Shown one piece after another: positions 1-64,000 of a stretch of DNA of 64,000 nucleotides. The notes beneath the pieces are model-generated. The model did not search any database. It saw only the letters and a list, made by a program, of their open reading frames with translations, and was not told the DNA's origin. A program made the position numbers and the translations under genes. Location of the stretch: contig JAPDPT010000005.1 of NCBI GenBank assembly GCA_034506315.1, positions 36,653 through 100,652 on the forward strand, given 5' to 3'. Position 1 is the first letter of the stretch. The number at the start of each line of letters is the position of its first letter. Origin of the DNA: Candidatus Zhuqueibacterota bacterium. Lineage in GTDB: Bacteria > Zhuqueibacterota > Zhuqueibacteria > Oleimicrobiales > Geothermoviventaceae.

Positions 1-1045
1 GGATCCCCTTCTTGAGGCAACGGACGGTGAGATCGTAGAGGGTCTCGGGCGACGTGAGATTCAACCCGTAGTTACTCGGATCGTCTGCGTACGGTTCGAA
101 AAGCAGCGCTCCGCGCGAGCCCATGGCTCCGTCGGCGAAGAGCTTGAGCGCGCGGGCCATTAGCATGTCCCTACCGGGATCCAGAATAGGCCCTTGTGCG
201 AGCAGCAGATCGAGCAGGGGCCCCGGCGAGGCCATTACGTAGACGCGGATCTTAGCCTTCCCCTCCCGGACAAGCTTCCTGTACGCAGCGAACGTGGGGG
301 AGTCGACGCCTGCGTCGTGGACGCACGTCAGACCGAGCGAGGCAAAGTGGTCCATCGCCCGAGCCAGGTAGCGCTCAAGGTCCTCCGGCGTCGGCTGCGG
401 AAGGACGCGGCTCACGAAGTCCATCGCGTTGTCAATGAGAATGCCGCTCGGCTCCTGGGTGCCTTCCACCCGCCCGATGACTCCCCCCGGTGGATCCTTC
501 GTAGAAGCGTCGATGCCGGCAAGAGCAAGGGCGCGAGAGTTCACCCACACGACGTGTCCGTCGATCCGCCAGAGACATACGGGATGCGCAGGAGCGACCC
601 TGTCCAGGTCCATTTTCGTGGGAAACGACTTTACCGGCCAATCATTGTGATCCCAGCCGCGGCCGAGAATCCACTTTCCCTCTGGGATGCGCCGGGCCGC
701 CTCGGCCACCGCCTCGAGGGCCTCCTCCAGACTCCCCTTGCCAACCAGATCCACTTCCTCCAGCGATCGCCCGATCTCCGCAACGTGGACATGGGCGTCC
801 AGAAAGCCGGGGTAGACCACGAGTCCCGGGGGCAGCTCAAGCCGCTCGCGGGCGGCCTCTACCTCCCGCCGAAGAGATTGCCGATCCCCCACCTTGAGGA
901 TCTTTCCGTCACGAATGAGCATCACCTCAGCGATCGGCTTTTCCCTGCTCATGGTCACGATCTTCTCCGCGACCACGGCCAGGTCAGCCTGCTCCCGGCA
1001 TCCCACCGCGGCTGTCAGAACCAGCATTGCCAAGAAGCTCCGCAT
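1..1045 (-). CDS. Amidohydrolase-family (amidohydrolase-3 / YtcJ-like metal-dependent hydrolase) lipoprotein; the 3' end is cut by the window edge
   Basis: Manual minus-strand translation from the ATG at 1043-1045 gives MRSFLAMLVLTAAVGC (lipoprotein signal with lipobox Cys) followed by ...VYPGFLDAHVHVAEIGRSLEEVDL...WRIDGHVVWVNSRALALAGI...ADGAMGSRGALLFEPYADD, and stays open to position 1. It is missing from the ORF track because there is no stop inside the window. The plus-strand ORF 194..1075 is its antisense shadow. Confidence 0.65.
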   Translation of the reverse strand, partial: MRSFLAMLVLTAAVGCREQADLAVVAEKIVTMSREKPIAEVMLIRDGKILKVGDRQSLRREVEAARERLELPPGLVVYPGFLDAHVHVAEIGRSLEEVDLVGKGSLEEALEAVAEAARRIPEGKWILGRGWDHNDWPVKSFPTKMDLDRVAPAHPVCLWRIDGHVVWVNSRALALAGIDASTKDPPGGVIGRVEGTQEPSGILIDNAMDFVSRVLPQPTPEDLERYLARAMDHFASLGLTCVHDAGVDSPTFAAYRKLVREGKAKIRVYVMASPGPLLDLLLAQGPILDPGRDMLMARALKLFADGAMGSRGALLFEPYADDPSNYGLNLTSPETLYDLTVRCLKKGI

Positions 1046-1146
1046 TTTGTTCCTCTCCTCATGGAGGACCCTTGATGGGCATCCCACGGACTTAGAGGTC
1101 TTCCCAGTAGAGCGCGCGTCTCCCGGACGCCCCAGATGCCGCTGGC

Positions 1147-2946
1147 CTACCGGACCACCGCCACCTTTGTCACCCGCGTCTGTCCTCCTGCGATGACGTG
1201 CACCAGGTACACGCCGCTGGCCACTGGCTCCCCATCTCTGTTCCGGCCATCCCAGCGGTACATTCGTCGCAGGCCCTCGGGCTGGGAACCCAGGGATTCC
1301 TCGCGCACAACGCTGCCAAGGGCATCGGTGACGGCGATACGCACCTCCGAGGGCTGATCCAGCACGTACTCAAGGTAGACAAACCCGTGTTCCTCCGGAC
1401 GGAAGGGATTGGGGGCTGGGTCCAGGATCTGGAAACGAGGTGTGTAGCCCGAAGGGCGAAGCTGCACACGAATCTGAAAGCGGAGGCGGGAGGTGCCGAG
1501 CCCCATTCCGTGGCTGACGTTCACCGGAACGACCAGGAAGGTGGACGAACGGCCGAGGTAACCCAGGTCCAGGTCGCGAGCCCCGAGGGGGGTTTGCGCC
1601 CAGTGGAGGCCATCGGCGTCCCACACCGCGACTCCGCAGATCCAAGCCGAGGGCAGATCGAAGTCCAGGGAAGCCATCCAGCGCCCTGTGACCCCGGTGC
1701 GGAAATGCAGAAAGGTACCTGCCAGCTTCTCCGTGGAATCGGCCAGGGTCACCGCGCTATCCACTTCGACCTCATGGTTGAAACGAAGTTCGGGATACGC
1801 GTGCCCCTCGGGGTAGAAGCGCGTGGTGTCGGCTCGGCTTGCGGTGAAGTAGTTCCAAACCTGAAACTCAGCCAGTGCGCGCTCGAAGCCGTCGCCGTGT
1901 TGTTTCAGGACCGCCGTCATCGCATCGATGGCGGAGAGGTTGACCATTCGCTCCCAGATCTCGCGCAGAACTTCACGCCCATACACTCGCTCCAGCATCT
2001 TGTTCCAGAGGGAAAGCCCGTACTCGTGCCAGCCATCTGCGGTCGGGAACGGCTTGTCGGGGTGGGCAAAAAAGGAGGGGAGATACTGGTAGTAGTCGTT
2101 CACTTCGTCGTAAACGACGTCTTCCATCCAGACGCCGGAGGCCTCGTAAAAAAAGACGTCCTCCTGCCGGTAACAGCGGTAGCCGAAGTGAATGGCGTGG
2201 AAGAGCTCGTGGGCAGCGGTTACCTTCAGGGCCTGGATCCCGCGGGTGAAGTACCGGGGCCCCGAGAAATCGTTGTCCACAACGATGAACGACGTCCAGT
2301 CGTCCTGGGGCGTTTGGGGAATTTCGCTTTCCGCCGTTGTGTAGCCATAGTCGTTGATGTTCATGATGTAGACGTCGTACTCTGGGCCGTCCACGCCCTG
2401 GTCGTCCGGGGGCGGTCGAAAACCGAGCTCCCCTACCTCCACATCCCAGCAATGCTCGAAAATTTCGGCCGCCGCTTCCACGAAGGAGGTCGTGGTGGCG
2501 TGCGAGCCGGAAAGCGTGTAATGGATCCGAAAACGGCCCTTCGGGCTCACGATTGCAAGGGGAAGAACGGAAGCCGGAGGCCGGCTGGAAAGCTCCTGGA
2601 CAGTCTTCCGGAGAGCGGGCGGGAGGTCCTGGCAGTGCTGCCCGAGTTCGTATAGGAGGGGCGTGGTTCCGCGCGGTGCCACCGAGACGAAAGGACGAAT
2701 GGACTCGGGTATGGCCTCCGGCTTTACCACCCAGAGAAATTCGTATGCGAGAGCTTCGGCGTAGCTGATGCCGAACCGCTCCGCCAGCTGTAGCGTCTGC
2801 GTGCGGGCAGCCCATCCCTGGCCCCAACTCGCAAGGCAGAGAACGGCAACGATGCCCGCCGCGCGGAGTAGGGGTGCTCTCCGTGTCCCTCTGCGCCCAT
2901 CGGATCGGTCGGGATCCGCACCGCGCCTGGACTTGTCTTTCGCCAG
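1147..2946 (-). CDS. Secreted zinc metallopeptidase (HExxH) with a type IX secretion C-terminal sorting domain; start codon uncertain (the ORF-track maximum is 1147..3093)
   Basis: The motif TAAHELFHAIHFGY is a zincin HExxH site. The C-terminus ...RDGEPVASGVYLVHVIAGGQTRVTKVAVVR is a T9SS CTD. A signal-like segment RRAPLLRAAGIVAVLCLASWGQGWAA is present. The annotated Met at 3093 would overlap der (which ends at 2969) by 125 nt, and there is no in-frame ATG/GTG/TTG before the signal peptide; an in-frame CTG lies at 2946. Confidence 0.7.
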   Translation of the reverse strand: MAKDKSRRGADPDRSDGRRGTRRAPLLRAAGIVAVLCLASWGQGWAARTQTLQLAERFGISYAEALAYEFLWVVKPEAIPESIRPFVSVAPRGTTPLLYELGQHCQDLPPALRKTVQELSSRPPASVLPLAIVSPKGRFRIHYTLSGSHATTTSFVEAAAEIFEHCWDVEVGELGFRPPPDDQGVDGPEYDVYIMNINDYGYTTAESEIPQTPQDDWTSFIVVDNDFSGPRYFTRGIQALKVTAAHELFHAIHFGYRCYRQEDVFFYEASGVWMEDVVYDEVNDYYQYLPSFFAHPDKPFPTADGWHEYGLSLWNKMLERVYGREVLREIWERMVNLSAIDAMTAVLKQHGDGFERALAEFQVWNYFTASRADTTRFYPEGHAYPELRFNHEVEVDSAVTLADSTEKLAGTFLHFRTGVTGRWMASLDFDLPSAWICGVAVWDADGLHWAQTPLGARDLDLGYLGRSSTFLVVPVNVSHGMGLGTSRLRFQIRVQLRPSGYTPRFQILDPAPNPFRPEEHGFVYLEYVLDQPSEVRIAVTDALGSVVREESLGSQPEGLRRMYRWDGRNRDGEPVASGVYLVHVIAGGQTRVTKVAVVR

Positions 2947-2968
2947 GGAACAGGACTGAGGCTCGGAG

Positions 2969-4300
2969 CTACTTGCGCCGGAAGGTGAGAACAAGGGGCA
3001 CTCCCTGAAAGCCAAATCGCTCGCGCAGCCGATTCTCGAGGTATTGCCGGTACGACGCCTTAATGCCCTTGGGAATGTTGCAGAAGAAGGCAAAGACCGG
3101 AGGGCCAGTGGCCACCTGAGCTGCGTATTTGATCTTGACGTACTTGGTCCCGTACGCGGGTGGGGGGTAAGCTGCCAGCGCTTCCTGCAGAAAGCGGTTC
3201 ACCTCGTGGGTGTCGATGCGTTTGCGGAGTTCCTGGGACACGGCAAGGGCAGCATCCAGCACATCGGTCACCCGCCAGTTCCGGAGAGCGGAGGTAAACA
3301 CGATTGGCACGTAACTGTAGATTCGGAGCTCCTCCTGTAGCGCCTTCCGGTACCTCTCGGCCAGCTCCGTGTCTTTCTGGAGAAGATCCCATTTGTTGAC
3401 GGCCAGGACGGCACCGCGTTTGGCCTCCAAGATCTCCTCCAGGATCCGCTTGTCCTGGGCAGCCAGGCCCTCGTCGGCGTCGATCATGAGGACGACCACC
3501 TCGCTGCGCCGGATCGCCCGGTGGGTCCGGACAGTACTGTAGAACTCCACCGCCTCGCGAATGCGGGAACGCCGGCGCAGCCCAGCGGTATCGATGAGCG
3601 TGATCCTCTGCCCGCGGTATTCGACGAGGGTATCGATGCTGTCGCGGGTGGTCCCGGGAATCTCCGTGACAATCAGCTTGGGCTGACCGAGCACGGCGTT
3701 GATGAAGCTCGATTTGCCCACATTGGGACGTCCCACCACGGCAATCCGGACGGACTCGTCCGCCGCCCCAGCCGAAGCGCGCGGCTGCGGCGGAGGGAAA
3801 AGGCTGACCAGACGATCGAGAAGATCCCCAATCCTGCGCCCGAGGGTGGCCGAGATGGGTACCGGGTCTCCCAGACCAAGCTGGTAGAACTCGTAGCCGT
3901 CCAGCTCCCGCCGCGCGCTATCGGCCTTATTGGCCACCAGAATGACCGGCTTACCCCTACGGGAAAGATCGCGGGCGATCTGCTGATCGAGGGGGGTCAC
4001 ACCGACCTGAGCGTCGCACACAAAAAGGATCGCCGTGGCTTCTTCGAGGGCGTACTGGACCTGCTCGCGCACGGCCTGCTCGATCAGGTCCTCGGTCTCG
4101 GGAACGTATCCCCCGGTGTCGATCAGAACGAAGCGCCGTCCTCCCCACTCGGCCTCCCCGTAGAGGCGATCACGGGTCACACCGGGCTGGTCGTCCACGA
4201 TAGCCAGCTGCTGGCGGAGAATGCGGTTGAACAGAGTGGACTTGCCGACGTTCGGCCGCCCAACGATGGCTACCACAGGTTTGTCCAGTTCCTGATTCAT
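2969..4300 (-). CDS. der: Ribosome-associated GTPase Der (EngA), tandem GTP-binding domains
   Basis: MNQELDKPVVAIVGRPNVGKSTLFNRI (first G1/P-loop), a second P-loop IAVVGRPNVGKSSFINAVLG, and DTGG/DTAG with NKAD/NKWD motifs. An ATG at 4298-4300 is preceded by GGAAGG. The ORF-track N-extension (TTG at 4369) was rejected. Confidence 0.9.
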   Translation of the reverse strand: MNQELDKPVVAIVGRPNVGKSTLFNRILRQQLAIVDDQPGVTRDRLYGEAEWGGRRFVLIDTGGYVPETEDLIEQAVREQVQYALEEATAILFVCDAQVGVTPLDQQIARDLSRRGKPVILVANKADSARRELDGYEFYQLGLGDPVPISATLGRRIGDLLDRLVSLFPPPQPRASAGAADESVRIAVVGRPNVGKSSFINAVLGQPKLIVTEIPGTTRDSIDTLVEYRGQRITLIDTAGLRRRSRIREAVEFYSTVRTHRAIRRSEVVVLMIDADEGLAAQDKRILEEILEAKRGAVLAVNKWDLLQKDTELAERYRKALQEELRIYSYVPIVFTSALRNWRVTDVLDAALAVSQELRKRIDTHEVNRFLQEALAAYPPPAYGTKYVKIKYAAQVATGPPVFAFFCNIPKGIKASYRQYLENRLRERFGFQGVPLVLTFRRK

Positions 4301-4381
4301 CGACACCGCCTTCCAGCCCGCCGCCGTCGCCGGCCATTCCTTCGCCGCGCCAAAGGATTCTCCCCGCAAAACGCGTTGTCT

Positions 4382-5728
4382 TCAGGGCCGAACGGAACGC
4401 TTCACCCACCTGGCCCTCTGCGACCCGACTCTGGTCCCTCTCCCACTCAGCACCCGCAGCACCTCGCGCAAAGACTGTCCCACCGGAATTACCTCTGACC
4501 CGATCGCTTTTTCCAGACGTGGTACGGTCCAGTCGTCCAGAAAGAGACCGTCGGGATTCAGCGCGTTCCCGGGGATAAGGACGAGATCGGGGGTTCTGCG
4601 GAAGAGTTGGCCCTCCGCGGCCAGGTCCGCCCCAACCAAAAGTCCGGACACTGATACGCTATCCCCGAAGAAGCGGTTCCTCACCGCCCGAATCTCCACC
4701 TCGAGGCCTTCGATGGCGCTCAGCGCCGGGAGCACCCTCTCTCGCAGGATCGGGGCCATGAGTTCCCCGGTCAGGATGCCGAGGGTCCGGGCTCTTGGAA
4801 GACGCTTCGGGAACTGCGGTGCCTCCATGGCAAGGACGTCCAGAAAGCTGCGGAGCATCCCCACGCCGTTTTCGACCTGGGGGAAGTCGTCGTAGCGCTC
4901 ACTGGGCGGTATGGGTAGGCCCGCAAGCAGGTACAATTCGTCGGCCAGGTAGATCCAGTGCCTGCCCAGGGTTCGCCGCAGCTCCCGGGCGATGGGCTCC
5001 AATGCCTCCACCACCTGCGCGGCCAGGCTCGAGTCCACGGGCCGCAGTTCCGGCAACCCCTGCCGGTAGCGGGTCAAACCTACGGGAACCACAGCTACCG
5101 AGGCAAGACCGGGGGCCATCTGGCGGAGATCTTCCAGGGTGCGCAGCAGCACCTCGCCGTCGTTGTAGTCTGGGACCAGGACGATCTGCGCGTGGATCTC
5201 GATTCCGCCCTCCACCAGCTCCTGGAGCTTTGCGAGGAGACCATCGTCCCTTCGAATCCCCAGGAGCTTGGTGCGAACGAAGGGATCAGTCGCGTGCACG
5301 CTCACGTACAGCGGAGAAAGCCGCTGCTCGATGATCCGTTGCAGATCGCGCCGGCCCACGTTCGTCAAGGTCACGTAGTTGCCGTGAAGGAAGCTGAGCC
5401 GATAATCCTCGTCCTTGAAGTACAGGCTTGGGCGCAAACCCGGGGGGTTCTGGTCGACGAAGCAGAAGATGCAGTGGTTGCCGCACGAGCGGTATTTTAT
5501 CTCTTCAAAGGCAATTCCCCACGGCTCACCGAAGCGGCGCCTACCGGAAAGCTCCAGCACCTCCCGCCCGCGCAGCACGCGCAAACGAACCTCTTCCTCC
5601 GACCCGTAGAATTGGAAGTCGATTTCGTCCCGGACGGGGGAGCCATTCACCTGCAGGATACGGTCGCCCTCGACCAGGCCCAGCCGGCGCGCGGTTCCCC
5701 TTCGCGCTACGTTACGTACCACCAGCAT
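4382..5728 (-). CDS. DUF512-family protein with an N-terminal PDZ domain (radical-SAM-like Cys cluster CGNHCIFCF)
   Basis: The N-terminus has a PDZ-like GLVEGDRILQVNGSPV. CGNHCIFCFVD and the overall 448-aa layout match the DUF512/TIGR03279-type family that often neighbours der. The ATG at 5726-5728 has a GGAGGG RBS 6 nt upstream. Confidence 0.65.
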   Translation of the reverse strand: MLVVRNVARRGTARRLGLVEGDRILQVNGSPVRDEIDFQFYGSEEEVRLRVLRGREVLELSGRRRFGEPWGIAFEEIKYRSCGNHCIFCFVDQNPPGLRPSLYFKDEDYRLSFLHGNYVTLTNVGRRDLQRIIEQRLSPLYVSVHATDPFVRTKLLGIRRDDGLLAKLQELVEGGIEIHAQIVLVPDYNDGEVLLRTLEDLRQMAPGLASVAVVPVGLTRYRQGLPELRPVDSSLAAQVVEALEPIARELRRTLGRHWIYLADELYLLAGLPIPPSERYDDFPQVENGVGMLRSFLDVLAMEAPQFPKRLPRARTLGILTGELMAPILRERVLPALSAIEGLEVEIRAVRNRFFGDSVSVSGLLVGADLAAEGQLFRRTPDLVLIPGNALNPDGLFLDDWTVPRLEKAIGSEVIPVGQSLREVLRVLSGRGTRVGSQRARWVKRSVRP

Positions 5729-6989
5729 CGCTTCCCTCCACCTGCCTTGCCCGGAGGTAGTCCAGGGCGAGTTCCTTGAGGACCGCCGCCACCGGCACAG
5801 CCACGAATAGCCCCACGACGCCCATCAATCGAGAGAACACTATAACGGCCAGCATCACCCACACGGGGTGAAGCCCAACTCTGTTGCCCACGATCCGTGG
5901 GCTGAGAACGGTACTCTCAACGATCTGGACGCCCTCAATCACCAGGATCGTTTTGAGCACGGTGGACCAGGGGTACGGGTCGAAGAGACCGATGAGTACC
6001 GCGACGATCAGGGTCACCGTGATCCCAACGTACGGGACAAGGTTCAGCACCCCCGCTAAGATCCCAAGCGCCAGGCTGTAACGGATCCCCGCGACGAAAA
6101 GACCAAGCGCCGTCAAGGAACCGACGAGCAAACACACCAGCAGTTGCCCCCGGACAAACCCGCTCACGACCCGATCGATGCGCCGATAAATGGCCACCGC
6201 CGCCGGCCGGTGGCGAGCCGGGACGAGGAGCTCTTTGGTCCCCTGACGAACCTTCTCGAAATCCCGCAGCAGGTAAAACGTCACGAAGGGCACCAGGACC
6301 AGGGTAAGCAACTGCCCGAGCAAGTTGGAAAGCCCCGTGCCGGCGCTCACGAGGCCGTTGAAGAGAACGCGCAACAGTCCCTGGGATCGCTGGGGCAGAG
6401 AACCGATCAGCTCCTGGACCAGCCGGGACGAGTCCAGGCCGAAACGGCTCAGGTACGGACCGACCTGATTGGTGTACCATTCCTGGAGGGCAGGGGCCTG
6501 ACTGACCATCTGCTCCACCAGCGAGCCTACCTCAGCGAGAAGCTTGGGGATCAGCAGAGCCACAACGGCCACGATGGCTCCCAGAGCCAGGGCGTCGAGG
6601 AGGAGGATCGTCAGGGTTCGCGGAAGTCCCCTTCGGGCCAGGATCCCCACCAGGGGGTCGAGAAGATAGGCCAATCCCAACGACAGAACGAAGGGAAACA
6701 GGACTGTCTTCAGAACCACGACAAGCTGGACGCAGAACACGAGCGAAATCGCCCACAGGGCCAGACGGACGCCCTGGACTCTCCGGTAGGGGTACAGGAG
6801 GACCCACGCCGCCAGCGCAAGCAGGGCTGGCGAAATCGACTCACGCAGGCGGTAGAGGGCAGCCCCCACTGCGATCAGCACAAGGCCCACGACCAGAGCA
6901 AGGAACTCGTGCCGGGCTGACCGAGCCTGCGACCTCGTCAACGCCTTCTCGCCCCCGATCGGAAACTCTGGTTGGTTCAGAGCTGCCAT
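5712..6989 (-). CDS. AI-2E family transporter (PerM/UPF0118)
   Basis: Polytopic membrane protein; the stretch ...LSNLLGQLLTLVLVPFVTFYLLRDFEKV... is typical of PF01594. The internal ATG at 6987-6989 (MAALNQPEF...) was chosen over the non-ATG ORF-track start at 7133. Confidence 0.75.
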   Translation of the reverse strand: MAALNQPEFPIGGEKALTRSQARSARHEFLALVVGLVLIAVGAALYRLRESISPALLALAAWVLLYPYRRVQGVRLALWAISLVFCVQLVVVLKTVLFPFVLSLGLAYLLDPLVGILARRGLPRTLTILLLDALALGAIVAVVALLIPKLLAEVGSLVEQMVSQAPALQEWYTNQVGPYLSRFGLDSSRLVQELIGSLPQRSQGLLRVLFNGLVSAGTGLSNLLGQLLTLVLVPFVTFYLLRDFEKVRQGTKELLVPARHRPAAVAIYRRIDRVVSGFVRGQLLVCLLVGSLTALGLFVAGIRYSLALGILAGVLNLVPYVGITVTLIVAVLIGLFDPYPWSTVLKTILVIEGVQIVESTVLSPRIVGNRVGLHPVWVMLAVIVFSRLMGVVGLFVAVPVAAVLKELALDYLRARQVEGSDAGGT

Positions 6990-7014
6990 CGATTCCCACC
7001 ATTTGTCCCCATGG

Positions 7015-7674
7015 TTAATCCCTTCGTTTCCTCGAGGCCTTCCGGCGCGACTCCAGAGGACGCGCCAGCACGCGTACGGGGGAACCGTCCCCCTCCTCGA
7101 GCCGAAGAGGAATAGCCAGGACGAAGTAGACACCGTCCTCCAGGGCGCTGAGTTCGAGCATTTCCAGCACCGGGATCCCCTGCTCGAGGAGAATACGATG
7201 GGCGGGAAGGGAAAGATCGTCCACAGGGTCCACCGAATAACTGTCGATCCCGAAGAGCTGGATCCCCGCTGCTACAACCCAGCCCGCAGCTTCCGGCTCC
7301 AAGTAAGCGCGCGTCGGGGCAGGGGCCCCGGAACCGGCTGTGCGGACAAACAGGCGCTCCACGCCCTCCGGCACTCTGGCTTCCAGATCCACGCGCCGAA
7401 CGGCTCCCGAGCTCGGTACGGACACTACGTACGTCTCCCCGATAAAACGATCCGCCGGGATCTTGTCGATCGTCACCCCGCCTGGGATCACGTGAGCAGG
7501 AGCGTCCACATGGGTGGCCACGTGGCCGGTGAGCGTGTAGCGCCTCAGCCTGTACCCATCCCCTCTCTGGAAATCGGCTACCGCTTCGACCACGGGCGGC
7601 GACTCTCCTGGGAAAACGGGCGCGCACCGACCGATGGGGAACGAAAGCTCCATCCAGGATTCAGACTCCTGCAA
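7015..7674 (-). CDS. Cyclase-family protein (kynurenine formamidase / arylformamidase-like, PF04199)
   Basis: The motif HVATHVDAPAHV matches the HxGTHxDxPxH metal-binding motif of the putative-cyclase/KynB family. TTG start at 7674 with a GGGAGG RBS; an alternative ATG lies at 7653. Confidence 0.7.
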   Translation of the reverse strand: MQESESWMELSFPIGRCAPVFPGESPPVVEAVADFQRGDGYRLRRYTLTGHVATHVDAPAHVIPGGVTIDKIPADRFIGETYVVSVPSSGAVRRVDLEARVPEGVERLFVRTAGSGAPAPTRAYLEPEAAGWVVAAGIQLFGIDSYSVDPVDDLSLPAHRILLEQGIPVLEMLELSALEDGVYFVLAIPLRLEEGDGSPVRVLARPLESRRKASRKRRD

Positions 7675-7721
7675 TGCCGTGACCTCCCAGAACGGTCTTG
7701 CTGCGTTGTACTCCCCGCCCT

Positions 7722-9152
7722 TCAGACCGAGGGATTGACGACTACGAGCTTCAGCTCGGTCATCTCCTCAATGGCCCAGCGAAGACCCTCTCGTCCGAAG
7801 CCGGATTCCTTGACGCCGCCGTAAGGCATATGGTCCACACGGTACGTAGGCACATCGTTCCAGATCACTCCTCCCACTTCCAGTCGATCCGCGGCGAGCA
7901 GGAGGTTCCGGATGTCGGCGGTGAAGACCCCTGCCTGGAGTCCGAAACGGGAATCGTTCACCAGGGCGATGGCCTCCTGGAAGCGGTTGTAGGGCTCGAT
8001 CACGGCTACTGGCCCGAAGACCTCCTCCGCGTACACTTCGCAGCTGTGGTCCACACCTTCCAGGAGAGTGGGAAGGTAGAAAGGCGGCTCGGCCCGTCCT
8101 CCAAGAAGCACCGTGGCCCCCTTCTTCACAGCATTGCCGACCCAGGTTGCCACGCGCTGGAGATTGGCGCTATCGATCATCGGCCCCACCCGAGTAGCTG
8201 GATCGAGTGGGTCGCCCACGGGAAGTGCCTGGCTGGCGCGGATCAATCGGGCTTTGAAGTCGTCGTAGATAGGCCGGTGCACGAAGATTCTCTGAACGGA
8301 AATGCAGACCTGCCCGGCCGATCCGAACGCGCCGATGGCGATCCGCTGGGCCGCGTACTCCAGATCCGGTGCGTCGGAGTGGACGATGACACCGGCGTTT
8401 CCTCCGAGCTCGAGTACCACCTTCTTGCGCCCAGCGATCGACTTCAGGTACCAGCCGACGGCTGCACTTCCGGTGAAGCTGACCAGGCGCAGGCGATCGT
8501 CGCGCACCAGCCGTTCCGCCACTTCGACGCGGGCGGGCAATACGCTCAGGGCGCCTTTGGGCAGGCCAGCCTCCTCGAACAGCTGGGCCAAGCGCAGGGC
8601 CGTGCACGGAGTGTGCGGCGAAGGCTTAATGATCACCGGATCCCCCGCCGCGATCGCCGGAGCCAGCTTGTGAAGTACAAGGTTGAGAGGGAAATTGAAG
8701 GGCGTGATTCCGAGCACGGGCCCAAGAGGAACCCGGCGCGTAAAAGCCCACCGCCGCTCCGAGCCGCGCAGCAAGTCGAGGGGGATTACCTCCCCGCCGA
8801 TGCGCTTTGCCTCCTCGGCAGCCGTCGTCAGCGTGTGGATTGCCCTCTCTACCTCCATGCCCGTGAAGAAACGCGGAATGCCCGCCTCACGGCTCATTAG
8901 GTCTACGAAGGCCTCCTTCTCCTGGGACAGGGAAGAGGCCACGCGAAGCAGGATCTCCGCTCTCCGGTAGGCCGGCAGATCGCGGAGGGACTCGGCGGCC
9001 TCCATTGCCTCACGGACGGCAAGCTCCGCCTCCGACTCACCCGCCTGACAGACGAGTCCGAGCAGGCTGCCATCGAAGGGATTACGATCTTCGAGCTTCT
9101 CGGCTGTTTCGCGCCATTCACCCGCGAGGTAAAGGGGAAAAACTTCCGCCAT
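7722..9152 (-). CDS. NAD(P)+-dependent aldehyde dehydrogenase
   Basis: The ALDH glutamate motif VVLELGGNAG and catalytic Cys context GSAGQVCISVQRIFVH are present. Start ATG at 9150-9152 (MAEVFPLYLAGEW). Confidence 0.85.
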   Translation of the reverse strand: MAEVFPLYLAGEWRETAEKLEDRNPFDGSLLGLVCQAGESEAELAVREAMEAAESLRDLPAYRRAEILLRVASSLSQEKEAFVDLMSREAGIPRFFTGMEVERAIHTLTTAAEEAKRIGGEVIPLDLLRGSERRWAFTRRVPLGPVLGITPFNFPLNLVLHKLAPAIAAGDPVIIKPSPHTPCTALRLAQLFEEAGLPKGALSVLPARVEVAERLVRDDRLRLVSFTGSAAVGWYLKSIAGRKKVVLELGGNAGVIVHSDAPDLEYAAQRIAIGAFGSAGQVCISVQRIFVHRPIYDDFKARLIRASQALPVGDPLDPATRVGPMIDSANLQRVATWVGNAVKKGATVLLGGRAEPPFYLPTLLEGVDHSCEVYAEEVFGPVAVIEPYNRFQEAIALVNDSRFGLQAGVFTADIRNLLLAADRLEVGGVIWNDVPTYRVDHMPYGGVKESGFGREGLRWAIEEMTELKLVVVNPSV

Positions 9153-9259
9153 GGCCTTACCCTCTCGATCCTCTCCCGAATCGGCCCCCTGGCGTCTCCC
9201 TTCCCGGGCCCAACAACGGCGGCGAGCGTGGGCGGTCCCGTAACGGCTCGGAGGGGACT

Positions 9260-10612
9260 TCAAAGCCCGTATTCCTCGGGCAAGAAAAGATGGCGGTAGG
9301 CCTCAAAGCCCAGCCGGACCGCCTTCTCCTCCGTGTCGCAGGCCGCCAGCGCCTCCTCGATGCGATCCAGCCAGTCCCACTCTCGATCCCCGAGGGGTAG
9401 ACTTCCCTGTTCTTTCGCCTCCCGCAGAATCCGGCAAGCTTCCAGTCCGGCCGCACGGGTCCGGGCGAAGTCGTCGTTTTCGGCTGCCATGGCTCGCGCA
9501 ATCCGAAAGGCACCCTGGGGCGAGATGATCCACGCCTGCGGAGAGCCGACGAGGTCACTCTCCACCAGCCACTGGATGAGGGAGGCCTCCTGTCCGTCCT
9601 GAAGGGCCCGATTGAAGAGCCGGCAATCGTAGACCAGCATCTCCAGAAAGGCCACAGGCGCCGGCCCCGAAAGAAGCTGCACATTCTGCACGGACTCGTT
9701 GCTCCACAGATCACACACCGCGGCGGCCACGTTGCCGACGTGGCTCAGGTGTGCGCAGGCGGCCGTCTTCCCCTCCATTGAGATGGGGATACCCAGAAGG
9801 GCCTTGAGGATGGGCCCCTCGTAGGCGCAATCCTTGCTCGGCCCCACGGCTCCCTCGAGATAGGCGACCAGGCTCCGGGCCGCTCCCATCGCCCGATCGA
9901 CGGCCGCCAGCGTCTGCGGCAAGTATCCTCGATCCGCAAGGACCATGGCGGTGTTGGCGAAGCCGCAGGCCGTGTCGCCGGCCGGCACACTGCCGGATGC
10001 GCGTGCCACGTCCACAATAAAGCGCCACAGGTGGTGCATATCGCGACACCCGAGGACCCCAAGGGAGAACAGGATCCCCTCGACGTTTCCCTCCATCAGG
10101 GCGACGTCATGCACCTCCTTGCCACCGGTGCTTTCGATGGAGAGCATGGCCGCACCCGCTCGTGCATTCCGATCGAAGGCCCGGCGCATCAGATCCCAGT
10201 TGGTACCAGTCCTCATCCGGGGAGGCCTATCCATATCGCGGAGGTCAGACACGGTCACGCGCAATGCCGCCGGGATGCCCGTGCGCGCTGAGAAGTCCGC
10301 GATGCGTTGCGCGGTCTGCCTTGTGATCTGCACGCCGATGTCCACCTCCTGGGTCAGTGCTGGCAGGTGCTCGAACTCGAGGACCAGAGCCGGAGGCTTG
10401 AGGGCGGCCGCGCGGTCCAGCAGACTCTGCACGATCTCGTCGAATTGCCTCTCTACCTGCTGGCGAGACTCGCGCGAGATCAACATCGGGGGCAGCGTGT
10501 AGTTGATCTCGGGGATGACCAGCCCCTGGCCCATGCTGACCCCTCCAGCTTGCACCGGCCTCCGGGCTTTCCCCATCCGCATCTCCGTCCAATCCCGGTA
10601 CGCAAGTTCCAT
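9260..10612 (-). CDS. MtaB-like protein (methanol:corrinoid methyltransferase B-subunit family), orphan
   Basis: 451 aa. The N-terminal block EMRMGKARRPVQAGGVSMGQGLVIPEINYTLPP resembles, from memory, the MtaB N-terminal signature (...EMTFG...PV.AG....G.G..IPEINY). Several conserved Cys/His/Glu are candidate Zn ligands. ATG at 10610-10612 with a strong AGGAGAGG RBS. No MtaC/MtaA partner genes are nearby. Confidence 0.4.
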   Translation of the reverse strand: MELAYRDWTEMRMGKARRPVQAGGVSMGQGLVIPEINYTLPPMLISRESRQQVERQFDEIVQSLLDRAAALKPPALVLEFEHLPALTQEVDIGVQITRQTAQRIADFSARTGIPAALRVTVSDLRDMDRPPRMRTGTNWDLMRRAFDRNARAGAAMLSIESTGGKEVHDVALMEGNVEGILFSLGVLGCRDMHHLWRFIVDVARASGSVPAGDTACGFANTAMVLADRGYLPQTLAAVDRAMGAARSLVAYLEGAVGPSKDCAYEGPILKALLGIPISMEGKTAACAHLSHVGNVAAAVCDLWSNESVQNVQLLSGPAPVAFLEMLVYDCRLFNRALQDGQEASLIQWLVESDLVGSPQAWIISPQGAFRIARAMAAENDDFARTRAAGLEACRILREAKEQGSLPLGDREWDWLDRIEEALAACDTEEKAVRLGFEAYRHLFLPEEYGL

Positions 10613-10694
10613 ATCCCTCTCCTTCCGTGCGGATCTGACGGCACCCCGTCCCGAACTTGGCGACAATTCCCAGGCGGCAAGCAGGCCCTTTCGT

Positions 10695-12644
10695 TCACCG
10701 GAGCAGCAGAATCTTGCGATAACGAACGTCCGATCCCGCCTGCAGGCGGCAGACGTAGGTACCCGTGGCGAGCTCCCGCGCGTCGAGACGAACCGAGTGG
10801 CGCCCGGCCGAGAATCGTCCCTCACAGACTCTGGCCACGACCCTGCCGCGACTGTCGAACACTTCGATCCGAACCAGTTCGTCCCTTGGGAGCTCGAATT
10901 CAAGAAGAGTCCAATCGTTGAACGGATTCGGCCAGTTGGGACCAAGTTCCACCCTTGCCGGGACGTCGGCGGCCAGCTCCTCGACACCGGTGAACAGGGG
11001 CTTCTCCATCAGGATCCAGCCCTCCGGGTCGATCTGCACCTCGTCTCCCGCGTTCACCCGGAGGGTGGCCGAGCCGGGGCTCATGTCCACGCGAATGATC
11101 CTCCTCCCGGCCTGCACTTCCACCGGCATGGGGAAAGGCAGGTCGTTCGGCACCTGCCAGCGGAGACGTATCGAAACAGCGGATCGCTCGACAACGAGCT
11201 GGGGAAGACGAGGCTGACGAAGATAGACCTCGAAAAACCAATCCAGATCTTCGCCAGCGATCGACTCGGCCAATTGAACGATGTCCTCGGTGGTGGCGAA
11301 GCGGCACTGCGCTCCGTCGGTCACCTTCTCCAGACTAGAGTCTGGGTAGACGACCCGCCGCAAGAAGGTGCGGAACTCTCCGTCCCCAAGCAAGAAGCGT
11401 AACGTGTGCAGGACCCAGGCCCCCTTGTAGTAGATGTCCAGGCTGTACATTTCGCGGGTAGATTTCGATTCGCGAGGGGCCAAAGGGACATGGTTCTGGA
11501 TTGAGCCCCGAAAGCCGGCCAGGTAATTCTTGTAGGCCTGGCGCCCACCGAGGGACTCCGCGTAGAGAGCCTCCAGGTACGTGGCAAAACTCTCGTGAAT
11601 CCAGAAATCCTTCCAGTCGGCAGCCGTCACGCAGTTGCCGTACCATTCATGGGCCAGTTCGTGGAAATGTAGCTCGTCGAATCCGTACGAATTCGTCCGG
11701 AAGCGGTTCCCGTAGGCGATGATCGTCTGGTGCTCCATGCCCAGGTAAGGCGCTTCGGCAACGCCGTACTTGTCGCGGCGGAAGGGATAGGGGCCGGCCA
11801 CTGACTCCAGGAAGCGCAGATCCTGATGGATTCGGCTCAGGAACGTCTGGCCCTGCGCCACGTGCTCCGGTAACACCCAGAAAAACGTGGGGATGGTATC
11901 CCCCGCCAGGCTGACGTAGGGAGCCTCAAGCTGGACGTACGGCGCAGCGTAGAAGCTTATCCCGTAGTTATTGATCGGGGTCGAAACGAACCAGTGGTAG
12001 GTTCGTGTGTGGTCCGCATTCTCGGTGGTGCCCAGGAAACGGCCGTTGGCCACACAGACCAGATCGGCGGGCACAGTGAAATGCAGCGCTACCGAATCGG
12101 GCTCATCCGAGGGATGGTCCTTGCACGGCCACCAGACGTCAGCCCCCTCGAGCTGGCAAGCCACTCCGATCCAAGGGGCTCCGGACGGCGTACGGGACCA
12201 TACAAGCCCGCCGTCCCATGGAGGATTCGGGGCAACCCTCGGGCGGCCCCCGTAGAACACCCTTGTCCTGACCGAGGCCCCCGACCTACCTTGCCCCATC
12301 AGAGAAACGCTGAGGTAGGGCCCTCGCTGCCGGAAACCGGATCGCTCGAATCCCCCGGCCTCGCTGGCAACCCACACGGAATCCACCTTCAGCAGCGGAT
12401 CCAGGTTCAGCAGGAGGGAGTCGCATGGGGTGATCAGGACAGCCTCCACCGTGACGGAGCCACGCAGTGTCCGCTGCACCGGATCGATCCGGAGGTCCAG
12501 GTCGTAGAAACGTACGTCGTAGGTAGCCTGCTCGGGGAGAAGCGGCCCACCGCTGTCGTACGGCTGCAGGACCAGGCCCGCAGCCATCAGACATGGCGCT
12601 CCCACCCCCACCACCAGGCTGCGCCACACCGCGCGCCGACTCAT
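10695..12644 (-). CDS. Secreted M1-family zinc aminopeptidase with T9SS C-terminal sorting domain
   Basis: HELAHEWYGNCVTAADWKDFWIHESFATY is the gluzincin HExxH-x18-E motif of M1 peptidases. Signal peptide MSRRAVWRSLVVGVGAPCLMAAG (ATG at 12642-12644). The C-terminus ...GTYVCRLQAGSDVRYRKILLLR is a T9SS CTD. Confidence 0.8.
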   Translation of the reverse strand: MSRRAVWRSLVVGVGAPCLMAAGLVLQPYDSGGPLLPEQATYDVRFYDLDLRIDPVQRTLRGSVTVEAVLITPCDSLLLNLDPLLKVDSVWVASEAGGFERSGFRQRGPYLSVSLMGQGRSGASVRTRVFYGGRPRVAPNPPWDGGLVWSRTPSGAPWIGVACQLEGADVWWPCKDHPSDEPDSVALHFTVPADLVCVANGRFLGTTENADHTRTYHWFVSTPINNYGISFYAAPYVQLEAPYVSLAGDTIPTFFWVLPEHVAQGQTFLSRIHQDLRFLESVAGPYPFRRDKYGVAEAPYLGMEHQTIIAYGNRFRTNSYGFDELHFHELAHEWYGNCVTAADWKDFWIHESFATYLEALYAESLGGRQAYKNYLAGFRGSIQNHVPLAPRESKSTREMYSLDIYYKGAWVLHTLRFLLGDGEFRTFLRRVVYPDSSLEKVTDGAQCRFATTEDIVQLAESIAGEDLDWFFEVYLRQPRLPQLVVERSAVSIRLRWQVPNDLPFPMPVEVQAGRRIIRVDMSPGSATLRVNAGDEVQIDPEGWILMEKPLFTGVEELAADVPARVELGPNWPNPFNDWTLLEFELPRDELVRIEVFDSRGRVVARVCEGRFSAGRHSVRLDARELATGTYVCRLQAGSDVRYRKILLLR

Positions 12645-12935
12645 GTCTTGCCTTCCTTTTTTCCTGCCCCGGCGATGGCCCAAACCCGACGCAATCTACA
12701 CCATTCTTCCCTCTTTACCAAGCCGTTGTGGTTCGTGAGACGTCCGCCTGGGCACCCGGAACGTTCGGGCAAATCTGCGATCGGGAATCGGCGCGTCCTA
12801 TTTGCATTTCCGCCGCGTGGGCGCTACCTTTGGATCCGTTAGCCCGATGGGCTCCCTGCCCCTTGGGGTAGGGCCCAGAGCTCGGGGGCTCAAAGCGCAC
12901 GGCTCTCCGCTATCATTGGACGCAAGGACGGACGA

Positions 12936-13979
12936 ATGGACCTACCTGAGACGATTGCAAGCGTAGAACAGCTGGAGGAGTTCCTGTCTCGGCCCTCCGA
13001 GCGCCTGATCGCGAGCGTCCGCAGACTGGACGACGGCGATCTGCTGCTCTTGGGGGCTGGCGGGAAAATGGGCCCTACCCTGGCGCGGATGGCGCTGCGG
13101 GCCTTCCGCGAATCCGGAGATTCGAGGCGCGTGTACGCAGCCTCCCGTTTTTCCGCGCCGGAGGTCGAAGCCAGACTACGCGAGTGGGGCATCTGTACTC
13201 TGCGGGGGGATCTCTTGGACCGCGAGTTCGTGCGCCGGCTCCCGGATGCACGCTACGTCGTCTTCATGGCCGGGCGCAAGTTTGGAACAGCCGGCGATCG
13301 TTCCCTGACGTGGGCCCTGAACGCTCTGCTGCCCGGCCTGATCGGCGAAAGGTTCCGCCAGGCCAGAATCATCTGCTTCTCCACCGGAAATGTCTATCCG
13401 CTCGTCCCTTTGACATCGGGCGGTGCCACTGAGGACACACCCACAGCCCCGGTCGGGGAATACGCACAATCCGCCCTCGCGCGCGAGCGGATCTTTGAAT
13501 ACTTCTCCCGGCGCCACGGGGTGCCGGTCTCGATCATTCGCCTTAACTACGCGGTCGAAATGCGCTACGGCGTCGTTCTGGACATCGCCACGAGGGTCTG
13601 GCAACGCCAGCCTGTGTCCCTGGCCATGCCAGCGGTGAACGTGATCTGGCAGGGCGACGCCTGCGAGTACACCCTACGCTCCTTCGAGATCTGCGCGTCC
13701 CCGCCCGCGGTCCTCAATGTGACCGGGCCCGAACTGGTGTCCGTTCGCTGGCTCGCCCGCGAGCTGCACCGACGGCTGCACGAGGAAGGCGAACCGGAGT
13801 TCATCGGTTCGGAGCCCGAGAGCGCCCTTCTCAGCAACGCCGCGCGCTGCTTCGAGCTGTTCGGCTACCCAAATGTGCCGCTCGGAAAAATCCTACAGTG
13901 GACGTGCGAGTGGGTGCGCGCCGGGCTTCCCACACACGACAAGCCTACCCACTTCGACGTTCGGGACGGAGAGTTTTAG
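12936..13979 (+). CDS. NAD(P)-binding Rossmann-fold protein, epimerase/dehydratase-like (atypical extended SDR)
   Basis: LLLGAGGKMGPTLARMAL is a GxGGxxG dinucleotide-binding motif and the ~347-aa size fits. The ATG at 12936 is preceded by AAGGACGGA. One of only two convincingly plus-strand genes in the window. Confidence 0.5.
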   Translation: MDLPETIASVEQLEEFLSRPSERLIASVRRLDDGDLLLLGAGGKMGPTLARMALRAFRESGDSRRVYAASRFSAPEVEARLREWGICTLRGDLLDREFVRRLPDARYVVFMAGRKFGTAGDRSLTWALNALLPGLIGERFRQARIICFSTGNVYPLVPLTSGGATEDTPTAPVGEYAQSALARERIFEYFSRRHGVPVSIIRLNYAVEMRYGVVLDIATRVWQRQPVSLAMPAVNVIWQGDACEYTLRSFEICASPPAVLNVTGPELVSVRWLARELHRRLHEEGEPEFIGSEPESALLSNAARCFELFGYPNVPLGKILQWTCEWVRAGLPTHDKPTHFDVRDGEF

Positions 13980-14003
13980 GCTTTCGGCAATCGGAGGGTC
14001 ACC

Positions 14004-15080
14004 ATGGCGATGCCCCTGCCCCCAGAAGACATCCTCCAGGCTCTGCGAAAAGGGACGGTCATCCCAGCCCATCCGCTGGCCCTGAACGCGAAAAGACAAT
14101 GGGACCCGCGTCGCCAGCGCGCCCTCACCCGATACTACCTCGAGGCGGGGGCCGGTGGCATCGCCATTGGCGTGCACACCACCCAGTTCGCGATCCGTGA
14201 TCCGAAGATCGGCCTGTACCAGCCTCTGCTGGAGTTCACGGCGCAGATCATCGATGATTTTGAGCGGCGCACAGGGAAGAGAATCATCCGCATCGCCGGG
14301 ATCGCCGGGAAGACGGAGCAGGCCGTTCGGGAAGGCTCCCTGGCGGCCCGTCTCGGCTACCACGCAGGGCTCCTGAGTCTGGCTGCCTTGCCGCAGGCGT
14401 CCATCGATGAGCTGATTGACCACTGCCGCCGCGTGGCCGAGGTCATCCCGCTGATGGGGTTTTACCTCCAGGAAGCGGTGGGAGGCCGTCCCCTGCCTTA
14501 CCCATTTTGGAGGCGGCTCTGCGAAATCGACAATCTGGTGGCCATCAAAGTGGCGGCCTTCAACCGCTACCACACGCTGGATGTACTTCGCGCCGTGGCC
14601 GACTCCGGTCGCGCCGCTGAGATCGCCCTCTACACGGGCAACGATGACCACATCGTGTTGGATCTTCTCACCCCCTTCCGTTTCGAGACGCAATCGGGCA
14701 GCGTGGAGGTGCGCTTCGTGGGGGGACTTCTGGGACAGTGGGCCGTCTGGACGAAAAGAGCGGTGGAGCTCCTGGAGGAAATTCACGCCGTCGTGCAGGC
14801 TGGGGAAGCAATCCCGGTCCGCCTGCTTGTCCTCGCTCATCAGCTTACCGATGCCAACGCCGCGATTTTCGACGCCGCCAATGGCTTTCGCGGGGTGATC
14901 GCGGGCGTGCACGAGGTTCTCCGTCGCCAGGGCCTCCTGGAAGGAAGGTGGCTCCTCGATCCGGACGAAGACCTTGGGCCCGGTCAAATGGCCGAAATCG
15001 ACCGCGTTTACCAGGCCTATCCTCACCTGAACGACGACGACTTTGTCCGGGAGCACCTCGACCGCTGGCTCGCTGATTAG
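14004..15080 (+). CDS. DHDPS-like TIM-barrel protein (DUF993-type)
   Basis: 358 aa with no signal peptide. Composition and motifs suggest the dihydrodipicolinate-synthase-like aldolase clan. ATG at 14004 after GGAGGG. Forms a close pair with the upstream epimerase-like gene. Confidence 0.4.
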   Translation: MAMPLPPEDILQALRKGTVIPAHPLALNAKRQWDPRRQRALTRYYLEAGAGGIAIGVHTTQFAIRDPKIGLYQPLLEFTAQIIDDFERRTGKRIIRIAGIAGKTEQAVREGSLAARLGYHAGLLSLAALPQASIDELIDHCRRVAEVIPLMGFYLQEAVGGRPLPYPFWRRLCEIDNLVAIKVAAFNRYHTLDVLRAVADSGRAAEIALYTGNDDHIVLDLLTPFRFETQSGSVEVRFVGGLLGQWAVWTKRAVELLEEIHAVVQAGEAIPVRLLVLAHQLTDANAAIFDAANGFRGVIAGVHEVLRRQGLLEGRWLLDPDEDLGPGQMAEIDRVYQAYPHLNDDDFVREHLDRWLAD

Positions 15081-15198
15081 GGGAGTAGCCGAGGCGGCCC
15101 TAACTTCTGCGCAAGTGCCCTCTGGCCCCTCGCCCGGCCGCGACGAAGTCAGCGAGCCCTTGCTGCCCCAATCGCAGGACGGGATTCTGACGCTCCGG

Positions 15199-16344
15199 CT
15201 ATTCCTCTACCTTCACCTTCAAGCGAACGGTCGTCCGTAGACCCTGTCCCGGTGCGACGAGGACGTTCTTCACCACGTAGGGCAGCTCCACCTCCTTCCT
15301 CCCCGTCCAGTTCGCTCCTGCCTTCCGGAGAGGGAGGAGGACGGTGCGACCGGCCCACAAGTCGACGCTATCGGGGAAGGAAACTCCTTCAACCGTGCCC
15401 GCGGCGGCGAGGTGGAAGTCGACGTCGGACGAGTTGTAGACTTGTGCGTAGGAAGCACCCTTCGGTTTCAGCGGTACCTCGGGCGTTTTCAGTTCAATCG
15501 AACGCTCGAACAGGGGCCGCACGAATTCCTCCTTCCCGATGAGCAAGCCGTTGAAGAGCACCGCGGTACGTCCGGCGAAAAGCGCCTCGCGAATGGCCTC
15601 GGCGCTCCGCTTCTTGGCAAAGACCAGCGTGATGGGACGACGCTGCCCTCCGGCCGGGTCGTATTCCATGGCCACAGGGGCGTGGATATCGGAGTTGCCC
15701 ACTACCGTGAGTTTCTTCTCCAGGCACCAGCCGAATACCTCCGGGTAGTACGTATCGCTATTCACAACCTCCAGACCCTTCAGGAGGCCGAGACGGAAGA
15801 GGGTGTCCTGCTGGGCGTACCAGACCGAGCGGTTGCCTGGCTGTTTCCATCCCGGATGGTTCCAGAACACAAAGGCTCCTTGGCGGTTGGCTTCGCGCAC
15901 AGCGTCCTTGTAGTCGGGGCAGTTCAGGGCGCCAATGTCCTCTACAAAGATGGCATTGAAATGGCCGGGGGGTTCACCTTTGGTGATCTCCGCTCCGCGG
16001 ATCAAGATGATGTCGAGCTCCTGAGCCCTCCCCAGGGCCAGCTCGTAGGGGCGCCCGAAATTGGTGGGCACGTCTTTGGCGTGAGGCTGATACTCAATGT
16101 GATCTGTGATGGCGATGGCATCGAGTCCCTCGCGCCACGCCTCTTCGATCCGAACCGGAGGCCAGACCTCACCGTCGGAGAACACGGTGTGGACGTGAAA
16201 ATCGCACTTGAGGGTCAGGTACCCGGGCGGATCCGGAAGTCGGATCTCCCTCCGCGCGTTCCACTGACCCGACGCAGGCGTTCCGACCAAGGTCCCCAGG
16301 ACGACAACCGCGATCACGGTGTTCAGGGGAGCTCGCCACTTCAT
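15199..16344 (-). CDS. Secreted PHP-domain metal-dependent phosphoesterase
   Basis: CDFHVHTVFSDGEVWP is the PHP (polymerase/histidinol-phosphatase) HxH...D motif, followed by AITDHIEY. Signal peptide MKWRAPLNTVIAVVVLGTLVGTPASG from the ATG at 16342-16344, with a GGAGGTG RBS. Confidence 0.7.
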   Translation of the reverse strand: MKWRAPLNTVIAVVVLGTLVGTPASGQWNARREIRLPDPPGYLTLKCDFHVHTVFSDGEVWPPVRIEEAWREGLDAIAITDHIEYQPHAKDVPTNFGRPYELALGRAQELDIILIRGAEITKGEPPGHFNAIFVEDIGALNCPDYKDAVREANRQGAFVFWNHPGWKQPGNRSVWYAQQDTLFRLGLLKGLEVVNSDTYYPEVFGWCLEKKLTVVGNSDIHAPVAMEYDPAGGQRRPITLVFAKKRSAEAIREALFAGRTAVLFNGLLIGKEEFVRPLFERSIELKTPEVPLKPKGASYAQVYNSSDVDFHLAAAGTVEGVSFPDSVDLWAGRTVLLPLRKAGANWTGRKEVELPYVVKNVLVAPGQGLRTTVRLKVKVEE

Positions 16345-16413
16345 GTCCCACCTCCACGGTTTTGGTTCGAACAGGGAGCGGACCGAGCACATCGGACGCC
16401 TTTTCTCCGGGCC

Positions 16414-19200
16414 TCAACCCGATCGCTCCAGCCGCAGACGGCGAAGCGGGATCAGCCGTACGGGACCGAGGAGACCCGAGTCCACAGGCTCCCAGTCGCT
16501 CGCGTCGAAGGGGCGGTACCGGAGGTTCACGAAGTTGATGTCGTAAAAGATCTTCCAGGGAATTCCCCGCCGATCGACATCGCGGATGCGGTTGGCCGCG
16601 AGGTTGGTAACCTCCAGCTCCAGCGAATTCCAGCCCCGCTTGTACCCGTCCGTAAGGACCACTACGAAGGGCAGCGCCCACGCCACGCCGATGTCTATTC
16701 CGTTCAACCGCACACGCGCGCTCTCCCGCACGTCTCCGAGGTCGAGAAGCCAAGCGTCGGCAGCGGCACCCGGCCAGCGGAAGGTCGTAGCGTAAAGGGC
16801 CGTCCCGGCAAACCGCTCCGCTTCGGGATCGCCCAGGCGAGTCCACGACCCCAATCTCTCTGTCTCAAATCCAGCAGGGAGAGTCGGCCCCCCTTCGACG
16901 AAGGTCACCCGCCAGGGCCCGGGTACTTCGAACGTGTCCGGTTGCGCCTTCCAGTAGTCCCAGTACGGGCCCTCCGGCCGGGCTGTCTGAAACGTTCGCA
17001 GGATGGCCGATTGTCCCGGCCGAAGCTGGACGTAGACCTCCGGGCAGGGTCCCGCACCTCGAACGGCAGCTTTGCCCCATTTCCCCGTGAGCGGATCAAG
17101 GAAATAGGCGTGCCGGAAAGGCCTCGCGAGCTTTACCCATCGGTCCACCTCCCTGTCGCCAAGATTGGCCAGGAAATAGAAATGCCCGTCCGGAACTCTA
17201 CGACGGATCACGCCCACTCCGAGCTGGATCAGCTCCTCAGCCTGGACTCCGGCTGCCCCGAGAAGTGTGGCCCCCTGTTCCCCAACAACGAGCTTACCCT
17301 TGCCGAGGCGAGCAACCGCAAGGTCCCCTTCTCTGCGAAACGCCAATCGGCCCTGAGCCTGGCGCAGAGCAAGCCGCCTCCGCTCCAGGTTGGCCAGCCC
17401 CGGTACGTCCTGAGGCAGATGGCGATGGAAGAGCACGCAGGCACCTTGGCGGGCCAGGGCCTCCAGTCTGCGCCACGTCTCCAGGGGTAACAGGCGGCAC
17501 TCCGGGACAACAAGAGCTTCGTAGCTCGTCCCGCCCAGCAGGATCCTTCCGGACTCGACCGAGGCGGCGCCCAACAGGCCATCGGAAACGAAGTCGAAGG
17601 TGTATCCCAGGCTCAGGAGCTCCTTGGCCAGAGCCCCGTAGGGCAGGCTATCGACCCAGGCCGTGAAGTGGACCGTGAGCTGCCGCTGGTACCCTGTGGT
17701 GTCGTGCCAGATGTCGTGCACGGGCCAGTAGAAGAGGACGTCATTGTCTGGAAGGCCCGCTTGCAGGACTGCCTGACACCTCTGGACATACGCGTTCAGG
17801 GCCGGCAAATCTCGCCAGATGGGGTTCGTGGGCTGGAAATGGACCGAGGCGTAAAAAAGCCAGCCAGGCCATGGTGCCTCGGCGGGGGAGTAAGCCGTTC
17901 CGTGGTACTGAACGTGGTTGATCCCCGCCAGGAACAGCTGGTCGATCTCGGGCTTGATCATCGAAAGAGCTGTCCGGAAGTGCTCGCGGAGCCAGGTGCA
18001 GGTCTCGGCCGCTACCAGGCGCCGACCGCTCACGTGGGCGGCGGAGGAGGCGAACCGGAGGATGAGAGGGTTGGGCACCTCCTCTCGCACATCTCCGGGG
18101 AGGCGGCGCAGACCCGGAATCGGGAAGGGTGTAGATCCGAAGGTCTCGGTCTCCGGAATGTCGGCGGCAGCGTAAAGGTCCAGCAGGTTGGCCGGGGCGC
18201 CGTGAGCCTCGTTTCGTGTCCGACTCCCGTGGGCGCGCGCCCACTCCACCCATGTCCGAAGGTAATCGAGGTGAAGCTCGGAGAGGGTAGCTCGGTAATC
18301 CGCCTTGACGCGCGCCACCGTATCCGGCGCCCCCAAGCCGGCGAAGGCCGGGAGGTGATCCTCCAAGCGATAGCCCCGCCGGACCTCGAATTCGCGCAGG
18401 AGATCGTCCGTCCAGTTGGCGCCGTAATATTCGTAGGAGTCGTGGTAGTGGCATCGGGGCCAAGGTGAGCCGTGGACAGCGAAGGCGGTGTCGAAGCGCT
18501 GAAGGTAGTAGCGCATTGCCCGCGGCGAGAAGGGATCGAGCACCCAACCCTCGTTTCCTGGCGCTGCGCGCTTGACGCGCTGGCCCGTTCCCTTCTGCAG
18601 AAGGACCACGATCTGCCACGTGCCGGAGGGCGGGCACCACTTCAGCCGTGCACTCTGGGCAAGCTGGGCAAGCAGGCTCTGCCGCGAGCCGTCCGGCCCG
18701 TAGGCCTCAGCGGCGCGCACCGAGGTCGGATCTACTTCGAGCTCCGCGGGATGGTCAAGTGCGGCAGTCATCCGCACAAGCTGAAAACCCTTGGCCGCGA
18801 ACTCCGGCCGAACATGGGAACCACCGAAAGGCCAGCCTGTGCCCGTGCTCATGTCCAGCCACATGCCCAGGCTCTCCGCAACGGCGACCGCGTAGGAGAA
18901 CAGGGCCATCCACCGCGGGCCCAGGAAGTCCACGAACTGTGCCTCGTACCCGCGCACGCCGTAGATGGGGATCACCAGAACTCCGCCGATCCCCGCCTGG
19001 TGTAGTTGCAGGAGGTTGTGGCGCAAATGGGTAGAATCGACCGCGCTGCCCATCCACCACCAGTACGTGCCCGGCCTCGACTCTCGGGCCATCTCGGGCC
19101 AGATCTGCGCCGACGAGGGGGAAAAGGGTCCCACCGTGGCGATCGCGAAAATTGCCCCCATGAGCAATCCCAGGGCACCACACTTGCCCCTGCCGAGCAT
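16414..19200 (-). CDS. Large secreted glycoside-hydrolase-like protein, family uncertain (GH2-sugar-binding / GH106-like architecture)
   Basis: About 930 aa with signal peptide MLGRGKCGALGLLMGAIFAIATVGPFSPSSAQ. The C-terminal end ...NLRYRPFDASDWEPVDSGLLGPVRLIPL is a beta-sandwich-like terminal strand common in GH2/GH106-type enzymes. No T9SS CTD. Family assignment is a guess. Confidence 0.45.
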   Translation of the reverse strand: MLGRGKCGALGLLMGAIFAIATVGPFSPSSAQIWPEMARESRPGTYWWWMGSAVDSTHLRHNLLQLHQAGIGGVLVIPIYGVRGYEAQFVDFLGPRWMALFSYAVAVAESLGMWLDMSTGTGWPFGGSHVRPEFAAKGFQLVRMTAALDHPAELEVDPTSVRAAEAYGPDGSRQSLLAQLAQSARLKWCPPSGTWQIVVLLQKGTGQRVKRAAPGNEGWVLDPFSPRAMRYYLQRFDTAFAVHGSPWPRCHYHDSYEYYGANWTDDLLREFEVRRGYRLEDHLPAFAGLGAPDTVARVKADYRATLSELHLDYLRTWVEWARAHGSRTRNEAHGAPANLLDLYAAADIPETETFGSTPFPIPGLRRLPGDVREEVPNPLILRFASSAAHVSGRRLVAAETCTWLREHFRTALSMIKPEIDQLFLAGINHVQYHGTAYSPAEAPWPGWLFYASVHFQPTNPIWRDLPALNAYVQRCQAVLQAGLPDNDVLFYWPVHDIWHDTTGYQRQLTVHFTAWVDSLPYGALAKELLSLGYTFDFVSDGLLGAASVESGRILLGGTSYEALVVPECRLLPLETWRRLEALARQGACVLFHRHLPQDVPGLANLERRRLALRQAQGRLAFRREGDLAVARLGKGKLVVGEQGATLLGAAGVQAEELIQLGVGVIRRRVPDGHFYFLANLGDREVDRWVKLARPFRHAYFLDPLTGKWGKAAVRGAGPCPEVYVQLRPGQSAILRTFQTARPEGPYWDYWKAQPDTFEVPGPWRVTFVEGGPTLPAGFETERLGSWTRLGDPEAERFAGTALYATTFRWPGAAADAWLLDLGDVRESARVRLNGIDIGVAWALPFVVVLTDGYKRGWNSLELEVTNLAANRIRDVDRRGIPWKIFYDINFVNLRYRPFDASDWEPVDSGLLGPVRLIPLRRLRLERSG

Positions 19201-19220
19201 TTCCGACCCCGAGTTCCACC

Positions 19221-20267
19221 CTACCCAGAGAAGCCCAGCCCCCACGTGGCATCTACCAGCGCGTGGACGATGGCCGCTGTTGTCACCTTGCCCGTGCGGA
19301 GATACGCCAGCCCGTAGAAGACCCCCGCGATAGTCGCCAGCACAATGTAAACCCAGGGAACCGAAAGACTACCCAGCGGGCCAAGGGACCAGTGGAGCAG
19401 GGGCGGGACACGGTTGTTCACGTGAGCCCAGCCGAAGATCACGCTGGTAACCACAAGCGAAACGGGTTTCCACCGCGACTGCTCCCCCAGCCTCTGAGCC
19501 AGCAGATTCTGGATGAGACCCCGGAAAAGCACCTCCTCCGGAACCCCGGTGAACAGGAAAATAGCCACGACGGTTAGCACGACCCGAGCAGCGGAGGGGG
19601 CCTGCGTCGACGGCCGGATGAATCCCGTGGGTAACCCGAGCGCCAGGGCGAAGGGGACAAAGGCGAGAAAGTAAAGTACCGCCCACTTCAGATCCTCTCT
19701 CCGGAAATCGAGGCGAAACCCGACGCCGCTGACCGCCCGGACCGACAGAAACGTGTACAGGGCAAACGGCATGGCCAGCATCGACCCAAGACCGATCACC
19801 CCCTTCGCTGGAGGAAGAGGGGGTCCTGAAATCCAGTCCAACTCCACCGGAAACCAGATGGCCAGGATGGCGAGAAGATCTCCGACGTTCGGGCGTTCAC
19901 CCAGCCGATTGGCAAGCTTTGCCAGCGCCACGGGGAGCAGCCCGTAGAAAAGAACTGACAGGGGAAGGGCCGAACGGGCGAAAACTGCACCGTACACCAG
20001 GGCCACCGCCCACACGGCCAAGGGGAAGAACCAGACGCGTGCGCCGCCCCTCCGCCCAAGATTCCGCAAGGCCTGGACAAAACGGAAATCCGTGAACGCC
20101 AGAGTAACCAGAAGGGCCAGGCCAAAAACCGCCGCAGCTACAGCCGTCTCTGCTGCCCTTGCTCCCGCCGATGCCGCACGCCAGGAGAATCCGCCCACAG
20201 CGAGGGTCAGCAGAACCAATGCCACCCACGCATTCCGACCGGGGAGAAAATCCGATTCACGGGCCAT
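19221..20267 (-). CDS. CPBP-family intramembrane metalloprotease (CAAX protease / Abi family)
   Basis: GVPEEVLFRGLIQ (EExxxR) and VIFGWAHVNN (FxxxH) are the two signature motifs of PF02517. Multi-pass membrane protein. ATG at 20265-20267 (MARESDF...) with a GGAGGGAGG RBS. Confidence 0.8.
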   Translation of the reverse strand: MARESDFLPGRNAWVALVLLTLAVGGFSWRAASAGARAAETAVAAAVFGLALLVTLAFTDFRFVQALRNLGRRGGARVWFFPLAVWAVALVYGAVFARSALPLSVLFYGLLPVALAKLANRLGERPNVGDLLAILAIWFPVELDWISGPPLPPAKGVIGLGSMLAMPFALYTFLSVRAVSGVGFRLDFRREDLKWAVLYFLAFVPFALALGLPTGFIRPSTQAPSAARVVLTVVAIFLFTGVPEEVLFRGLIQNLLAQRLGEQSRWKPVSLVVTSVIFGWAHVNNRVPPLLHWSLGPLGSLSVPWVYIVLATIAGVFYGLAYLRTGKVTTAAIVHALVDATWGLGFSG

Positions 20268-20610
20268 TTCCGTCCTCCCTCCAAGGGAAACTCCCTCGCG
20301 CGCCACACACTGGGCTTTTCATCCCGTCCTTCGTGGAAGGCGCGATGTCCGCGGATCGTTCGGCCCATCCCTCCGTAGGCTTTCCTTTTGAGCCGGCCCC
20401 AGAAGGACAGGGATTGCTTGGAACTCGCCCCCTTCAGACCATGCCGCCGAACCCAGACCCCGGGGTGGATCGCCCGACCGCGTTTCCGGCCGTCGTACGT
20501 GTCCATTGCGAAGCGCGAGCACCTTTTGCCCCGGCCTCTGTCCGCTGCCCCTTCTGCGATGGAGGCCAGAGCCGGCGCCAGGAGCGCTCGCCGACCTGCC
20601 TGGAACCCGT

Positions 20611-21528
20611 TCAGCTCCGGGCTGGCAGGACCCACTCGCAGCTCCGAACTAGATTCTCGATGGCCCGCACGTCCGCCTCAGGCACAGGTCTCTTTGCGCC
20701 CAGCCTCGACACAGGCTCGATGGGAAGACCCAGAGCCCTAAGCGCGAGCTTGCCGCTCGTAGGCCAGGGCACCTGGGCTAGCCCGTCGTTCAACTCGATC
20801 ACCCTGAACTGGAGCTTCCGGGCTGTTGTCCAGTCTCCAGCGCCGAATGCCTCTTGGAGCGCAGCCAGCAGATTGGGCCAGATGTTGGCGCCCCCACCCA
20901 CTACGCCCACCGCGCCGTAGGCCAAGTCGCTCAGATACACGGTCTCAACCCCGCTCAGCACCTGGATGTGCTCGCCCACCTCGCGGCACATCCGAGCCAT
21001 CCGCTCGGCATCGGTGGTGCGGTACTTGAGGGCCACGACGCTCGGCACCTCTTCGGCGATCCTTCGCATTGTGGCAGGGGTAGGGCTACGCGGGCCCTCC
21101 CCACGTGGGTCGTAGAGCAGGACCGGGACCTCACACTCGCGGCACACCGTCGACACAAAGGCGAGAATGCCATCCTGGGATGGTCGGATTGCCTCGGGGA
21201 TGACGACCCCGACGGCCGGGACCCCTACGTGAATAGCGAAATCGCGAAGCCTCAACGTGTCCCGCAGGTCCTCGCAGCCGATGTTGGGCACAAGGGGGAT
21301 CGAGCCGCTTGCGTGCACCGCTACGTCCACGAGTTGCTTTCGCTCTGAGAACGAGAGGGCCTGCCATTCGCCGGAACCGCCCATCAGGAAGAACACATTT
21401 ACCTTCTGGCCGGATAGCCATTCGAGGAGCTTAGGCAGGGTCTCCAGGTCCACAGCCCCCGCAGCCGTGAAAGGAGTGAAAACCGGAACGACGACCCCCT
21501 CGAACAGTCCCTCGCGCCGCGCCTCCAT
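20611..21528 (-). CDS. Dihydrodipicolinate synthase / N-acetylneuraminate lyase family protein (DapA-like class I aldolase)
   Basis: GVVVPVFTPF...LMGGSGEWQALSFSERKQLVDVAV is the typical N-terminal pattern of the DHDPS/NAL family. ATG at 21526-21528 (MEARREG...). Confidence 0.7.
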   Translation of the reverse strand: MEARREGLFEGVVVPVFTPFTAAGAVDLETLPKLLEWLSGQKVNVFFLMGGSGEWQALSFSERKQLVDVAVHASGSIPLVPNIGCEDLRDTLRLRDFAIHVGVPAVGVVIPEAIRPSQDGILAFVSTVCRECEVPVLLYDPRGEGPRSPTPATMRRIAEEVPSVVALKYRTTDAERMARMCREVGEHIQVLSGVETVYLSDLAYGAVGVVGGGANIWPNLLAALQEAFGAGDWTTARKLQFRVIELNDGLAQVPWPTSGKLALRALGLPIEPVSRLGAKRPVPEADVRAIENLVRSCEWVLPARS

Positions 21529-21789
21529 GGGATTCCCTGTAGGCAACCAGGTGTCCGGTGGTCCCTCGTAGCGGCCGAAGTTGCTCTATGGCCGAGAGAA
21601 AAGCAAGGAAAATCCTGTGCGCTGCCCCGCTTGCGACCCTCGGGCCATCCCACACCGCGAACACGGACCCCTTGCCTTCGACCTCCGGGCGGGGTGGAAC
21701 GACGAAAGGTCACTTGCTCGCAACTCGAAGCGAGACTCTGTGGGAGCCGGAATCCCCCTTTGATTCCGCTTGGCCCTCGGGGAAGACCC

Positions 21790-23589
21790 CTACTTGACCA
21801 CCACCACCCTTTGCGTGAGGAACTCTTCCCCGCCTCGCTCGTCCGCAAAGCGGATGTGGTAGAAGTACGTGCCGCTCGGTACCCGGGGAAGCCACCGAAA
21901 CAGATGTTCACCGGGCTCGATGCGGGGAATCCACTGCCGTTCCACCACTCGGCCCCGGATGTCCAGCACGCTGATCTCCAATTCACCGGGGCTGTAGACC
22001 TCACAGACCAACTTCGCGTCGCCACGAGCGGGGTTGGGATAGCTCGGCAAGATGGAAAAGCCCCGCGGCGCCAGTGCCTGCCCCTCGATCCCGGTGGCGA
22101 TGGGCTCCACTTCCAGACCATTGAGCAGAGCGTAGTCCCTTTCTGCGCCGAAGTGGATGTTCAGTTCCCCGTCGAGAACCGGGGTGACCACCTCGATCGT
22201 CAGGGCGGCGTGATTTCCCACCCTCTGGTAGATGTCCAGATCATCGACCACCAGGCTATCCTCGACATGGATATCGAAGATCCTCTTGCCAGGTTGATCG
22301 AAGTAGTTTTCCGCCAGGTGCAGGCGCAGGCGATAGATCCCGGGGGCGAGGCGAACGTTGTAGCGTGCCAAGCCCCAGCGCTCGCTGCGGTAGATTGGGT
22401 CGAGGTCGGTGCCCGCGATTTCCAGAAGCGGCGATTGGCTGAAGCTGGTCCCCTCCTCGTAGCCGTAGAGGCTCGCCTCGGACCACGGCTGGTCCGCCAG
22501 GAATCCCGCTACCGCGTTCCCTCCCGCATTGATGCGCAGCGGGAAGGAAGGGACCTCCGGAACGGCGACCGAAACGACCTGTCCTTGCAGGGTATTGGGC
22601 GGATCGGCCACGTCCCGGATCCCCGATACAGCCAGGCTGTACGATTGCCCAAGGCGCAAGCTGTCGATGTCCAGCAGGACGGAGCGGCCATCGGGGCGCA
22701 GGTGAGCGGCGTGCACCCGTACCCCCGGGAACACGGCGTAACGGGCGGGATCGGCGGCCGACCTCTCGTCTACCCGCTCCGAAAACTGGACAAGGAGGCG
22801 TCCCCATTCGTAGCGAGCCCAGAGCACCTTGGGCGGGTTTCTGTCCACGTACCCGGTGTGGGTGGGGTCCGTAAGGCAAAGGATCATCAGCCCGTCGCGG
22901 AAGACCGCGTTGTCGGGGGTGAAGTCACAGTTATTGCCGTCCCAGGTATGGGTTGCCTTCTGCCAGCGGCTCTGGTTCCAGGAGTCGAAATCGTCTTTCC
23001 ACTGGAGGGTGAAATTGTTGTCGGTTCCCGTATTGCCCCTGCCGGGCGTGTAGGAAGCATAGCTGACGTAGTCGTAGTAAGCGAAGGCGGGCAGCACCGC
23101 GGGATCCCATTTGCCCGCCCAGTCCACATAAGCAGGCTGCCAGATGTTCATCATGATCTTCTGGGGGCGGTTCAAGGCGAGGACGTGGGTTCCCGTTTGC
23201 CTGTGCACTTCCACCCCGTCCACAAACCACGCCACGTAATGGTCGGTCCACTCAATGGCGTAGACGTGGAAATCGAGGCTCGGATCGAAGGGGACGAACT
23301 GGTGGTGCACGTGATTCAGACGATCGGGGGGAATGATGTTAAACTGCACGTCGTCGGGGTAGCGCCCCAGGATCTCGATGTCGATTTCGTTCCAGCGCGA
23401 GTTGGGGTCCACGTCGTTGTAGGTGAAGAACGAGGACAGCAAACCACTTCCCCAGGCGGCTTTCATCCGCACTTCAAAGCGGCCATAGAGGTAGGATTCG
23501 CGGGTGCGGAGCTCAGCCCCACGATAGTCCTTGGCCCATGTCAGGACTGGGACCAGGCAGGTGGCAACCAGCAACAGACGACGTTCCAT
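21790..23589 (-). CDS. GH16 beta-glucanase (laminarinase/licheninase type) carrying a malectin-like (CBM57-like) domain and a T9SS C-terminal sorting domain
   Basis: The catalytic ExDxE motif is WNEIDIEILG in a GH16 jelly-roll context (GAELRTRESYLYGRFEVRMKAAWGSG). The downstream ...RIFDIHVEDSLVVDDLDIYQRVG is malectin-like. The C-terminus ...GTYFYHIRFADERGGEEFLTQRVVVVK is a T9SS CTD. ATG at 23587-23589 with a GAGGGA RBS. Confidence 0.85.
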   Translation of the reverse strand: MERRLLLVATCLVPVLTWAKDYRGAELRTRESYLYGRFEVRMKAAWGSGLLSSFFTYNDVDPNSRWNEIDIEILGRYPDDVQFNIIPPDRLNHVHHQFVPFDPSLDFHVYAIEWTDHYVAWFVDGVEVHRQTGTHVLALNRPQKIMMNIWQPAYVDWAGKWDPAVLPAFAYYDYVSYASYTPGRGNTGTDNNFTLQWKDDFDSWNQSRWQKATHTWDGNNCDFTPDNAVFRDGLMILCLTDPTHTGYVDRNPPKVLWARYEWGRLLVQFSERVDERSAADPARYAVFPGVRVHAAHLRPDGRSVLLDIDSLRLGQSYSLAVSGIRDVADPPNTLQGQVVSVAVPEVPSFPLRINAGGNAVAGFLADQPWSEASLYGYEEGTSFSQSPLLEIAGTDLDPIYRSERWGLARYNVRLAPGIYRLRLHLAENYFDQPGKRIFDIHVEDSLVVDDLDIYQRVGNHAALTIEVVTPVLDGELNIHFGAERDYALLNGLEVEPIATGIEGQALAPRGFSILPSYPNPARGDAKLVCEVYSPGELEISVLDIRGRVVERQWIPRIEPGEHLFRWLPRVPSGTYFYHIRFADERGGEEFLTQRVVVVK

Positions 23590-23602
23590 GCGGTTCCCTC
23601 AC

Positions 23603-25117
23603 TCACGATCCTTGCATCTTACGGCCGTAATCCAAGCGATCATGGGTCGTCAGGATCGGGAAGGCCGGTACCAGCACCGGGAAGGGGACGTTCTTCTGCA
23701 GCACGAACATGTCGATGCGGGTCAGCTTGATTTTCTCGAAAGCATCGGTGTTGATCTCGATCTGGCCCTGGTACTTCCGCCTGAGCTCCGCGACATAGGG
23801 GTTCAGATACTCCTCGAGCACCGCCATCGTCTGTTTGTAATATTCCCCCTTCTTTCCCACAGATTCCAAATACCTGTTCCGCTGGTAGGTGGCCAGGAGG
23901 TAGTCTTTCCACATGGCCACGTGGCGTTCTACCACATTGACCTGATCGTAACCGCGCCGGTAGGCCTCCTTGGTGACGTAGTAGTCGCGAATGAGGTCGG
24001 CGATCGCCAGCCGGAACTGTTCAGGAAACTCCCTGCGGGTCATCCTTCGCTTGCGAAAGACGAGGGGATGGCGAAGCAGCTCTTTCTCGAACCGCTCCAC
24101 GGTCCACACTTCGCCATCGACCCGGAAAAACGGCCGCTGCCGCAGCGCAGCAATCCGCGCCTCAAAGTCCGGCGACGGAACCAAATCGCTCTTCTTCCCC
24201 CAGAACCTCTCGTTAAAGGCCTCCTCTTTCTCCTCCTGGCTGTGCAAATACAGCGGACGCATCAGGTCGGCCATGGTCGGGAACACTTCGGGGTCAAACT
24301 CCAGGCGCTTGCCCTTCATCACCTTGCGCACGAACGCCCGGTAGCTGTTGGCAGCGTGGCGCAGGCGCACCTGTTTCTCCGCGTCCTCCCATCGCTGCTG
24401 GATCGCCATCTCCCCCGCGATCACCTGATCGATCCAGCCTTGGACACGGATGACGGTCACCGAACCGTCCTCGTTCTCCAGCGGCCCCACCAGTTGGCCC
24501 TTCTTGAGCGGCCGGGTGAACAAGGAATCGAGGACAAGCTCGTCTTCCTCCTGCGACCAGGTAACCTCACGCGTGGGGAGAGGGCCCAGGCCCCCTATCT
24601 CCCGGTGCAGGGAGTCCAGGCTCACACCCTCTGCCAGCCGGCGTCGCAGAAGCGCAATCCGAGCGCTGTCGTCGACGGTCAGGTATTCAACGCGATACTT
24701 CCTCCCGAGCAAGACGTAGGCCTTCTTCAGTTCGGCGCTGTCCACCTTTACCCGACGGTAGAAGTCGTGGTAGAATAACCATTCCCGCATTGCCTGTTCC
24801 CTGCGGCCTGCCAGGTAGGCCTGGAACTGTTCGTTGCGCGTCAGTTCGTTGTCCTCGCCCGCCTCCAAGGCGAGGAGCTTCTCCGCGATCAGGCTATTGA
24901 GAACGATCTTGCGGTGAATGTAGTTGTCGCCCTTGCAGTAGGGTGGCCGGATGGTGTACTCCGCCCTGCGGATGAACTCGTTCACGGAAATGGTCTTCGG
25001 CCCCACACGCGCTAAGATCACCTCTTTAGGCTGTTCCGGACGTCTGGCGCACGCGAGTGTGAGGACTAAGGCAGCCGAAATTGCAACCCACAACCGACCC
25101 CGCACTCCGCTTTTCAC
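23603..25117 (-). CDS. Hypothetical lipoprotein (possible SurA-like chaperone N-domain), function unknown
   Basis: Lipoprotein signal ...AISAALVLTLACA. 504 aa, basic, helix-rich. GTG start at 25117. Sits between the PorV-like gene and GH16. Confidence 0.35.
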   Translation of the reverse strand: MKSGVRGRLWVAISAALVLTLACARRPEQPKEVILARVGPKTISVNEFIRRAEYTIRPPYCKGDNYIHRKIVLNSLIAEKLLALEAGEDNELTRNEQFQAYLAGRREQAMREWLFYHDFYRRVKVDSAELKKAYVLLGRKYRVEYLTVDDSARIALLRRRLAEGVSLDSLHREIGGLGPLPTREVTWSQEEDELVLDSLFTRPLKKGQLVGPLENEDGSVTVIRVQGWIDQVIAGEMAIQQRWEDAEKQVRLRHAANSYRAFVRKVMKGKRLEFDPEVFPTMADLMRPLYLHSQEEKEEAFNERFWGKKSDLVPSPDFEARIAALRQRPFFRVDGEVWTVERFEKELLRHPLVFRKRRMTRREFPEQFRLAIADLIRDYYVTKEAYRRGYDQVNVVERHVAMWKDYLLATYQRNRYLESVGKKGEYYKQTMAVLEEYLNPYVAELRRKYQGQIEINTDAFEKIKLTRIDMFVLQKNVPFPVLVPAFPILTTHDRLDYGRKMQGS

Positions 25118-25189
25118 CTCCCTGAGCGTTTGTCCTGACCCTTACTTCAGGGTGAATCTACCGCTCTTTGCTTTGGAAGACAACCCCAA

Positions 25190-25234
25190 GCTCATACAAA
25201 AGCCCCTACCGCCCGGGCCTGGGAGCGGTAGGGG
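25190..25234 (-). terminator. Putative intrinsic terminator downstream of the PorV-like gene
   Basis: Perfect 10-bp GC-rich inverted repeat CCCCTACCGC / GCGGTAGGGG (25203-25212 and 25225-25234) with a 12-nt loop. On the minus-strand transcript it is followed by GCUUUUGUAU. Confidence 0.5.
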
Positions 25235-25375
25235 CACCTAAGGGAGGGCCTCCGCGAACGCCTCCATCGGTGTTGGGACACTGCGCTTACCGAGTCCTCC
25301 CTCCTCCCTTTGCCCGCTTGGCTCCCCCGACCACCGAAATCTCCTGATGCCCGGATGCGAACCTCAGGCTATCCT

Positions 25376-26449
25376 TCAGAAGAGCACACCGAATGAGTAG
25401 GCGTGAACCCGTCCGAGAATCCCGATGTTCCGATAGGCGTACTCCACGCGCACCGCCGCGTTGTTCATCATCCGCAGGACCATTCCGCCGCCGAAAGAGA
25501 GTCCATACTCGGAGTCCGGCATGAACAGGGCCTTGTACCCAGCCCGCAGGTAGAAGGTGCCCGTACTGGGCAGGGTCACGCGGTACTCCCCACCCACGTT
25601 GACGCTCTCGCTATTGTTGTTGGGGTGAATGGCATCGGCGGCGAGGGTAAGCTCCTGCCTCTCGCTGTAGAACGGTTTCACGGAGAAGCCGATGCGGAAC
25701 AAGAGCGGCAGTTCCCACGACTCCAGGCGGAACTGCCCGGGCACATCTCGATAGTTCCCCTGCTCGTAGGGCAGGATGTCGATCGGCTGAATCAGGTCGA
25801 TGCCGTCGTAGCGCATCTTCGTGCCGTAGTTGGAGATGCTCATCCCAATGGCCATCCCCTGCTCACGGTTGCCGGTGGGCGAAAAGAAGTGTGTCTGGAC
25901 GATCACCCCAAGGTCGAAGGCCAGAGCTGTGGCATGCGTGTGCCAGATCTTCGACGAGACGTATTTTCCGGTCGCTCCGAACCCGAACCATTGGGCCAGT
26001 CTGCGCGCATAGGAGAATCCGATGGCGAGATCGGTGGCACTGTACTTCTCGCCGGTCCCTTCCTGGTACTCGACCGTGGTCACGTCCATGTCCCCGTAGT
26101 CGACCTGGATGAGGTTTAACCCGAGGGTCCCGACGCGCGGAATGACCAATCCAACGGCTGTGAAGGCGGTGTTGATGTCCACCAGCCAGGGCTGGTAGCT
26201 GAATACGACCTCGCTCTGCTCCATGTAGGACATCCCAGCCGGGTTCCAGTAGACGGAGGAGACATCGCGGAGCATGCTCACCGCCGCGTCGCCCATCGCG
26301 GTTCCCGAGGTGCCGTAGCCGATCTCCAGGAAGTTGGCGGTGGTGGTTCCCATCCGGTAGGGTTTCTGCGCTTGCGCCACCCCTGCCAGCATGAAAACCG
26401 CCGCAAGTGGCACCAGCAAAAGCCACGAGCTTTTTCGTGCTCCTTTCAT
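25376..26449 (-). CDS. porV: PorV/PorQ-family type IX secretion outer-membrane beta-barrel protein (PorV-like)
   Basis: The N-terminal block TTTANFLEIGYGTSGTAMGDAAVS...VYWNPAGM matches the L.I..ARs.GMG.A PorV/PorQ signature. Alternating beta-strand pattern with an aromatic C-terminal strand ...HAYSFGVLF. Signal peptide MKGARKSSWLLLVPLAAVFMLAGVAQA from the ATG at 26447-26449. Confidence 0.6.
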   Translation of the reverse strand: MKGARKSSWLLLVPLAAVFMLAGVAQAQKPYRMGTTTANFLEIGYGTSGTAMGDAAVSMLRDVSSVYWNPAGMSYMEQSEVVFSYQPWLVDINTAFTAVGLVIPRVGTLGLNLIQVDYGDMDVTTVEYQEGTGEKYSATDLAIGFSYARRLAQWFGFGATGKYVSSKIWHTHATALAFDLGVIVQTHFFSPTGNREQGMAIGMSISNYGTKMRYDGIDLIQPIDILPYEQGNYRDVPGQFRLESWELPLLFRIGFSVKPFYSERQELTLAADAIHPNNNSESVNVGGEYRVTLPSTGTFYLRAGYKALFMPDSEYGLSFGGGMVLRMMNNAAVRVEYAYRNIGILGRVHAYSFGVLF

Positions 26450-26480
26450 TCCAAGCTCCCTTCCGGCATGATCGTTGGCC

Positions 26481-29400
26481 TCACTTAATGATCGCAAACT
26501 TCCCCATCTTTACGTCCCCCGTGACGTCGGACCGCACGTGGTAGATGTACATGCCCGCGGCCACCTCCAGGCCCTCCTTCGTCTGGAGGTCCCAGTGTAC
26601 GATCCCTTCGTCGCTCGGATTATCGACGTGAATCTCGTCGACGAGCACACCGCTCACCGTGAAGATGCGGATCGTACACTTGGCGGGAATGTGGGTGAAC
26701 ATCAGGCGTCGCCTCTGGCTCTTCTGGTAGCTGGCCACCGAAGGCTCCATCGCGTTGGTCGCCACATAGGGATTTGGCACAACCTTGATCCGCTCCATCG
26801 TCTCCCGCAGACTCTTGCGGTCGAGCCCCTCGCCTTCCCGCACGGTGAAGCGGTAGGCGTCGGTGGTGAAGAACGGACGTACGAAACTCACCCGGTACAC
26901 ATCGTTCGGCTTGGGAAGGTTGGCCGGGTCCCGCACGGGGGCGAAGTCGATGACGAAGACCGTCCCGGCCCAGCGATTATCCGTGGTCAGCGCCCCGACC
27001 AGAACGCGGTCCTCCAGGATGTCGAACTGCCCATTGCGGTTGCGGTCGTGGACCACCAGGTCCATCAACACCGGCTTCCCGTCCGGGCCCCGCACCGAGC
27101 GATTCTCTACGCGGAAGTTGAACCGCTGGCCGGTGAGCAAGACCGTTCGATCCAGCCGTACGCCTCGCTCATCGCGCATGGTCTTGGTCGTCGCCCGGCC
27201 TACGTAGGCGGAATCGTCGCCTGTGAACACGATGTCGTAGTCCCATGGGAAGAGAACCGCCTCACGGGAGGAGGGGATCACGAGGATGGGAGCGGAACCC
27301 TTTACCCAGCCCGAGTGCAGGGCATCGAACTGGGCGGTCAGCACCGGAATCTGAATCCGCAAGCGCAGCCCGTCAAAGATGTCCGACGCGATCTCTTTTC
27401 CGGGCGGGATGTACCAGACGTCGAGGGAATCGTCGTAGGTGATGTTGTTGAAGGCGAAGCGCTCCGGAGACTCCTTGTAGACCAGCCGGTTGCTGTCCGT
27501 CACGTCGTAGACGGCGAATCCCTTATCAAGGTATCGAATCCCATACGGACATCCGGCCACCGTCTCCAGCGTGTCTACCAGGAACCTGACTTCATAGGTG
27601 TGGCCGTACTTGAGATCGCCGCGTGCCAGAATCTCGGGTCTTATCTTGCCCGAGCCCAGGGTTACCCCCGTGGAGTCTGTCGCAAGGCTCGGGGGCTGGT
27701 AGCCCGCAGCCATCTGGTGCGGTACGACAATCTGCACATTCTGCCCGATGCGCCGGATGTTCTCATCCTCGTCCAGTTCGATGACCACGTTGTTTTCCGA
27801 AGGCGCCACCCCCGGCCCGATGTCCGGCGCCCCGTAGTCGTAGGCGACCAGCGCGTAGTAATAGGTCCGACCGTTCTGGACGTTGCGATCGATGAAGTAA
27901 TGCACGATCCCGGTCTCGTTGCCGAGGTAGTAGCCCATCCCGTTGACCAGGCCGTAATTGGTGAAGCCCTCGCGCCCGTCGATCACGTCGCATTGGAAAA
28001 TGGGCTTCTTGAACATGGGGGTGCCGAACCCGTCGGTAATGACCTCCGCGTCAGCCATTTTCTTGTCCGTGGCCCGGAAGAGCTTGTAGCCCTCGAAGTC
28101 GTTGATGTTGCCCATGAAGGGATCGCGCGTCTTGGTGTCCGCCACGTCGTCCCAGGTGAGGATGACGTAGCCATCGCCCGCCGTGGCCCGCAGCGTGGGC
28201 ATCTTCGGCGGCATGGCGAACCGGTAGTCCTTCTCGTAGATGACCTGCGCGATCTGCTTCAGGCGGAAAAGGGCCGGCGCCGAGTGCTCCTCCGAGTTGA
28301 GGCCGGAGAGGGGATCATACGCGTGCAGGAGGGCCATGGAGATCCGCTCCGTGCGCCCCTTGTAGAGCGGGAAAGGACCGGAAGCGAAGGTCTCGATCAG
28401 GTTCGAGATCCGACCCAGATATTCGATCAGGGTGTCCTGACCGAGCACCTCCCACATGGACTTGTCCCCTCGGAACCAGTGGTACTCCGAGGCATGGCTG
28501 GGCACTGGGAACATCATGAACGAGGTGAGGCCGACCATGTCGGACTCGGAAACGTCCGTTTCGGCGAAGTTGGGTTCACAGCCAAGTCCTTCCACATAGT
28601 CCGGCTTATGGTTGCACTCTCCCTCATCCGGACCGTTGTAGTTCAATTCCAGCGGTCCGACGCCGTCCAGCCCCACGTCGTCGCCGGCGTCTTCGCCAGG
28701 CTCGTAGACCCCGTTGCCGTCGGAGTCGTGGCCGTCCTGCCAGTCCTGATCCTCATCGGCGTCCCAATGCGGATGCAGGTCCTCCGGCTTCAACCGATAG
28801 AAGCTCAGGAACGCGTTCAAGTCGGCGATCCCGTCCGTAGGGCCGATGATTCTCTCGGCTTCGTTGTCGCGTTTTTCGTCGATGAGGCCGTCTTCGTCAT
28901 TGTCGATTCCATCGAAGGGCAAACCCGGGCTCTCCAGATAGGCGAACCCCATCACGCCGGTGGGGAATCCCCCTTGGCCGATGCCGTTAATGTCCCAGGA
29001 ATAGGCCATGTCCTGCTTGCGGTCGAAGAAGCCGAGGTCGTCGTCCTCCCCTGCTCCCGGCACCATATCGCCGATGGCGTTGTCGACCCAGTATCCGAAG
29101 GCCACCTGGGGCAGGTCATAGTTGGAGATGTTGGAGATGTTGTATTCCCAGAAGATGGCGTCGCGGGCCTGGGGGTTGTTCCATTGGAAGCCGCGCACTT
29201 CCACCCGGATACCCAGACCACCCCAAGGTTTCCCTTTTTGGATGGTGATCTTGTGGGGTAAGATGTCCCCAATTCGCACACCCGGCCGTGGGTAGTACCT
29301 GACCTTGTCCTCCGGCCCGAGGTACTCCTGATCCTGCGCGTCGTTGGCCACAAAATACGTCTCCAGGTCGGCGTAGATTACACCGCGGCCAAAGCGACCA

Positions 29401-29948
29401 TCCCATTCACCGGGCCACTTTCGACTGCGGCCTTGGGCCGGCCATCCCTCTGGAGGCCAGGAGCTGGGCAGGTTGGACATCGCTGGGTAGTCGCTCGCCT
29501 CATTGAAGTACCCAAAACAAGGATACAGTCCCCACTCCACGGTCCCGGTCGGGTCCCGGTCCATCTCCTCACGGTAGCTGGTCTGGCAGAAATAGAGGGT
29601 GTCCAGATCCTTGCGGGTGGCGATCTCCACCGGATCCGTCACCGGGATCGTGTCGTTCGCGATGAACACGCGAGCCCCGATGAGGAGCGCCACCCCGTCC
29701 AGCATCTTGGTGCCCTCGAAGGTATTCGGCCACTTGGACACGTCCACCCGCGGCCAGTCGGAAAGCTCCGTCGTGTTCCGGAAAAAGAGGAAGACGCGGT
29801 TACCGGTCATGTACCCTTCGCGCTCGGCGGCGATGTCGCCTGCCTCGTCGTCCGGGCCCTCGTACTTTCTCCCCTGCGACCAGGCCGCAGGACTCACCAG
29901 CGTCAAGGCCAGGGCTGCGCCGACCAAGATTCTCAGGACCTGCCTCAT
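26481..29948 (-). CDS. Large (1155 aa) secreted T9SS cargo protein with Asp-rich calcium-binding-type repeats, in the PorU position upstream of the PorV-like gene
   Basis: Signal peptide MRQVLRILVGAALALTLVSPAAWSQG. Repeats DGIDNDEDGLIDEKRDN and HWDADEDQDWQDGHDSDGNGVYEPGEDAGDD resemble thrombospondin-type-3 / EF-like motifs. The C-terminus ...GMYIYHVRSDVTGDVKMGKFAIIK is a T9SS CTD. No recognisable C25 Cys/His motifs. Confidence 0.55.
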   Translation of the reverse strand: MRQVLRILVGAALALTLVSPAAWSQGRKYEGPDDEAGDIAAEREGYMTGNRVFLFFRNTTELSDWPRVDVSKWPNTFEGTKMLDGVALLIGARVFIANDTIPVTDPVEIATRKDLDTLYFCQTSYREEMDRDPTGTVEWGLYPCFGYFNEASDYPAMSNLPSSWPPEGWPAQGRSRKWPGEWDGRFGRGVIYADLETYFVANDAQDQEYLGPEDKVRYYPRPGVRIGDILPHKITIQKGKPWGGLGIRVEVRGFQWNNPQARDAIFWEYNISNISNYDLPQVAFGYWVDNAIGDMVPGAGEDDDLGFFDRKQDMAYSWDINGIGQGGFPTGVMGFAYLESPGLPFDGIDNDEDGLIDEKRDNEAERIIGPTDGIADLNAFLSFYRLKPEDLHPHWDADEDQDWQDGHDSDGNGVYEPGEDAGDDVGLDGVGPLELNYNGPDEGECNHKPDYVEGLGCEPNFAETDVSESDMVGLTSFMMFPVPSHASEYHWFRGDKSMWEVLGQDTLIEYLGRISNLIETFASGPFPLYKGRTERISMALLHAYDPLSGLNSEEHSAPALFRLKQIAQVIYEKDYRFAMPPKMPTLRATAGDGYVILTWDDVADTKTRDPFMGNINDFEGYKLFRATDKKMADAEVITDGFGTPMFKKPIFQCDVIDGREGFTNYGLVNGMGYYLGNETGIVHYFIDRNVQNGRTYYYALVAYDYGAPDIGPGVAPSENNVVIELDEDENIRRIGQNVQIVVPHQMAAGYQPPSLATDSTGVTLGSGKIRPEILARGDLKYGHTYEVRFLVDTLETVAGCPYGIRYLDKGFAVYDVTDSNRLVYKESPERFAFNNITYDDSLDVWYIPPGKEIASDIFDGLRLRIQIPVLTAQFDALHSGWVKGSAPILVIPSSREAVLFPWDYDIVFTGDDSAYVGRATTKTMRDERGVRLDRTVLLTGQRFNFRVENRSVRGPDGKPVLMDLVVHDRNRNGQFDILEDRVLVGALTTDNRWAGTVFVIDFAPVRDPANLPKPNDVYRVSFVRPFFTTDAYRFTVREGEGLDRKSLRETMERIKVVPNPYVATNAMEPSVASYQKSQRRRLMFTHIPAKCTIRIFTVSGVLVDEIHVDNPSDEGIVHWDLQTKEGLEVAAGMYIYHVRSDVTGDVKMGKFAIIK

Positions 29949-29983
29949 CCTTGGGTATCCTCCTCTACCTAAGGTGACGATGG

Positions 29984-32668
29984 CTAGAACATCAGGCTCA
30001 CACCGAACTTGACCAGGCGCGGCGCCGAGTACATAGACGGATCCTGGACCCGATCGATGTACTCGTTGAAGTCGCTGCGGTGGCCCGCAATATCCGTCTC
30101 CCGGATGATCGCCGTGTACGCCCGCCCGGTCTGCGGATTAACCCGCACCTCGTTGAGCCGGTCCAGGAGGTTGTAGACGTTCATCTCAAAGCGAAGCCGC
30201 AAATCACCCCGCAGCGGGACATCGTAATACCCAGTGAAGTCCACACTGTAGGTGCTCGGCTGCCAGGAATTGTTCGGAAGCAAGTTCACCCGGGCCAGCG
30301 TGCTGGCCGAAATCGGTTGCCAGGTGAAGGGCGTACCGGAGTTGTAATAGGCGGTCAGGGTGGCTCCGTAGTTTTCGGTGTGGTAGCCCACCGTGGCATT
30401 CAGGGTGTGGCGCTGGTCCCAGCTCATCGGGATGAGAATGCGGATCGGGTCCAGGTTCTGCCCCTCGCGGTTGAAATTGTACGTTGGGTAGTCGGCATTG
30501 CCGCGTGTGTACTGCAAGGTGTAGTTCACCATCGCCGTCACGTTGCGCCAGCGGAAGTCGTACTTGACCTCCAGCCCGCGCGCATTTCCATAGTCCTTGT
30601 TGCTGTAGAGCCCATAGCGGATCTGATTGTAAGTGGTGATCACGCTTGTGCTCAAGAGGTCGTAGATATCGCGATAGAACAGAGCGACCTCAAGGGCCAT
30701 GGCATCGGTCAGCTGCTGCCAGAGACCCACCTCGTACTGGACGGTCTTCTGGGCATGGATCTCAGCATTGCCCATCGTGGTGGAGTAGTTGTTCGGGGCC
30801 ACCCGGAAGGCGTGATTCTGGTACATCGCGTAGAGGGGCGGCATCTGGAAGAAGTGGCCGTAGCTGAAGTGGAGCAGGGCCGTTTGCGCCAGCTGATACG
30901 AAAGCCCAAGACGCGGGGAGACCTGGTACTTCGCATGGGCCTTGGGATAGGTGGACATGCGCATCGGGTCGTCGAAGTACAGCTGATTAGCCGGGTTGCG
31001 CCGGTTGGAGGGGTACACGTGATTGGGATCGAAGTAGTCGAACCGGACCCCGACGTTGATCACCATCTCGTCGAATTCCATTTTGTCCTGGACGTAGGCC
31101 GAGAACTCGCGCGGCTTGACCCGGTAGATATCTGAGTAGATGGAAGAGTCGGGAAGGGTGATCGGCTCGTAGAAATCCTGCTCCCGATCGGTGCCGTAGT
31201 ACTTGTTTCGGATCTCCTTATATTGCTCGTCCAGGTCGTGCTGAATGAACTGCGCCCCCGTCTTGATGCTGTGGTTCTTGTTCACCTGCCAGGTGAGGTC
31301 AAATTTGGCGTTGTAGTCCCGCAGCCACCGCTCGTCGTGCCCTTTCTGCTGTCCTCCCGTGTAGAAGCCGGGGTCGGATCGGAAATACTTGTCGTGCACG
31401 TAGCGGGGGTCTTGAGGATCCTTGTAGACGTACCAGCCGTGGTACTGGTACGCATAAGAAAGCTTAAGTTCGTAGAAGAGCCGTGCCGAGAGCATGTGAT
31501 TGAGTTCGTACGCCAGCAGGTAGGAATTGCGGTGGGTAGCCGCCATCCCATCGGGATTGTATTTGAACATGTGGTTGTAGTCGTGCCACTCGTCCTGATT
31601 GGCGGTCCAGACCAAGGACATCTTCACGTCGGAGAACGGACGAGCGGTGAGCTTGGCCAGGTACGAAAGGTTCTTGCTACGGTTCATTGGGACGTAGGCG
31701 CTATCACCCGTGTGCTCCGAGTACCAGAGCGTCGAGTCGTCGGCCTCGAAGTTGCTGTAGTCGTCCACGCGGAACCGGCGCACCCCATTGAGGTGATTCT
31801 TGTTGTCCTGCCAGCGGAAGTTGGTGAAGAACGTAAGCTTGTCACGCAGAACCGGTCCGCTCAGCTGGAAGCGGAGGTCTTTGTTGCGGTCGAATTCGTC
31901 GTCGCGCAGACCGATGAAGATGTTCTTGTGGGGCGTGAGGTAATTGGCGAGGCTGAAGTAGATGGAACCGTCGAAGCGATTCGTCCCGTCTTTGGTGACC
32001 GCGTTCACCACGCCGCTCATCGCCCGCCCGTACTCGGCGTTAAAGGTCCCGGTGATCACCTCCAGATCCTTGATGCTCTCCGGTTCCAGATCGACAATCC
32101 GACCGGTGCCGCCGAAGGGCTCGGTCACGGGCAGTCCGTCGATCAGATAGGCCACCTCGGAGAGGCGTCCGCCCCGGAAATGCCCGTGCACCACTCCAGG
32201 CTGAAGGGCAATGATGGCGCCCATGCTTTCCACAGGCAGTTTATCGATGTCGTCGGCAGAGACGTTGCGGATGGAGCTGGTCTGGTCTTTCTTCATTTCG
32301 ATGCGCTCGGCCTGTACCACCACAACCTGCCCCTCGATGGCTGTCGGGTTCATCTGGACTTGCACATTGGTGGTGCGATTGACCGAGACGCGTACATGCT
32401 CCATGCGCACCGTCTCGTAGCCGATCATTCGTACCGCGAGGGTGTAGTCGCCGGGAGGTACGTTCAGAATCACAAACTCCCCATTCTCGTCGGTGGCCGC
32501 ACCCCGCGTAGTCCCTTCCAGGATCACGTTCGCGGCAGGTAAGGGCTCGCCATTGGTCGCGTCGACCACCTTGCCCGCAATCTTCCCTGTGGTCTGCCCT
32601 TGGAGACCGCTGGCCAGAATGTGGAGCACTAGTCCCACGAGGACGAATCTCGACACTCGCCGCTTCAT
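29984..32668 (-). CDS. TonB-dependent outer-membrane receptor with N-terminal carboxypeptidase-regulatory-like domain
   Basis: The N-terminal stretch AGKVVDATNGEPLPAANVILEGTTRGAATDENGEFVILNVPPGDYTLAVRMIGYE is a CarbopepD_reg-like domain. It is followed by plug and barrel sequence, and the protein ends ...LVKFGVSLMF (terminal aromatic residue). ATG at 32666-32668. Confidence 0.85.
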   Translation of the reverse strand: MKRRVSRFVLVGLVLHILASGLQGQTTGKIAGKVVDATNGEPLPAANVILEGTTRGAATDENGEFVILNVPPGDYTLAVRMIGYETVRMEHVRVSVNRTTNVQVQMNPTAIEGQVVVVQAERIEMKKDQTSSIRNVSADDIDKLPVESMGAIIALQPGVVHGHFRGGRLSEVAYLIDGLPVTEPFGGTGRIVDLEPESIKDLEVITGTFNAEYGRAMSGVVNAVTKDGTNRFDGSIYFSLANYLTPHKNIFIGLRDDEFDRNKDLRFQLSGPVLRDKLTFFTNFRWQDNKNHLNGVRRFRVDDYSNFEADDSTLWYSEHTGDSAYVPMNRSKNLSYLAKLTARPFSDVKMSLVWTANQDEWHDYNHMFKYNPDGMAATHRNSYLLAYELNHMLSARLFYELKLSYAYQYHGWYVYKDPQDPRYVHDKYFRSDPGFYTGGQQKGHDERWLRDYNAKFDLTWQVNKNHSIKTGAQFIQHDLDEQYKEIRNKYYGTDREQDFYEPITLPDSSIYSDIYRVKPREFSAYVQDKMEFDEMVINVGVRFDYFDPNHVYPSNRRNPANQLYFDDPMRMSTYPKAHAKYQVSPRLGLSYQLAQTALLHFSYGHFFQMPPLYAMYQNHAFRVAPNNYSTTMGNAEIHAQKTVQYEVGLWQQLTDAMALEVALFYRDIYDLLSTSVITTYNQIRYGLYSNKDYGNARGLEVKYDFRWRNVTAMVNYTLQYTRGNADYPTYNFNREGQNLDPIRILIPMSWDQRHTLNATVGYHTENYGATLTAYYNSGTPFTWQPISASTLARVNLLPNNSWQPSTYSVDFTGYYDVPLRGDLRLRFEMNVYNLLDRLNEVRVNPQTGRAYTAIIRETDIAGHRSDFNEYIDRVQDPSMYSAPRLVKFGVSLMF

Positions 32669-32741
32669 CGCTCATTCCCTACCTTTAGCGTTCACCCCCA
32701 AGCCCGGAGCCTTGCCGACCTTATTGCCCCTCCCCCCGGCG

Positions 32742-32796
32742 AAATCCCTCACCGCAGGGATTTGCCCCTGGGGCGGCCGTGGGTCGCCCCAGGGGC
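32742..32796 (-). other. Two adjacent perfect hairpins between the binding-protein gene and the TonB receptor gene (attenuator/terminator-like)
   Basis: Hairpin 1 is a 12-bp perfect stem GCCCCTGGGGCG (32764-32775) / CGCCCCAGGGGC (32785-32796) with a 9-nt loop, starting 10 nt after the stop at 32806. Hairpin 2 is an 8-bp stem AAATCCCT (32742-32749) / AGGGATTT (32756-32763) with a 6-nt loop. There is no clean U-tract. Confidence 0.4.
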
Positions 32797-32805
32797 TACG
32801 TTGCC

Positions 32806-35304
32806 TTAGCGGATCAGGACCATCTTCTTGGTCGCGGTGAAGTCGCCGGCCTGCATGCGGTAGAAGTATACACCGGAGGGCAGGTCGGAAGCGTTGACCT
32901 GCACCGTGTATTCACCGGCCTGCTTGAACTCGTTCACCAGGGTCTTCACTTTCTGGCCGAGGGCGTTGTACAGCTCGATCTTCACCACTCCTGGCTTGGC
33001 GACGCTATAGGTCACCGTGGTCGCCGGGTTGAAGGGGTTCGGATAGTTCTGCGACAGGGAGAAGCTGGTGGGGACACCCTTCCCAACGTCACTCACCGCC
33101 GACACGTGGGTGGTGTCGCCAATCCAGGTGTACTCCCACTCACGCGGGTCCTGCCAACCGTGGTCGGTGTTGTACGGCGAGCGACCGAGGTTCCCCTCCC
33201 AGCCTTTGCCGTCGTTGTCGTGGAAGTACAGCTCCAGCGGGATCCTCATACCGCGCTGGGGGTGGAAACGCCGGTCATTGGCGTTGTAGGAAATGGCGAG
33301 GGTATCCAGGGAGATCTTCGCTTCGAACACATAGTCCGCACCGCCCAGATCGGTGAAGAAGTACCTGCCGTCACCCGGGGTCCCGAGGACGTAATGAGTG
33401 CCTTCTGCAAATAGCTCTCCCTGCACGAAGATCAGACTGTAGTCCGGCTGATCTCCGCGCTTGTAGGAGGCGTGCTTGGCCCCTCGGAGGTCGTACATGC
33501 CGATGAAGAACTGGAAGGCATCCTGCTCCCACCAGTTCCCGGGACCAAAGTGGTACACGTCGTCTACGATATCGCCGGCGACGTAGAGGTAGTTGTCGTC
33601 GATGGCGAGGTACACTGTGGCTTTCAGATCACTGCTATCATTGATGCTCCCCACGACGACATAGTCCGTCTCCGGCTTGAGGACAAACGGCCGGATCCCG
33701 CTCTGGTCCCATTCGCTCAGGTCGCCATCGGCCGCGAAATTGGCCGGCGGGTTCAAGGAGATCGTCGGGATGCCCTTCGCCACATTGGTGGTCGGTACGG
33801 AGGTTGCGCCAAAGGACTTGCTCACATTCCCGGCCTCGTCCGTACAGGTGACGGCGTAGTAGTACTGGACCTCCTTGTCCTTGAGCGGATAGTAGAGCCA
33901 GTGGACGGCGCTCCGGGTGTCCTCCGGGACATTGGCGGCCACCAAGTCCACATCCGGATCGTTCAGGTCGGTAATGGGCTTGGTGGAAGCGTAGACCGTG
34001 TACTTCTCACCCGACTCGCCCGGTACATCCTGCCAGAACACCAAGTTGTAGTACTCGGCCGCCATGGCCCCCACACCAGTGGGCGCCGCGGGCGGAATCA
34101 CGTCGATCACCGGGCTATCCGTCCAAATGAAGTCAATCCAGACCACTTTGCCTGCCACACCTGTGCCGTTGGCCATGAACTGGAGGACCTTCACATTGGA
34201 GGGGTTGAAGTTCGAGGTCCCATCCTGGTATTCCAGCTCGCTGAGCTTGAAGGCGTAGTCGTGCCACTGCTCGTCGTCGATGGGCTGGAATACCTTACCC
34301 ACCTTGGCCTGGCCATCTTCCAGCTGGACCCGCAGCGCGCCGACGCCAGGATCCGTCTTCATGCGGAATTTCAGGGTATCCGTTTCCCACACCGCCGACA
34401 TGTCAAAGGGCGGATTGATATTCCATCCCGCGCCGGTCCAGCCATTGCCCCATTCGTTGCCCTGCGTCCACTTCAGGGCGTTGGTTTCGTTCGTCCCGGC
34501 CCCCTCAACCAGTTCCAGGGTCGACTGGCCCCAGGTGAACTGGGAAAGCCGGGTGGAGAGCGTCTTGCCATTGAAGAAGATGTAAGCCACGCGCTTCAGT
34601 CCGCGCAGCTCCATATGGTCCAGGACGATGGTCCCGAACACATGGTCCCCTTCTCCGCCGCCGCTCACAGAAAACTCAAAACCGAAGCCCTTGATGCGGT
34701 CGAGGTCCAGCTTGTTGTTGCCCCAGATTCCAGCCCATCCGGTGAGATTAAAGCCCTCGCCTCCCCACTCGTCCAGCTTCGGGTCCATTCGGGCGTCGAC
34801 CATTAGCATCCGGATTTGGTGCCAACCAGGCGCATTATCCAGGACGTAGTGGAACGAGTACCACAGCTCGCCCTGATTGGCATTATAGGTGTTTGCTCCC
34901 GTCGCCGCATCGCTCACATCGTAGAATTGGATGCGCAGGTGAACGCGTCCTGGCTTCGACGCAGGCGCGATATTGTAGTACCAGATGGTGAGGGTGTCGT
35001 ACATGGAGAAGTCGTAGGTCTTGGTGGAATCCGGGTGCCAGTGCTCGATCTTAGAGAATCCGCCCCAGCTCTCCATGTTGTGTACGGAATAGTCCAGCCG
35101 CATCGCCCCGGTCCCAACCTTCACCGGGTCCGTCACGTAGCTCACGTGAACGTACCCTTTGGAGGTGTCCGCGTGCTGGTTGATTACGTGGATCCAGTAG
35201 TTCGGATCCGTCGGGGCTTCGTCAAAGCTCTCCACCACCAGTTGCGCCGCTGCCCATGTCGGGAAAAGCAGGAGCATCGGCACGATCCACCACGGCTTTC
35301 TCAT
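32806..35304 (-). CDS. Secreted multi-domain carbohydrate-binding protein (CBM9-like / beta-sandwich domains, non-catalytic) with T9SS C-terminal sorting domain
   Basis: Signal peptide MRKPWWIVPMLLLFPTWAAAQ from the ATG at 35302-35304, with a strong GGAGGTGG RBS. Aromatic-rich beta-sandwich modules (...DGDLSEWDQSGIRPFVLKPE..., ...HDNDGKGWEGNLGRSPYNTDHGWQDPREW...) resemble CBM9. No catalytic motifs were seen. The C-terminus ...GVYFYRMQAGDFTATKKMVLIR is a T9SS CTD. Confidence 0.55.
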   Translation of the reverse strand: MRKPWWIVPMLLLFPTWAAAQLVVESFDEAPTDPNYWIHVINQHADTSKGYVHVSYVTDPVKVGTGAMRLDYSVHNMESWGGFSKIEHWHPDSTKTYDFSMYDTLTIWYYNIAPASKPGRVHLRIQFYDVSDAATGANTYNANQGELWYSFHYVLDNAPGWHQIRMLMVDARMDPKLDEWGGEGFNLTGWAGIWGNNKLDLDRIKGFGFEFSVSGGGEGDHVFGTIVLDHMELRGLKRVAYIFFNGKTLSTRLSQFTWGQSTLELVEGAGTNETNALKWTQGNEWGNGWTGAGWNINPPFDMSAVWETDTLKFRMKTDPGVGALRVQLEDGQAKVGKVFQPIDDEQWHDYAFKLSELEYQDGTSNFNPSNVKVLQFMANGTGVAGKVVWIDFIWTDSPVIDVIPPAAPTGVGAMAAEYYNLVFWQDVPGESGEKYTVYASTKPITDLNDPDVDLVAANVPEDTRSAVHWLYYPLKDKEVQYYYAVTCTDEAGNVSKSFGATSVPTTNVAKGIPTISLNPPANFAADGDLSEWDQSGIRPFVLKPETDYVVVGSINDSSDLKATVYLAIDDNYLYVAGDIVDDVYHFGPGNWWEQDAFQFFIGMYDLRGAKHASYKRGDQPDYSLIFVQGELFAEGTHYVLGTPGDGRYFFTDLGGADYVFEAKISLDTLAISYNANDRRFHPQRGMRIPLELYFHDNDGKGWEGNLGRSPYNTDHGWQDPREWEYTWIGDTTHVSAVSDVGKGVPTSFSLSQNYPNPFNPATTVTYSVAKPGVVKIELYNALGQKVKTLVNEFKQAGEYTVQVNASDLPSGVYFYRMQAGDFTATKKMVLIR

Positions 35305-35393
35305 GGCTTCCACCTCCTCAAGATTGGCTCTCTTCCGTTCCCTCTTCTCCTCGGCCTCCAAAAGACGCAGCTCTCACCTCCCTTCCAGAGCGT

Positions 35394-36782
35394 TTATCTC
35401 GAAACCCGACCGAGTCCCCTCTGCTTGAGCCCCCTCGGTAACGACAGTCGCGACAAGTGGCCGTATACCACTGCTCCGGCGGCCGTAGCCGCCACAGAAA
35501 TCGGCACAAAAAGGTGCCACTGGGTAAGTACGGGGGAGCTGAACACGGGTGTAGTCCCCAATCCGTACCGGGCAATCACATGGCTGCACCCCAGAAGGAG
35601 CCCAATCCCCAAGGCAAAGCGGCAGCCCCACACCGAGAGACCCGGTCGAAGAACCTCCGTCCAGCGGACCGCAGCCACAGGTGGTACGAGGACTGCCACC
35701 ATCGAGGCCACCAGCCCCGCTGCCGCTCCGGGACGCTTAGCCGCCAGCTGCACAATTGGCAGCATTGCTACCAGTACAGCCAGGGCCGCCAGCTGCGCTC
35801 GCAGAGGCTCCGCCTGCCCTTCGGCCCCCTGCCCTGACCTGGCCCCGCCCGCCAGTTGGGCACCCGCAAACAGCATCGCCCGCAACGAAGCGCTCATCCC
35901 CGACAGGACGCCGCAGAGCGCCATCAGGACCACTGCGGCTCGCACCACTGCCGTAGCATCGGAAAACAACACCGGCCCGCCCTGCACAGCAACTGGCGTG
36001 ATCCGCACGAGGGCTGGGCCCAGGACAATCACCAGAGCCAGCTGGGCACCGGAAAGCCGCAAGCCCCGACCCTGTACACGGACGCTTCCTGCCCGGAAAG
36101 CTCGGATGTAGGCATCGTCCGACCAGAACCAGACGCTTAGGAGAATGGCTGCCAGAAAGAAAAACAGTAGCCCAGATCCCTGGAGTGCGCTCACACTATC
36201 CGGCACTTCCATCCCTGCGCCGGGAAGCCGCGCTTGGGCTCCCAGAACACAGAGGGCTGCGACCGCCACCAAGAGAGCGTGCAGAAGGTCCACCCTCGCC
36301 GAAGCCGCCCTGCCCACGGGCAACGTCATTAGCCCCACTGTGACCACAAAAAGCACCGATGCCAGGGCAGGATGGAAACCCAGAGCCGCCGCCAGAAGGG
36401 ATCCGCCGAGGACCGCGAACACCACAAACCGCCCCGCGGCCAGCAGGAGGGAGACTCCGTCCCGTAAGCCCAGGATCAAGGGGAAACTGGGGTTATGGCC
36501 TTGGTCCTGGAACTCGGCGAGAAGCGGTAGGAGTATGAGGGCGGAAGCCACTGAGGAGAGAAGCAGGATGGCAATCACCTGCCACCCCGTGACGGCCGCT
36601 CCGGCAAGAAGGAAAAGCGCTGGCGTACCGATGAGCGCCGGTAGAGCCAGCGTCGGCGCCTCCCACCGCCCAAGCAGACCTACCTCCTCAGGGTAGACCG
36701 TCGCACGCCTCCCGCGCGCTGGGTAGTAGGCGATGGTCAGCGCACCCAAAAGGTATCCGATTGTGACGGTTCGCTCGATCAC
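35394..36782 (-). CDS. Polytopic inner-membrane protein, probable transporter (family unresolved)
   Basis: About 460 aa, Ala/Leu-rich, with at least 10 predicted TM helices. The GTG at 36780-36782 with an AGGGGA RBS was preferred over the ORF-track TTG at 36821. Preceded by a sigma-54-type promoter and tandem palindromes. Confidence 0.5.
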   Translation of the reverse strand: MIERTVTIGYLLGALTIAYYPARGRRATVYPEEVGLLGRWEAPTLALPALIGTPALFLLAGAAVTGWQVIAILLLSSVASALILLPLLAEFQDQGHNPSFPLILGLRDGVSLLLAAGRFVVFAVLGGSLLAAALGFHPALASVLFVVTVGLMTLPVGRAASARVDLLHALLVAVAALCVLGAQARLPGAGMEVPDSVSALQGSGLLFFFLAAILLSVWFWSDDAYIRAFRAGSVRVQGRGLRLSGAQLALVIVLGPALVRITPVAVQGGPVLFSDATAVVRAAVVLMALCGVLSGMSASLRAMLFAGAQLAGGARSGQGAEGQAEPLRAQLAALAVLVAMLPIVQLAAKRPGAAAGLVASMVAVLVPPVAAVRWTEVLRPGLSVWGCRFALGIGLLLGCSHVIARYGLGTTPVFSSPVLTQWHLFVPISVAATAAGAVVYGHLSRLSLPRGLKQRGLGRVSR

Positions 36783-36830
36783 CCGTCCCCTACCCGGGCG
36801 TTCCCACTCACGGCCTCGCAACCCTTACGA

Positions 36831-36850
36831 AGGGCAACAAATATGCCGCC
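36831..36850 (-). promoter_or_regulatory. Sigma-54 (-24/-12) promoter-like element for the transporter gene
   Basis: Minus-strand sequence cGGCAT-ATTTG-TTGCc matches the TGGCAC-N5-TTGCW consensus: GG at 36847/36846, GC at 36835/36834, with the exact 10-nt spacing between GG and GC. It lies about 50 nt upstream of the GTG start. Confidence 0.5.
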
Positions 36851-36911
36851 CTTTCCGGAAGGCCTAAGTCCAGAATTTTCGAAACGACGAGCATCCCCGC
36901 CCGCCCCGCTC

Positions 36912-36950
36912 ATTATCACGGTGATAATGACCCATTATCAGGCCGATAAT
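36912..36950. promoter_or_regulatory. Tandem 17-bp palindromes ATTATC-N5-GATAAT (candidate enhancer / UAS for the sigma-54 response regulator)
   Basis: ATTATCACGGTGATAAT (36912-36928; an 8-bp perfect inverted repeat around one central nucleotide) and ATTATCAGGCCGATAAT (36934-36950). Centres are 22 bp apart. They are AT-rich islands in a 64% GC genome, 65-105 bp upstream of the -24 element. Confidence 0.55.
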
Positions 36951-36963
36951 ACCCCACGCCAGG

Positions 36964-39213
36964 TCACCGGCCGACACCCAGCTCGAACTGGGCCGACAGC
37001 GGGCCCACAGAGACCCTGAAATCGCCAGGCTCAACGTTTGGACGGTTGTCCAGACCGATAAACGCCAGATCGTCCTTCGTCAGACGGAACAGGACTGTCT
37101 TCTCCTGACCTGGGGCCAGGCTCACCTTCTCGAAGCGCTTCAACTTCCGAACCGAAGGGGTAACGGAGGCGTAGAGGTCACTCACGTAAAGTTGCACTAC
37201 TTCCGCTCCTTCCCGCGCGCCTACGTTCCGCACCTTGACCCGCACGGTGAGGGTGTCGTTTAGGGACATACGGCTCGGGAAGACTTCGAGGTCCGCAAAT
37301 TCGAATCGGGTGTAGCTCAGACCATGGCCAAAGGGCCACTCCGGGTTGTAACGGTTGTACGGGCCGTTTTCTTCGCTGTACTTGTGATCGTAGAGGGTGA
37401 GGTCGTTTGGATGACGCGGGTAGGTGATGGGCAGCTTCCCGCTCGGATTCACGTCGCCGAAAAGGATGTCCGCTATGGCCTGGCCCCCTTCCAGGCCGGG
37501 AAGGTAGGCCATCAGGATCGCCCTCGCGCCGTCCACGATCCGGCGGATCACACGGGGTCTACCTTCCACAAGTACCACGACGACCGGCACACCGGTTCGC
37601 TCCAGCGCTTCCACCAGTCGGAGCTGCGCCTCGGGCAGGTTGAGATCGAGAATGTTGCCTGGGGTCTCGCAGTAAGGAGCCTCGCCCACACAGGCGATCA
37701 CCACGTCCACTCCTGCTGCGGCCTTCACGGCCGCCTTTACGTCGATCTCGCGATCAAACGTGGCCCCCGGAACGTAACGCACCCTCCTTTCCCCCACTTT
37801 CTGCTGGATGGCCTCCAGGATGGTCAGCTTCTCCTGCGGGTAGAGGTCCTCGCGGTTCCCTTGCCAGGTGATCGTCCACCCGCCGTTCAGACAGCTCAGA
37901 CAATTGGCCGCAGGACCGGTGACCAGTACGCGGGCCGTCTTCTTCAAGGGCAAAAAGTCCCCGGCGTTTTTGAGGAGCGTAATTGATTCTTGCGCTGCCT
38001 GAAGAGCTACTCTCCGGAACTCCCTATGGCCGATCTCTCCCCTGCGCGCCGCATCGGGATAGGGATTCTCGAAGAGCCCGAGCTCGAACTTGAGGCGCAA
38101 GATTCGCCGTACAGCTTCATCGATCCGCGCTTCCGGAACTTCGCCCTCGCGCGCGAGCTCCAGAAGCAGCTCGTAAAAACTGAAATCCTCCGGGACCATA
38201 CTCATGTCCACTCCGGCCAGAACGGCCATTTTCACCGCCTCTTTCTGGGTGGACGCCACGTGGTCCCGGTAGTGCAGGTTGTTGATGTCCGCCCAATCGG
38301 AGACCAGCAGGCCATTGAATCCGAGCTCGCCCCGCAACAGATCGGTCAAGATGAACTTGTTGGCGTGCACCGGCCTCCCGTTGACCTCGCCGCTGTTGGC
38401 CATGACGGTGTGCACTCCTGCTTGGATCGCCGCCCGAAAGGTCGGCACGAAGTACTCCCGCAGCATGTTCTCGGGGATCCAGGCTGGGGTTCGGTCTTTG
38501 CCGGTAAGAGGGAAGCTGTAACCGAGATAGTGTTTCGCACAGCCTGCGACCCGGCCCGGCGCCGCCACGTAGTTGTCTTCCCCTTCGAGACCCTTCACGT
38601 AGGCCGCCCCCATGGTTGCGGCGAGGTAGGGATCTTCCCCGAAGGTCTCGAAGAGCCGAGGCCAGAGGGGCTGGCGTCCGATGTCCAGGACCGGTGAGAA
38701 GTTCCAGGGGATCCCGCAGGCTCGCACCTCAAAAGCCGTGATCTCTCCGTTCTTCCGCACGAGCTCCGGGTTCCAGGTGGCCGCCATCCCAAGGTTGTGC
38801 GGGAAAATTGTGGCGCCGACTGTGTAGTTTGCTCCGTGGACGGCATCGATCCCGTACAGGATGGGGATACCGAGCCTTGACTCCTTGGTGGCCACATCCT
38901 GAATCTGGGTGATGATGCGATGCCACTGATCCACCGTGTAGGCGGCGTTCACCACATTGAGGATCGAGCCCACATGGTAGTCCAGTATGGCCCTGCGCAG
39001 CTTCTGGGGGTCAAGTACATCGTCCGAAGAGTCCGCAGCGACCACCTGAAGGGTCACCTGCGTCATTTGTCCCACTTTCTCTTCCAGCGTCATCTGGCGC
39101 AGTAGATCATCCACCTTGCGCTCGATTTCCTCGCGGCTGGGACGATCGGACCCCACCGCCTGGCTTCCGAAAAGCAGGACCATACCCAGTGCGCAGATCC
39201 AAGCATTCTTCAT
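36964..39213 (-). CDS. GH3 family beta-glucosidase (BglX-like), periplasmic/secreted
   Basis: GIPILYGIDAVHGANYTVGATIFPHNLGMAATWNPEL and the catalytic nucleophile context GFNGLLVSDWADI (SDW) are present, along with C-terminal GH3 domains. Signal peptide MKNAWICALGMVLLFGSQAVG from the ATG at 39211-39213. Confidence 0.9.
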   Translation of the reverse strand: MKNAWICALGMVLLFGSQAVGSDRPSREEIERKVDDLLRQMTLEEKVGQMTQVTLQVVAADSSDDVLDPQKLRRAILDYHVGSILNVVNAAYTVDQWHRIITQIQDVATKESRLGIPILYGIDAVHGANYTVGATIFPHNLGMAATWNPELVRKNGEITAFEVRACGIPWNFSPVLDIGRQPLWPRLFETFGEDPYLAATMGAAYVKGLEGEDNYVAAPGRVAGCAKHYLGYSFPLTGKDRTPAWIPENMLREYFVPTFRAAIQAGVHTVMANSGEVNGRPVHANKFILTDLLRGELGFNGLLVSDWADINNLHYRDHVASTQKEAVKMAVLAGVDMSMVPEDFSFYELLLELAREGEVPEARIDEAVRRILRLKFELGLFENPYPDAARRGEIGHREFRRVALQAAQESITLLKNAGDFLPLKKTARVLVTGPAANCLSCLNGGWTITWQGNREDLYPQEKLTILEAIQQKVGERRVRYVPGATFDREIDVKAAVKAAAGVDVVIACVGEAPYCETPGNILDLNLPEAQLRLVEALERTGVPVVVVLVEGRPRVIRRIVDGARAILMAYLPGLEGGQAIADILFGDVNPSGKLPITYPRHPNDLTLYDHKYSEENGPYNRYNPEWPFGHGLSYTRFEFADLEVFPSRMSLNDTLTVRVKVRNVGAREGAEVVQLYVSDLYASVTPSVRKLKRFEKVSLAPGQEKTVLFRLTKDDLAFIGLDNRPNVEPGDFRVSVGPLSAQFELGVGR

Positions 39214-39236
39214 CGCCATCCCCTTGCCTTTCAGCC

Positions 39237-42209
39237 CTACTTGAGCACAAGCCACTTCCTGACCTCCACGGAGCCTCCCAGTGCAGCCTTCAGCAGATAC
39301 ACCCCCGTCGGTAGCCGATCCGCGCCCTCTAGGACCTGGCCAAGAGCCAAACGGAGGCGACCGGCCTTGGCCCTGAGTGGGGCGGACTCCATCACTTTCC
39401 TGCCTCGGAGATCAAACACGGCAATCGCCACTTCCCCCTGATGTGGCACGGCAAGCTGCAGATAGCAATCGTCTGCCCTGCAAGCCGAAGGCCTCCAGGG
39501 GTTGGGATAGAGACTCTCAATGGCAAACCGTCGCGGGATTTGCTGCGGGGAGGATTCGTTCTCCGCACCAGAAGGGCCACGGTAGATCTTCAGGCCGTAC
39601 CACACGGTGCGGTCTTTGGCCTGGTCCAGCTCGATCCGGAACCGACCGCCCACCACGGGCGCCCGCCACGAGCGCGCCAGCTCGGACTCGCCCTTGCGCG
39701 AGAGCGGGAAAATCCGCACGGAGTCCGCCGGAGTGGCAAGCTCCAGGACCACGCGCCGGGGCTCTACAAACGTGGGAGGCCTCCCCCATTGGTCATGGAC
39801 CGTACGCACGCCATCCCAGATCATGCCGTCATTCTGCACCCGGGAGGCCAAGGCTACAAGTACGCGATTGGTCGAATCGAAGGGCAAGCTGTCCACACAA
39901 ACAGCCGTCAGGGTCGTAAACCCGTCTGCGGACACCACCCTCCACGGACCGGTCTCCAAGCCTGCAAAGCGATCCAGCATCCCCGTGAAGGCCAAGAAGC
40001 GCGGACTAGCCACCCGCAGAAGGCCCAAGGGGTCCCACAGGATCTCTCCCGTATCCGAAAGGTACGGAGGACCGGACACGGCCGGAAGATGGCTCGCATC
40101 CAGGGGGGAGGGGCTCTGGAAGTCCACATTGCGCAGGCTATGGAGTAGGGCCAAACGCGGGTCCACAGGGGAGGGACCTTCCCATCCTCGGTAGCCCCGG
40201 CTTGGCTCCAGCAGCACATCCTCCCTATAGCTGTAGGCCAACGGAATCACCTGCCGCGCGGGCGCGACAAACCCCGCCCGGAGAGCGAGGGCGCAGGTGG
40301 GCATGTGAGCCATAATCGCTGTATTTCGGTGGTCGCTGAAAAAGCCGCGGACCAGATCGGTCTCCCAGTCGTCGCTGGTGCTCGCGTACTCGAAGAACAT
40401 GAAGCCGTCCGCGTCGTGGAACGCCGAGTAGGCCGTGATGAAGACCACGCCCTCCGTCTGATAGCGATTGGGGAAGGGATGGTCGTATTCACTGACTGTG
40501 TAAGGCTTGCCGGCCCAGGCTCTCCCGGCAAACAGCCGGCCGATTGTGGCGCCATTCGTCTCGAGCACCATCGCCGTGTTGTTGATGAACCAATCCACGG
40601 GTGACCAGGGCTCTCCTGGAAACTGAGGGTGGTCCCAGTACGCATGGTTGTCCACGTAATCCGCCTGCGACTGCACGTAGAGGTCCACCAACCCGAAGTT
40701 CCAGTTCGTGCGCACGATCGGCACCTTGACGCCGACCTCCGTTCGGAGGTAATTCTCCATGTCCGAGAAGAAACTCTCCTGGAGGCGGATGTAGAATTCC
40801 GTCTGGTCGGCTACCCGCGCGTCGCTGTAGGAGGGGCAGGCAGAGAAGGGGATGCGCCGCACCGTGCCTGCTTCGAGGCGCTCATCCTCAGCAAGACCAT
40901 AGCGAAGGCCTTCGTAGAGGTGCAGATCGTCAAACCAGTACGTACCTCGGGAGGCCCCCAGGAAAAAGCTCACCCGGAGATTGGTGTACTCCTGATCGGG
41001 CCTCCAGCTCATCGAAAAGGTCTGCCAATTGGGTTCGAGACGGAAACGACCGTAGGCGTACGTCGTCCAGGGGTCCGCGTTTTTCATGATGACCACGGTG
41101 ATGTCGCGGGGCGCGTCGGCTCGAGCCAGGAACTGCAGGACGTAGACGGAGTCCCTGTGCACGGCCAGACCGGCCTGCTGCCATTGCACGTGCCAGTCCA
41201 CGCCGTCTGTGGCCGTTACCACGACCCGTGCCGAGAGCCTTCCTTCCGCGGGGTCGGATGTGTCCACTGCCTGGTTGGCGGCTGCTGGGGAATGCACTTC
41301 GAGTCTCCAATTGCGAAGCGCCGGATCGCTATCGATCGTTCCGCCCTTCAGGAGATCGCGAGCAGCTCGCAGCTCGGCACCCCCCCACGCAAGACGCAGG
41401 TTCTCGGTGCTCCCGTACTTGTCCCTTAGAAACTGGCACCAAAGGCTGTCCAGAAGCCGGGCGTGGTAGTAGGTCAAGTTACCCCCCTCTCGAATGGGGG
41501 CCAGCAGGTCCTGACGCCACATGTAGTAGAGCGAGTTCTCGTTGGTGATCTCCACCATGGCCATCACCGGGTCGTCCTTCAGCGGGAGACGGGTGTAAGG
41601 GTTCACGTGGGTCAGGAGCTGGCGCGCGTATTCCTTCTGAAGCTCGATCAGACGGCGATCGAAGAGGCTAACCCCCTTGGCGAAATCGCGCAACGAATCA
41701 GCGTAGGGAACGCCGTCCTCCCTCCGGAAGGTACGGCTCACGTGAAGATTGACGTTGACGCGAATGCCATTGCGCTTCAGGTGAGCGATCAGATACTCCA
41801 GCCTGTCCAGCGTGACCGGGTTCAGGTGTCGTGTGTCAGAGCCCTGCTGAAACAGACTGCCCGGGCTCCACGGATTGTCCATGTGGTGCAGGCGGACCAG
41901 ATTGAAACCCATCTTTCGCAGCCGGGCCGCAATCCAGGGGGCCTTCGACTTGACCGGGAAGCAGCCATCGGCCACCAGATTCGTGCCGAAGAAGCGGAGC
42001 CGCTTGCCGCCTGCGGCGAAGTGGCCCTCCCCGTTGATGGTGACGAATTCGCCTGGACGGACAGCCTCGCTAAACGAGGGCCAACACTCCTGGAACGAAC
42101 TGTCCTCGGGCGGAAGGTAGAACGAGAATCCCCCGGTGAACTCCTGAGGAAAGGCCAGCCCCACCGCAACGAACAGCCCCGTTACCGCGATGGTAACCGC
42201 TCTGGTCAT
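39237..42209 (-). CDS. Large clan GH-A (GH5-like) glycoside hydrolase with T9SS C-terminal sorting domain
   Basis: The (beta/alpha)8 N-terminal region NLVRLHHMDNPW ... VMAMVEITNENSLYY has an NE acid/base-like strand-4 motif as in GH5. About 990 aa with beta-sandwich C-terminal modules. The C-terminus ...GVYLLKAALGGSVEVRKWLVLK is a T9SS CTD. ATG at 42207-42209 (MTRAVTIAVTGLFVAVGLA). Confidence 0.6.
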   Translation of the reverse strand: MTRAVTIAVTGLFVAVGLAFPQEFTGGFSFYLPPEDSSFQECWPSFSEAVRPGEFVTINGEGHFAAGGKRLRFFGTNLVADGCFPVKSKAPWIAARLRKMGFNLVRLHHMDNPWSPGSLFQQGSDTRHLNPVTLDRLEYLIAHLKRNGIRVNVNLHVSRTFRREDGVPYADSLRDFAKGVSLFDRRLIELQKEYARQLLTHVNPYTRLPLKDDPVMAMVEITNENSLYYMWRQDLLAPIREGGNLTYYHARLLDSLWCQFLRDKYGSTENLRLAWGGAELRAARDLLKGGTIDSDPALRNWRLEVHSPAAANQAVDTSDPAEGRLSARVVVTATDGVDWHVQWQQAGLAVHRDSVYVLQFLARADAPRDITVVIMKNADPWTTYAYGRFRLEPNWQTFSMSWRPDQEYTNLRVSFFLGASRGTYWFDDLHLYEGLRYGLAEDERLEAGTVRRIPFSACPSYSDARVADQTEFYIRLQESFFSDMENYLRTEVGVKVPIVRTNWNFGLVDLYVQSQADYVDNHAYWDHPQFPGEPWSPVDWFINNTAMVLETNGATIGRLFAGRAWAGKPYTVSEYDHPFPNRYQTEGVVFITAYSAFHDADGFMFFEYASTSDDWETDLVRGFFSDHRNTAIMAHMPTCALALRAGFVAPARQVIPLAYSYREDVLLEPSRGYRGWEGPSPVDPRLALLHSLRNVDFQSPSPLDASHLPAVSGPPYLSDTGEILWDPLGLLRVASPRFLAFTGMLDRFAGLETGPWRVVSADGFTTLTAVCVDSLPFDSTNRVLVALASRVQNDGMIWDGVRTVHDQWGRPPTFVEPRRVVLELATPADSVRIFPLSRKGESELARSWRAPVVGGRFRIELDQAKDRTVWYGLKIYRGPSGAENESSPQQIPRRFAIESLYPNPWRPSACRADDCYLQLAVPHQGEVAIAVFDLRGRKVMESAPLRAKAGRLRLALGQVLEGADRLPTGVYLLKAALGGSVEVRKWLVLK

Positions 42210-42219
42210 AGCTCCTGCC

Positions 42220-45200
42220 CTATCTGACAAGCACGAGCTTCACACTCCGCACGTACTCCTCCGAGCCGCGCGCCGCCCTGATCCTGCACACGTAGACTCC
42301 CGAGGGGAGCCCGCGCGGGGACCACCGGGCCAGGTGCCACCCTGCTGCCTGGGGACCGTCGAAAAGTCGCTCCACCTCGCGTCCCCGCGAGTCGAACACC
42401 TGGACGGTAACCCGGGCTGGCCACGGGAGCCGATACCGCAGCGCCGTCGCTTCATTAAAGGGGTTCGGACAACCGGGTAGCAGAGTGAAATGGCCCGGGG
42501 CAACGCTGGCCTCCGGAGGAGATTCTGTGCCGCTTGTTCCAGCGAACGGGTCTTTGATTTCCAGGAGAAGCTCCCAGATGGCCCGGGGTCGCTGATACTG
42601 GGGAGCGCGGTACCTCCGGGGATCGCTGAAATGCCATGCTTCTGGGGTGTTGAAAAAGTAAGCGGTCTCCTCATTGACCCAGGTCTGGTAGTACACGCCG
42701 TAGGCGGTCTGCAGAGCCCGCTGACACAGGAGCTCGTCGCCCAGTTCCTTGCCCCAGTGGTACATCATGGCCGCGACGAAGTAGCTGCTGCCCGTCCACA
42801 CCTCATCTGCCTGGCCATTGCCCACGGCGGTGCCATCGGGCCTGCGGCCGTTCACGGCGCCCATGTCCCCCACCCCGTCACCCGTGAAGTCGCGGAGCGG
42901 AGCCACGCACAGCTCGAAAACCTTGTGGAGATGGGAGGCCATGCGCTCCGGAGGCAAGATCGGGGGCAAACCGTTCGTCTCGCAGTACCGGCTGCCGTTG
43001 AGCCCATCGGCCATGATTACGTCCGAGGTCTGATCCAGACGATAGTAGCCCCCTCCTTCCACCCAGAGAATCGCGTTCGCGGCTACTCGGGCGAGGGAAA
43101 GTCGGCGGCGCACATCGTTCAGAAGCACGCCGTCTCCTTTTTCCTCGGCCAGCTGCTCCAGTGCCTCCAGCGCTCCGATCCACAATCCGCTGGCCAAGAG
43201 ATTGTCTCCGTGAAATCCCCAGGCATCGTAGGTCGTGTTGCCAACATCGGGCAGGCCGTTGCCATTGGTGTCCTTGGTTTTCATGTACGCGAAGGTTTTC
43301 TTGCACGCCGGCCAGACGAAGTCGAGGAACGCGCGATCGCGTGTCGTACGGTAGTAGGCGTAGACCTGCTGGATGAACTTGCTGGGCATATCCTGCCAGT
43401 CGCCGCCGTAGCCGCTGAACCGGAAGAACGGGTCCTGGCTTGGCATTCCGGCGTCGTGAGGAGCTTTCCCGTCCGGATCGTTGGCGATGTAGTCCGCGAA
43501 CCAGCGCAGCACATCCCTTTCAATCTCCGGCCAAAGCACTAAGTAATGGCGGCACTCGTAGTGCCGGACGTCGAAGGTTTCGCAGAAGGGGTAGGCCTGG
43601 CACTCCATGGAGAAGTACTTGTGGTCGGAGGGCGGAAGCGTGCCGTAGGAGGACTCCTCCGGCTTCGTGAGGCAACCGTTTTCCCAGAACACGCCGCCGA
43701 AGGTATCGTAGTAGAGTTCGTTCAGGGCAGCCTGCTTGAGCCAGTCGGGGTAACACGGTTCGGACAGGATCCTGTCCTGCCAGGCGTCCACCATCGCCTC
43801 CCAGTTGGTGTAGTTTCTCAGAGCTTCGGAGGCGATGTCGAAGGAGTTGTCGGCCTGGGTGTCAAAGTACTCTGTATAGCGGCGGTACCACTGGGTGCCC
43901 GCTCCGAATTCCACGATCGGGAAATCCCATGCCAGAGCAAAGGGCACACTCCATACCTCTCCCGGAGCCAGGCGTTTCCGAACGGCAATCGCCGCTGCTT
44001 CGGCGTCCGGATGGAGGCTGCGATTGCTGAGGAGCCCGTCGTCCCCGAAGTCGGTGTAGAAATCCGCGCCGTCGCCTCGTCCGTTCCAGGAGGTGCAGTA
44101 GCTCACCTCCTCCTCGGGGCTGAGGCGGCGGGTGGCAATGCACCACTCCGTCCCCTCCGTGGCGCGGCGGTTGGACGGACTGGTCGCGTCGAGGATCACT
44201 CCGAGGATATCGCCCTCCGTCCGCAGCACAGATCGCTTTCCGTAGCGTGGCCAATCCCCGTAGTCTGCATTGGGAAACGTAAGGGCAAAGGCTACCCGAA
44301 CCGTCTCGGTCGTCGCGTTGCGCACCACCGCTTCGAACACAGCCACCGGGAAGCTGCTCTCCCGGTAATTGTGAGGAATCACGGGCGTGAAGTGCCGCAG
44401 CGCCACCTCCACAGGCAGACCGTGGTACAGGAACCAGGCTTTGGGGTAGAGGGCAGCGTATATCCCTTCGCCGGGAAGTAGGCGTCGCCAGGCAGGCAGG
44501 ACATCCTCCGTGGCCAGGGTCGCCACCTGCGGCGCCTGGTGCCCCTGTTGGATCCACAAGTGGAATGCCCCGGCCGAGAGGAATTTCTCTTCGTGCAGCC
44601 CGGTCCGGAATTCCCACGGACCGAAGGTGCCGCACAGGTTGAACATGAAGTTGCCAGCCCCGATCCCACCCAGGGGGACTCCCCGTTTCGCATGGCCCGT
44701 AGCCCCGACCGGGTAATCTCCGATGGGCCGCGTCCAGGCAACCTCCGGGATCCTGGCCAGCTGCTCGGAAGGACGGCTGGCGATCACGGTTACCGGCTCG
44801 CTCCACGGACTGGCGTTGCCGAACACGTCCAGAGCGCGCACGCGGTAGCGGTAGGTTCGACCAACGACCACGGCGCTGTCCGCTGCGCGCACAATCGCAC
44901 TAACGCCTTTGATGATCTCTGGACCAAGCGCCTCCCACGCGCCTTCTTCCCCCACAGCTCGCTGGAGCTGGTAGCCGTCGAGGTCGGGCTCTCGATTGCG
45001 TTTCCAAGAAAGCCAAATCCTGCCCTGCCAGAAGGAGCCACGCAGCCCTTCTGGGACCGAGGGAGGCTGGTCGTCGGGCACGGCAGGAACGATGGCGATG
45101 GCTGCGAACTTGGCATAGTCCACCTTGACCTCGGGGACGGTGATGTCGATGCGGCCGTCGCGGACCCGCACAAAGACGGAGGTGTCTAACGCGGCATCGT

Positions 45201-45645
45201 GTCCAACCTGGGAGAAGATGTCGAAGTCATCCAGGAAGAGCAGCCCGTTGACGGCGACATCGAAGACCCGACGACCCGGTGCTGTCCAGTAGAGCTCGCA
45301 GAACTTGAACAGGATCCGGTACACCCCATTGTCCAGCCCCTCGTACCGGTAATGGAGATCCGGCCCGTAGCGTTCGGTACGATAGAGCTCGTCGTCGAGG
45401 GTACCGGAGATTTCGTCCGCCGTAGTCGCCGTGCCGACGCCTGCGCTCAGATAGCCCCAGCTTCCGGGGCGAAAGGCCCGATCGGCCTCCCACAGTTGAC
45501 CTGCTCGGTCCCGGTAAGCCACGGCCGTCCCGCAGCGGTGTCGGATCTCGACCGCCCACCCCGTGCTCATGGTCCACGCGACTACGAAGACGGCAACCCA
45601 CCGGGCAGCTGTTGACCAACGGACTCTACCCGACACCCCGCGCAT
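42220..45645 (-). CDS. GH116-family beta-glucosidase (GBA2/glucosylceramidase-like) with N-terminal malectin-like (CBM57-like) and FN3 domains and a T9SS CTD
   Basis: RGVPLGGIGAGNFMFNLCGTFGPWEF is the characteristic GH116 N-domain motif. The malectin-like stretch is YRILFKFCELYWTAPGRRVFDVAVNGLLFLDDFDIFSQVG. An FN3-like segment (...GRIWLSWKRNREPDLDGYQLQRA...) follows. The C-terminus ...SGVYVCRIRAARGSEEYVRSVKLVLVR is a T9SS CTD. The ATG at 45643-45645 has an AGGAG RBS 9 nt upstream. Confidence 0.7.
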   Translation of the reverse strand: MRGVSGRVRWSTAARWVAVFVVAWTMSTGWAVEIRHRCGTAVAYRDRAGQLWEADRAFRPGSWGYLSAGVGTATTADEISGTLDDELYRTERYGPDLHYRYEGLDNGVYRILFKFCELYWTAPGRRVFDVAVNGLLFLDDFDIFSQVGHDAALDTSVFVRVRDGRIDITVPEVKVDYAKFAAIAIVPAVPDDQPPSVPEGLRGSFWQGRIWLSWKRNREPDLDGYQLQRAVGEEGAWEALGPEIIKGVSAIVRAADSAVVVGRTYRYRVRALDVFGNASPWSEPVTVIASRPSEQLARIPEVAWTRPIGDYPVGATGHAKRGVPLGGIGAGNFMFNLCGTFGPWEFRTGLHEEKFLSAGAFHLWIQQGHQAPQVATLATEDVLPAWRRLLPGEGIYAALYPKAWFLYHGLPVEVALRHFTPVIPHNYRESSFPVAVFEAVVRNATTETVRVAFALTFPNADYGDWPRYGKRSVLRTEGDILGVILDATSPSNRRATEGTEWCIATRRLSPEEEVSYCTSWNGRGDGADFYTDFGDDGLLSNRSLHPDAEAAAIAVRKRLAPGEVWSVPFALAWDFPIVEFGAGTQWYRRYTEYFDTQADNSFDIASEALRNYTNWEAMVDAWQDRILSEPCYPDWLKQAALNELYYDTFGGVFWENGCLTKPEESSYGTLPPSDHKYFSMECQAYPFCETFDVRHYECRHYLVLWPEIERDVLRWFADYIANDPDGKAPHDAGMPSQDPFFRFSGYGGDWQDMPSKFIQQVYAYYRTTRDRAFLDFVWPACKKTFAYMKTKDTNGNGLPDVGNTTYDAWGFHGDNLLASGLWIGALEALEQLAEEKGDGVLLNDVRRRLSLARVAANAILWVEGGGYYRLDQTSDVIMADGLNGSRYCETNGLPPILPPERMASHLHKVFELCVAPLRDFTGDGVGDMGAVNGRRPDGTAVGNGQADEVWTGSSYFVAAMMYHWGKELGDELLCQRALQTAYGVYYQTWVNEETAYFFNTPEAWHFSDPRRYRAPQYQRPRAIWELLLEIKDPFAGTSGTESPPEASVAPGHFTLLPGCPNPFNEATALRYRLPWPARVTVQVFDSRGREVERLFDGPQAAGWHLARWSPRGLPSGVYVCRIRAARGSEEYVRSVKLVLVR

Positions 45646-45672
45646 CGGTCGTTAGGCTCCTATCGGAAGGCC

Positions 45673-47697
45673 TTAATGGACAACGGTGAGCTTTTGCACA
45701 AGCTTGCGGCCACCGCTCTCCAGCACACAGACGTACACGCCACTGGGGACGCGCTGGAACTCCGCATTCCGACCGTCCCAGGTTACGTTCCGCAGCCCTG
45801 CTCTGACCTCCCCCGAGTGTACGGTGGCCACCAGTCCCCCCATCGAGTCGAAGATCTGCACACGCAGTGGCATCTCCTCATTGGAGAGAACCGGTATGGC
45901 CAGGCGCTCTCCCACCGGATTGGGGTGAGGCCGTCCGATCCAGAGCCCGCTCCTCAGCTCCTGGAACATGCCCATCTGCTTCACGCTGGCCCCAGCGATC
46001 CGGAAATCAACCAAGTTCAGGTTGAAACCGCCGGTGGGGAAGAGGAGCTTCAGCACGTGCCGGCCGGAAGGCAACGTCACCGTGGGGCCGTCAATGTACT
46101 GCCAATTTTTCCAGCCGCCCGTGGAGGGAATGGCTATGGGGCCAGCCAGAGGCGAATCGTCCAGGAAGAGCTGGACGCTGCCCGTCGCCTGAGGGGAGGC
46201 CACGCGTAATCGGACCGTGTACGTTCCTTCCACGTCCACCTGGACGGTGAACTTGAGCCATTCGCCTGCCTCGATCCAGCCGACGCTGTAGCCGTTTCCC
46301 TCTGTGTCTCCACTGGCCTCGATATCGACCCCGTCGTTGCGAAAGACGGAGCCTCGGTTCCATTGCTCGCCGCTTGTGAGGCCTTTGGTCTTCCAGTAAT
46401 CTGTGTCGTGATAGGCCACGCCCTCGTTGCCCATGTCGTACTCAACCGCCAGCAGCCGGCCCGGAAGCCGGTGCTCCGAGTAGGGAACCGGTTCGGTTGT
46501 GAACCCGGGTCGGAGGAGGGCGTCCACCACATCTGGGTGGTACACGCAGTTCTCGAGCTTCAGCTGCTCCGCCATCCCGAACAAGGCGCGACGGGCCAGC
46601 TCGGCATCGGGCCGGGCGGCTCTCCCATTCCAGTAATCGAGCACCCGCTGGTACTCGGCGGTGATGGGGGCCGAGAACGGGCTGGTGAGGGTCTGGAACT
46701 TCTTATGGGTCCACCAGCACCAGCCGATTTTGTTCTGTTCCATGAGCCGGATGCAGGTGCCGAACCAGGGGTTGGAGTTCTCTCCGGACTCGCCAAGCCA
46801 GAGGGGAGTGTGGTAACGCCTTCGGATGTCAAGCAGGTACTGGATGGTCGGCAGGGTCGGCTCGTTCCAGTACTTGTGGAAGCTGTAGCAGAGATTGACG
46901 TCGAAGGGGGGCGTGAGATTGCTGAAATCTGTGGCGTACCAGTTCCCTTCGATGAAGACCATGTGGTTGGGGTCCACTTCGCGGATCGCCTGCGTGATCC
47001 GCATGTACAGAAGACGAAGCTCGGTGGTGCTGTGGCCCGAAGGAAGCACAGGCTCATTGAGGAGGTCATAGCCTCCGATCCACTCCTCCTGCGCGTACCT
47101 CTCGGCGATACGGCGCCAGATGTCCACCACCCGATCCTGATTCGAGGGGTCGGTCCAGAGGCGGGCCTCGATCCCGTCCGAATCGCTATGGTTCTCTTTG
47201 TTCTGCCCACCGGGGGCGCAATGCATATCCAAGATCAGGTAGAGGTGATACTTCCTGCACCACTCCACCACCCGGTCGAGGAGCTGGAATCCCTCCTCTA
47301 AGTACACACCGGGCTGGTCGGGCGGTGTGAGAAGCGCGTAATGAAAGGGCAGCCTGATGGAGTTGAACCCCCACTGGGCAATCCGCGCCACATCCTCCTC
47401 CGCCACGTAGTGGGCGCGGTATTGCTGGAAGAACTCATCGGTCAACTGGGGACCCAGCAGGTCGGCGATGAGATTGCGAATGGACGTCGGGGAGCCGAAT
47501 CCGGGCACTCTCAGCATGTAGCCCTCGGGAACCAACCAGCCGCCAAGTCCCAGGCCCCGTAGGATGACCTCCTCCCCGGTACGGGTGTCGATGATGCGCT
47601 CGCCTTGGGCCTTCAGAAAGGCGAGAGAAGGCACCGGGAGGAGACCGCACAGCAAGACCCCCGTCAGCGCACTCCAAAGTCGCGCATTCGGCTTCAC
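45673..47697 (-). CDS. GH5 family beta-glucanase with C-terminal CBM6/35-like module and T9SS CTD
   Basis: FNSIRLPFHY...LILDMHCAPGGQN...GYDLLNEPV (NEP acid/base motif) identify GH5. The C-terminal beta-sandwich GEWLKFTVQVDVEGTYTVRLRVASP...GGWKNWQY resembles CBM6. The C-terminus ...SGVYVCVLESGGRKLVQKLTVVH is a T9SS CTD. GTG start at 47695-47697 with a GGAGGTGGG RBS, giving signal peptide MKPNARLWSALTGVLLCGLLPVPSLA. Confidence 0.8.
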   Translation of the reverse strand: MKPNARLWSALTGVLLCGLLPVPSLAFLKAQGERIIDTRTGEEVILRGLGLGGWLVPEGYMLRVPGFGSPTSIRNLIADLLGPQLTDEFFQQYRAHYVAEEDVARIAQWGFNSIRLPFHYALLTPPDQPGVYLEEGFQLLDRVVEWCRKYHLYLILDMHCAPGGQNKENHSDSDGIEARLWTDPSNQDRVVDIWRRIAERYAQEEWIGGYDLLNEPVLPSGHSTTELRLLYMRITQAIREVDPNHMVFIEGNWYATDFSNLTPPFDVNLCYSFHKYWNEPTLPTIQYLLDIRRRYHTPLWLGESGENSNPWFGTCIRLMEQNKIGWCWWTHKKFQTLTSPFSAPITAEYQRVLDYWNGRAARPDAELARRALFGMAEQLKLENCVYHPDVVDALLRPGFTTEPVPYSEHRLPGRLLAVEYDMGNEGVAYHDTDYWKTKGLTSGEQWNRGSVFRNDGVDIEASGDTEGNGYSVGWIEAGEWLKFTVQVDVEGTYTVRLRVASPQATGSVQLFLDDSPLAGPIAIPSTGGWKNWQYIDGPTVTLPSGRHVLKLLFPTGGFNLNLVDFRIAGASVKQMGMFQELRSGLWIGRPHPNPVGERLAIPVLSNEEMPLRVQIFDSMGGLVATVHSGEVRAGLRNVTWDGRNAEFQRVPSGVYVCVLESGGRKLVQKLTVVH

Positions 47698-47732
47698 GCT
47701 CCCACCTCCTCGCCTTGTTACCTTGGGTGATG

Positions 47733-47752
47733 TGAACAAAATCCAGGCCGGA
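47733..47752 (-). promoter_or_regulatory. Weaker sigma-54-like -24/-12 element for the GH5 gene
   Basis: Minus-strand cGGCCTG-GATTT-TGTTc: GG at 47749/47748 with correct spacing, but the -12 element is TTGT rather than TTGC. It sits about 35 nt upstream of the GTG start and 75-115 bp downstream of the tandem palindromes, the same geometry as at 36.8 kb. Confidence 0.3.
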
Positions 47753-47824
47753 CTGCGGACGGAAAACGGTGCCTTGAATTGCAACGACTTAACGGGCCGG
47801 CGCACACGGAGGCCGGCCCCGGCA

Positions 47825-47864
47825 ATTATCGCCATGATAATGGGACGTTATTGTTCTGATAACG
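47825..47864. promoter_or_regulatory. Second pair of ATTATC-N5-GATAAT-type palindromes (candidate UAS), upstream of the GH5 gene and adjacent to the sigma-54 regulator gene
   Basis: ATTATCGCCATGATAAT (47825-47841) is a perfect ATTATC-N5-GATAAT site. CGTTATTGTTCTGATAACG (47846-47864) is a degenerate GTTAT-N7-ATAAC site. Centres are 22 bp apart, identical to the pair at 36912-36950. Confidence 0.5.
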
Positions 47865-48053
47865 CCACGAGGGAGGAGTCTCGTCGCCCCTGAGCCCAAG
47901 GGGACAAAGGATGCGCGGTGTCACTTGGACAGCCGTGCGTGAAGGGGTTCTCTTGCAGCGCTCCGGGGAGACCCGTCCGCGATGAGGGGCAAGACGCAGC
48001 TTGCGCGGAACCTCCCCCCACTCCGGCCGGGAGCTGGTAGCCAGAGGGTCCCG

Positions 48054-49514
48054 TTACTTGAGCCCGAGATCGCGGCACATCCGATGGAAGTTCGGTGGTG
48101 CCAGACCGAGCATCCGGGCGGCTTCTGCATCGGAGGAGCAGATCTTTCGCACGTAGCGGAAGTACTCCTCGCGGAAGCGCCTCTCCATTTCGCGCCAGGG
48201 GAGAATCTTCCCGTCGCCCGCGCGCCGTAACCAGTCCTCGATCTCCACCTCTTTGCGAAGCCGGATCTGGAAACCAAGAGCCTCCTCTACGTCCTCCCGG
48301 TCCAGACGCGGCTTCCCGGTCAGGAGAAGCCGCTGTATCACGTTCTGCAACTGGCGCACGTTCCCAGGCCAGGGATAGCCCAGCAGGACTTCCATGGCTG
48401 CCGGGCTCAGCTCCGGCGGGAGGCGGCCCATCTCGTCGCTATACCGCTTGAAATAGTGATCTGCCAAGAGGGGGATGTCCTCCCTTCGTTCGGCAAGGGG
48501 GGGCACGTAGATCGTCAGGACATTGAGGCGGTAGTACAGGTCCTCCCGGAAACGCCCTTCGCTGACCTCGCGCTCCAGATCTCGATTGGTGGCCGCGATC
48601 ACCCGCACGTCAACTTTCACGCGCCGCGTTCGTCCGATCTTGTCGATCTCCCCCTCTTGGATCACACGCAGCAGCGTGGACTGGGTGCTGAGGGGCAGCT
48701 CCGTGATCTCGTCCAGAAAAACGGTGCCCCGATCGGCCAGCTCGAAAAGGCCAGGCTTGTTGGCTTCCGCCCCCGTAAAGGCGCCCTTCTCGTACCCGAA
48801 GAGCTCACTTTCGATGAGGTTCTCCGGCAAGCTCCCGCAGTTTATGGGGAGGAAGTTTTCGAAACGGCGGCGACTGAGGTAATGGATATGAGTCGCCACC
48901 AGCTCCTTACCGGTACCGGAGGCGCCTCGGATCAATACCGTACTGTCGGTTTCAGCACACTGGCGGATCTGCTCGCGCAGGCGCTGAATGGCCGGCGATT
49001 GTCCCACAATGACCCGTTGGGCCAGGATATCCTCGATGCTCTTCTCCAGGCGAGCCGCGGAACGCCGCTTCTCCAGTTCCAGGCGCCTCTTCTCATAGGC
49101 ATTGAAGATGCTCAGAATAAAGTCCGTGGGCTGGTAAATGAAGTCGTCGATGTCGGCGGGGTACTTGGTGCAGTACCAGGTGGCCCCGGCTTCCAGGAGG
49201 CGATTGGCGAATTCGTAGTCGGTCATGTTGATGGTCATCTTGGTCACCACGATGATCTGGAGCGCCGGGTCAATCTCTTTGATGCGGCGGATGAGCGGCT
49301 CTCCCATGAGGCCGCCCGCGATCTGGAAGTCCATGATCACCACGTCGTACGAGCTCGGCGACTTGGCCAATTGCTCCAATGCCAGCCGCCCGTTAGCGAA
49401 CACGTCCACGATCTTGATCCGGTCTGCGAAGGGTTCGAGCGTACGTCGGATGCGGCGCACGTCGAACTCCTCGTCCTCGATCAACATGACCCGGATCGTA
49501 TGGCCCTTGCCCAT
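48054..49514 (-). CDS. Sigma-54-dependent two-component response regulator (NtrC family: receiver - AAA+ - Fis-type HTH)
   Basis: The receiver domain is IRVMLIEDEEFD...VVIMDFQI. The AAA+ sigma-54 activator domain has Walker A GASGTGKE, the GAFTGA sigma-54 contact loop (YEKGAFTGA) and an ESELFGY motif. The C-terminal HTH is AARMLGLAPPNFHRMCRDLGL. ATG at 49512-49514. Confidence 0.9.
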   Translation of the reverse strand: MGKGHTIRVMLIEDEEFDVRRIRRTLEPFADRIKIVDVFANGRLALEQLAKSPSSYDVVIMDFQIAGGLMGEPLIRRIKEIDPALQIIVVTKMTINMTDYEFANRLLEAGATWYCTKYPADIDDFIYQPTDFILSIFNAYEKRRLELEKRRSAARLEKSIEDILAQRVIVGQSPAIQRLREQIRQCAETDSTVLIRGASGTGKELVATHIHYLSRRRFENFLPINCGSLPENLIESELFGYEKGAFTGAEANKPGLFELADRGTVFLDEITELPLSTQSTLLRVIQEGEIDKIGRTRRVKVDVRVIAATNRDLEREVSEGRFREDLYYRLNVLTIYVPPLAERREDIPLLADHYFKRYSDEMGRLPPELSPAAMEVLLGYPWPGNVRQLQNVIQRLLLTGKPRLDREDVEEALGFQIRLRKEVEIEDWLRRAGDGKILPWREMERRFREEYFRYVRKICSSDAEAARMLGLAPPNFHRMCRDLGLK

Positions 49515-49518
49515 GGGC

Positions 49519-51009
49519 TCAGCTCCTGCTCTCATTGGGGATGGTGATCACAAACTGGCAGCCGCGGGAGAGGTTCTCGGCGTCGATCCTCCACCCGCAG
49601 CGCTGCGTGGCAATCTCGTAGGCGATGTAGCAGCCATAGCCGCTCTGATGGGCTGTGGTCTTGGTCGACACGTTCTCCAGGAACAGCCGTTTCACCCCAT
49701 TTTCCTCCAGAAGAAGATCCGGACGGATCCCCACCCCGTTGTCCCCGATGTAAACCTTGGACTCGCCTTTTTCCGGATCGTATACGGTCCGAATGTGTAC
49801 GGTGACCTGCCCATCGCCGGCGTGGTCCAGGCTATTCTGGATCAGCGGCTCAAAAACCTCCCACACGACGAACTCATTGACGTGGACCACAGGCAGATTC
49901 GGGTCCAGGTCCAGCTGGAACTGGTAGTCGCCAAGCGGGGCCGAGACGCGGCGGAAGATGTTGTCCACCAGGAACTGCAAGAGCTCGTTGATGTCCGTTC
50001 GGAACATCGGCCCTCGGATGGCCTGAATTGGCGGGTCGTAGGTCTTCATGTCGTAGATCACGCGGGAGATGAAATTAGCGTACTTGGACACGCGGTACTT
50101 GACCTCCTGGATGTTCTCCACGGACAGGCGCCGGAGATCTTCTTTGATGAAGCCCATGATCTTCTCGGCTTTGTGGTGGGTGTGGTAGATCCGCTTGGCG
50201 AAGAGGGCTTCCTTTTGGTGGTGAATTCGTTCCCGCAGTTGGCGCTCGCGTTCCTCGAAAAGCTGGCGCTGGGCCTCATCCCTCTCCTTGACCGTGTAGG
50301 ACGAGATGTAGAACATGGCAAGCAGGCCAAAGAAAATGAGGCCGGTGAAGATGAGGCTGCTTTCGTTGTAGCTGGAGACGATGCCGCTGGTTACGATCCC
50401 GAAGTCCGGGGCGTACTTCATGTAAAGGGCACCCATCAGCTCGCCCTTCGGGACGAAGGGGACGAAAACGTGGAACGTCCGCGGCGGTTCGACGAGGCTC
50501 CGGATCTGCTCCTGGGAGATGATTTCATCGAAATGCTCACGGTAGAGCTGGAGGGCGCGCGCGTAGGTCGTGTCGTTATCCGCCGGGGGCTCCATTCCCC
50601 AGAAAAGGGTTGCGAACAGCTGCTGCCCGTTGTCCACCGGATGGGCGTTGGCGCCATCGCCCAGAAGCAGGCAGACCTGCTGCACATGGTGCTGGAGCAG
50701 CTGCTCGCTCAGAATGATATTGAAAGCCTGGATGATCTTCTTCGCTTCGTCGTCGCTGACGAAAGGACGGCTCTCAAGGCTCGTCTCCAGAAGCAACTCA
50801 AGGGAAGTTGCGGTGAGATTCGCCAGCTTCTCCGCGAAATCGCGTTGGTACCACTCCTGTGTGTTCACGAGAAACTTCTGCAGGGAGACCTTATGGATAA
50901 ACGACACTAACACCTGGAAGAAGACGAGCACCGAGAGGAGCACCATCAGGTGTTTCAGCTCGAAGTGATAGGGCCTCACCTTATCCATTAACTTCTGCAC
51001 GTACCTCAT
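49519..51009 (-). CDS. Sensor histidine kinase (membrane-anchored, HATPase_c)
   Basis: N-terminal TM segment MVLLSVLVFFQVLVSF. The C-terminal GHKL ATPase stretch is ...LIQNSLDHAGDG...IGDNGVGIRPD...GYGCYIAYEIATQRCGW. Its stop lies 5 nt before the regulator start, so the two are operonic. Confidence 0.75.
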   Translation of the reverse strand: MRYVQKLMDKVRPYHFELKHLMVLLSVLVFFQVLVSFIHKVSLQKFLVNTQEWYQRDFAEKLANLTATSLELLLETSLESRPFVSDDEAKKIIQAFNIILSEQLLQHHVQQVCLLLGDGANAHPVDNGQQLFATLFWGMEPPADNDTTYARALQLYREHFDEIISQEQIRSLVEPPRTFHVFVPFVPKGELMGALYMKYAPDFGIVTSGIVSSYNESSLIFTGLIFFGLLAMFYISSYTVKERDEAQRQLFEERERQLRERIHHQKEALFAKRIYHTHHKAEKIMGFIKEDLRRLSVENIQEVKYRVSKYANFISRVIYDMKTYDPPIQAIRGPMFRTDINELLQFLVDNIFRRVSAPLGDYQFQLDLDPNLPVVHVNEFVVWEVFEPLIQNSLDHAGDGQVTVHIRTVYDPEKGESKVYIGDNGVGIRPDLLLEENGVKRLFLENVSTKTTAHQSGYGCYIAYEIATQRCGWRIDAENLSRGCQFVITIPNESRS

Positions 51010-51021
51010 GGCGGACCCTTC

Positions 51022-52362
51022 CTACTTGAGTACAAACTGGTTGGAAAAAATGGCGGCCTGCGCCTTTTCCAAAGCCTCTGCCACCGACATTTCCCCCCGA
51101 ATGGCCAGGTTTGCGTAATAGGAGAGGATATCCGACACCTGCGTGTAGCGCTCAATGTAGGGGCGGTGCACGCCGTGCTCCATCAGCCTTCGGTACAGGG
51201 ATAGATCTGGGTGCGCCGCGAGGAACGAGGTGTCTGCGTAGATGGACTGCAAGACGGGGATGTACCCGGAGGTTTCGTAGAGGATCTTCTGGTTCTGCTC
51301 TTCAAGGAGGAAACGCACAAAAGTCAGGGCAGCCCTCCCGTTGCGGGAGAATCGCGAGATCATCAGGTTCCATCCGCCGAACACGAAGGCGGGCCGCCCC
51401 CCGGCAAAGTGCGGAAGCGGCGCCAGACCGAAGTTCGACAAGGGAGCGGTCCTTTCAATCTGTTCCCGGTAGTGGAGGAGAAACCCTGGCCAGCCGCGGA
51501 AGAAGATCGCGTTGTGATCCAAGGCGTACATGTAGCTCAGGATCTCGTCGAAGAAGACCACCTTGGGCGGCGTGGCGCGGTAGCGATGGACCAGGTCGGC
51601 GAGGAGCTGCAGGCTGCGCCGGGCCGCGGGCGTATTGACCCGAATCCTCCCCTCGGCATCCACGAGGGAATCCCCCAGGCTCATCACTCCCTCCACGAAA
51701 CTGCAGATGAGCCCCTCGTAGTTGTCCGCCGCGAAGAGGTAGTACGGGCTCGTCTTGGGGCTCCAGCGCTCGAACGCGGCTAAGAATTCTTCCCAGGAGA
51801 TCGAGCGCTGGACCTTCTCCTGGAGCGCCGGCCAGTCCGGAAGTTGTTGCAGGAGGTCCTTGCGGTAGTACATCAGGCCGATGTCCAGGTAGAGGGGCAC
51901 GGCCATCAGCCTTCCCTGGTAGTAGCAGGAGGTCAAAGCATAGGGCAGAAGGCGCGCGCGATCTGCGTGCGTGAAGTAGGCGTCGAGCGGCTCCCCCCAC
52001 TTGGCGAAGCGCGGTACCCAGATGACGTCCACCGAAAACACGTCGATGCGGTCGCTCTTGCTGCGAAGGGCCCGTGCCAGAAGCTCCTTGCGTTCGTTGG
52101 TGCTGAAGCGGGTGAAGGGCAAATGGACCGTAATGACCTGGTAACGATTGCGGTAGCGTTCGTTGAAGCGCCGCACAATCTCCTGGTGGGCAGGGGAAAT
52201 GTTGTCTGCGTAGTAGATTTTCACCACAGGCGGGCGCGCCGGTGAGGTCAGAATCGCCGGACCGACGATAATGGCCAAGATCGCCACCCCAATCACCGCA
52301 AACGTGACCCCCCAGAGCACGCGGCGCCCAAACTTCTCCTCCTGTTGCTCTTCCATGGGCAA
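51022..52362 (-). CDS. Extracellular solute-binding protein (family-1 sugar ABC-type SBP) with no cognate permease; likely a sensor-associated ligand-binding component
   Basis: N-terminal membrane anchor/signal VLWGVTFAVIGVAILAIIVGPAIL. An SBP_bac_1-like body follows (...VDVIWVPRFAKWGEPLDAYF...). TTG start at 52362 with a GGAGGTG RBS. Directly followed by the kinase and regulator genes. Confidence 0.7.
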   Translation of the reverse strand: MPMEEQQEEKFGRRVLWGVTFAVIGVAILAIIVGPAILTSPARPPVVKIYYADNISPAHQEIVRRFNERYRNRYQVITVHLPFTRFSTNERKELLARALRSKSDRIDVFSVDVIWVPRFAKWGEPLDAYFTHADRARLLPYALTSCYYQGRLMAVPLYLDIGLMYYRKDLLQQLPDWPALQEKVQRSISWEEFLAAFERWSPKTSPYYLFAADNYEGLICSFVEGVMSLGDSLVDAEGRIRVNTPAARRSLQLLADLVHRYRATPPKVVFFDEILSYMYALDHNAIFFRGWPGFLLHYREQIERTAPLSNFGLAPLPHFAGGRPAFVFGGWNLMISRFSRNGRAALTFVRFLLEEQNQKILYETSGYIPVLQSIYADTSFLAAHPDLSLYRRLMEHGVHRPYIERYTQVSDILSYYANLAIRGEMSVAEALEKAQAAIFSNQFVLK

Positions 52363-52366
52363 GAGC

Positions 52367-53131
52367 TCACCTCCTGCGGAAAATCTGAACGTGGTCGTAC
52401 AGAGCCTGGGCTGGGAGGTTGCTGTCGTCTCTGGGCCCCGCCCAGGCCACCGATTCCGAATACCAGAGGTTCATCATCACCTGCATCCGCAGATCGGGCA
52501 CGTGCGTCGTGTCCGCCACCTGATGGATCAGCTTTCCGTCGGCGTACCAGCGTACCACCCCCTCCTCCCATTCGATCGAATACTCGTGAAAGTCGGCCGC
52601 GGCATCGAACGGCAGAGCGATGACCTTGGGCCATTGGTGCCCGGCGTCCCCCGCATTGTTCGCAGCGCCCTCAGGCCCCGGATTGTAGTAGATATTCAGG
52701 TGGATCTTGCGTGTATCCTTGCCCAGGAACTCGATGTCGATTTCCTGCCAGGGATTGTACCGGTAGAGGAAAAACGAGCTAACGATCCCGCTCCCCCGCG
52801 CAGCCTTCATCCGCACAGAAAACCTACCGTACAGGTATGAGGAACGCGTCCGAAGCTCCCCGCCGGTGTAGTTCCGGTCCAGGTAGAACTCGGGTCGGAG
52901 CGTGAGGACGAGTTTACCGTCCTGCACTGTGACGTTCTCCGGCTTGAAACGGGCCGCGTTGTACGGGAAGGTGTGAGTGGCTTTCTCCCAGCGCGTTTCG
53001 TTGAGCGTGTCGAAGGGCTCGTCGAGGATGAGTTTCCAGGGCGATGGCTCAGGTGCAGTGGACGATTTCGAACATCCCCACGCAAACAAGACCCACGTGA
53101 TCCAAAGGACCGGCCCCACGCGCTTGCCCAT
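52367..53131 (-). CDS. GH16 beta-glucanase lipoprotein (paralogue of the CTD-bearing GH16 at 21790..23589)
   Basis: Lipobox ...VLFAWGCSKSS. GGELRTRSSYLYGRFSVRMKAARGSG and the catalytic WQEIDIEFLG (ExDxE) are present. 254 aa with no CTD. ATG at 53129-53131 with a GGGAGG RBS. Confidence 0.85.
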   Translation of the reverse strand: MGKRVGPVLWITWVLFAWGCSKSSTAPEPSPWKLILDEPFDTLNETRWEKATHTFPYNAARFKPENVTVQDGKLVLTLRPEFYLDRNYTGGELRTRSSYLYGRFSVRMKAARGSGIVSSFFLYRYNPWQEIDIEFLGKDTRKIHLNIYYNPGPEGAANNAGDAGHQWPKVIALPFDAAADFHEYSIEWEEGVVRWYADGKLIHQVADTTHVPDLRMQVMMNLWYSESVAWAGPRDDSNLPAQALYDHVQIFRRR

Positions 53132-53285
53132 CGTTTACCTCCCGCCGGATTTCCGTTCGAAAGATAGTCAAGGAGCCAGCGGAAGGCAAACGGAAAACCT
53201 CCCGTTCGGATCGGAGCCCTTCGGGACAGGTTGCGAGTCTACTCGGAGAGCCCGAGCATCGTCGGGGTCTTGTCCCCGGCACAGC

Positions 53286-54020
53286 TCAGATGAAACGTTC
53301 TCGCTTCTGCAGGTTTCGGAGGCCAAAGAGGATCGCGAGGAGCGAGGCGGCCGTAAGGTACAGGCGGTTCTGGGCCACAAGGCTCGCCCACACCACCTCG
53401 TTCAAGCCGGAGGGGATCTGGTACGGATTCAGGAACACATTCCACTTGCTCGCCGCCAGAGGCTCGGCGGCGAGGAAGCAGCCAATGCCCAGGGCAACCA
53501 TGACCACCGCGGTTCCACTGCCACTGCGGAGCACCGTTGAAAGCATGAAGGCCAGGCTCCCCCAGAAGACCACGGGGAACATCACCTGCACTGCCATCGG
53601 CAGCACGGCCACGGGCATCACCGTGAGCGAGGCCAGCGCCCCCAGGGCCAGGAGGGTAGCCAGCGCCAGGACAAACATCATCACCAGACGGACGAGCCAC
53701 ACCTTGTACCGGTAGTCCGGGATCCCGAAAAGGATCTCGATCATTCGCACGTCGACGTCGCTCTGCAAGCCAAACGTCGACGGATAGAAGACCACCAGCA
53801 GCCCAGGAAAGAGCAGGTAGTAATACACCAGCCCGGGGCTCGGGGCAGCATCGGAGAACACAAAGATCCCATTGAGCAAGAGGAAGAACGCGACCGCCGC
53901 CAGGAAAAACAGCGGGAACTTGTTCCCGAAGATGATCTTCAGGTTGTAGCGGGCCATCCGGCTCACCAGGTCCGCATGGCTTGCCCAGCGACGGACAGCC
54001 ATCCTTCTCACCGTACTCAT
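53286..54020 (-). CDS. ABC-2 family transporter permease (GldF/NosY-like six-TM subunit)
   Basis: 244 aa with six hydrophobic segments. The N-terminal ...FFLLLNGIFVF is typical of ABC-2 permeases. The ATG at 54018-54020 overlaps the upstream stop in an ATGA arrangement, indicating translational coupling. Confidence 0.75.
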   Translation of the reverse strand: MSTVRRMAVRRWASHADLVSRMARYNLKIIFGNKFPLFFLAAVAFFLLLNGIFVFSDAAPSPGLVYYYLLFPGLLVVFYPSTFGLQSDVDVRMIEILFGIPDYRYKVWLVRLVMMFVLALATLLALGALASLTVMPVAVLPMAVQVMFPVVFWGSLAFMLSTVLRSGSGTAVVMVALGIGCFLAAEPLAASKWNVFLNPYQIPSGLNEVVWASLVAQNRLYLTAASLLAILFGLRNLQKRERFI

Positions 54021-57000
54021 GAATCCCCTTTGCGCTTCCCTTGGCTCAGGAGCCAGAGATAGGCGTCCTCCAGCGTCGGCCTTACGGGCACGGCTTCCGG
54101 AGCGGGTTGGATCTCGGATAGGCACCGGACCCGGATCCGATCCCGATCCCTCATATGGTGGACGATAAGCAGGCGTTGGCGAAGGGAATCGAGCTCTTCC
54201 GGGGCCGCGTACAGTTGCCACACACGCCCCTCCGCTTGGCGCGCCATGTCGCCAGGGGTTCCCGTGTAGATCAGCCGTCCGCCATTCAGCACTACGACCT
54301 GATTGCAGGAGCTGGAGATATCCTCGATGATGTGCGTGGAGAACAGCACGATACGGTTGCGGCTGAGTTCGACGAGCAAGTTCCGGAATCGAATGCGTTC
54401 GCGCGGATCCAGCCCCGCTGTAGGTTCGTCCACCACCAGAATGCGTGGCAGATGGAGGAGGGTCTGGGCGATGCCTATCCGCTGCTTCATCCCGCCGGAA
54501 AAGGAGCCGATGCGCTCGTGTTTGTGCTCCTCCATGTGCACAGCGCGCAGAACCTCGTCGATCCGCTTCTCCCGCTCCTCCCGATCCACCAGTCCCTTGA
54601 GGATCGCCTGATAGCTCAGGAACTCGTACGCGGTCATGTTTTCGTACACGCCGAATTCCTGTGGGAGATAGCCGATCAATGCCTGTAGCTCTTCCCGGCG
54701 CTCCTGGGTATCCACGCCGTTGATCCACACTTTGCCGTAGCTCTGTTCGAGGATCCCGCAGATGATCCGCATCAGCGTGGTCTTGCCTGCACCATTGGGC
54801 CCCACCAGACCAATCATGCCCTCACCTATCTCCAGGGAGACCCGGTCCAGAGCCTTAAACGGTCGTTTCCGGCGCCCCAGAATGGGGATGGACATCACGA
54901 GGCGGTAAAGGCCCTTCCGGAAACCCGCAAACCTGCCCTGGATCCGGGCAAGGCTCACCTCCTGGGCGTAAAGTCGCGCCGAGGCCTGATGGATCGCCAG
55001 GGCCAGATACCACACGAGGCCGGCAAAAAGCACCACCAGGGGTTGCCGCCAACGGAAGAAAAAGAACGTCAGGTTCAAGAAGGGGAAGCCCCAGAGAAAG
55101 ACGGGGCGAAAGATCCTGCCCGCACCTGCCGCCCACCGACCACCACCCCTCTCGGCCGAAAGACGGACCAGGGGCTCCACTTCACGCCACAGGTGCAGGA
55201 CGTAGAAGAAAACCGCCTGCGCCAGGAGAAGCTGCCAGATTCGAGAGCGCAGGTAGAAGTACACGAAGTACACCAGGAAGCCGAGCAGAGGCAGTTTCCA
55301 GATCCAGGTCTCCAGATCGCGCCACCGCTGAGCAACCCGACAGTCGCGCTGGCTCAAGCGCTGGCCCTTTTTCCACTCGCGGACAAAGCGAGAATCCCAG
55401 TCGTAGATCTTGACCAGGTTACGCACTCGAATGCGCAGGCTCTGGCCCTCCTCGAGCACGGATCGGTCGGCCCGCCGCAAGCTGGTCAGCCCAAAGTAGG
55501 TCAAAGCGGGAATTCCCAGCGCCAGCAGGACCAGGTCGGCCAGTCTCCAGACCGTCGTGTGGACGTGCGCGTAGATCTGCCAGGCGCCCATTGCAAAGGC
55601 GCCGTACTGCAGAGCCTTGAGCCGCCAGTCCAGACCCCGGAACCACTGCAAGGCCGTTTCCAGGCCGGTGTAAACCGTCGGGATGAAGACCAGGGTGAAC
55701 AGCGTGCTCACTGCCAGGCCCCCGATTACGGTGATGGCAAAAGGGGCCCCGATCTGCGCCACGTACTCCACCTGCCCCATCGCTAGGGGTAGCATGGCGA
55801 TCATCGTCGTGATGGCCGTGATCAGAATGGGACGCACACGCGCTTGCCCCGCCACCATCAGGGCACGAGATCGACGGAATCCCCGCTGCCGCAGGATGCG
55901 AGTGAAATCGATCAGGATGATGCCGTTGTTTACCACTACCCCGATCAGGATCAGAAAGCCCGTCAGCGTGTTCGCATTGAACAAAGAATTCTTGGTGAGG
56001 ATCAGGGCCCAGAGGGAACCCGTAGCTGCCAAGGGGATGGTGAACATCATCACCAGGGGGGTCACGGCAGATTCAAACACGGACGCCAGGATCATGTAGA
56101 TCAGAATGAGGGCGGCCGCGGTCAGGAAATAGAACTCGCCGAGCTCGGTCTCCTGATGGATGATCTGCACCGCAATTCCAGCAGGGAAAGACAAGCTGCC
56201 AAGGACTCGATCCACCTCGGCCCTGGCGGACTCCAGCAACGGCTTGGAGCTGTTCACATCCGGGAGAAATTGGTACACCACCTCGATCTGCTTTTCCTGA
56301 TTCAGCCTGCGGATGCTGCCCCGCCCGCTGGCAAGGACGATGCGGCTGAGCTCCTCCAGGGTCAGGAAGGCCTCGTCGCCAGCGCCCACGACGAGGCTAC
56401 GCAGGTCGTCCAGAGAGCGTTCAGTGACTCTCTCCTCCCCTCTCTCCTGGACCCGGATGGTGATGTCGTATTCCTCCGTCCCCTGCCGGTACCGCATCCC
56501 AGAGGAGAACTCGGTGCCAAACGTCGCCAGCTCCGCCGCCACCTGAGCCAGGGTTAGGTTGTACTGGCTCATCACGTTCTGGTCGAAGTAAAGGTGGACT
56601 TCGGGGCGGGCCCCGGACACGTTCAACCGCACGGTCTGCACGAAGGACAAGTTCTCCAGATAGTACCGGATGTCGTCCGCCACACGGAGCATCTGATCGA
56701 AGTCCTGGCCCCGGATTACCACCCTCTCCTGCTGCGTCCCGATGCCCAGGAGACGCTCCAGCTGCGCGGCAGGGTTGCTCATGCCGCCCCCCACCCGGAA
56801 CCGCCGGCTGGAGGCAGGCTGCTCGAAGCTGATTTCCGCCGTCCGGAAATCCTTCAAGCGGTTCTGAATCTCCTCCTTAACCTGCGCCAGATCTCTTCCC
56901 TTGATCTTGCGGTAGTTCTCCTTGAGGCGCACGGTGACCACCGCTTCATCTTCGTAGATCCGGCTGATGACGTCCTGTTTCTCCTCCAGGTTCTCCAGCC

Positions 57001-58753
57001 GGGCCTCAACCTCCCGTACGAGGCCGTCCGTGTTTTCCAGCGTGCTTCCCTGTGGCATCGTGACGTAGAGGGTGAGCTCGCTGGTGTCCACCTCGCGTGT
57101 CACGTTCAGGCTCACCGCCAGGGCAATAAAGATGGAGGCGAAAAAGGCTACCAGGGCAACAACGACGGTGCGCGCGGGGAATCGCAGGCACGACTTCAAC
57201 AGGAGGAGGTAAATCTGCATCAGGCGGTTCGTCCGCCGCACCTGGTAGAATTCCGCACCCCCGCTTCTTCCCGTCCTCGCGAGGTAAGAATGGACGATCA
57301 TTGGGACGAGAAGCAGAGCAACCAGGAGCGACACACTGAGGGTGGACACGATGGACACGCCGATCTGGCGGCCGATGAGCTTCACCAGAAAGTTTGAGGA
57401 GAAGGCGAAGGGCAAGAAGACGACCATCGTCGTGAGCGTGGAGGCCACGATCGACCTCCACACTTCGCTCGTCCCTTGGATCACCGCACGGTCGACGGGC
57501 TGGCCACGGCTCCGCAGGCGGTAGATGTTCTCGAGTACCACCACGCTGCTATCCAGGAGCATCCCCACGGCCAGGGCCATGCCGACCAGCGTCAGGCTGT
57601 TCAGGGACACGTGCAACGCGTAGAGCAGATTGAGGGCGGCCAGGATCGAGATGGGAATGGCGAGGGCGATGATCACCACCAGGCGCAGGTTCCGCAGGAA
57701 CACCCAAAGCACTCCGACGGCGAGTAGCCCTCCGGTCAGCGCGAGCTGCTTAATCAGCTGGATGTTGCGCTCCATCAGCTCAGCGGCGTCGCTCTGGACC
57801 ACGATCTCCAGCCCCTGCCACCCCAGCTGGCGATTGAGGTCGGCGATCACCCGCCGGGTGGCGTGGGCCAGCTGGATCAGATTGGTCTGCGCATCCCGCA
57901 CCAGAACGACGCTGACCGCCTCCTTGCCATTGACGCGACTGAGGGAGGTCTGCTCCTTCGTGCCGAAGTAGACCTGGGCCACGTCCTTCAGAAGGACAGG
58001 CCCTTCCTGCCTCACCACCAGGTTCTCCAGATCGCGGACGTCCGTGTAATCGGCCACCACGTTCACGAAATATTTCCGGTCCGCCCCGTACACATGGCCG
58101 ACAAAGGTGCGCTGGGCGCCGCTCTGGCGAATCAGGTTGCGGATTTGCGAGGGGGTCAGGTTGAAGGCCCGCAGGGCCTCAGGATCGAGGATGATCTCTA
58201 CGGAACGCTGCCTGCCGCCGAAGACCTGTACGCTGGCGATGCCGTCGATGCTCTCCAGCTTTGGGACGATCTTGTCGTCCACCACGTACCGAATCCAGTC
58301 GACATCCCCCGAGCCGCGAACCTGCAGGGTCATGAACTGATTGGTGAGCTGCTCGGTGTCCACCTTGTACACGTCCACCGAGAAGATCTCCGGAAGCTGC
58401 GCCCGCACCTGGTCCACCCTCTCCTGCAGACGCAGATAGGCGTACTTCATCTTGACGTTCGGGTTGAAGTAGACCACGATCATCCCCTGGCGTTGCTCGG
58501 CAAAGGATTCGATCCGGTCGATTCCCTCAAGGCCGCCGATCACACCCTCCAGGGGGATGATCGCCTGGCTTTCCAAGTATTCGGGGTCTACCTCCTGGCT
58601 GGCCGTGACCCGCACGATCAGGTAAGGAAGATCGGCCGAGGGGTACAGCTCCATGGGAAGCTGCCGATAGGAGATGTACCCCAGCATCGTCACGCCCACA
58701 AAGAGCATGCTCACCAGCGTTTTCCGGGAGATCACGAAGCGGATCAGGCCCAT
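54017..58753 (-). CDS. In-frame fusion: complete RND (AcrB/CzcA-type) efflux permease + about 6 additional TM helices + complete ABC ATPase domain
   Basis: The N-terminal ~1040 aa carry 12 RND TM segments with the two large periplasmic loops (MGLIRFVISRKTLVSMLFVGVTMLGY ... AITVIGGLAVSTLFTLVFIPTVY). Extra hydrophobic helices follow (WIWKLPLLGFLVYFVYFYL, IWQLLLAQAVFFYVLHLW, IFRPVFLWGFPFLNLTFFFF, LVVLFAGLVWYLALAI). The ABC domain is complete: Walker A GPNGAGKTT, Q-loop, signature FSGGMKQR, Walker B ILVVDEPTAGLD and H-loop STHII. There is no stop codon between the parts. ATG at 58751-58753; the ORF-track maximum is 58882 (TTG). Confidence 0.7.
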   Translation of the reverse strand: MGLIRFVISRKTLVSMLFVGVTMLGYISYRQLPMELYPSADLPYLIVRVTASQEVDPEYLESQAIIPLEGVIGGLEGIDRIESFAEQRQGMIVVYFNPNVKMKYAYLRLQERVDQVRAQLPEIFSVDVYKVDTEQLTNQFMTLQVRGSGDVDWIRYVVDDKIVPKLESIDGIASVQVFGGRQRSVEIILDPEALRAFNLTPSQIRNLIRQSGAQRTFVGHVYGADRKYFVNVVADYTDVRDLENLVVRQEGPVLLKDVAQVYFGTKEQTSLSRVNGKEAVSVVLVRDAQTNLIQLAHATRRVIADLNRQLGWQGLEIVVQSDAAELMERNIQLIKQLALTGGLLAVGVLWVFLRNLRLVVIIALAIPISILAALNLLYALHVSLNSLTLVGMALAVGMLLDSSVVVLENIYRLRSRGQPVDRAVIQGTSEVWRSIVASTLTTMVVFLPFAFSSNFLVKLIGRQIGVSIVSTLSVSLLVALLLVPMIVHSYLARTGRSGGAEFYQVRRTNRLMQIYLLLLKSCLRFPARTVVVALVAFFASIFIALAVSLNVTREVDTSELTLYVTMPQGSTLENTDGLVREVEARLENLEEKQDVISRIYEDEAVVTVRLKENYRKIKGRDLAQVKEEIQNRLKDFRTAEISFEQPASSRRFRVGGGMSNPAAQLERLLGIGTQQERVVIRGQDFDQMLRVADDIRYYLENLSFVQTVRLNVSGARPEVHLYFDQNVMSQYNLTLAQVAAELATFGTEFSSGMRYRQGTEEYDITIRVQERGEERVTERSLDDLRSLVVGAGDEAFLTLEELSRIVLASGRGSIRRLNQEKQIEVVYQFLPDVNSSKPLLESARAEVDRVLGSLSFPAGIAVQIIHQETELGEFYFLTAAALILIYMILASVFESAVTPLVMMFTIPLAATGSLWALILTKNSLFNANTLTGFLILIGVVVNNGIILIDFTRILRQRGFRRSRALMVAGQARVRPILITAITTMIAMLPLAMGQVEYVAQIGAPFAITVIGGLAVSTLFTLVFIPTVYTGLETALQWFRGLDWRLKALQYGAFAMGAWQIYAHVHTTVWRLADLVLLALGIPALTYFGLTSLRRADRSVLEEGQSLRIRVRNLVKIYDWDSRFVREWKKGQRLSQRDCRVAQRWRDLETWIWKLPLLGFLVYFVYFYLRSRIWQLLLAQAVFFYVLHLWREVEPLVRLSAERGGGRWAAGAGRIFRPVFLWGFPFLNLTFFFFRWRQPLVVLFAGLVWYLALAIHQASARLYAQEVSLARIQGRFAGFRKGLYRLVMSIPILGRRKRPFKALDRVSLEIGEGMIGLVGPNGAGKTTLMRIICGILEQSYGKVWINGVDTQERREELQALIGYLPQEFGVYENMTAYEFLSYQAILKGLVDREEREKRIDEVLRAVHMEEHKHERIGSFSGGMKQRIGIAQTLLHLPRILVVDEPTAGLDPRERIRFRNLLVELSRNRIVLFSTHIIEDISSSCNQVVVLNGGRLIYTGTPGDMARQAEGRVWQLYAAPEELDSLRQRLLIVHHMRDRDRIRVRCLSEIQPAPEAVPVRPTLEDAYLWLLSQGKRKGDS

Positions 58754-58844
58754 CGTCAACGAAGCTCGTTTTCGTCCGTCGCCGTACCTTCCGTCACCGC
58801 CTACCCCCTCGGAGGTAGCTGCTTTGCCGACCTCTGCGGGCAAC

Positions 58845-61800
58845 TCAGCTCTCTCTCGCCCGTCGCGGGCGGAGATGGTCAAGGACGTCGTACACGCACG
58901 GGATGACCACGAGGGTCAGCAATGTCGAGCTGGTCAACCCGCCGATCACCGCAAGGGCCAGAGGAGATCGGAGCGTTGCCCCTTCCCCAAGGCCGAAACT
59001 CAGAGGTAAGAGAGCCAGGATGGTCGTCAGACTGGTCATCAGGATTGGACGAATGCGCCGGGCACCAGCCTCGAGGATCGCTTCTTGCCGGGACATTCCC
59101 TCCCTGCGCAGCTGATTGATTGCGTCCACCAGGATGATCGAGTCGTTCACCGCAATCCCGGCCAGCACGATCATTCCGATGTAGGCAATGATGTTCAGGG
59201 GTCTGCCCAGCAAGTAGAAGAGCCACACCGATCCCACCAGCGCCAGAGGGATGGTGAGGAGAATCGTAAAGGGATGAACCAGGGATTCGAACTGGGAGGC
59301 TAGAACCATGTACACGAGCACGACCGAGAGGACCAGGGCGAACGAAAGGCTCCGAAACGCATCCTGTCGCTTTTCCTCCTCTCCGGTCACCGCCAGGCGA
59401 TAGTCTGGAGGCAGGGGCAAGTCCGCCAGCCTGCGCTCAACCTCTTTCACGACGTGGTCGAACGGACGGCCGCTCCGGACGTGGGCGGAGATCTTGCCGA
59501 TGCGGGTCTGGTTCCGCCGATGGATCTCCCGCGGCGCATAGCCCATCTCGATCCGGGCCACCTCGTCCAGCCTCACCTTCTCCGAACCTTGGGTGAGGTA
59601 AATATCCTCGAGCTGAGAAAGCGGAACCTTCGGTAGGCGCAGGGTGATGTCCCGTAGCTCTCCGCCCGCTTCCCACTGATCCACCACCCTGCCCTGCAAA
59701 ATGTCCCGTAGCTGCGAGGCGACCTGGCTTACCCCGAGGTTGTAAAGGCCGGCGCGCAGGCGGTCGACGACCACGTTGACCTCGGGCCTTCCCTTCTCGA
59801 AAGAAGTCTCGAGGTTAAAAAGATCGGGTACCGAGGCAAGCCGGGTTCTGGCCTCTTCGGTCAGCTTCTCCAGCTCGTCCAGGTCCTCGCCGCGAATCTC
59901 CACTGCCAGAGGCGCTTCTTCCGTCCCCAGAGCCAGGCGCAACGCTACCTGCTCCTGCACGAATTCCGCCTGTAGATCGGGCACCTCCGAAAGCACTTTT
60001 CCCAGCCTGGCAATGGCCTCTTCCGTTCGAATGCCCCCCTGCTTCTTCAGCCGCACGTAAACGGTGGCGGTATTCTCATCCTCAAAGACGGCCGTCTCGC
60101 TGGCGCTGATGTCCTCCGACGGCCCTATGTGGCTGTAGACAAGCTCCACCCCATCACCCAGGACCTGGCCGATCAGGGTCTCCACGTCCGAAACCGTTGC
60201 CTCCGTCCGAGCAAGCTCCGTCCCCTCAGGCAGGCGAAGGCGAATGGAGAATTCGCGCAGGTCAGCCCGAGGGACGAACTCCTTGCCGACATGGGGCAGG
60301 ATCAAGACCGTGAGGACCACGAGCAGGATGCTGGCCGCGATCACCTGCCCCTTGCGTCGGAGGATTTGCGCCAGCACTCCACGATACCAGGAGAAACGGA
60401 AGGAGCGAATGGGGGCCGTCGTCCGTGGTTGCAAGAAGCGCGCGCTGAGCACAGGAATCACCAGCATGGCTACAGCAAGGGAAGCGAGCAACGAGAAGGC
60501 TACCGTCCAGGCCTCGTCCCGGAACAGCTGTGCCGAGAACCCGTGCAGATAGACAATGGGCAGGAAAACCACTACAGTGGTCAAGGTAGAGGCTGTGATG
60601 GCGCCGCCGACCTGCGCTGCGCCCTCGACGACCGCCTCCCGTAAAGGTCGCCCCCGCTCCAGCAGCCGCGAGATGTTCTCCACCACCACAATGGCGTTGT
60701 CGACAAGCATGCCCGCCCCAAGGGCCAGGCCGCCGAGCGTCATAAGGTTCAGTGTCAGCCCGTTGAAATACATCATGTTGAAGGTGGCAATGATTGAGAT
60801 GGGGATAGCCAGGCTCACCACCAACGTGGAGCCGATCCTCCGCAGGAACACGTAGAGCACCATGACCGCCAGGACAATCCCCACCGCTGCGGTCTGCTTG
60901 ACTTCCCCAACGGCCTGGCGGATGAACTCGCCCTGGTCGCGCACGACTTCGATCCGGTAGCCGGGAAGCGCCCTGCGCAATTCCTCCAGCTTTTCGAGGA
61001 CCGCCCGCACCGCCTCCACCGTGTTGAAGCGCGTCTCTTTGTACACCGAAAGCCCCACACAACGCCGGCCGTTCAAGTGAACGAGGTTGTACGGATCCTT
61101 CGTCCGGTAGGAAATACGCGCCACGTCTTTCAGGTAGATCGGTGTACGGACCCCGGTCGCGTTCCCCGCAAGATCCGTCTCCTGACGGTAGCCGACGATG
61201 GCGCTGCCAAAGTCCTCCAGAGTCCGGAAGCTCCCCACTCCCCGAATCACGTATCGCAGGCCGAATTCGACTACGGAACCCCCGGAAACCTCGCGGTTCA
61301 GAGCCTGAATACGGGAGCTCAGGGCATCCAGGCTGAGACCGTAGGCCTCCAGAAGGTACGGATCCGTCTCGATGGCCACTTCCTTCTCTTCTTGCCCCGA
61401 CAGCCGTACCTCCGCAATCCCCTCCAGACGGATCAGCTCGTTCCGGAGGGTGTTCTCCGCCACTTTCCGCAGCTCGTCCAGATCCTCAATCTCCGGGTGC
61501 CAAAGGGCAAGTACCAGGATCGGCTCCGCGTTGGGGTCGTGCTGGCTGATGGTCAGTTCTTCGATATCCGGGTTCTGCGCGTACGGGGATAGGGTTTTCT
61601 GGAGGTCCAGAAAAGCCTCGTCCATGTCCGTGTTCCACGCGTACTCCACGGTCACCTGGGCTACCCCCACGCGGCAGATCGAGGAGACGTCCACCACGCC
61701 CCTCTGGCGGATGGCCAGCGCCTCGATCCCATCGACGAACAGCTTCTCCATCTCCTCGGGTGGCCTCTCGCCGGCCTTGACCTCCACGTAGATGCGCGGG

Positions 61801-61928
61801 TTGGTGTAGGCGGGGAAAAGATCCACCCCCAGGCGGCGGAAGGAAAGGTAACCCAGCAGGAGTACCGCCAGGACGGCCATCAGGACGGTGACGGGATAAC
61901 TCACGGCTGCGGAAACGAGTCTACGCAT
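58845..61928 (-). CDS. RND family efflux transporter permease (HAE1/AcrB-like), paralogue of the RND part of the downstream fusion
   Basis: 1027 aa with the canonical 12-TM topology and two periplasmic loops (MRRLVSAAVSYPVTVLMAVLAVLLLGYLSF...; ...AIVVVENISRL...). ATG at 61926-61928. Confidence 0.9.
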   Translation of the reverse strand: MRRLVSAAVSYPVTVLMAVLAVLLLGYLSFRRLGVDLFPAYTNPRIYVEVKAGERPPEEMEKLFVDGIEALAIRQRGVVDVSSICRVGVAQVTVEYAWNTDMDEAFLDLQKTLSPYAQNPDIEELTISQHDPNAEPILVLALWHPEIEDLDELRKVAENTLRNELIRLEGIAEVRLSGQEEKEVAIETDPYLLEAYGLSLDALSSRIQALNREVSGGSVVEFGLRYVIRGVGSFRTLEDFGSAIVGYRQETDLAGNATGVRTPIYLKDVARISYRTKDPYNLVHLNGRRCVGLSVYKETRFNTVEAVRAVLEKLEELRRALPGYRIEVVRDQGEFIRQAVGEVKQTAAVGIVLAVMVLYVFLRRIGSTLVVSLAIPISIIATFNMMYFNGLTLNLMTLGGLALGAGMLVDNAIVVVENISRLLERGRPLREAVVEGAAQVGGAITASTLTTVVVFLPIVYLHGFSAQLFRDEAWTVAFSLLASLAVAMLVIPVLSARFLQPRTTAPIRSFRFSWYRGVLAQILRRKGQVIAASILLVVLTVLILPHVGKEFVPRADLREFSIRLRLPEGTELARTEATVSDVETLIGQVLGDGVELVYSHIGPSEDISASETAVFEDENTATVYVRLKKQGGIRTEEAIARLGKVLSEVPDLQAEFVQEQVALRLALGTEEAPLAVEIRGEDLDELEKLTEEARTRLASVPDLFNLETSFEKGRPEVNVVVDRLRAGLYNLGVSQVASQLRDILQGRVVDQWEAGGELRDITLRLPKVPLSQLEDIYLTQGSEKVRLDEVARIEMGYAPREIHRRNQTRIGKISAHVRSGRPFDHVVKEVERRLADLPLPPDYRLAVTGEEEKRQDAFRSLSFALVLSVVLVYMVLASQFESLVHPFTILLTIPLALVGSVWLFYLLGRPLNIIAYIGMIVLAGIAVNDSIILVDAINQLRREGMSRQEAILEAGARRIRPILMTSLTTILALLPLSFGLGEGATLRSPLALAVIGGLTSSTLLTLVVIPCVYDVLDHLRPRRARES

Positions 61929-61952
61929 GGGATTGACTTCTCGCCTTTCCGG

Positions 61953-63005
61953 TTAGCGGATGATCTTGACCTGCGAACCGTCGCGCAGGGTTTCGAAGCC
62001 CTTTACCACCACGCGTTCGTTCTCTGCCAGACCCCGCACTACCTCCACCTGGTCGGGATTCTCCAGGCCGAGCTGCACGAGGCGCTCACGTGCCACCCCT
62101 CGCTCAACCACGTACACCACCTTCCCACGGCTGCGCGACAATACAATGTCCTTCGGGATCACCACCACCCCCTCGTGGCGCTCCACGATGATCTCCCCCT
62201 TCACGAACATTCCTGGGCGCAGGGTCCACTCCGGATTGTCGACCAGGATCGTCACTTTGAACGAGCGGGTATCCGGATCCAGAGCCGGTGAGACCTGGGT
62301 CACCCGCCCCTGTAACGTGTCCCGCGACGAGGCGTAATTCATGACGCGAACGGGCTGCTCCACTCTTACCCGACCAAGCTCCTTTCCGGGGAGATTCACC
62401 TCCAGGATCAGCTGATGATAGTCCATCAGACTGACCATGGGCTGGTTGGCGTTGACCTTCACCCCGGGCGTGTAGTAAGGCAGGTCCACAATCACTCCGT
62501 CGAAGGGCGCCCGTACTTCCAGTTTGCCCAGCTGGAGCTGAGCGTACTGGTAGTTGTACTGAGCGTCCATCAGGGCTTTCTCCGCCTCGCGCAGTTCCCG
62601 CAGGGTCACGCCCCCCTTCTCGTACAGGGATTTCTGCTTCTCGTATTCTTGCTTCGCAATGTCCAGGTTCAGCTTTTGGCTCTCGATCTTGATGTTGTTT
62701 TCCAGCTCGGGATTCTCCAGCCGAATGATAAGCTCGCCCTTCTTGGCCAGATCTCCGAGGGCGTAGGGCTTCTGGGTGCGCGGATTCCTCTGCAGGTGGT
62801 AGAATCCTTCGGTCTCTGAGACAAGCTGAGCTTCACGCACCGCGCGCACCGTTCCGGTGACGACCACAAACTCCTCAATGGAGCCCAGTTCGACGTCCAT
62901 GACTGAAACCGGAACGGCGATCTCCGCCCCCGTCTGTACCTCTTGGCGGCCACAGGCGACGCCCAGACTCAGCACCAAAATCCCGATGAGCAGGTTCTTC
63001 CTCAC
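61953..63005 (-). CDS. Efflux RND periplasmic adaptor subunit (membrane fusion protein, HlyD/AcrA family) lipoprotein
   Basis: A lipoprotein signal ...RKNLLIGILVLSLGVACG runs from the GTG at 63003-63005, with a GAGGGAG RBS. The body has coiled-coil and beta-barrel MFP features (...LGKLEVRAPFDGVIVDL...). Confidence 0.8.
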   Translation of the reverse strand: MRKNLLIGILVLSLGVACGRQEVQTGAEIAVPVSVMDVELGSIEEFVVVTGTVRAVREAQLVSETEGFYHLQRNPRTQKPYALGDLAKKGELIIRLENPELENNIKIESQKLNLDIAKQEYEKQKSLYEKGGVTLRELREAEKALMDAQYNYQYAQLQLGKLEVRAPFDGVIVDLPYYTPGVKVNANQPMVSLMDYHQLILEVNLPGKELGRVRVEQPVRVMNYASSRDTLQGRVTQVSPALDPDTRSFKVTILVDNPEWTLRPGMFVKGEIIVERHEGVVVIPKDIVLSRSRGKVVYVVERGVARERLVQLGLENPDQVEVVRGLAENERVVVKGFETLRDGSQVKIIR

Positions 63006-63053
63006 GGAGCTCCCTCGCACTTCAGTCCATGCCGCAGCAGTTTCCAAGCGATG

Positions 63054-64000
63054 TCACCGTCGGTCCACACTCAGCACCGATCGGCCTTTCTCGAAGTCCC
63101 ACAACGACTGCACTTTCAGGTCCAGCAAGGCAATCTTGTAGTCGATCAGGGACTTGACCAGATTTAGCTTGGCCTGCGAGAGCTGGTTCTGATAAAGGCT
63201 CAGGTCCATGCTGGTCAAATCCCCGTTCCGGTAGCGCTCCAGGTTGATGTCGTAGGTGAGCTGGGCGTTGCGGACGTTCTGCTGGGCGATCTCCACCTGG
63301 ATTTCCAGATTCTTGAGCTGGCGGTACGCCTGGCGAATGCCGATCACAATGTTGGTCTGAGTCTCTTCCATCGACAGGCGGCGCGTCTTCACAACTGCCT
63401 CCGAGGCGCGGATCCGCGATTCCTTCTCTCCCCAGTCCCACAGAGGGATCTCGAGGGAAAGGGAGACCCGCTGGTTCTTGGTGGGAACCTCAAAGATGTC
63501 CCGCACGCTCTCGTCTGTCCCGATCACCCCGTAGGAAAGCGTGATATTGCCGCGGAACTCGTTCTGGGCCGAGACCTGGATCAGATCAAAAAGCGAGTTC
63601 TGAATGTCGATCTGCCTCTGGCGAAGCTCCATTCGGTACCGAAGCCCGTGGGCAACCGCCAGCTGCAGATCCACCGGCACCACCCGATGGGCGATGTCGG
63701 CCGTCACGGCCACAGAGTCCTCCAATGGCAGGCCGATGAGGTACTTGAAGTTGTCCAGAAGGTTTTCGTACGTGGTCTGCTCGTTGAAGACCTTGGAGCG
63801 GCTTGTGGCCAGGTTGAGCTCCGCCTGGTAGAGCTCCTCTTCCGCCGCGAGCCCAGCCTGCACCTTGTTCTGAATGATCCCGTAGCTGATCTCCTGATTT
63901 TGGAGCTCCTCTTGGGCGATGTCCACCCTCATCTTCTGCAGGTACAGATTGTAGAAAGCCTGGGTGACCTCCTTTTCCAGCGCAAGCCTCTGGATGTCGT
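63054..64000 (-). CDS. Outer-membrane efflux protein (TolC/OEP family), N-terminal part beyond the window edge
   Basis: Heptad-rich alpha-helical repeats typical of the OEP family (...LQNQEISYGIIQNKVQAGLAAEEELYQAELNLATSRSK...AQQNVRNAQLTYDINLERYRNGDLTSMDL...). The reading frame remains open to position 64000. The stop at 63054 is immediately upstream of the adaptor gene. Confidence 0.75.
   Translation of the reverse strand, partial: DIQRLALEKEVTQAFYNLYLQKMRVDIAQEELQNQEISYGIIQNKVQAGLAAEEELYQAELNLATSRSKVFNEQTTYENLLDNFKYLIGLPLEDSVAVTADIAHRVVPVDLQLAVAHGLRYRMELRQRQIDIQNSLFDLIQVSAQNEFRGNITLSYGVIGTDESVRDIFEVPTKNQRVSLSLEIPLWDWGEKESRIRASEAVVKTRRLSMEETQTNIVIGIRQAYRQLKNLEIQVEIAQQNVRNAQLTYDINLERYRNGDLTSMDLSLYQNQLSQAKLNLVKSLIDYKIALLDLKVQSLWDFEKGRSVLSVDRR

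Follow-up and report, generated by a model that had tools for sequence, protein, structure and literature searches.

The question raised by this locus is what a 181-nt spacer (positions 36783-36963, read on the minus, transcribed strand) does between a GH3 beta-glucosidase gene that closes one operon (36964-39255, minus strand) and the gene that opens the next. The original prediction, made for the 64-kb stretch of DNA that we refer to as the window, was that the spacer has the geometry of enhancer-binding-protein sites and a sigma-54 promoter ahead of a transporter gene. We assign a probability of about 0.8 to the reading that the spacer contains a sigma-54-dependent promoter and an upstream enhancer bound by the NtrC-type activator encoded in the same locus. 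The palindromes and the promoter most likely form a switch that turns on beta-glucan-degrading genes.

The spacer, referred to as site A, contains two perfect 17-bp palindromes of the form ATTATC-N5-GATAAT (6-N5-6), as had been predicted. The promoter-distal putative enhancer, ATTATCGGCCTGATAAT (36934-36950, minus strand), begins 13 nt past the GH3 stop codon, and the promoter-proximal one, ATTATCACCGTGATAAT (36912-36928, minus strand), scores 19.8 bits with a position weight matrix (PWM) built from sites in other genomes. The half-sites are 5 nt apart, 5 more nt lie between the two palindromes, and 22 bp separate their centres, which are at 36942 and 36920. The 39-bp tandem block has a GC content of 38.5% in a window of 62%, slightly below the 64% first stated. 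Downstream on the transcribed strand lies the sigma-54-type -24/-12 element CGGCATATTTGTTGCC (cGGCAT-N5-TTGCc; 36833-36848, minus strand), with its GG at 36847/36846 and its GC at 36835/36834. The GG-N10-GC spacing is exact and the element is oriented toward the gene. Measured from the GG, the centres of the palindromes are 73-74 and 95-96 bp upstream, where the original prediction gave about 70-100 bp, and about 65 bp separate the palindrome pair from the promoter. From the position of the -24 G and the established geometry of sigma-54 promoters, transcription on the minus strand is predicted to start at 36822 +/-2 nt, which would give a 5' UTR of about 40 nt and place the palindrome centres at about -98 and -120.

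Taken alone, the -24/-12 match at site A is weak and does not exceed chance. It has 3 mismatches to TGGCAC-N5-TTGCW, a sequence for which the window contains 16 matches with two or fewer mismatches where 24 are expected, and it scores 8/12 against the consensus, a value reached by 16% of random 55-nt windows. The promoter call at site A is founded on the comparison with other genomes that is described below. A hairpin that holds the promoter (AAGGGCGGCA..TGTTGCCCTT) is not kept in the related loci L204 and L205 and was for that reason treated as incidental.

The operon that would be read from site A begins with an orphan polytopic membrane protein of 462 aa (ONB23_02590; 35394-36782, minus strand, GTG start), followed by a CBM9/T9SS protein, a TonB-dependent receptor of the CarboxypepD_reg/SusC-like glycan type, and further genes. 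The transporter label originally given to the first gene holds in part: the protein is polytopic and has a remote match to a symporter profile, but it has no Pfam or NCBIfam match. Its homologues form only 3 clusters among 1.84 billion representatives. Aligned by hhalign with the SSS transporter that occupies the matching regulatory position in locus L128, it gives a remote match (probability 80%, E 1.5e-5) that covers the WFWSDD/WYWCTDQ segment. An AlphaFold model built from 3 sequences has a pLDDT of 42.5, too low for fold comparison. Orthologues hold the same position in L204 and L205. The protein may thus be a remote homologue of sodium:solute symporters, though not a recognisable transporter.

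About 11 kb from the spacer, as the original prediction stated, the window encodes a sigma-54 regulator with a GAFTGA loop (48054-49514 within the ORF 48054-49535, minus strand). This NtrC-type response regulator, the presumed palindrome binder, matches the Pfam families Response_reg (E 1.8e-11) and Sigma54_activat (E 7e-71) and has GAFTGA at residues 251-256. Its C-terminus gives no HTH_8 match even at E up to 5 and only HTH_17, at E 0.008, in Pfam; however, this region can be aligned with PDB 5M7N and with the NorR and NtrX profiles, and it is strongly conserved in orthologous proteins. The recognition-helix region, SDAEAARxLGLAPPNYHRMCKxLGLK, is conserved among orthologues, which agrees with a conserved DNA motif. 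Next to the activator is a sensor histidine kinase, presumably cognate (49519-51009, minus strand), which has two transmembrane segments and, in the periplasm, a domain of about 175 aa; at E < 1e-20 its family comprises at least 1,847 members, 0 of them with a functional name. Directly upstream of the kinase, and conserved there, is a periplasmic sugar-type solute-binding protein (51022-52362, minus strand), a presumed co-sensor. The triad of solute-binding protein, kinase and activator is kept in all loci with enough upstream DNA. An RpoN box, sought in six frames, was absent from the window and from 206 related loci (1.7 Mb total), and the intact GAFTGA activator points only indirectly to the presence of sigma-54.

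A second tandem pair with its own promoter, site B, lies in the window directly downstream of the activator gene and ahead of a GH5 gene. Its putative enhancers are GTTATCAGAACAATAAC (promoter-distal; 47847-47863, minus strand), which is conserved in loci L201 and L203, and ATTATCATGGCGATAAT (promoter-proximal; 47825-47841, minus strand). The sigma-54-type element CGGCCTGGATTTTGT (cGGCCT-N5-TTGT; 47736-47750, minus strand) has GG-N10-GT spacing and a predicted start at about 47724, relative to which the palindrome centres are at about -109 and -131. C, not T, precedes the GG in both window promoters. The gene that opens the site B operon encodes a glucanase with GH5, CBM6 and a T9SS tail (45673-47697, minus strand), and GH116, GH5/CBM4 and GH3 genes follow in that order.

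Palindromes of this kind occur far beyond chance. The window has 3 perfect ones, whereas 0.29 would be expected even with 2 mismatches allowed. With a PWM derived from sites in other genomes only, the two tandem loci reach 37 and 38 bits, and no other position exceeds -9. These numbers bear on the idea that the block is a REP-like dispersed repeat, or an RNA hairpin or terminator that ends the GH3 message, as its start 13 nt past the stop codon might suggest; a superficially similar TTATC..GATAA repeat is indeed dispersed in one Prevotellaceae MAG. That repeat, however, is built from another unit and shows no link with the present system, and the tandem motif occurs at just two places in 64 kb, both upstream of genes, so the concern that it might be a repeat found at non-promoter positions was not borne out within the window. 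The stems would consist of 6 A/U-rich pairs, a terminator scan found nothing in the spacer between the GH3 and membrane protein genes, and an Rfam search of the spacer at permissive E-values returned no family, its sole match being a chance snoRNA (E 0.99). We regard a repeat or hairpin as scarcely plausible.

The missing terminator also fits a different account, in which the palindromes do serve the activator, but the copy at site A is weak or decaying and the downstream operon is expressed mainly by read-through from the site B promoter, 11 kb upstream. The promoter scores fit this account: the site B promoter is the top match to the family promoter PWM on the minus strand of the window (14.8 bits), and that of site A is sixth (8.5 bits). 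Nevertheless, both site A palindromes are perfect, and alignment with related loci reveals a footprint at site A. In L204, L205 and L206, where GH3 is 72-78% identical, the spacer has diverged save for the palindromes, which are invariant, and for GG.A..T.TTGC. The -24/-12 element reads TGGTATgtttgTTGC in L204 and CGGTACaaatcTTGC in L205, and it is also retained in the syntenic locus L122. Retention of the element while the flanks were randomised argues for purifying selection at site A, and leaves the read-through account unlikely. At site B, the footprint comprises the palindromes, the -24/-12 element and the ribosome-binding-site/start region, and 17 contiguous bases that are invariant in L201 and L203 cover the promoter.

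If the palindromes serve the activator, motif and activator should be linked in other genomes, and we find this linkage in both directions, which supports their reading as activator sites. We scanned 185,579 species-representative genomes blind for the tandem motif. One unrelated repeat aside, the loci recovered belong to KSB1, Calditrichia, Ignavibacteria and Bacteroidota MAGs, and in at least 14 of these loci there are genes orthologous to the window's kinase and/or sigma-54 activator (45-89% identity). The tandem site usually comes right after the activator stop codon and before GH5, GH3, GH16 or symporter genes. In the reverse test, loci were picked through kinase orthologues, blind to the motif; all three that have the activator (L208-L210) contain a tandem site with a palindrome spacing of 21-23 bp. 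These loci, together with L127 and L128, have tandem TTATY-N5-RATAA pairs at 21-23 bp and a TGGCAY-N5-(T/G)TG element. Among 80 loci with GH3 orthologues, the strict 22-bp tandem pair is present in one, the locus syntenic with the window, and a relaxed definition of the motif adds L121, L123 and L124, which are among the most similar; the GH3 loci that lack the sensor/activator system have no tandem motif. The spacing in other genomes is 21-24 bp, and the first scan, fixed at 22 bp, missed true sites at 21, 23 and 24 bp. Co-occurrence does not in itself imply that this activator binds the palindromes, since another co-inherited factor could do so.

The promoter element, weak as a single match, is strongly enriched across the family. 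In 23 of 29 sites, the tandem is followed at a distance of 50-78 nt by an element TGGYAY-N5-TTG, for which 0.019 would be expected per 30-nt window. When 32 family sites were scored against the published consensus TGGCACG-N4-TTGCW, fixed beforehand, 53% reached 9/12 or more, a score that random windows attain in 2.4% of cases and the antisense strand in 0% (p about 1e-15). The C of the -12 GC is normally highly conserved in sigma-54 promoters, yet, although found at site A and in L204 and L205, it is present in just 10 of the 32 sites across the regulon, whereas the TTG is invariant. Predicted 5' UTRs across the loci have plausible lengths, mostly 12-100 nt. With the site B copy, the cross-genome linkage and the footprints, this enrichment supports the proposed combination of enhancer-binding-protein sites and a sigma-54 promoter.

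Helical phasing of the enhancer-promoter distance was considered and rejected: the distances form two groups, near 72 and 85 bp, and the 13 bp between these values do not correspond to the helical repeat. As a separate observation, the two distances appear to follow gene class, with symporters at one and hydrolases at the other.

The same data address whether the palindromes are instead operators of some other dimeric regulator, for example a repressor, placed over a housekeeping-sigma promoter whose -10 hexamer is GATAAT, with GG-N10-GC incidental. The palindromes do contain sigma-70-like GATAAT hexamers, a sigma-70 consensus scan finds CTGATA-18-GATAAT within the tandem block, and the weakness of the site A element on its own would suit such an arrangement. 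Against it, TGGYAY-N5-TTG recurs at a fixed offset and strand across phyla, the motif tracks the activator gene, and the large ORFs of the tightly packed cluster at 21.8-54.7 kb include no regulator besides the sigma-54 activator. We consider this arrangement decidedly unlikely. The GATAAT hexamers also resemble the iron box, the classical Fur box hexamer being GATAAT, and with a TonB-dependent receptor downstream, the block might be read as a Fur-like metal-regulator box that controls this receptor. The geometry rejects this reading, as half-sites 5 nt apart in a 6-N5-6 unit that is repeated at 21-24 bp are neither contiguous hexamers nor a 7-1-7 arrangement. Moreover, this receptor belongs to the glycan type, glycoside hydrolases and symporters make up the regulon, and the motif is linked to a sigma-54 activator gene, all of which makes control by a Fur-like protein highly improbable.

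The reading of the palindromes as sites of the locus-encoded sigma-54 activator is also consistent with the organization of characterized systems. Enhancers of such activators lie 80-150 bp upstream of the promoter (PMC4987338), a range that includes the putative enhancers at both site A and site B. The NtrC site, TGCACC(A/T)4TGGTGCA, is a 17-bp dyad, and neighbouring pairs of it are found some 100-140 bp ahead of a GG-N10-GC promoter (PMC4987338). Like NtrB-NtrC at glnAp2, the present locus encodes a two-component system, with paired 17-bp dyad sites and a response regulator composed of REC, AAA+ (GAFTGA) and, here probably, an HTH. It differs in the motif, here TTATCA-N3-TGATAA, and in the regulon, beta-glucan utilisation instead of nitrogen; the kinase here is transmembrane, with a periplasmic domain and a partner solute-binding protein, whereas NtrB is cytoplasmic and PII-controlled. 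The activator scores well below the cut-off for all 25 listed NCBIfam activator families (NtrC, AtoC, ZraR, NorR, NifA and others), as illustrated by NtrC (319 versus 559 bits) and AtoC (324 versus 714 bits). Its best curated-family matches are the AtoC, ZraR and NorR profiles, and its closest solved relatives by sequence are Aquifex NtrC1 and NtrC4 and E. coli ZraR (1NY5, 4L4U, 1OJL; E about 1e-76). The target genes and enhancer sequences of NtrC1/NtrC4, ZraS-ZraR and AtoS-AtoC, however, are unrelated to those found here.

Other known regulators share separate parts of this design. The LevR/CelR-type activators of Firmicutes sugar operons control carbohydrate catabolism under sigma-54 through an upstream activating sequence; those activators have PTS regulation domains in place of the receiver domain and kinase seen here, and they belong to another phylum and have other targets. 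In ChvE-VirA, CBP-ChiS and TorT-TorS, a periplasmic binding protein signals to a membrane kinase. The present locus likewise has a binding protein gene beside a membrane kinase gene, and from gene order only, an interaction between the two proteins may be proposed; the output here differs in being a sigma-54 activator. SusR, hybrid two-component systems and ECF sigma/anti-sigma pairs make clusters of TonB-dependent receptor and glycoside hydrolase genes respond to oligosaccharides. To our knowledge, the regulators of Bacteroidota polysaccharide loci depend on housekeeping or ECF sigma factors, and there is no sigma-54 enhancer-binding system among them. Here, by contrast, sensing would be divided among a solute-binding protein, a classical kinase and a separate AAA+ activator.

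The analysis shows a set of sequence elements that are conserved and that are linked to the genes for the kinase, the activator and the solute-binding protein; from these we infer DNA binding, control by phosphorylation, a ligand and a start site, as follows. Two dimers of the regulator (48054-49514) would occupy the two palindromes at about -98 and -120. The kinase (49519-51009), which probably senses beta-glucan oligosaccharides via the solute-binding protein (51022-52362), would phosphorylate the regulator and thereby yield an active AAA+ ring. The ring would contact, by DNA looping, the closed complex that RNA polymerase and sigma-54 form on CGGCAT-N5-TTGCC (36848-36833); the activator would spend ATP to open the promoter. 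The resulting transcript, starting near 36822, would cover the genes for the symporter-like membrane protein, the CBM9/T9SS protein and the TonB-dependent receptor and extend past them. At 47863-47736, an identical module would drive the upstream GH5-GH116-GH5/CBM4-GH3 operon, which would make site A a second, internal promoter of one beta-glucan regulon.

That the arrangement represents a regulon new to the literature and shared by several phyla is, in our estimation, an even proposition. The candidate regulon would reach across the FCB superphylum, where it would include KSB1/Zhuqueibacterota, Calditrichota, Ignavibacteriota and, within Bacteroidota, some MAGs. It would be defined by beta-glucan utilisation operons under sigma-54, a distinctive tandem TTATCA-N3-TGATAA enhancer, a -12 element that keeps TTG and not C, and a sensor of three components: a solute-binding protein in the periplasm, a membrane kinase whose sensor domain is unclassified, and an activator of the NtrC type. 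A full-text literature search found no description of this glucan sigma-54 system. Since the NtrC-type enhancer/sigma-54 mechanism is classical, the advance would be a new regulon and motif, with no new principle. If true, it would represent a mode of polysaccharide-locus control outside the known Bacteroidota regulator types: polysaccharide clusters in relatives of the Bacteroidota can be wired to sigma-54, as opposed to the SusR, hybrid two-component and ECF systems of gut Bacteroides. It would also provide a testable regulatory code for a large uncultured group, consisting of a DNA motif, a promoter class, a sensor triad and target operons, and the motif could be used to predict beta-glucan regulons straight from metagenome-assembled genomes.

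The cluster is an FCB-type beta-glucan utilisation locus that reads, in the direction of transcription, GH16, SBP_bac_8 solute-binding protein, histidine kinase, sigma-54 activator, site B, GH5, GH116, GH5/CBM4, GH3, site A, membrane protein, CBM9/T9SS protein, TonB-dependent receptor, 1155-aa protein, PorV-like protein and a further GH16. Site A occupies a 181-nt spacer (36783-36963) bounded on one side by the stop codon of the gene for a GH3 beta-glucosidase (36964-39255) and on the other by a GTG, at 36782, that starts the gene for a 462-aa hydrophobic protein; the genes around the spacer all lie on the minus strand. As the original prediction held, its two palindromes of the form ATTATC-N5-GATAAT, distal ATTATCGGCCTGATAAT (36950-36934, minus, the transcribed strand) and proximal ATTATCACCGTGATAAT (36928-36912, same strand), are perfect and have centres 22 bp apart. 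The third element, a predicted -24/-12 promoter CGGCATATTTGTTGCC (36848-36833, minus, transcribed strand), has the exact GG-N10-GC spacing claimed for it, and its GG is separated from the palindrome centres by 73-74 bp (proximal) and 95-96 bp (distal). The GC content is 38.5% in the tandem block and 62% in the window, for which 64% had been given.

The palindrome is present in the window beyond chance: three perfect copies occur, versus 0.29 expected even at two mismatches allowed. At site A, the -24/-12 element differs at three positions from TGGCAC-N5-TTGCW, a consensus that is found with two or fewer mismatches 16 times in the window against 24 expected, and it scores 8/12 against TGGCACG-N4-TTGCW, a score reached by 16% of random 55-nt windows. 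Taken alone, this element is not beyond chance, and comparison across genomes was therefore needed as the test of the interpretation. An inverted repeat, AAGGGCGGCA-TATT-TGTTGCCCTT (36825-36856, minus), encloses the element and folds as a hairpin; promoter symmetry of this TTTGGCA-N7-TGCCAAA type is seen in L076 and L016, two of the loci compared from other genomes and metagenomes, and is absent from L204 and L205.

The third of the perfect palindromes (47841-47825) is likewise one of a pair: its partner, GTTATCAGAACAATAAC (47863-47847, minus), stands 22 bp upstream, and this tandem lies about 190 nt past the stop codon of the activator ORF. A -24/-12 element, CGGCCTGGATTTTGT (cGGCCT-N5-TTGT; 47750-47736, minus), follows 75 nt downstream of the tandem; 3' of it, a Shine-Dalgarno sequence precedes a GH5/CBM6/T9SS glucanase gene that starts with GTG at 47697. 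Site B is a second complete module (47736-47863, minus), directly past the activator gene and ahead of a GH5-GH116-GH5/CBM4-GH3 operon, and it does not figure in the original prediction. With position weight matrices trained only on sites from other genomes, scores were 38.3 and 37.0 bits for the two tandem loci, against -9.4 for the runner-up in the window, and the site B promoter was the top promoter match on the whole minus strand of the window. Both window promoters have C in place of T before GG.

Close relatives retain the gene order GH3, spacer, membrane protein (L204, with a GH3 78% identical; L205 and L206, 72%). In the four-way alignment of site A, invariant columns are concentrated in TTATC..TGATAA..CATTATC..TGATAA and GG.A..T.TTGC, the latter represented by TGGTATgtttgTTGC in L204 and CGGTACaaatcTTGC in L205, and the rest of the spacer has diverged among the four. 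Site B behaves likewise when compared with L201 and L203, with 17 contiguous invariant bases in the -24/-12 block.

A scan of one genome per species (185,579 species) with the pattern TTATC-N6-ATAA-N7-TTATC-N5-GATAA returned at least 120 stretches. About half of the matches listed belong to a dispersed repeat of one Prevotellaceae MAG; this array-like repeat of RUG13180 (GATAAGTGCCACTTATCTCGGAGATAA...; L003, L005, L006 and more than 60 other loci) is an accidental match unrelated to sites A and B and was rejected as an instance of their motif. When the window proteins were compared by tblastn with the other 55 listed stretches, orthologues of the kinase and/or activator (45-89% identity) were found in at least 14, from KSB1, Calditrichia, Ignavibacteria, Bacteroidota and unclassified MAGs. 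Usually the tandem lies just past the activator stop codon, and the gene that follows it is of the GH5/CBM6, GH3, GH16 or sodium:solute-symporter type. Several more matches precede orthologues of GH3, GH5 or symporter genes, on contigs not long enough to reveal a regulator. The same tandem TTATC-N5-GATAA also occurs in two Firmicutes, Anaerosphaera multitolerans (L017, 5916-5952) and Lachnoclostridium sp. An14 (L096, ~6531-6585), just downstream of a different sigma-54 activator family, with an N-terminal sensory region, AAA+ domain and standard HTH, whose 43-48% identity to the window activator is confined to the AAA+ core; the L017 motif adjoins apparent amino-acid catabolism genes.

We also searched from genes to motif. 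Among 80 metagenomic loci picked solely by a GH3 orthologue (55-65% identity), the strict 22-bp tandem was present in one, L122. This locus shares synteny with the window and has counterparts of both sites: a tandem 5' of GH5/CBM6, with TGGCGCgattgTTGTA after it, and another directly past the GH3 stop codon, followed 74 nt on by TGGCATatttcTTGTA and a GH16 gene. That gene (L122, 8522-10330) encodes a GH16/malectin/T9SS glucanase whose window orthologue (21790-23589, minus) is found 13 kb farther along, where the same string of genes ends, so that operon content has been rearranged. Of four loci with kinase orthologues (55-60% identity) picked blind to the motif, three have an adjoining activator gene, and all three carry a tandem TTATY-N5-RATAA after it, with promoter elements TGGCAT-N5-TTGTA, TGGCGT-N5-TTGTA and TGGCAC-N5-GTGAC. 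The strict pattern had missed these loci because their palindromes are spaced by 21 or 23 bp. Under a relaxed tandem definition the remaining GH3 loci (712 kb) gave only three matches, each directly 5' of a GH3 or CBM9 orthologue and in a locus among those most similar to the window.

At 23 of 29 sites, the pattern [TC]GG[CTA][ACT][CT]-N5-[TAC]TG stands on the strand of the gene, 50-78 nt past the tandem, against a background of 0.019 per 30-nt window; near variants are present at most of the other sites, and at two the element is 137 and 151 nt away. Because this pattern was designed post hoc from the data, the test was repeated with the published core consensus fixed beforehand, over 45-100 nt downstream of the tandem at 32 sites, with random windows of the same loci and the antisense strand as controls. 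Scores of at least 8/12 were reached by 84% of sites, versus 16% of random windows and 12% of antisense sequences, and scores of at least 9/12 by 53%, versus 2.4% and 0% (Mann-Whitney p = 1e-15 against random windows and 1e-8 against antisense; the sites are partly related by phylogeny and not all independent, from genomes of 30-62% GC with unalignable intervening sequence). The 32 aligned promoters, including both from the window, conserve TTG of the -12 element, and the next base is C in 10, A in 10, T in 11 and G in 1. Such conservation of TTG without the canonical C is unusual for sigma-54 promoters and might reflect a lineage-specific sigma-54 preference. The proposed reading of enhancer sites with a sigma-54 promoter is backed, at the level of sequence comparison, by the motif-only scan, the linked kinase and activator orthologues and the conserved offset promoter element.

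The GAFTGA-bearing sigma-54 regulator expected in the locus is encoded by ORF 48054-49535 (minus), with a receiver domain, a sigma-54 AAA+ domain (E 7e-71) and GAFTGA at residues 251-256. Its closest solved structures are Aquifex NtrC1, Aquifex NtrC4 and ZraR, and it falls below every NCBIfam equivalog cut-off. The C-terminus is a helix-turn-helix-like tail in which Pfam recognises no HTH_8; its putative recognition segment, SDAEAARxLGLAPPNYHRMCKxLGLK, is kept in all activator orthologues, which fits the conserved DNA motif. The kinase (49519-51009, minus) has two transmembrane segments bracketing a domain of about 175 aa. In the AlphaFold model (pLDDT 78.6) this domain is a long helix leading into an alpha/beta unit, and the structures matched by the model as a whole are full-length WalK and the cytoplasmic cores of HK853 and ZraS. 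Pfam gave nothing for residues 1-352, which span the periplasmic sensor domain and the DHp phospho-acceptor region, even when E-values up to 5 were admitted, although the kinase family is a large, well-conserved one: it counts at least 1,847 members, none of which carries a functional name, and has an invariant IYHTHHKAEK segment. Directly upstream of the kinase gene, in every locus with enough DNA, is a family-1 solute-binding protein gene (51022-52362, minus, in the window; also L025, L029, L034, L050, L059, L069, L076, L089, L127/L128, L201-L203 and L207-L210), and this constant neighbourhood suggests a three-component sugar sensor. In L207 (7001-9151), a Zhuqueibacterota MAG, the solute-binding protein and kinase orthologues stand without a downstream activator gene or tandem motif, possibly through loss or splitting of the system.

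The product of 35394-36782 (minus), the first gene after site A, had been called a transporter. It is identical to ONB23_02590 of a candidate division KSB1 MAG in NCBI, has no match in Pfam or NCBIfam and no usable AlphaFold model, and its family comprises three clusters, two besides its own, among 1.84 billion representatives. The codon-position GC (0.73/0.52/0.70) is atypical for the genome; sequence and position are conserved in L204 and L205. Many other genomes have a sodium:solute symporter gene at the equivalent regulatory position; the order in L210, SSF, TonB-dependent receptor and ~1190-aa protein, parallels the window except for the CBM9/T9SS gene between membrane protein and receptor. 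When the profile of the membrane-protein family was aligned with that of such a symporter, the match had 80% probability (E 1.5e-5) over about 290 collinear columns, including WFWSDDAYIR against WYWCTDQVIVQR. Because of this shared position and the remote profile match, the protein is probably a very divergent symporter.

A classical NtrC-type mechanism is the best-supported reading of sites A and B. By the general scheme (PMC4987338), two activator dimers would occupy the two dyad sites ~100-130 bp upstream, phosphorylation would lead to AAA+ ring assembly, and DNA looping would allow the ring to remodel the sigma-54 closed complex through GAFTGA. Binding of the activator to the palindromes is inferred from their co-occurrence, and gene content suggests beta-gluco-oligosaccharides, delivered by the solute-binding protein, as the presumed ligand. 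Transcription is predicted to start at ~36822 and ~47724, with 5' UTRs of ~40 and ~27 nt; those predicted over all loci are mostly 12-100 nt. A full-text literature search found no description of such a sensor-activator-tandem-motif system, and the enhancers tabulated for Salmonella activators include no sequence like the TTATCA-N3-TGATAA of this regulon (PMC4987338). The novelty lies in the regulon, its motif and the distribution of that motif in FCB phyla, the mechanism being one of a familiar kind.

Follow-up and report, generated by a model that had tools for sequence, protein, structure and literature searches.

A predicted exported GH116 beta-glucosidase with malectin and FN3 modules in a beta-glucan gene cluster of candidate division KSB1

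Within the glycoside hydrolase family GH116, the characterised members named in PMC10167657 include human GBA2, the non-lysosomal glucosylceramidase that is found on the ER and Golgi at their cytoplasmic face, the bacterial TxGH116 from Thermoanaerobacterium xylanolyticum and the archaeal SSO1353, none of which is described there with any carbohydrate-binding module (CBM). The TxGH116 enzyme, of which a delta-1-18 construct was expressed, cleaves cellobiose, laminaribiose and beta-1,3/1,4 gluco-oligosaccharides, and its active site comprises the residues E441, D452, H507, T591, D593, E777, R786 and R792 (PMC10167657).

The window considered here, i.e., the whole stretch of 64,000 nucleotides (64 kb) that was analysed, originates from a bacterium of the candidate division KSB1 and contains on its minus strand an ATG-to-stop ORF of 1141 aa lying exactly at 42220..45645. 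The gene is apparently intact and an identical protein is already deposited in NCBI. From the N- to the C-terminus, the protein exhibits a predicted signal peptide, a malectin module, a fibronectin type III (FN3) domain, the GH116 N-domain, the GH116 catalytic domain and a type-A C-terminal sorting domain (CTD) of the type IX secretion system (T9SS), positioned as follows:

45550..45645, minus strand: predicted Sec signal peptide, aa 1-32, MRGVSGRVRWSTAARWVAVFVVAWTMSTGWA followed by VE, proposed from a charged n-region and a hydrophobic core
45079..45549, minus strand: malectin/CBM57-type module, aa 33-189 (Pfam match at aa 38-172), PF11721
44767..45072, minus strand: FN3 domain, aa 192-293, linker between malectin and enzyme, from an orthologue profile and AF2
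43801..44682, minus strand: GH116 N-terminal beta-sandwich domain, aa 322-615, PF12215
42568..43617, minus strand: GH116 catalytic (alpha/alpha)6 domain, aa 677-1026, PF04685
43603..43605, minus strand: codon of E681, predicted nucleophile (TxGH116 E441), from the TxGH116 alignment
43225..43227, minus strand: codon of D807, predicted acid/base (TxGH116 D593), from the same alignment
42223..42468, minus strand: T9SS type-A C-terminal sorting domain, aa 1060-1141, TIGR04183

An earlier note, written from the letters of the DNA, had read this gene as a GBA2-like GH116 beta-glucosidase fused to malectin-like and FN3 domains and exported by the T9SS. The three peptides it quoted were all found in the translated window, with GVPLGGIGAGNF at 44647-44682 and RVFDVAVNGLLFLDDFDIFSQVG at 45202-45270, both within the GH116 ORF, and RIFDIHVEDSLVVDDLDIYQRVG at 22216-22284, within the ORF of a GH16 protein at 21790..23589. 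HMM searches with Glyco_hydr_116N, DUF608 and Malectin all gave matches far above chance. The GH116 assignment holds, with PF12215 aligned over its entire length (model 1-312/312; E=4.5e-71, 240.4 bits for a cutoff of 30.2), a full-length model match to the catalytic domain/DUF608 PF04685 (E=3.5e-65, 221 bits for a cutoff of 26.3) and, as the best solved relative, the TxGH116 chain 5bvu (E=4.2e-116, 392 bits, aa 311-1028). The FN3 spacer is likewise borne out: while the single sequence stays below threshold against Pfam fn3 (17.9 bits versus a cutoff of 25), a profile built from 11 orthologous segments matches titin (9.5e-15), a bacterial Fn3-like protein (3mpc, 3e-8), the FN3 domain of chitinase A1 (1k85, 3.6e-7) and fibronectin in the PDB, and AlphaFold models the region as a confident seven-strand beta-sandwich (pLDDT 79-93). 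For the protein as a whole, the AF2 model is of low quality (mean pLDDT 63) and does not allow its inter-domain geometry to be read. Taken as a whole, the annotation of the gene is correct and the enzyme is of an ordinary modular kind.

Respective to the active site, all eight TxGH116 residues map to identical residues of the window protein, namely E681, D692, H730, T805, D807, E1002, R1013 and R1019, and each is invariant in 11 orthologues, including the catalytic Glu/Asp pair E681 and D807, the conservation of which the earlier note had proposed to check, and both residues binding the glucose 6-OH, E1002 and R1013. Since the window protein has the same nucleophile, acid/base and six -1 subsite residues as TxGH116, a retaining exo-beta-glucosidase active on beta-1,3/1,4 gluco-oligosaccharides is expected, and the protein is predicted to be a catalytically competent enzyme of the bacterial TxGH116 type. 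The label “GBA2-like” is loose, since among solved structures the bacterial enzyme comes first, ahead of the non-lysosomal glucosylceramidase chain, which matches at 253 bits. Glucosylceramidase, beta-xylosidase and beta-N-acetylglucosaminidase activities all occur in GH116 (PMC10167657) and several sources automatically name homologues “non-lysosomal glucosylceramidase,” so that the protein might instead be a GBA2-like hydrolase of glycolipids (glucosylceramide or steryl glucoside), or a beta-xylosidase or beta-N-acetylglucosaminidase like archaeal GH116s. Such a function appears distinctly unlikely, though, considering that TxGH116 is the nearer relative (392 versus 253 bits) and does not hydrolyse glucosylceramide as GBA2 does (PMC10167657), that conservation of E1002 and R1013 favours a glucoside over a xyloside, and that the neighbouring enzymes and CBMs all point to beta-glucan.

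The malectin module is also well founded, scoring 96.5 bits against PF11721 (E=2.2e-27, cutoff 23) and giving direct matches to the chains 2jwp and 2k46 of animal malectin (E of about 1e-12). Whether such a module binds glucan here can be considered from both sides. In plants, the malectin-like domains of ANX1 no longer have the canonical sugar site and do not bind disaccharides; the closest non-orthologous malectins belong to non-enzymatic multi-domain surface proteins with BACON, FG-GAP and Ig domains, and AF2 gives a poor model of the module's N-terminal half, all of which would suit a structural, protein-protein or cell-surface-attachment role. This is nonetheless an unlikely reading, as the module is joined to glycoside hydrolases in the locus (GH116 and GH16), is strongly conserved among GH116 orthologues, and matches the malectin region of the bacterial glucuronidase/arabinofuranosidase model NF049877, and plant LRR-malectin kinases are reported to sense cello- and mixed-linkage gluco-oligomers.

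As the earlier note had claimed, a second malectin is carried by the CTD-bearing GH16 protein (malectin E=1.5e-20; TIGR04183 24.1 bits), from which domain shuffling within the locus had been suggested. A recent exchange of the module between the GH16 and GH116 genes could account for the presence of both Pfam Malectin and CTD in the two proteins, as well as for their common local motif R[IV]FD...DDxDI[FY]xxVG; this motif, however, is the malectin family consensus, in a family of 9457 representative clusters at E<=1e-3. The two copies are only 35% identical and, in a sample of 588 malectin domain instances drawn from the 150 best database representatives and the GH116 orthologues, the GH116 malectin finds its GH16 counterpart at rank 342, while the reverse comparison gives rank 250. 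The GH116 malectin scores 60 bits against the GH16 copy, compared with 111 bits for its best non-orthologue and 185-279 bits among full-length GH116 orthologues. The domain order itself is old, since Malectin-FN3-GH116 is kept in 11/11 orthologues as well as in P0028, a sister protein, and it is ancestral to the clade. On these sequence comparisons, intra-locus shuffling is effectively refuted and must be held extremely improbable.

GH116 proteins bearing a T9SS CTD, including the window protein, form one clade with a bootstrap support of 200/200 (100%). Within it, the malectin-bearing proteins constitute a basal grade (monophyletic in 0/200 bootstraps), which also speaks against a local exchange, and the malectin-less ones are monophyletic and nested (200/200 and 159/200 bootstraps), implying a single loss of the module. 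These malectin-less forms correspond to 15 further clusters (P0012-P0026) with GH116 and CTD.

For the export of the protein, the N-terminus combines an n-region of positive charge with a hydrophobic core, and the AF2 model has a helix at aa 6-30. A hydropathy and charge heuristic is positive for the window protein and finds a signal-peptide-like N-terminus in 9/11 orthologues. At the other end, the T9SS CTD proposed earlier is upheld by TIGR04183 (23.9 bits for the whole protein and 29.9 bits for the isolated tail, cutoff 23), which matches 10/10 orthologue tails; the motifs PNPFN...PSGxY...K are conserved and the tail is modelled by AF2 as a beta-sandwich (pLDDT 82-91). Pfam Por_Secre_tail PF18962 is annotated on the orthologues P0006, P0007 and P0009. 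One GH116 orthologue has a weak dockerin-type tail in place of the CTD, which is consistent with an extracellular enzyme. Within the window, seven proteins carry a CTD and one T9SS component is visible, i.e., a PorV/PorQ-family gene (NF033709 206.7 bits, cutoff 90; Pfam PorV 38.1 versus 27); by NCBIfam comparison, a 1155-aa neighbour is not PorU. It could be argued that the CTD is non-functional in this host and that the enzyme remains periplasmic, given that PF18962 stays sub-threshold on the window protein (17.9 bits), that the PorV/PorQ-family gene is the sole T9SS gene visible and that no description of a T9SS in KSB1 was found in the searchable literature. Against this very unlikely view stand the above-cutoff TIGR04183 match, the retention of the tail in all these orthologues and in the 15 malectin-less relatives, the density of CTD proteins beside a PorV/PorQ-family gene, and the membership of KSB1 in the FCB superphylum (PMC11683472). 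The enzyme would be displayed at the cell surface, although T9SS cargo may alternatively be released.

Export as such does not set the protein apart. The earlier statement that GH116 enzymes are usually cytosolic or membrane-associated holds for characterised members only: among 93 more distant homologues (P0028-P0120), about 68 carry a Tat- or Sec-like leader (about 39 twin-arginine and about 29 Sec-like) and about 11 clearly none, and the 15 malectin-less clusters with a CTD come on top of these. As such, exported GH116s are not unusual and are common in metagenomes.

The gene belongs to a tightly packed operon, GH5-CBM6-CTD / GH116 / GH5-like-CBM4_9-CTD / GH3, with gaps of -19 to +27 nt, itself part of a larger cluster comprising two GH16 glucanases, a TonB-dependent receptor, the PorV/PorQ-family protein and a sigma54 two-component system:

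45673..47835, minus strand: upstream partner, GH5 with CBM6/35 and CTD (Pfam Cellulase 1.9e-30, CBM_6 3.1e-22)
39237..42230, minus strand: downstream partner, GH5-like with CBM4_9 and CTD (Pfam CBM_4_9 2.1e-11, weak Cellulase match)
36964..39255, minus strand: GH3 beta-glucosidase, Sec leader present, CTD absent (Pfam matches to the N- and C-domains of GH3 and to Fn3-like)
29984..32668, minus strand: TonB-dependent receptor with a CarboxypepD_reg N-domain
25376..26497, minus strand: PorV/PorQ-family T9SS outer-membrane protein (NF033709, Pfam PorV)
21790..23589, minus strand: GH16 (BglS/ExoK-like) with malectin (aa 351-483, nt 22141-22539) and CTD
48054..52362, minus strand: sigma54-dependent response regulator, histidine kinase and solute-binding protein, upstream
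52367..53131, minus strand: small GH16 (BglS-like) with a lipobox-like leader

The GH5-CBM6 gene is separated from the GH116 gene by 27 nt, its CTD was detected with an orthologue HMM, and its relatives in the PDB include CelC, exo-1,3-glucanases and laminarin-binding CBM6s. The GH5-like protein, the true start of which is probably M8 at 42209, has a CBM closest to the CBM4 of T. maritima laminarinase 16A (1gui, 6.9e-16). The GH3 enzyme, probably periplasmic, has exo-beta-1,3/1,6-glucosidase and BglX as its best NCBIfam matches. Relatives at 75% and 60% identity keep this arrangement in synteny, and it was found in L001, L002, L003 and L005, with the regulator, kinase and solute-binding protein in the same order in L001 and L002. 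A sigma54 promoter consensus was not found upstream. No neighbour matched a SusD-like protein in Pfam or NCBIfam; a TonB-dependent receptor is present but not the SusC-like/SusD-like pair of a canonical Bacteroidota polysaccharide utilisation locus (PUL), and “PUL-like CAZyme cluster” is the most fitting name for the locus.

The best explanation overall, and in our view a probable one, is a T9SS-exported exo-beta-glucosidase of the TxGH116 type acting in a beta-glucan utilisation operon, where its most likely function, judged from homology and gene context, would be to trim beta-1,3/1,4-gluco-oligosaccharides as a secreted or surface-attached enzyme. Made with a Sec signal peptide, the protein would be taken across the outer membrane by the T9SS via its type-A CTD and then be surface-attached or released, and the N-terminal malectin, spaced from the enzyme by the FN3 domain, may tether it to glucan. 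Secreted GH16 and GH5 endo-glucanases, with their CBM4, CBM6 and malectin modules, would cut beta-1,3 or beta-1,3-1,4 glucan, and GH116 would remove glucose from the non-reducing end of the resulting oligosaccharides or of chain ends. Products would be brought in by the TonB-dependent receptor and their degradation completed by the putatively periplasmic GH3. Expression is probably governed by the sigma54 activator and histidine kinase encoded nearby, together with the solute-binding protein.

An extracellular exo-glucosidase frees glucose that is open to competitors, which is atypical of the “selfish” uptake model, and the true substrate may therefore be a polymer end or something else. Rather doubtfully, the Malectin-FN3-GH116-CTD clade could comprise the first GH116s acting extracellularly on polymeric beta-glucan, with the malectin/CBM57 module as a binder of beta-1,3 or beta-1,3-1,4 glucan; if true, CBM57 would thereby gain a first defined ligand in bacteria, and the functional range of GH116 would widen. 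Members of the clade would then be CBM-targeted exo-glucanases rather than oligosaccharide or glycolipid beta-glucosidases.

On the probable reading as a TxGH116-type exo-beta-glucosidase, the locus adds to GH116 a well-supported, apparently catalytically intact, predicted secreted and CBM-bearing member, and puts on record a conserved beta-glucan operon for KSB1/Zhuqueibacterota, an uncultured phylum. Two over-readings are corrected, i.e., a widespread CBM that occurs more than once in a locus need not have been shuffled there, and GH116 export is common in metagenomes. The protein is a reasonable candidate for studying the specificity of bacterial CBM57, though the practical value is modest and no new kind of biology is opened.

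Compared with known systems, the window protein shares with TxGH116 (PDB 5BVU and related) the two-domain GH116 core, aligned end to end, with the same nucleophile, acid/base and six -1 subsite residues; the PDB chains of TxGH116, however, comprise the GH116 core only, whereas the window protein is extended by about 290 residues at its N-terminus (malectin and FN3), carries a T9SS CTD, and falls in a separate clade (100% bootstrap). With human GBA2, it has in common the CAZy family and the catalytic machinery, but GBA2, a weaker match than TxGH116, faces the cytoplasm and cleaves glucosylceramide (PMC10167657), while the window protein is predicted to be exported and lies in a glucan locus. 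The GH116+CTD proteins of Ignavibacteriota/Bacteroidota MAGs (P0012-P0026; L009-L012) possess a core 53-62% identical and the same CTD, but are about 870 aa long without the malectin and FN3 extension, and at least one of them, P0023, is not in a glucan operon.

Animal malectin (CAZy CBM57; 2K46, 2JWP) is an ER lectin for Glc2-N-glycans; the window module matches Pfam Malectin and both of these chains, but forms the N-terminal part of a bacterial hydrolase predicted to be secreted. As in Bacteroidota PULs and T9SS modular glycanases, CAZymes lie beside a TonB-dependent receptor with a CarboxypepD_reg N-domain, together with a sensor/regulator, CBM-bearing CTD enzymes and a putatively periplasmic GH3; the window differs from them in having no detected SusD-like protein, in its KSB1/Zhuqueibacterota host, and in a regulator that is a sigma54 enhancer-binding two-component system.

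The GH116 gene occupies 42220..45645 on the minus strand, where it runs from ATG to stop over 1141 codons for amino acids, and with a G+C content of ~62% across the window it represents no compositional break. The three peptides quoted in the earlier note were all found, namely GVPLGGIGAGNF (44647-44682) and RVFDVAVNGLLFLDDFDIFSQVG (45202-45270) within this ORF, and RIFDIHVEDSLVVDDLDIYQRVG (22216-22284) within a separate minus-strand ORF (21790..23589). The possibility of a fused or mis-called gene was rejected, since the same 1141-aa protein is already on record and ten orthologues are co-linear with it. The Malectin, Glyco_hydr_116N and DUF608 models were all three matched, and the following features were delineated.

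Features of the GH116 protein (aa positions)
aa 38-172: Malectin (Pfam, E=2.2e-27)
aa 322-615: Glyco_hydr_116N (Pfam, E=4.5e-71, full-length model)
aa 677-1026: GH116 catalytic domain/DUF608 (Pfam, E=3.5e-65, full-length model)
last 82 residues: T9SS type-A C-terminal sorting domain, CTD (TIGR04183)

Regarding the tail, TIGR04183 scored 23.9 bits on the whole protein and 29.9 bits on the isolated tail (cutoff 23) and was also matched by 10/10 orthologous GH116 tails; the Pfam counterpart stayed below threshold on the sequence of the GH116 protein. In single-sequence Pfam searches, FN3 was likewise sub-threshold (17.9 vs 25 bits). When the 11 orthologous segments were combined into a profile and searched against the PDB, genuine FN3 domains were matched, namely those of titin (9.5e-15), chitinase A1 (3.6e-7), a Clostridium Fn3-like protein (3e-8) and fibronectin. 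The full-length AlphaFold2 model, built from an 11-sequence alignment, was poor overall (mean pLDDT 63, pTM 0.54), i.e., too low for inter-domain geometry or a useful fold comparison, and therefore only three locally confident segments were used: a sandwich of seven strands spanning aa 200-290 (pLDDT 79-93) for the FN3, a sandwich for the CTD (pLDDT 82-91), and an N-terminal helix at aa 6-30, which fits a signal peptide. The protein begins with a predicted signal peptide, followed by the malectin, the FN3, the two GH116 domains (N-domain, then catalytic domain) and the CTD, in line with the order proposed from the sequence at first reading.

A malectin module is indeed also present in the CTD-bearing GH16 encoded by the ORF 21790..23589, and from this the earlier note had suggested domain shuffling within the locus, which did not hold. 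The two modules share 35% identity. A homologue search by word index, run with the malectin module alone, gave no match; the exhaustive HMMER search of representatives used instead returned 9457 clusters at E<=1e-3, of which 593 reached E<=1e-30. Many of these clusters carry the module in tandem, with copies usually 35-48% identical to the query. In a ranking of 588 domain instances, drawn from the 150 best representatives and the GH116 orthologues, the malectin of the GH16 came 342nd for that of the GH116, with a reverse rank of 250th. It scored 60 bits, compared to 111 for the best non-orthologue, 185-279 for full-length orthologues and 142 for the N-terminally truncated orthologue P0010. 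The nearest non-orthologous malectins in this ranking belong to BACON/FG-GAP/Ig multi-domain proteins with C-terminal FlgD_ig/CTD domains, and the malectin motif originally picked out is the family consensus.

KSB1, renamed Zhuqueibacterota, is a member of the FCB superphylum (PMC11683472). Malectin and GH116 are combined in ten further homologous clusters (55-75% identity, 1070-1149 aa), one of which, P0011, carries a weak dockerin-type tail instead of the CTD; fifteen clusters of ~870 aa, with Ignavibacteriota and Bacteroidota among the sources, have GH116 and CTD without malectin. In a neighbour-joining tree of the GH116 core (200 bootstraps), P0001-P0027 formed one clade (200/200), in which the malectin-less forms were monophyletic (200/200) and nested within a malectin-bearing grade (159/200), and the malectin-bearing set was never monophyletic (0/200). 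The sister protein P0028, too, has malectin and FN3 at its N-terminus. From the tree and this shared N-terminus, the malectin-FN3-GH116 order is ancestral to the clade and was lost once. Within this clade, the malectin/FN3 region of P0027 (785 aa, "hypothetical protein, partial" at NCBI, GH116 motif at aa 184) is a shortened degenerate remnant, and the protein may show the N-terminal modules partway through their loss. P0011, encoded at 874-4227 of the related locus L005, is an orthologue of the malectin-FN3-GH116 enzyme whose tail weakly matches Pfam Dockerin_1; it is the same enzyme with another extracellular anchoring device. Downstream of the GH116 gene, L005 has GH3, an SSF transporter, GH9 and GH94.

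The view that GH116 enzymes are usually cytosolic or membrane-associated stands for the characterised enzymes only. When 93 more distant homologues (P0028-P0120) were screened for leaders with a simple motif and hydropathy heuristic, ~39 appeared twin-arginine and ~29 Sec-like, with ~11 lacking a leader and 14 unclear; despite the heuristic nature of the screen, the Tat motifs were unmistakable (e.g., SRRDFMRGSS). Judging from these leaders, exported GH116s are common among environmental bacteria.

All genes between ~21.8 and 53.1 kb of the window lie on the minus strand.

Genes of the cluster in transcription order
1: small GH16, BglS-like, lipobox-like leader
2: solute-binding protein
3: histidine kinase
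4: sigma54 response regulator
5: GH5-CBM6-CTD
6: Malectin-FN3-GH116-CTD
7: GH5-like-CBM4_9-CTD
8: GH3, Sec leader, without CTD
9: 475-aa protein without assigned family name
10: CBM9-CTD protein
11: TonB-dependent receptor
12: 26481-29948 (-), 1155-aa protein, signal peptide, CTD-like tail
13: PorV/PorQ-family protein (206.7 bits vs cutoff 90)
14: 504-aa protein without assigned family name
15: 21790..23589 (-), GH16-malectin-CTD

Intergenic gaps inside GH5/GH116/GH5-like/GH3 range from -19 to +27 nt. The gene order is repeated in a relative at 75% identity (L001), and the GH5-GH116-GH3 core in two others at 60% (L002 and L003). No sigma54 -24/-12 promoter consensus was found upstream of the operon in the 47836-48053 gap, and matches window-wide were at chance level (57 vs 55.6 expected). 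The longest ORF of the GH5-like/CBM4_9 gene has a TTG start at 42230, with an 11-nt overlap with the GH116 stop codon; Met aa 8 (42209), followed by a clean signal peptide and leaving a 10-nt intergenic gap, is the more likely start.

The 1155-aa protein was considered as a PorU sortase and rejected, with no PorU match by HMM and a weak match of its CTD-like tail. Its gene lies between those of the TonB-dependent receptor and the PorV/PorQ-family protein, overlapping the latter by 17 nt. The protein, with the C-terminal sequence KVVPNPY...AGMYIYHV...KFAIIK, matched no Pfam family and gave only a weak hit to a PorZ tail. A lineage-specific role is conceivable, either in glycan binding at the surface or as a T9SS accessory protein.

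As for the substrate, the CBMs of the neighbouring proteins are closest to laminarin-binding modules, the CBM4 of the GH5-like protein to that of T. maritima Lam16A (6.9e-16) and the CBM6 of the GH5 to those found in BH0236 and in a GH16 endo-1,3-glucanase. The GH16s resemble BglS/ExoK 1,3-1,4-glucanases and the GH3 an exo-1,3/1,6-glucosidase or BglX. The most economical reading is a cluster for beta-glucan utilisation (beta-1,3 and/or mixed-linkage), where the endo-enzymes and the GH116 exo-glucosidase, secreted by the T9SS, would act extracellularly, the TonB receptor would take up the products and the GH3 would finish hydrolysis inside the periplasm. For this system, the localisation of the enzymes, their substrate, the ligand of the malectin and the regulation are inferred. 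A less likely reading would have the clade act extracellularly on polymeric glucan, with its malectin as a beta-glucan-binding CBM57. Some 2.5 kb beyond the GH16-malectin gene, a GH106 alpha-L-rhamnosidase-like protein (16414-19245, minus strand, E=4.3e-59) is at odds with beta-glucan as the sole substrate and may serve a different purpose.

The window holds only two malectins and seven CTD proteins, this total of cargo proteins including two outside the glycan cluster, i.e., an M1-family peptidase with Por_Secre_tail (10695-12683, minus strand) and a 648-aa protein whose only match is a FlgD_ig/CTD tail (1147-3093, minus strand). MtaB is the methanol-cobalamin methyltransferase B subunit, and a strong full-length match to it (9260-10987, minus strand, E=4.9e-149) occurs in this KSB1/FCB-group bacterium; its true start is probably internal, since the ORF overlaps that of the M1-peptidase-CTD by ~290 nt. 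At 54017-58882 (minus strand), a single open frame of 1621 aa contains both a complete AcrB/RND permease (aa 47-1072) and a complete ABC ATPase (aa 1345-1560), the latter having its Walker A, Walker B and signature motifs; a ~270-aa linker with extra hydrophobic segments connects the two. The fusion is a single called gene of 1572 aa in L001 (75% identity). It would be out of the ordinary for RND and ABC to be fused, since RND pumps are powered by the proton-motive force.

CBM57-type malectin, FN3 and type-A CTD are standard building blocks of the glycanases that FCB-group bacteria secrete. At least 11 clusters share the malectin-GH116 architecture, and the literature search found no paper on this fusion nor on the T9SS in KSB1; the GH116 protein is an uncharacterised enzyme, of which an identical sequence and the GH116 annotation are already public at NCBI. 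Its best solved relative is TxGH116, the Thermoanaerobacterium xylanolyticum beta-glucosidase (PDB 5bvu, E=4.2e-116, aa 311-1028), a non-lysosomal glucosylceramidase chain scoring lower (253 bits). TxGH116 uses E441 as nucleophile and D593 as acid/base, its -1 glucose is H-bonded by D452, H507, T591, E777, R786 and R792, and instead of glucosylceramide it cleaves cellobiose, laminaribiose and beta-1,3/1,4 gluco-oligosaccharides (PMC10167657). Mapped through the 5bvu alignment, the catalytic Glu/Asp pair corresponds to E681 and D807 and the glucose binders to D692, H730, T805, E1002, R1013 and R1019, all eight being the same as in TxGH116 and unchanged across 11 orthologues. Because of this identity and invariance, the protein is very probably an active retaining beta-glucosidase, and the kept 6-OH binders argue for glucosides over xylosides. 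Its catalytic core is a regular GH116 member, predicted to work in the same way as TxGH116.

Follow-up and report, generated by a model that had tools for sequence, protein, structure and literature searches.

We conclude that the tandem palindromes found in the window (the whole stretch of 64 kb analysed here) most likely serve as a UAS (enhancer) for the NtrC-type activator encoded right next to one of them, at 48054-49535, and that they drive a sigma-54-dependent beta-glucan cluster, a reading to which we assign a probability of roughly 85% on the basis of sequence comparisons. An earlier note on this DNA had proposed one shared regulator for two genes of the locus, tied to the adjacent sigma-54 activator gene, and this proposal is now supported by the recurrence of such pairs beside orthologues of the activator in other genomes.

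As to the palindromes themselves, a search for TTATC-N5-GATAA allowing at most one mismatch returned four matches in the window, against a shuffle mean of 0.35, with 0 of 100 shuffles reaching four, in agreement with the claim of the earlier note that the motif recurs beyond chance. The four matches make up two pairs, each with 22 bp between centres, one placed upstream of the GH5 gene and one upstream of a membrane-protein gene, and the tandem pair was absent from 20 block shuffles of the window; a chance origin of these palindromes is excluded. The pair upstream of the GH5 gene (UAS2) is composed of the palindrome ATTATCGCCATGATAAT (47825-47841) and a degenerate partner, CGTTATTGTTCTGATAACG (47846-47864), 22 bp away centre to centre, the sequences and the spacing being exactly those claimed before. 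In the form searched for, the promoter-proximal palindrome reads TTATCATGGCGATAA (47826..47840, minus strand), with no mismatch, and the promoter-distal one reads TTATCAGAACAATAA (47848..47862, minus strand), with one mismatch, one of its half-sites being degenerate; their centres are at approximately -109 and -131 from the inferred start site. The second pair (UAS1; 36913..36949, minus strand) is formed by two perfect palindromes, at 36913-36927 and 36935-36949, whose full forms, ATTATCACGGTGATAAT and ATTATCAGGCCGATAAT, occupy 36912-36950, with centres at approximately -98 and -120. Both pairs are thus dyad-symmetric sites within the ~80-150 bp upstream of the promoter expected of a sigma-54 UAS.

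For comparison we assembled 61 loci of other genomes, each encoding an orthologue of the activator and covering up to 10 kb on either side (L-numbers denote individual loci, L001 being the closest relative). These orthologous loci, 825 kb in total, contain 45 tandem pairs, against 0.15 in block shuffles, with a sharp peak in spacing (22 bp in 33 cases and 23 bp in 10), and they come from KSB1, Calditrichota, Ignavibacteriota, and Marinimicrobia-type MAGs. Many of the pairs are located 12-290 bp past the stop codon of the orthologous activator gene, while others are farther downstream, some past a GH3 gene as in the window, this position of UAS1 recurring in L005, L012, L014, and L026. When 27 sites were compared, the conserved unit proved to be TTATCA-N3-TGATAA, present twice, with an unconserved linker of 7 nt. 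The palindrome originally described as ATTATC-N5-GATAAT is therefore real, but its outer A/T positions are weakly conserved and do not belong to the unit. Almost always two units are found, in the window as well as in the orthologous loci, three degenerate ones being an occasional exception (L011). Alignment with L001 shows the long blocks of conservation to be the palindrome half-sites, the -24/-12 block, and the ribosome-binding site with its GTG; the half-sites of the proximal palindrome of UAS2 are the same in both, while its spacer varies, and the counterpart of the distal palindrome is TTATCACTACGATAA. Phylogenetic footprinting, which had been suggested as a check, has thus come out in favor of the motif, and orthologous regions devoid of palindromes, which had been named as potential counterevidence, are not the general picture.

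Predicted promoters of the sigma-54 type accompany both pairs. The one for the GH5 operon, cGGCCTGGATTTTGTtc (47734..47751, minus strand), has GG at 47749-47748 and GT at 47737-47736, and the GG-N10-GT element within it is GGCCTGGATTTTGT (47749..47736, minus strand). The one for operon 2, cGGCATATTTGTTGCc (36833..36848, minus strand), has GG-N10-GC, its element being GGCATATTTGTTGC. In both cases the -24 GG and the -12 element are exactly 10 nt apart, with T in place of C at -12 in the GH5 promoter. Using a matrix trained on other genomes only, we find that these promoters rank 6th (operon 2) and 12th (GH5) among the ~128,000 positions of the window. A -24/-12 candidate had been reported at the expected place upstream of the GH5 gene, and it is indeed there, in a 17-nt block identical in L001, with the remaining spacer diverged. 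Its description as a weaker candidate holds in that -12 carries T and not C, but not otherwise: of the 30 orthologous promoters, 18 have T at this position, 8 have A, and only 4 have C, making TTGT the commonest form. Given such conservation, TTGT is unlikely to be non-functional at the GH5 gene. Overall, a conserved element TGGCATAATTnTTG(T/C/A) follows 60-79 bp past most of the pairs in the orthologous loci, and GG[CT]-N7-TTG[CTA] is found 40-110 nt from 37 of 47 pairs, against a background of 3.7% per search window; the resulting consensus, TGGCATAATTnTTGT, shows conserved positions beyond those selected on. These comparisons establish that the -24/-12 elements exist and are conserved, and we infer that they function.

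At the GH5 gene, 76 nt separate the pair from the -24 GG, matching the orthologues, and at operon 2 this distance is 65 nt. The difference of 11 nt is about one helical turn. Across loci the distribution of this distance is bimodal, with classes at 60-67 and 72-79 nt and none at 68-71 nt (the sites are partly orthologous and hence not independent), in keeping with a need for pair and promoter to share one helical face. The inferred starts, on the minus strand, are at ~47724 for the GH5 operon and ~36822 for operon 2, leaving leaders of ~27 and ~40 nt, respectively. The nearly identical offsets from the start codons, pointed out in the earlier note, are accurate as numbers (UAS2 precedes the in-frame GTG at 47697 by 128-167 bp, and UAS1 precedes the GTG at 36782 by 130-168 bp) but are in part a coincidence, as the different distances from pair to promoter are offset by the lengths of the leaders. 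The interval separating UAS2 from the promoter contains a GC-rich hairpin; a role for it in termination or attenuation was rejected, its folding energy being ordinary compared to shuffles (z = -0.3) and no terminator-like site being present. By eye, an IHF-like site between enhancer and promoter, WATCAANNNNTTR, could be matched in L002 only and nowhere in the window, and Rfam returned no RNA family anywhere in the window. No RpoN-box match is present within the 64 kb; the intact GAFTGA activator encoded there makes it likely that rpoN is located in the genome.

The activator (48054..49535, minus strand) is an enhancer-binding response regulator composed of a receiver, an AAA+ domain with GAFTGA, and a putative Fis-like helix-turn-helix domain. 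Its true start is likely the ATG at 49514, and its orthologues align from at least residue 8 of the query in most loci. The receiver (Pfam Response_reg, residues 16-124) possesses the acidic pocket, the phospho-acceptor Asp, the Thr, and the Lys, read as IEDEEFD, VVIMDF, IVVTK, and YCTKY and nearly invariant in 41 homologues. The AAA+ domain is recognized as Sigma54_activat (E = 7e-71) along with AAA_lid_14, and no other protein encoded in the 64 kb has GAFTGA. Pfam HTH_8 is not detected in the C-terminus even at E <= 0.1, likely due to the divergent recognition helix, PPNFHRMCRDL. In the AlphaFold model, the last 50 residues have pLDDT values of 87-96, and this domain superposes on the DNA-binding domains of NtrX, NtrC4, and Fis at 1.3-1.6 A over ~50 residues; Foldseek gives probabilities of 0.92-1.00 with E-values of at least 0.26, which are not significant, as is usual with so small a domain. 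The signature of this helix, AP[PS]N[YF][HYL]R, is found in all of the 120 top homologues, as well as in the motif-bearing loci with a readable C-terminus (the sequence is garbled there in L054 and L057). A subgroup of activators with a different helix, SNFFRMCKELG, has no pair in its eight loci, nor was a convincing alternative tandem palindrome or local sigma-54 promoter seen within 10 kb on each side. The proposed link between activator and site is thus based on conserved adjacency and not on covariation of helix and site, the predicted target of the dimer of DNA-binding domains being TTATCACGGTGATAA. All of the 25 NCBIfam matches listed, of 32, are well below the equivalog cut-offs (NtrC, 319 vs. 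559; AtoC, 324 vs. 714, for example), and by these scores the activator belongs to none of the named groups, NtrC, AtoC, ZraR, NorR, NifA, GlrR, and others. The exact protein sequence has no match in the assembly index.

The activator gene is part of a trio of genes, conserved in their order. Directly upstream of it, in most of the 61 loci, is the gene for a membrane histidine kinase (HATPase_c; 49519..51009, minus strand), in which two hydrophobic segments, judged by eye, surround a domain of ~180 aa that is presumably periplasmic. Next comes a membrane-anchored solute-binding protein (SBP_bac_8/1; 51022..52362, minus strand), kept in most loci, which presumably acts with the kinase as its sugar sensor. 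A GH16 beta-glucanase gene (52367..53131, minus strand) is found 4 nt upstream of the latter; its product resembles BglS and ExoK in NCBIfam, below cut-offs, no palindrome pair is present upstream of it, and the enzyme may possibly be a constitutive sentinel. In three loci (L049, L055, and L080, the last from Caldithrix abyssi, a cultured relative) the trio is present and an adjacent pair is absent, and the Caldithrix abyssi locus is also devoid of hydrolase genes.

Operon 1 begins with the gene for a GH5 cellulase-family enzyme (45673..47697, minus strand) that also carries CBM6/35 and, at its C-terminus, a sorting domain for type IX secretion, as recognized by Pfam. Its reading frame from the GTG at 47697 is supported by a clean translation, and the start region, GGAGGTGGGAGC (47695..47711, minus strand), contains a GGAGG ribosome-binding site that is kept in L001. 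Orthologues of this gene come after the activator gene in many loci. The remainder of the operon (36964..45645, minus strand; Pfam assignments) encodes a GH116 enzyme with a malectin domain (42220-45645), a GH5-like enzyme with CBM4_9 (39237-42230), and a GH3 beta-glucosidase (36964-39255), in the same order as in L001, L014, and L026, with short gaps or overlaps suggestive of co-transcription. Operon 2 begins with the gene for a protein of 462 aa (35394..36782, minus strand), strongly hydrophobic as judged by eye and without a family match, whose place is held in L005 by a sodium:solute symporter; symporter or MFS genes follow a pair and a promoter in L005, L013, L016, L020, L021, L028, L044, and L046. 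Further genes of this operon (29984..35361, minus strand; Pfam assignments) encode a CBM9 protein with a type IX sorting domain (32806-35361) and a TonB-dependent receptor with an N-terminal CarboxypepD_reg domain (29984-32668). Likewise, a CBM9 gene, usually followed by a TonB-dependent receptor gene, is found downstream of pairs in L011, L013, L043, L044, L046, L047, L048, and L053. SusD was not detected, the 1155-aa gene product after the TonB-dependent receptor having no Pfam match. Judged by their domains, the genes downstream of pairs, for GH5, GH9, GH16, GH30, and GH99 enzymes, sodium:solute symporters, MFS transporters, the CBM9 protein, and the TonB-dependent receptor, are functionally coherent.

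The conserved gene order and the domain content suggest a model in which the solute-binding protein would bind a product of beta-glucan breakdown, perhaps one liberated by the GH16 enzyme whose gene heads the sensor genes, and would signal to the kinase, which in turn would phosphorylate the receiver of the activator. Two activator dimers would then occupy the two TTATCA-N3-TGATAA sites, which are two helical turns apart and thus on the same face of the DNA, nucleating the AAA+ ring, a step suggested by the anatomy of the site and by established facts on the NtrC family. Looping of the DNA over ~60-80 bp would bring the ring to sigma-54 RNA polymerase at -24/-12, with ATP used to open the promoter, and two units would be transcribed, one for the GH5, GH116, GH5-like, and GH3 enzymes and one from the membrane protein through the CBM9 protein and the TonB-dependent receptor onward.

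Could the pairs be a sigma-54 enhancer for some other enhancer-binding protein, encoded elsewhere, with the adjacent activator having other targets? The palindrome pair by itself is not diagnostic, as it is also found in iteron-like arrays and beside another activator family. When the exact 24-position pattern was searched for in metagenome contigs, 18 matches were retrieved, of which at most one (L077) belongs to this system; most represent iteron-like arrays, and in three (L066, L072, and L074) the same tandem palindrome adjoins an activator of another family, whose HTH_8 domain is ordinary, suggesting that the sequence may serve DNA-binding domains of more than one kind. Some orthologous activator loci without an adjacent pair also agree with such a possibility. 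However, the closeness of the pairs to the stop codon of the activator orthologue in many genomes, carrying several phylum-level labels, speaks for the adjacent protein, as do the lack of any other DNA-binding gene noticed in the orthologous loci and the absence of a second GAFTGA protein from the 64 kb, and we consider another protein improbable. Somewhat less probable still are operators of a classical repressor or activator acting on a promoter of the sigma-70 type, the likeness to -24/-12 being fortuitous. The promoter scan did reveal one weak match inside the pair (TTATCA-17-TATCAT, 9/12), explained by the resemblance of the half-sites to -35 and -10 hexamers, and the -12 element of the GH5 promoter is GT, not the textbook GC. 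Against these stand the conservation of the -24/-12 block, higher between close relatives than that of any other part of the spacer, its recurrence at a fixed distance (37 of 47 sites, against ~4% in the background), site centres at about -100 to -130, atypical for operators, and no repressor gene noticed in the orthologous loci.

Two further explanations appear very remote. The hexamers GATAAT and ATTATC match those of the Fur consensus, GATAATGATAATCATTATC, and with a TonB-dependent receptor encoded in operon 2, the sites might be seen as Fur-type iron boxes controlling a receptor cluster. Here, however, the hexamers are everted and separated (TTATCA-N3-TGATAA, with the unconserved 7-nt linker), while the Fur box is a contiguous 19 bp, the sites are ~100 bp upstream of the -24/-12 element and not over the promoter, and carbohydrate enzymes and sugar transporters are encoded in every locus, so that this explanation is largely refuted by the anatomy of the predicted site. 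The pairs might also be copies of a dispersed repeat or a replication iteron, with no role in transcription, as the same 15-mer forms arrays of 4-6 exact units, with a period of 21-22 bp, in L075, L079, L069, and L070, low-GC metagenomic contigs resembling mobile elements. In the window and the orthologous loci, however, there are almost always two units, with unconserved spacers and a position fixed relative to the promoter and the gene start, and no mobile-element genes were noticed; the conserved gene context, as annotated, contradicts the notion of an iteron.

In terms of known systems, an enhancer served by the adjacent activator finds its closest parallel in NtrC/glnAp2 of enteric bacteria. 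In this system, as well as with DctD, ZraR, and AtoC, dyad sites are located ~100-140 bp upstream of a -24/-12 promoter, on the same face of the DNA. The two share a response regulator with a receiver and a GAFTGA AAA+ domain, two same-face dyad sites, and a kinase gene preceding the activator gene, and the C-terminus of the present activator is a putative counterpart of the Fis-like DNA-binding domain of NtrC. They differ in the site (TTATCA-N3-TGATAA here vs. TGCACCA-N3-TGGTGCA for NtrC), in its spacing (22-23 vs. ~32 bp), and in the -12 element, mostly TTGT or TTGA here, while the predicted output here is polysaccharide degradation, and a solute-binding protein accompanies the membrane-bound kinase. 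Among the best matches of solved structure are NtrC1 and NtrC4 of Aquifex aeolicus (PDB 1NY5, 4L4U; receiver and AAA+, E ~1e-76), the DNA-binding domain of NtrC4 (3E7L, 4FTH) also being among the best fold matches (1.6 A over 51 residues, the DNA-bound form included). Negative control exerted by the receiver in its unphosphorylated state, in the style of NtrC1/DctD, is suggested by the long helical linker that joins it to AAA+. The present activator differs from the Aquifex aeolicus proteins in its host organism, its predicted target genes, and its predicted recognition sequence.

Regulators of polysaccharide utilization in Bacteroidota, whose PUL hosts belong to the same superphylum as this lineage (SusR, hybrid two-component systems, and ECF sigma/anti-sigma pairs), likewise control substrate-induced clusters encoding a TonB-dependent receptor and secreted glycoside hydrolases. 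None of them is known to use sigma-54 or an enhancer-binding protein. Unlike in those PULs, sensing here would involve a separate binding protein and kinase, and no SusD match was detected. Another comparison is with the CelR/LevR-type activators of cellobiose/beta-glucoside PTS operons in Firmicutes, which share sigma-54 induction, the use of beta-glucan products, and a UAS (PMC10864463) but are controlled through PRD/PTS domains and target PTS transporters, in place of the two-component receiver, secreted glycoside hydrolases, and TonB-dependent uptake seen here. A literature search for sigma-54/NtrC control of polysaccharide loci in these phyla returned nothing relevant.

As judged from gene content and order, the module composed of binding protein, kinase, activator, tandem site, sigma-54 promoter, and glucanase/sugar-transporter genes is conserved in KSB1/Zhuqueibacterota, Calditrichota, Ignavibacteriota, and Marinimicrobia-labelled MAGs, and we see about even odds that it represents a general, previously unrecognized scheme for regulating beta-glucan utilization across the phyla of the Fibrobacterota-Chlorobiota-Bacteroidota superphylum other than Bacteroidota. 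Hardly any members of these phyla have been cultured, and annotation of their glycan-degrading clusters usually offers no regulatory logic. With the site, the spacing, the promoter consensus, and the sensor-regulator trio in hand, the beta-glucan regulon would be predictable from sequence in hundreds of MAGs. The ~30 natural predicted sigma-54 promoters in which the -12 C is mostly replaced by T or A would be a resource for studies of promoter recognition by sigma-54, and the module is a candidate inducible promoter system for both high-GC and low-GC members of the superphylum. In these organisms, sigma-54 and an NtrC-type activator, and not regulators of the Bacteroides type, are the probable controllers of clusters in which TonB-dependent uptake goes together with type IX-secreted enzymes. 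If true as a general scheme, this would be a fourth mode of control, with a lineage-specific grammar at -12, in addition to SusR, hybrid two-component systems, and ECF sigma/anti-sigma pairs.

The GH5 gene is preceded by two palindromes, ATTATCGCCATGATAAT (47825-47841) and CGTTATTGTTCTGATAACG (47846-47864), whose centres are 22 bp apart. They lie 128-167 bp before the in-frame GTG (47697), within the 356-bp intergenic region that separates this gene from the gene for the NtrC-type activator. The other pair of the window (36912-36950) is found 130-168 bp before the GTG (36782) that starts a gene for a 462-aa hydrophobic protein, in the 181-bp region between this gene and a GH3 gene. The sequences, positions and spacing described for the GH5 gene in an earlier note are as found here, and its contention that the recurrence is not due to chance is borne out: the pattern TTATC-N5-GATAA, with at most one mismatch, has four matches in 64 kb, exactly the two pairs, versus a mean of 0.35 in 100 shuffles, none of which reached four. 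Block-shuffling the window 20 times with its composition preserved produced no pair.

The activator belongs to a very large family, the 120 best database clusters being 60-90% identical (~485 aa), and many of these carry the labels KSB1, Calditrichaeota or Caldithrix. Scanning with one genome per species resulted in 61 related loci, each readable to 10 kb on either side, from MAGs labelled KSB1, Zhuqueibacterota, Calditrichia, Ignavibacteria/Melioribacteraceae, Neomarinimicrobiota and various "Bacteroidota/Cytophagia," labels that are unreliable for many of these MAGs, with two distant acidobacterial matches as outgroups. Phylogenetic footprinting across these loci, which the same note had proposed as a check, favours the palindromes: with up to two mismatches per unit and three per pair, 825 kb contain 45 tandem pairs, versus 0.15 per block shuffle, and among the unit offsets tested, 12-45 bp, those of 22 bp (33 pairs) and 23 bp (10 pairs) stand out as a sharp peak. 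In an alignment of 27 sites the conserved unit is TTATCA-N3-TGATAA, the A after TTATC and the T before GATAA being conserved though unused in site selection, while the 7-nt linker and the flanks are unconserved. The pair lies 12-290 bp past the activator stop codon in many related loci, and additional pairs are present further downstream, some of them following a GH3 gene, as in the window (L005, L012, L014, and L026). Four loci (L044, position 7086; L046, 7016; L053, 7078, all three Ignavibacteria-type; and L028, 2807) possess an extra pair upstream of the binding-protein gene, with the promoter pointing the opposite way, to a divergent MFS transporter gene. Some orthologous loci possess the trio of binding-protein, kinase and activator genes with no adjacent site. 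One example is the cultured Caldithrix abyssi (L080, contig JBPMKA010000002.1, 1685-5992), in which the trio is followed by FBPase and tRNA synthetase genes and the tandem site was not found nearby, so any targets in this species must be elsewhere in its genome.

Most pairs are accompanied by a sigma-54 type -24/-12 element, 60-79 nt past their promoter-side end. The pattern GG[CT]-N7-TTG[CTA] occurs 40-110 nt away on one side of 37 of 47 pairs, versus a background of 3.7% per equivalent window, and the consensus from 30 loci, the window excluded, is TGGCATAATTnTTG(T/C/A), with a -12 element that ends in T at 18 loci, in A at 8 and in C at 4. The GG-N10-GT element proposed earlier for the GH5 gene is present, but it is not the weak form it was taken for, since T is the commonest final base and the element is thus of the form usual here. 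A weight matrix trained on other genomes only, with the window left out, places the candidates at 36851 and 47753 sixth and twelfth among ~128,000 positions, and these are the top-scoring matches seen in coding-strand intergenic DNA. When the intergenic region is aligned with that of the closest relative, L001 (G+C 61%, as in the window; activator 89% identical), the spacer has mostly diverged and the internal spacers of the palindromes are variable, while the half-sites of both palindromes, a 17-nt block, CGGCCTGGATTTTGTTC, the ribosome-binding site and the GTG are kept. A GC-rich 8-bp stem-loop (GGGCCGGC...GCCGGCCC; 47795-47822, minus strand) lies between pair and promoter, with a different hairpin at the L001 counterpart; its folding energy is no better than that of shuffles (z = -0.3), and a T-run is absent.

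The distance from pair to -24 element is bimodal, 60-67 nt or 72-79 nt, with none at 68-71 (Rayleigh test, p ~4e-4 for a period of 11.5 bp, the sites being partly orthologous and not independent). The window possesses one site of each class, at 65 and 76 nt, a difference of 11 nt, or one helical turn. The nearly equal distance of both pairs to their start codons, pointed out before, is real, but it arises from compensating differences, as the enhancer-promoter spacings are unequal. With the start site assumed 12 nt past the -12 element, the palindrome centres fall at about -98/-120 for the pair at 36912-36950 and -109/-131 for the pair of the GH5 gene.

In the activator (48054-49535), a receiver domain (residues 16-124) is joined through a long helical linker to a Sigma54_activat AAA+ domain (E = 7e-71), which carries GAFTGA and is accompanied by a lid domain; the residues read as the conserved acidic pocket, phospho-acceptor Asp, Thr and Lys of the receiver are in place. 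Among the solved structures, its best relatives include NtrC1 and NtrC4 from Aquifex, as well as ZraR; the protein scores far under the equivalog cut-offs of NtrC, AtoC, ZraR, NorR, NifA and others, and so stands outside every named orthologue group. Pfam HTH_8 was not detected at its C-terminus. The 91 C-terminal residues were modelled with AlphaFold (pLDDT 87-96 for the last 50), and the model fits the DNA-binding domains of NtrX, Fis and NtrC4, the last also in its DNA-bound form, with a deviation of 1.3-1.6 A across ~50 residues; the Foldseek E-values are not significant, the domain being small. All 120 top homologues share a helix signature, AP[PS]N[YF][HYL]R, which also occurs in those motif-bearing loci that have a readable C-terminus (the read-out of L054 and L057 is garbled). 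A subgroup (L030, L033, L036, L038, L039, L040, L042, L045) that maintains the trio has the recognition helix SNFFRMCKELG and the first helix SDSNAAEKLG, and neither a tandem palindrome nor a convincing local sigma-54 promoter was found within its readable flanks. This coincidence is suggestive of a link between helix and site; covariation is not claimed, as the subgroup yielded no alternative site.

A different activator occupying the palindromes is improbable, even though a distinct family adjoins this tandem palindrome, together with a canonical sigma-54 promoter, in L066, L072, and L074. In L066 (1630-6364), as in the other two, the gene for a 586-aa enhancer-binding protein (SpoVT_C/GAF-like N-terminus, AAA+, ordinary HTH_8) diverges from an operon for an amidohydrolase and a xanthine/uracil permease, with the tandem palindrome between them and the canonical TTGGCATACATATTGCTT promoter ~104 bp past it. 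The anatomy and the conserved context contradict a sigma-70 operator, which we consider slightly less probable still, and they make a Fur box hardly credible, and a repeat or iteron equally so. Separately, low-GC metagenomic contigs (L075, ~1520-1680; L079, 4247-4370; L069, 2958-2994; also L070, L071, and L078) carry exact TTATCAnnnTGATAA units as direct repeats, 4-6 per array and with a period of 21-22 bp; these resemble the replication iterons of mobile elements and have no connection with the glucan system.

From the observed anatomy and conservation of pair, promoter and trio, we infer, as by far the most probable reading, a function for the NtrC-type activator at these sites. The trio, kept in most of the 61 loci, is completed by a binding protein (51022-52362) with a hydrophobic N-terminal anchor and a membrane histidine kinase (49519-51009) in which two hydrophobic segments, recognized by eye, flank a ~180-aa, presumably periplasmic, domain. 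A glucan-derived oligosaccharide would be sensed by binding protein and kinase, and the activator would then be phosphorylated; two activator dimers, one per palindrome and both on the same DNA face, would nucleate the AAA+ ring. By looping, this ring would reach the sigma-54 polymerase bound at -24/-12 and open the promoter. No rpoN is present within the 64-kb window. The GH16 beta-glucanase gene (52367-53131), first in transcription order, sits 4 nt before the binding-protein gene, with no palindrome pair upstream (53132-53285); speculatively, this may be a constitutive sentinel enzyme releasing the inducing oligosaccharide. The mechanism is the textbook design of enhancer-binding protein and sigma-54. 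Full-text literature searches found no account of this site and regulator system. Apparently undescribed are the sequence recognised, its 22-bp arrangement, the -12 preference for TTGT/TTGA, the coupling with a binding protein and a kinase, and the deployment at clusters uniting TonB-dependent uptake with type IX-secreted enzymes.

Like the trio, the other genes of this part of the window are all on the minus strand. Overlapping ORF 53286-54728 is a 1621-aa ORF (54017-58882) that runs, uninterrupted by any in-frame stop, from a complete AcrB-type RND transporter (aa 47-1072) to an ABC-transporter ATPase domain (aa 1345-1489); it is either an unusual fusion or two neighbouring genes sharing a frame by chance. 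No Rfam family reached its gathering score in positions 1-64000. The pair next to the activator gene precedes the GH5 gene (45673-47697), whose product combines CBM6 with a type IX secretion sorting domain, and then genes for GH116 (42220-45645), a CBM4_9-bearing GH5-like protein (39237-42230) and GH3 (36964-39255). The other precedes genes for the 462-aa protein (35394-36782), which matches no family, for a CBM9 protein (32806-35361) that likewise bears a type IX sorting domain, and for a TonB-dependent receptor (29984-32668); within 21790-29948 follow an 1155-aa protein without a Pfam match, in the slot expected for a SusD-like gene, a PorV-like gene (25376-26497), a 504-aa protein without a match and another GH16 (21790-23589), this one bearing a malectin domain. 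Directly after pair and promoter, other genomes encode the orthologous GH5 with CBM6, GH9, GH30, GH16 with or without the malectin domain, GH99-like enzymes, sodium:solute symporters, MFS sugar transporters and, likewise, a CBM9 protein paired with a TonB-dependent receptor. These predicted targets make up a coherent beta-glucan utilisation regulon.
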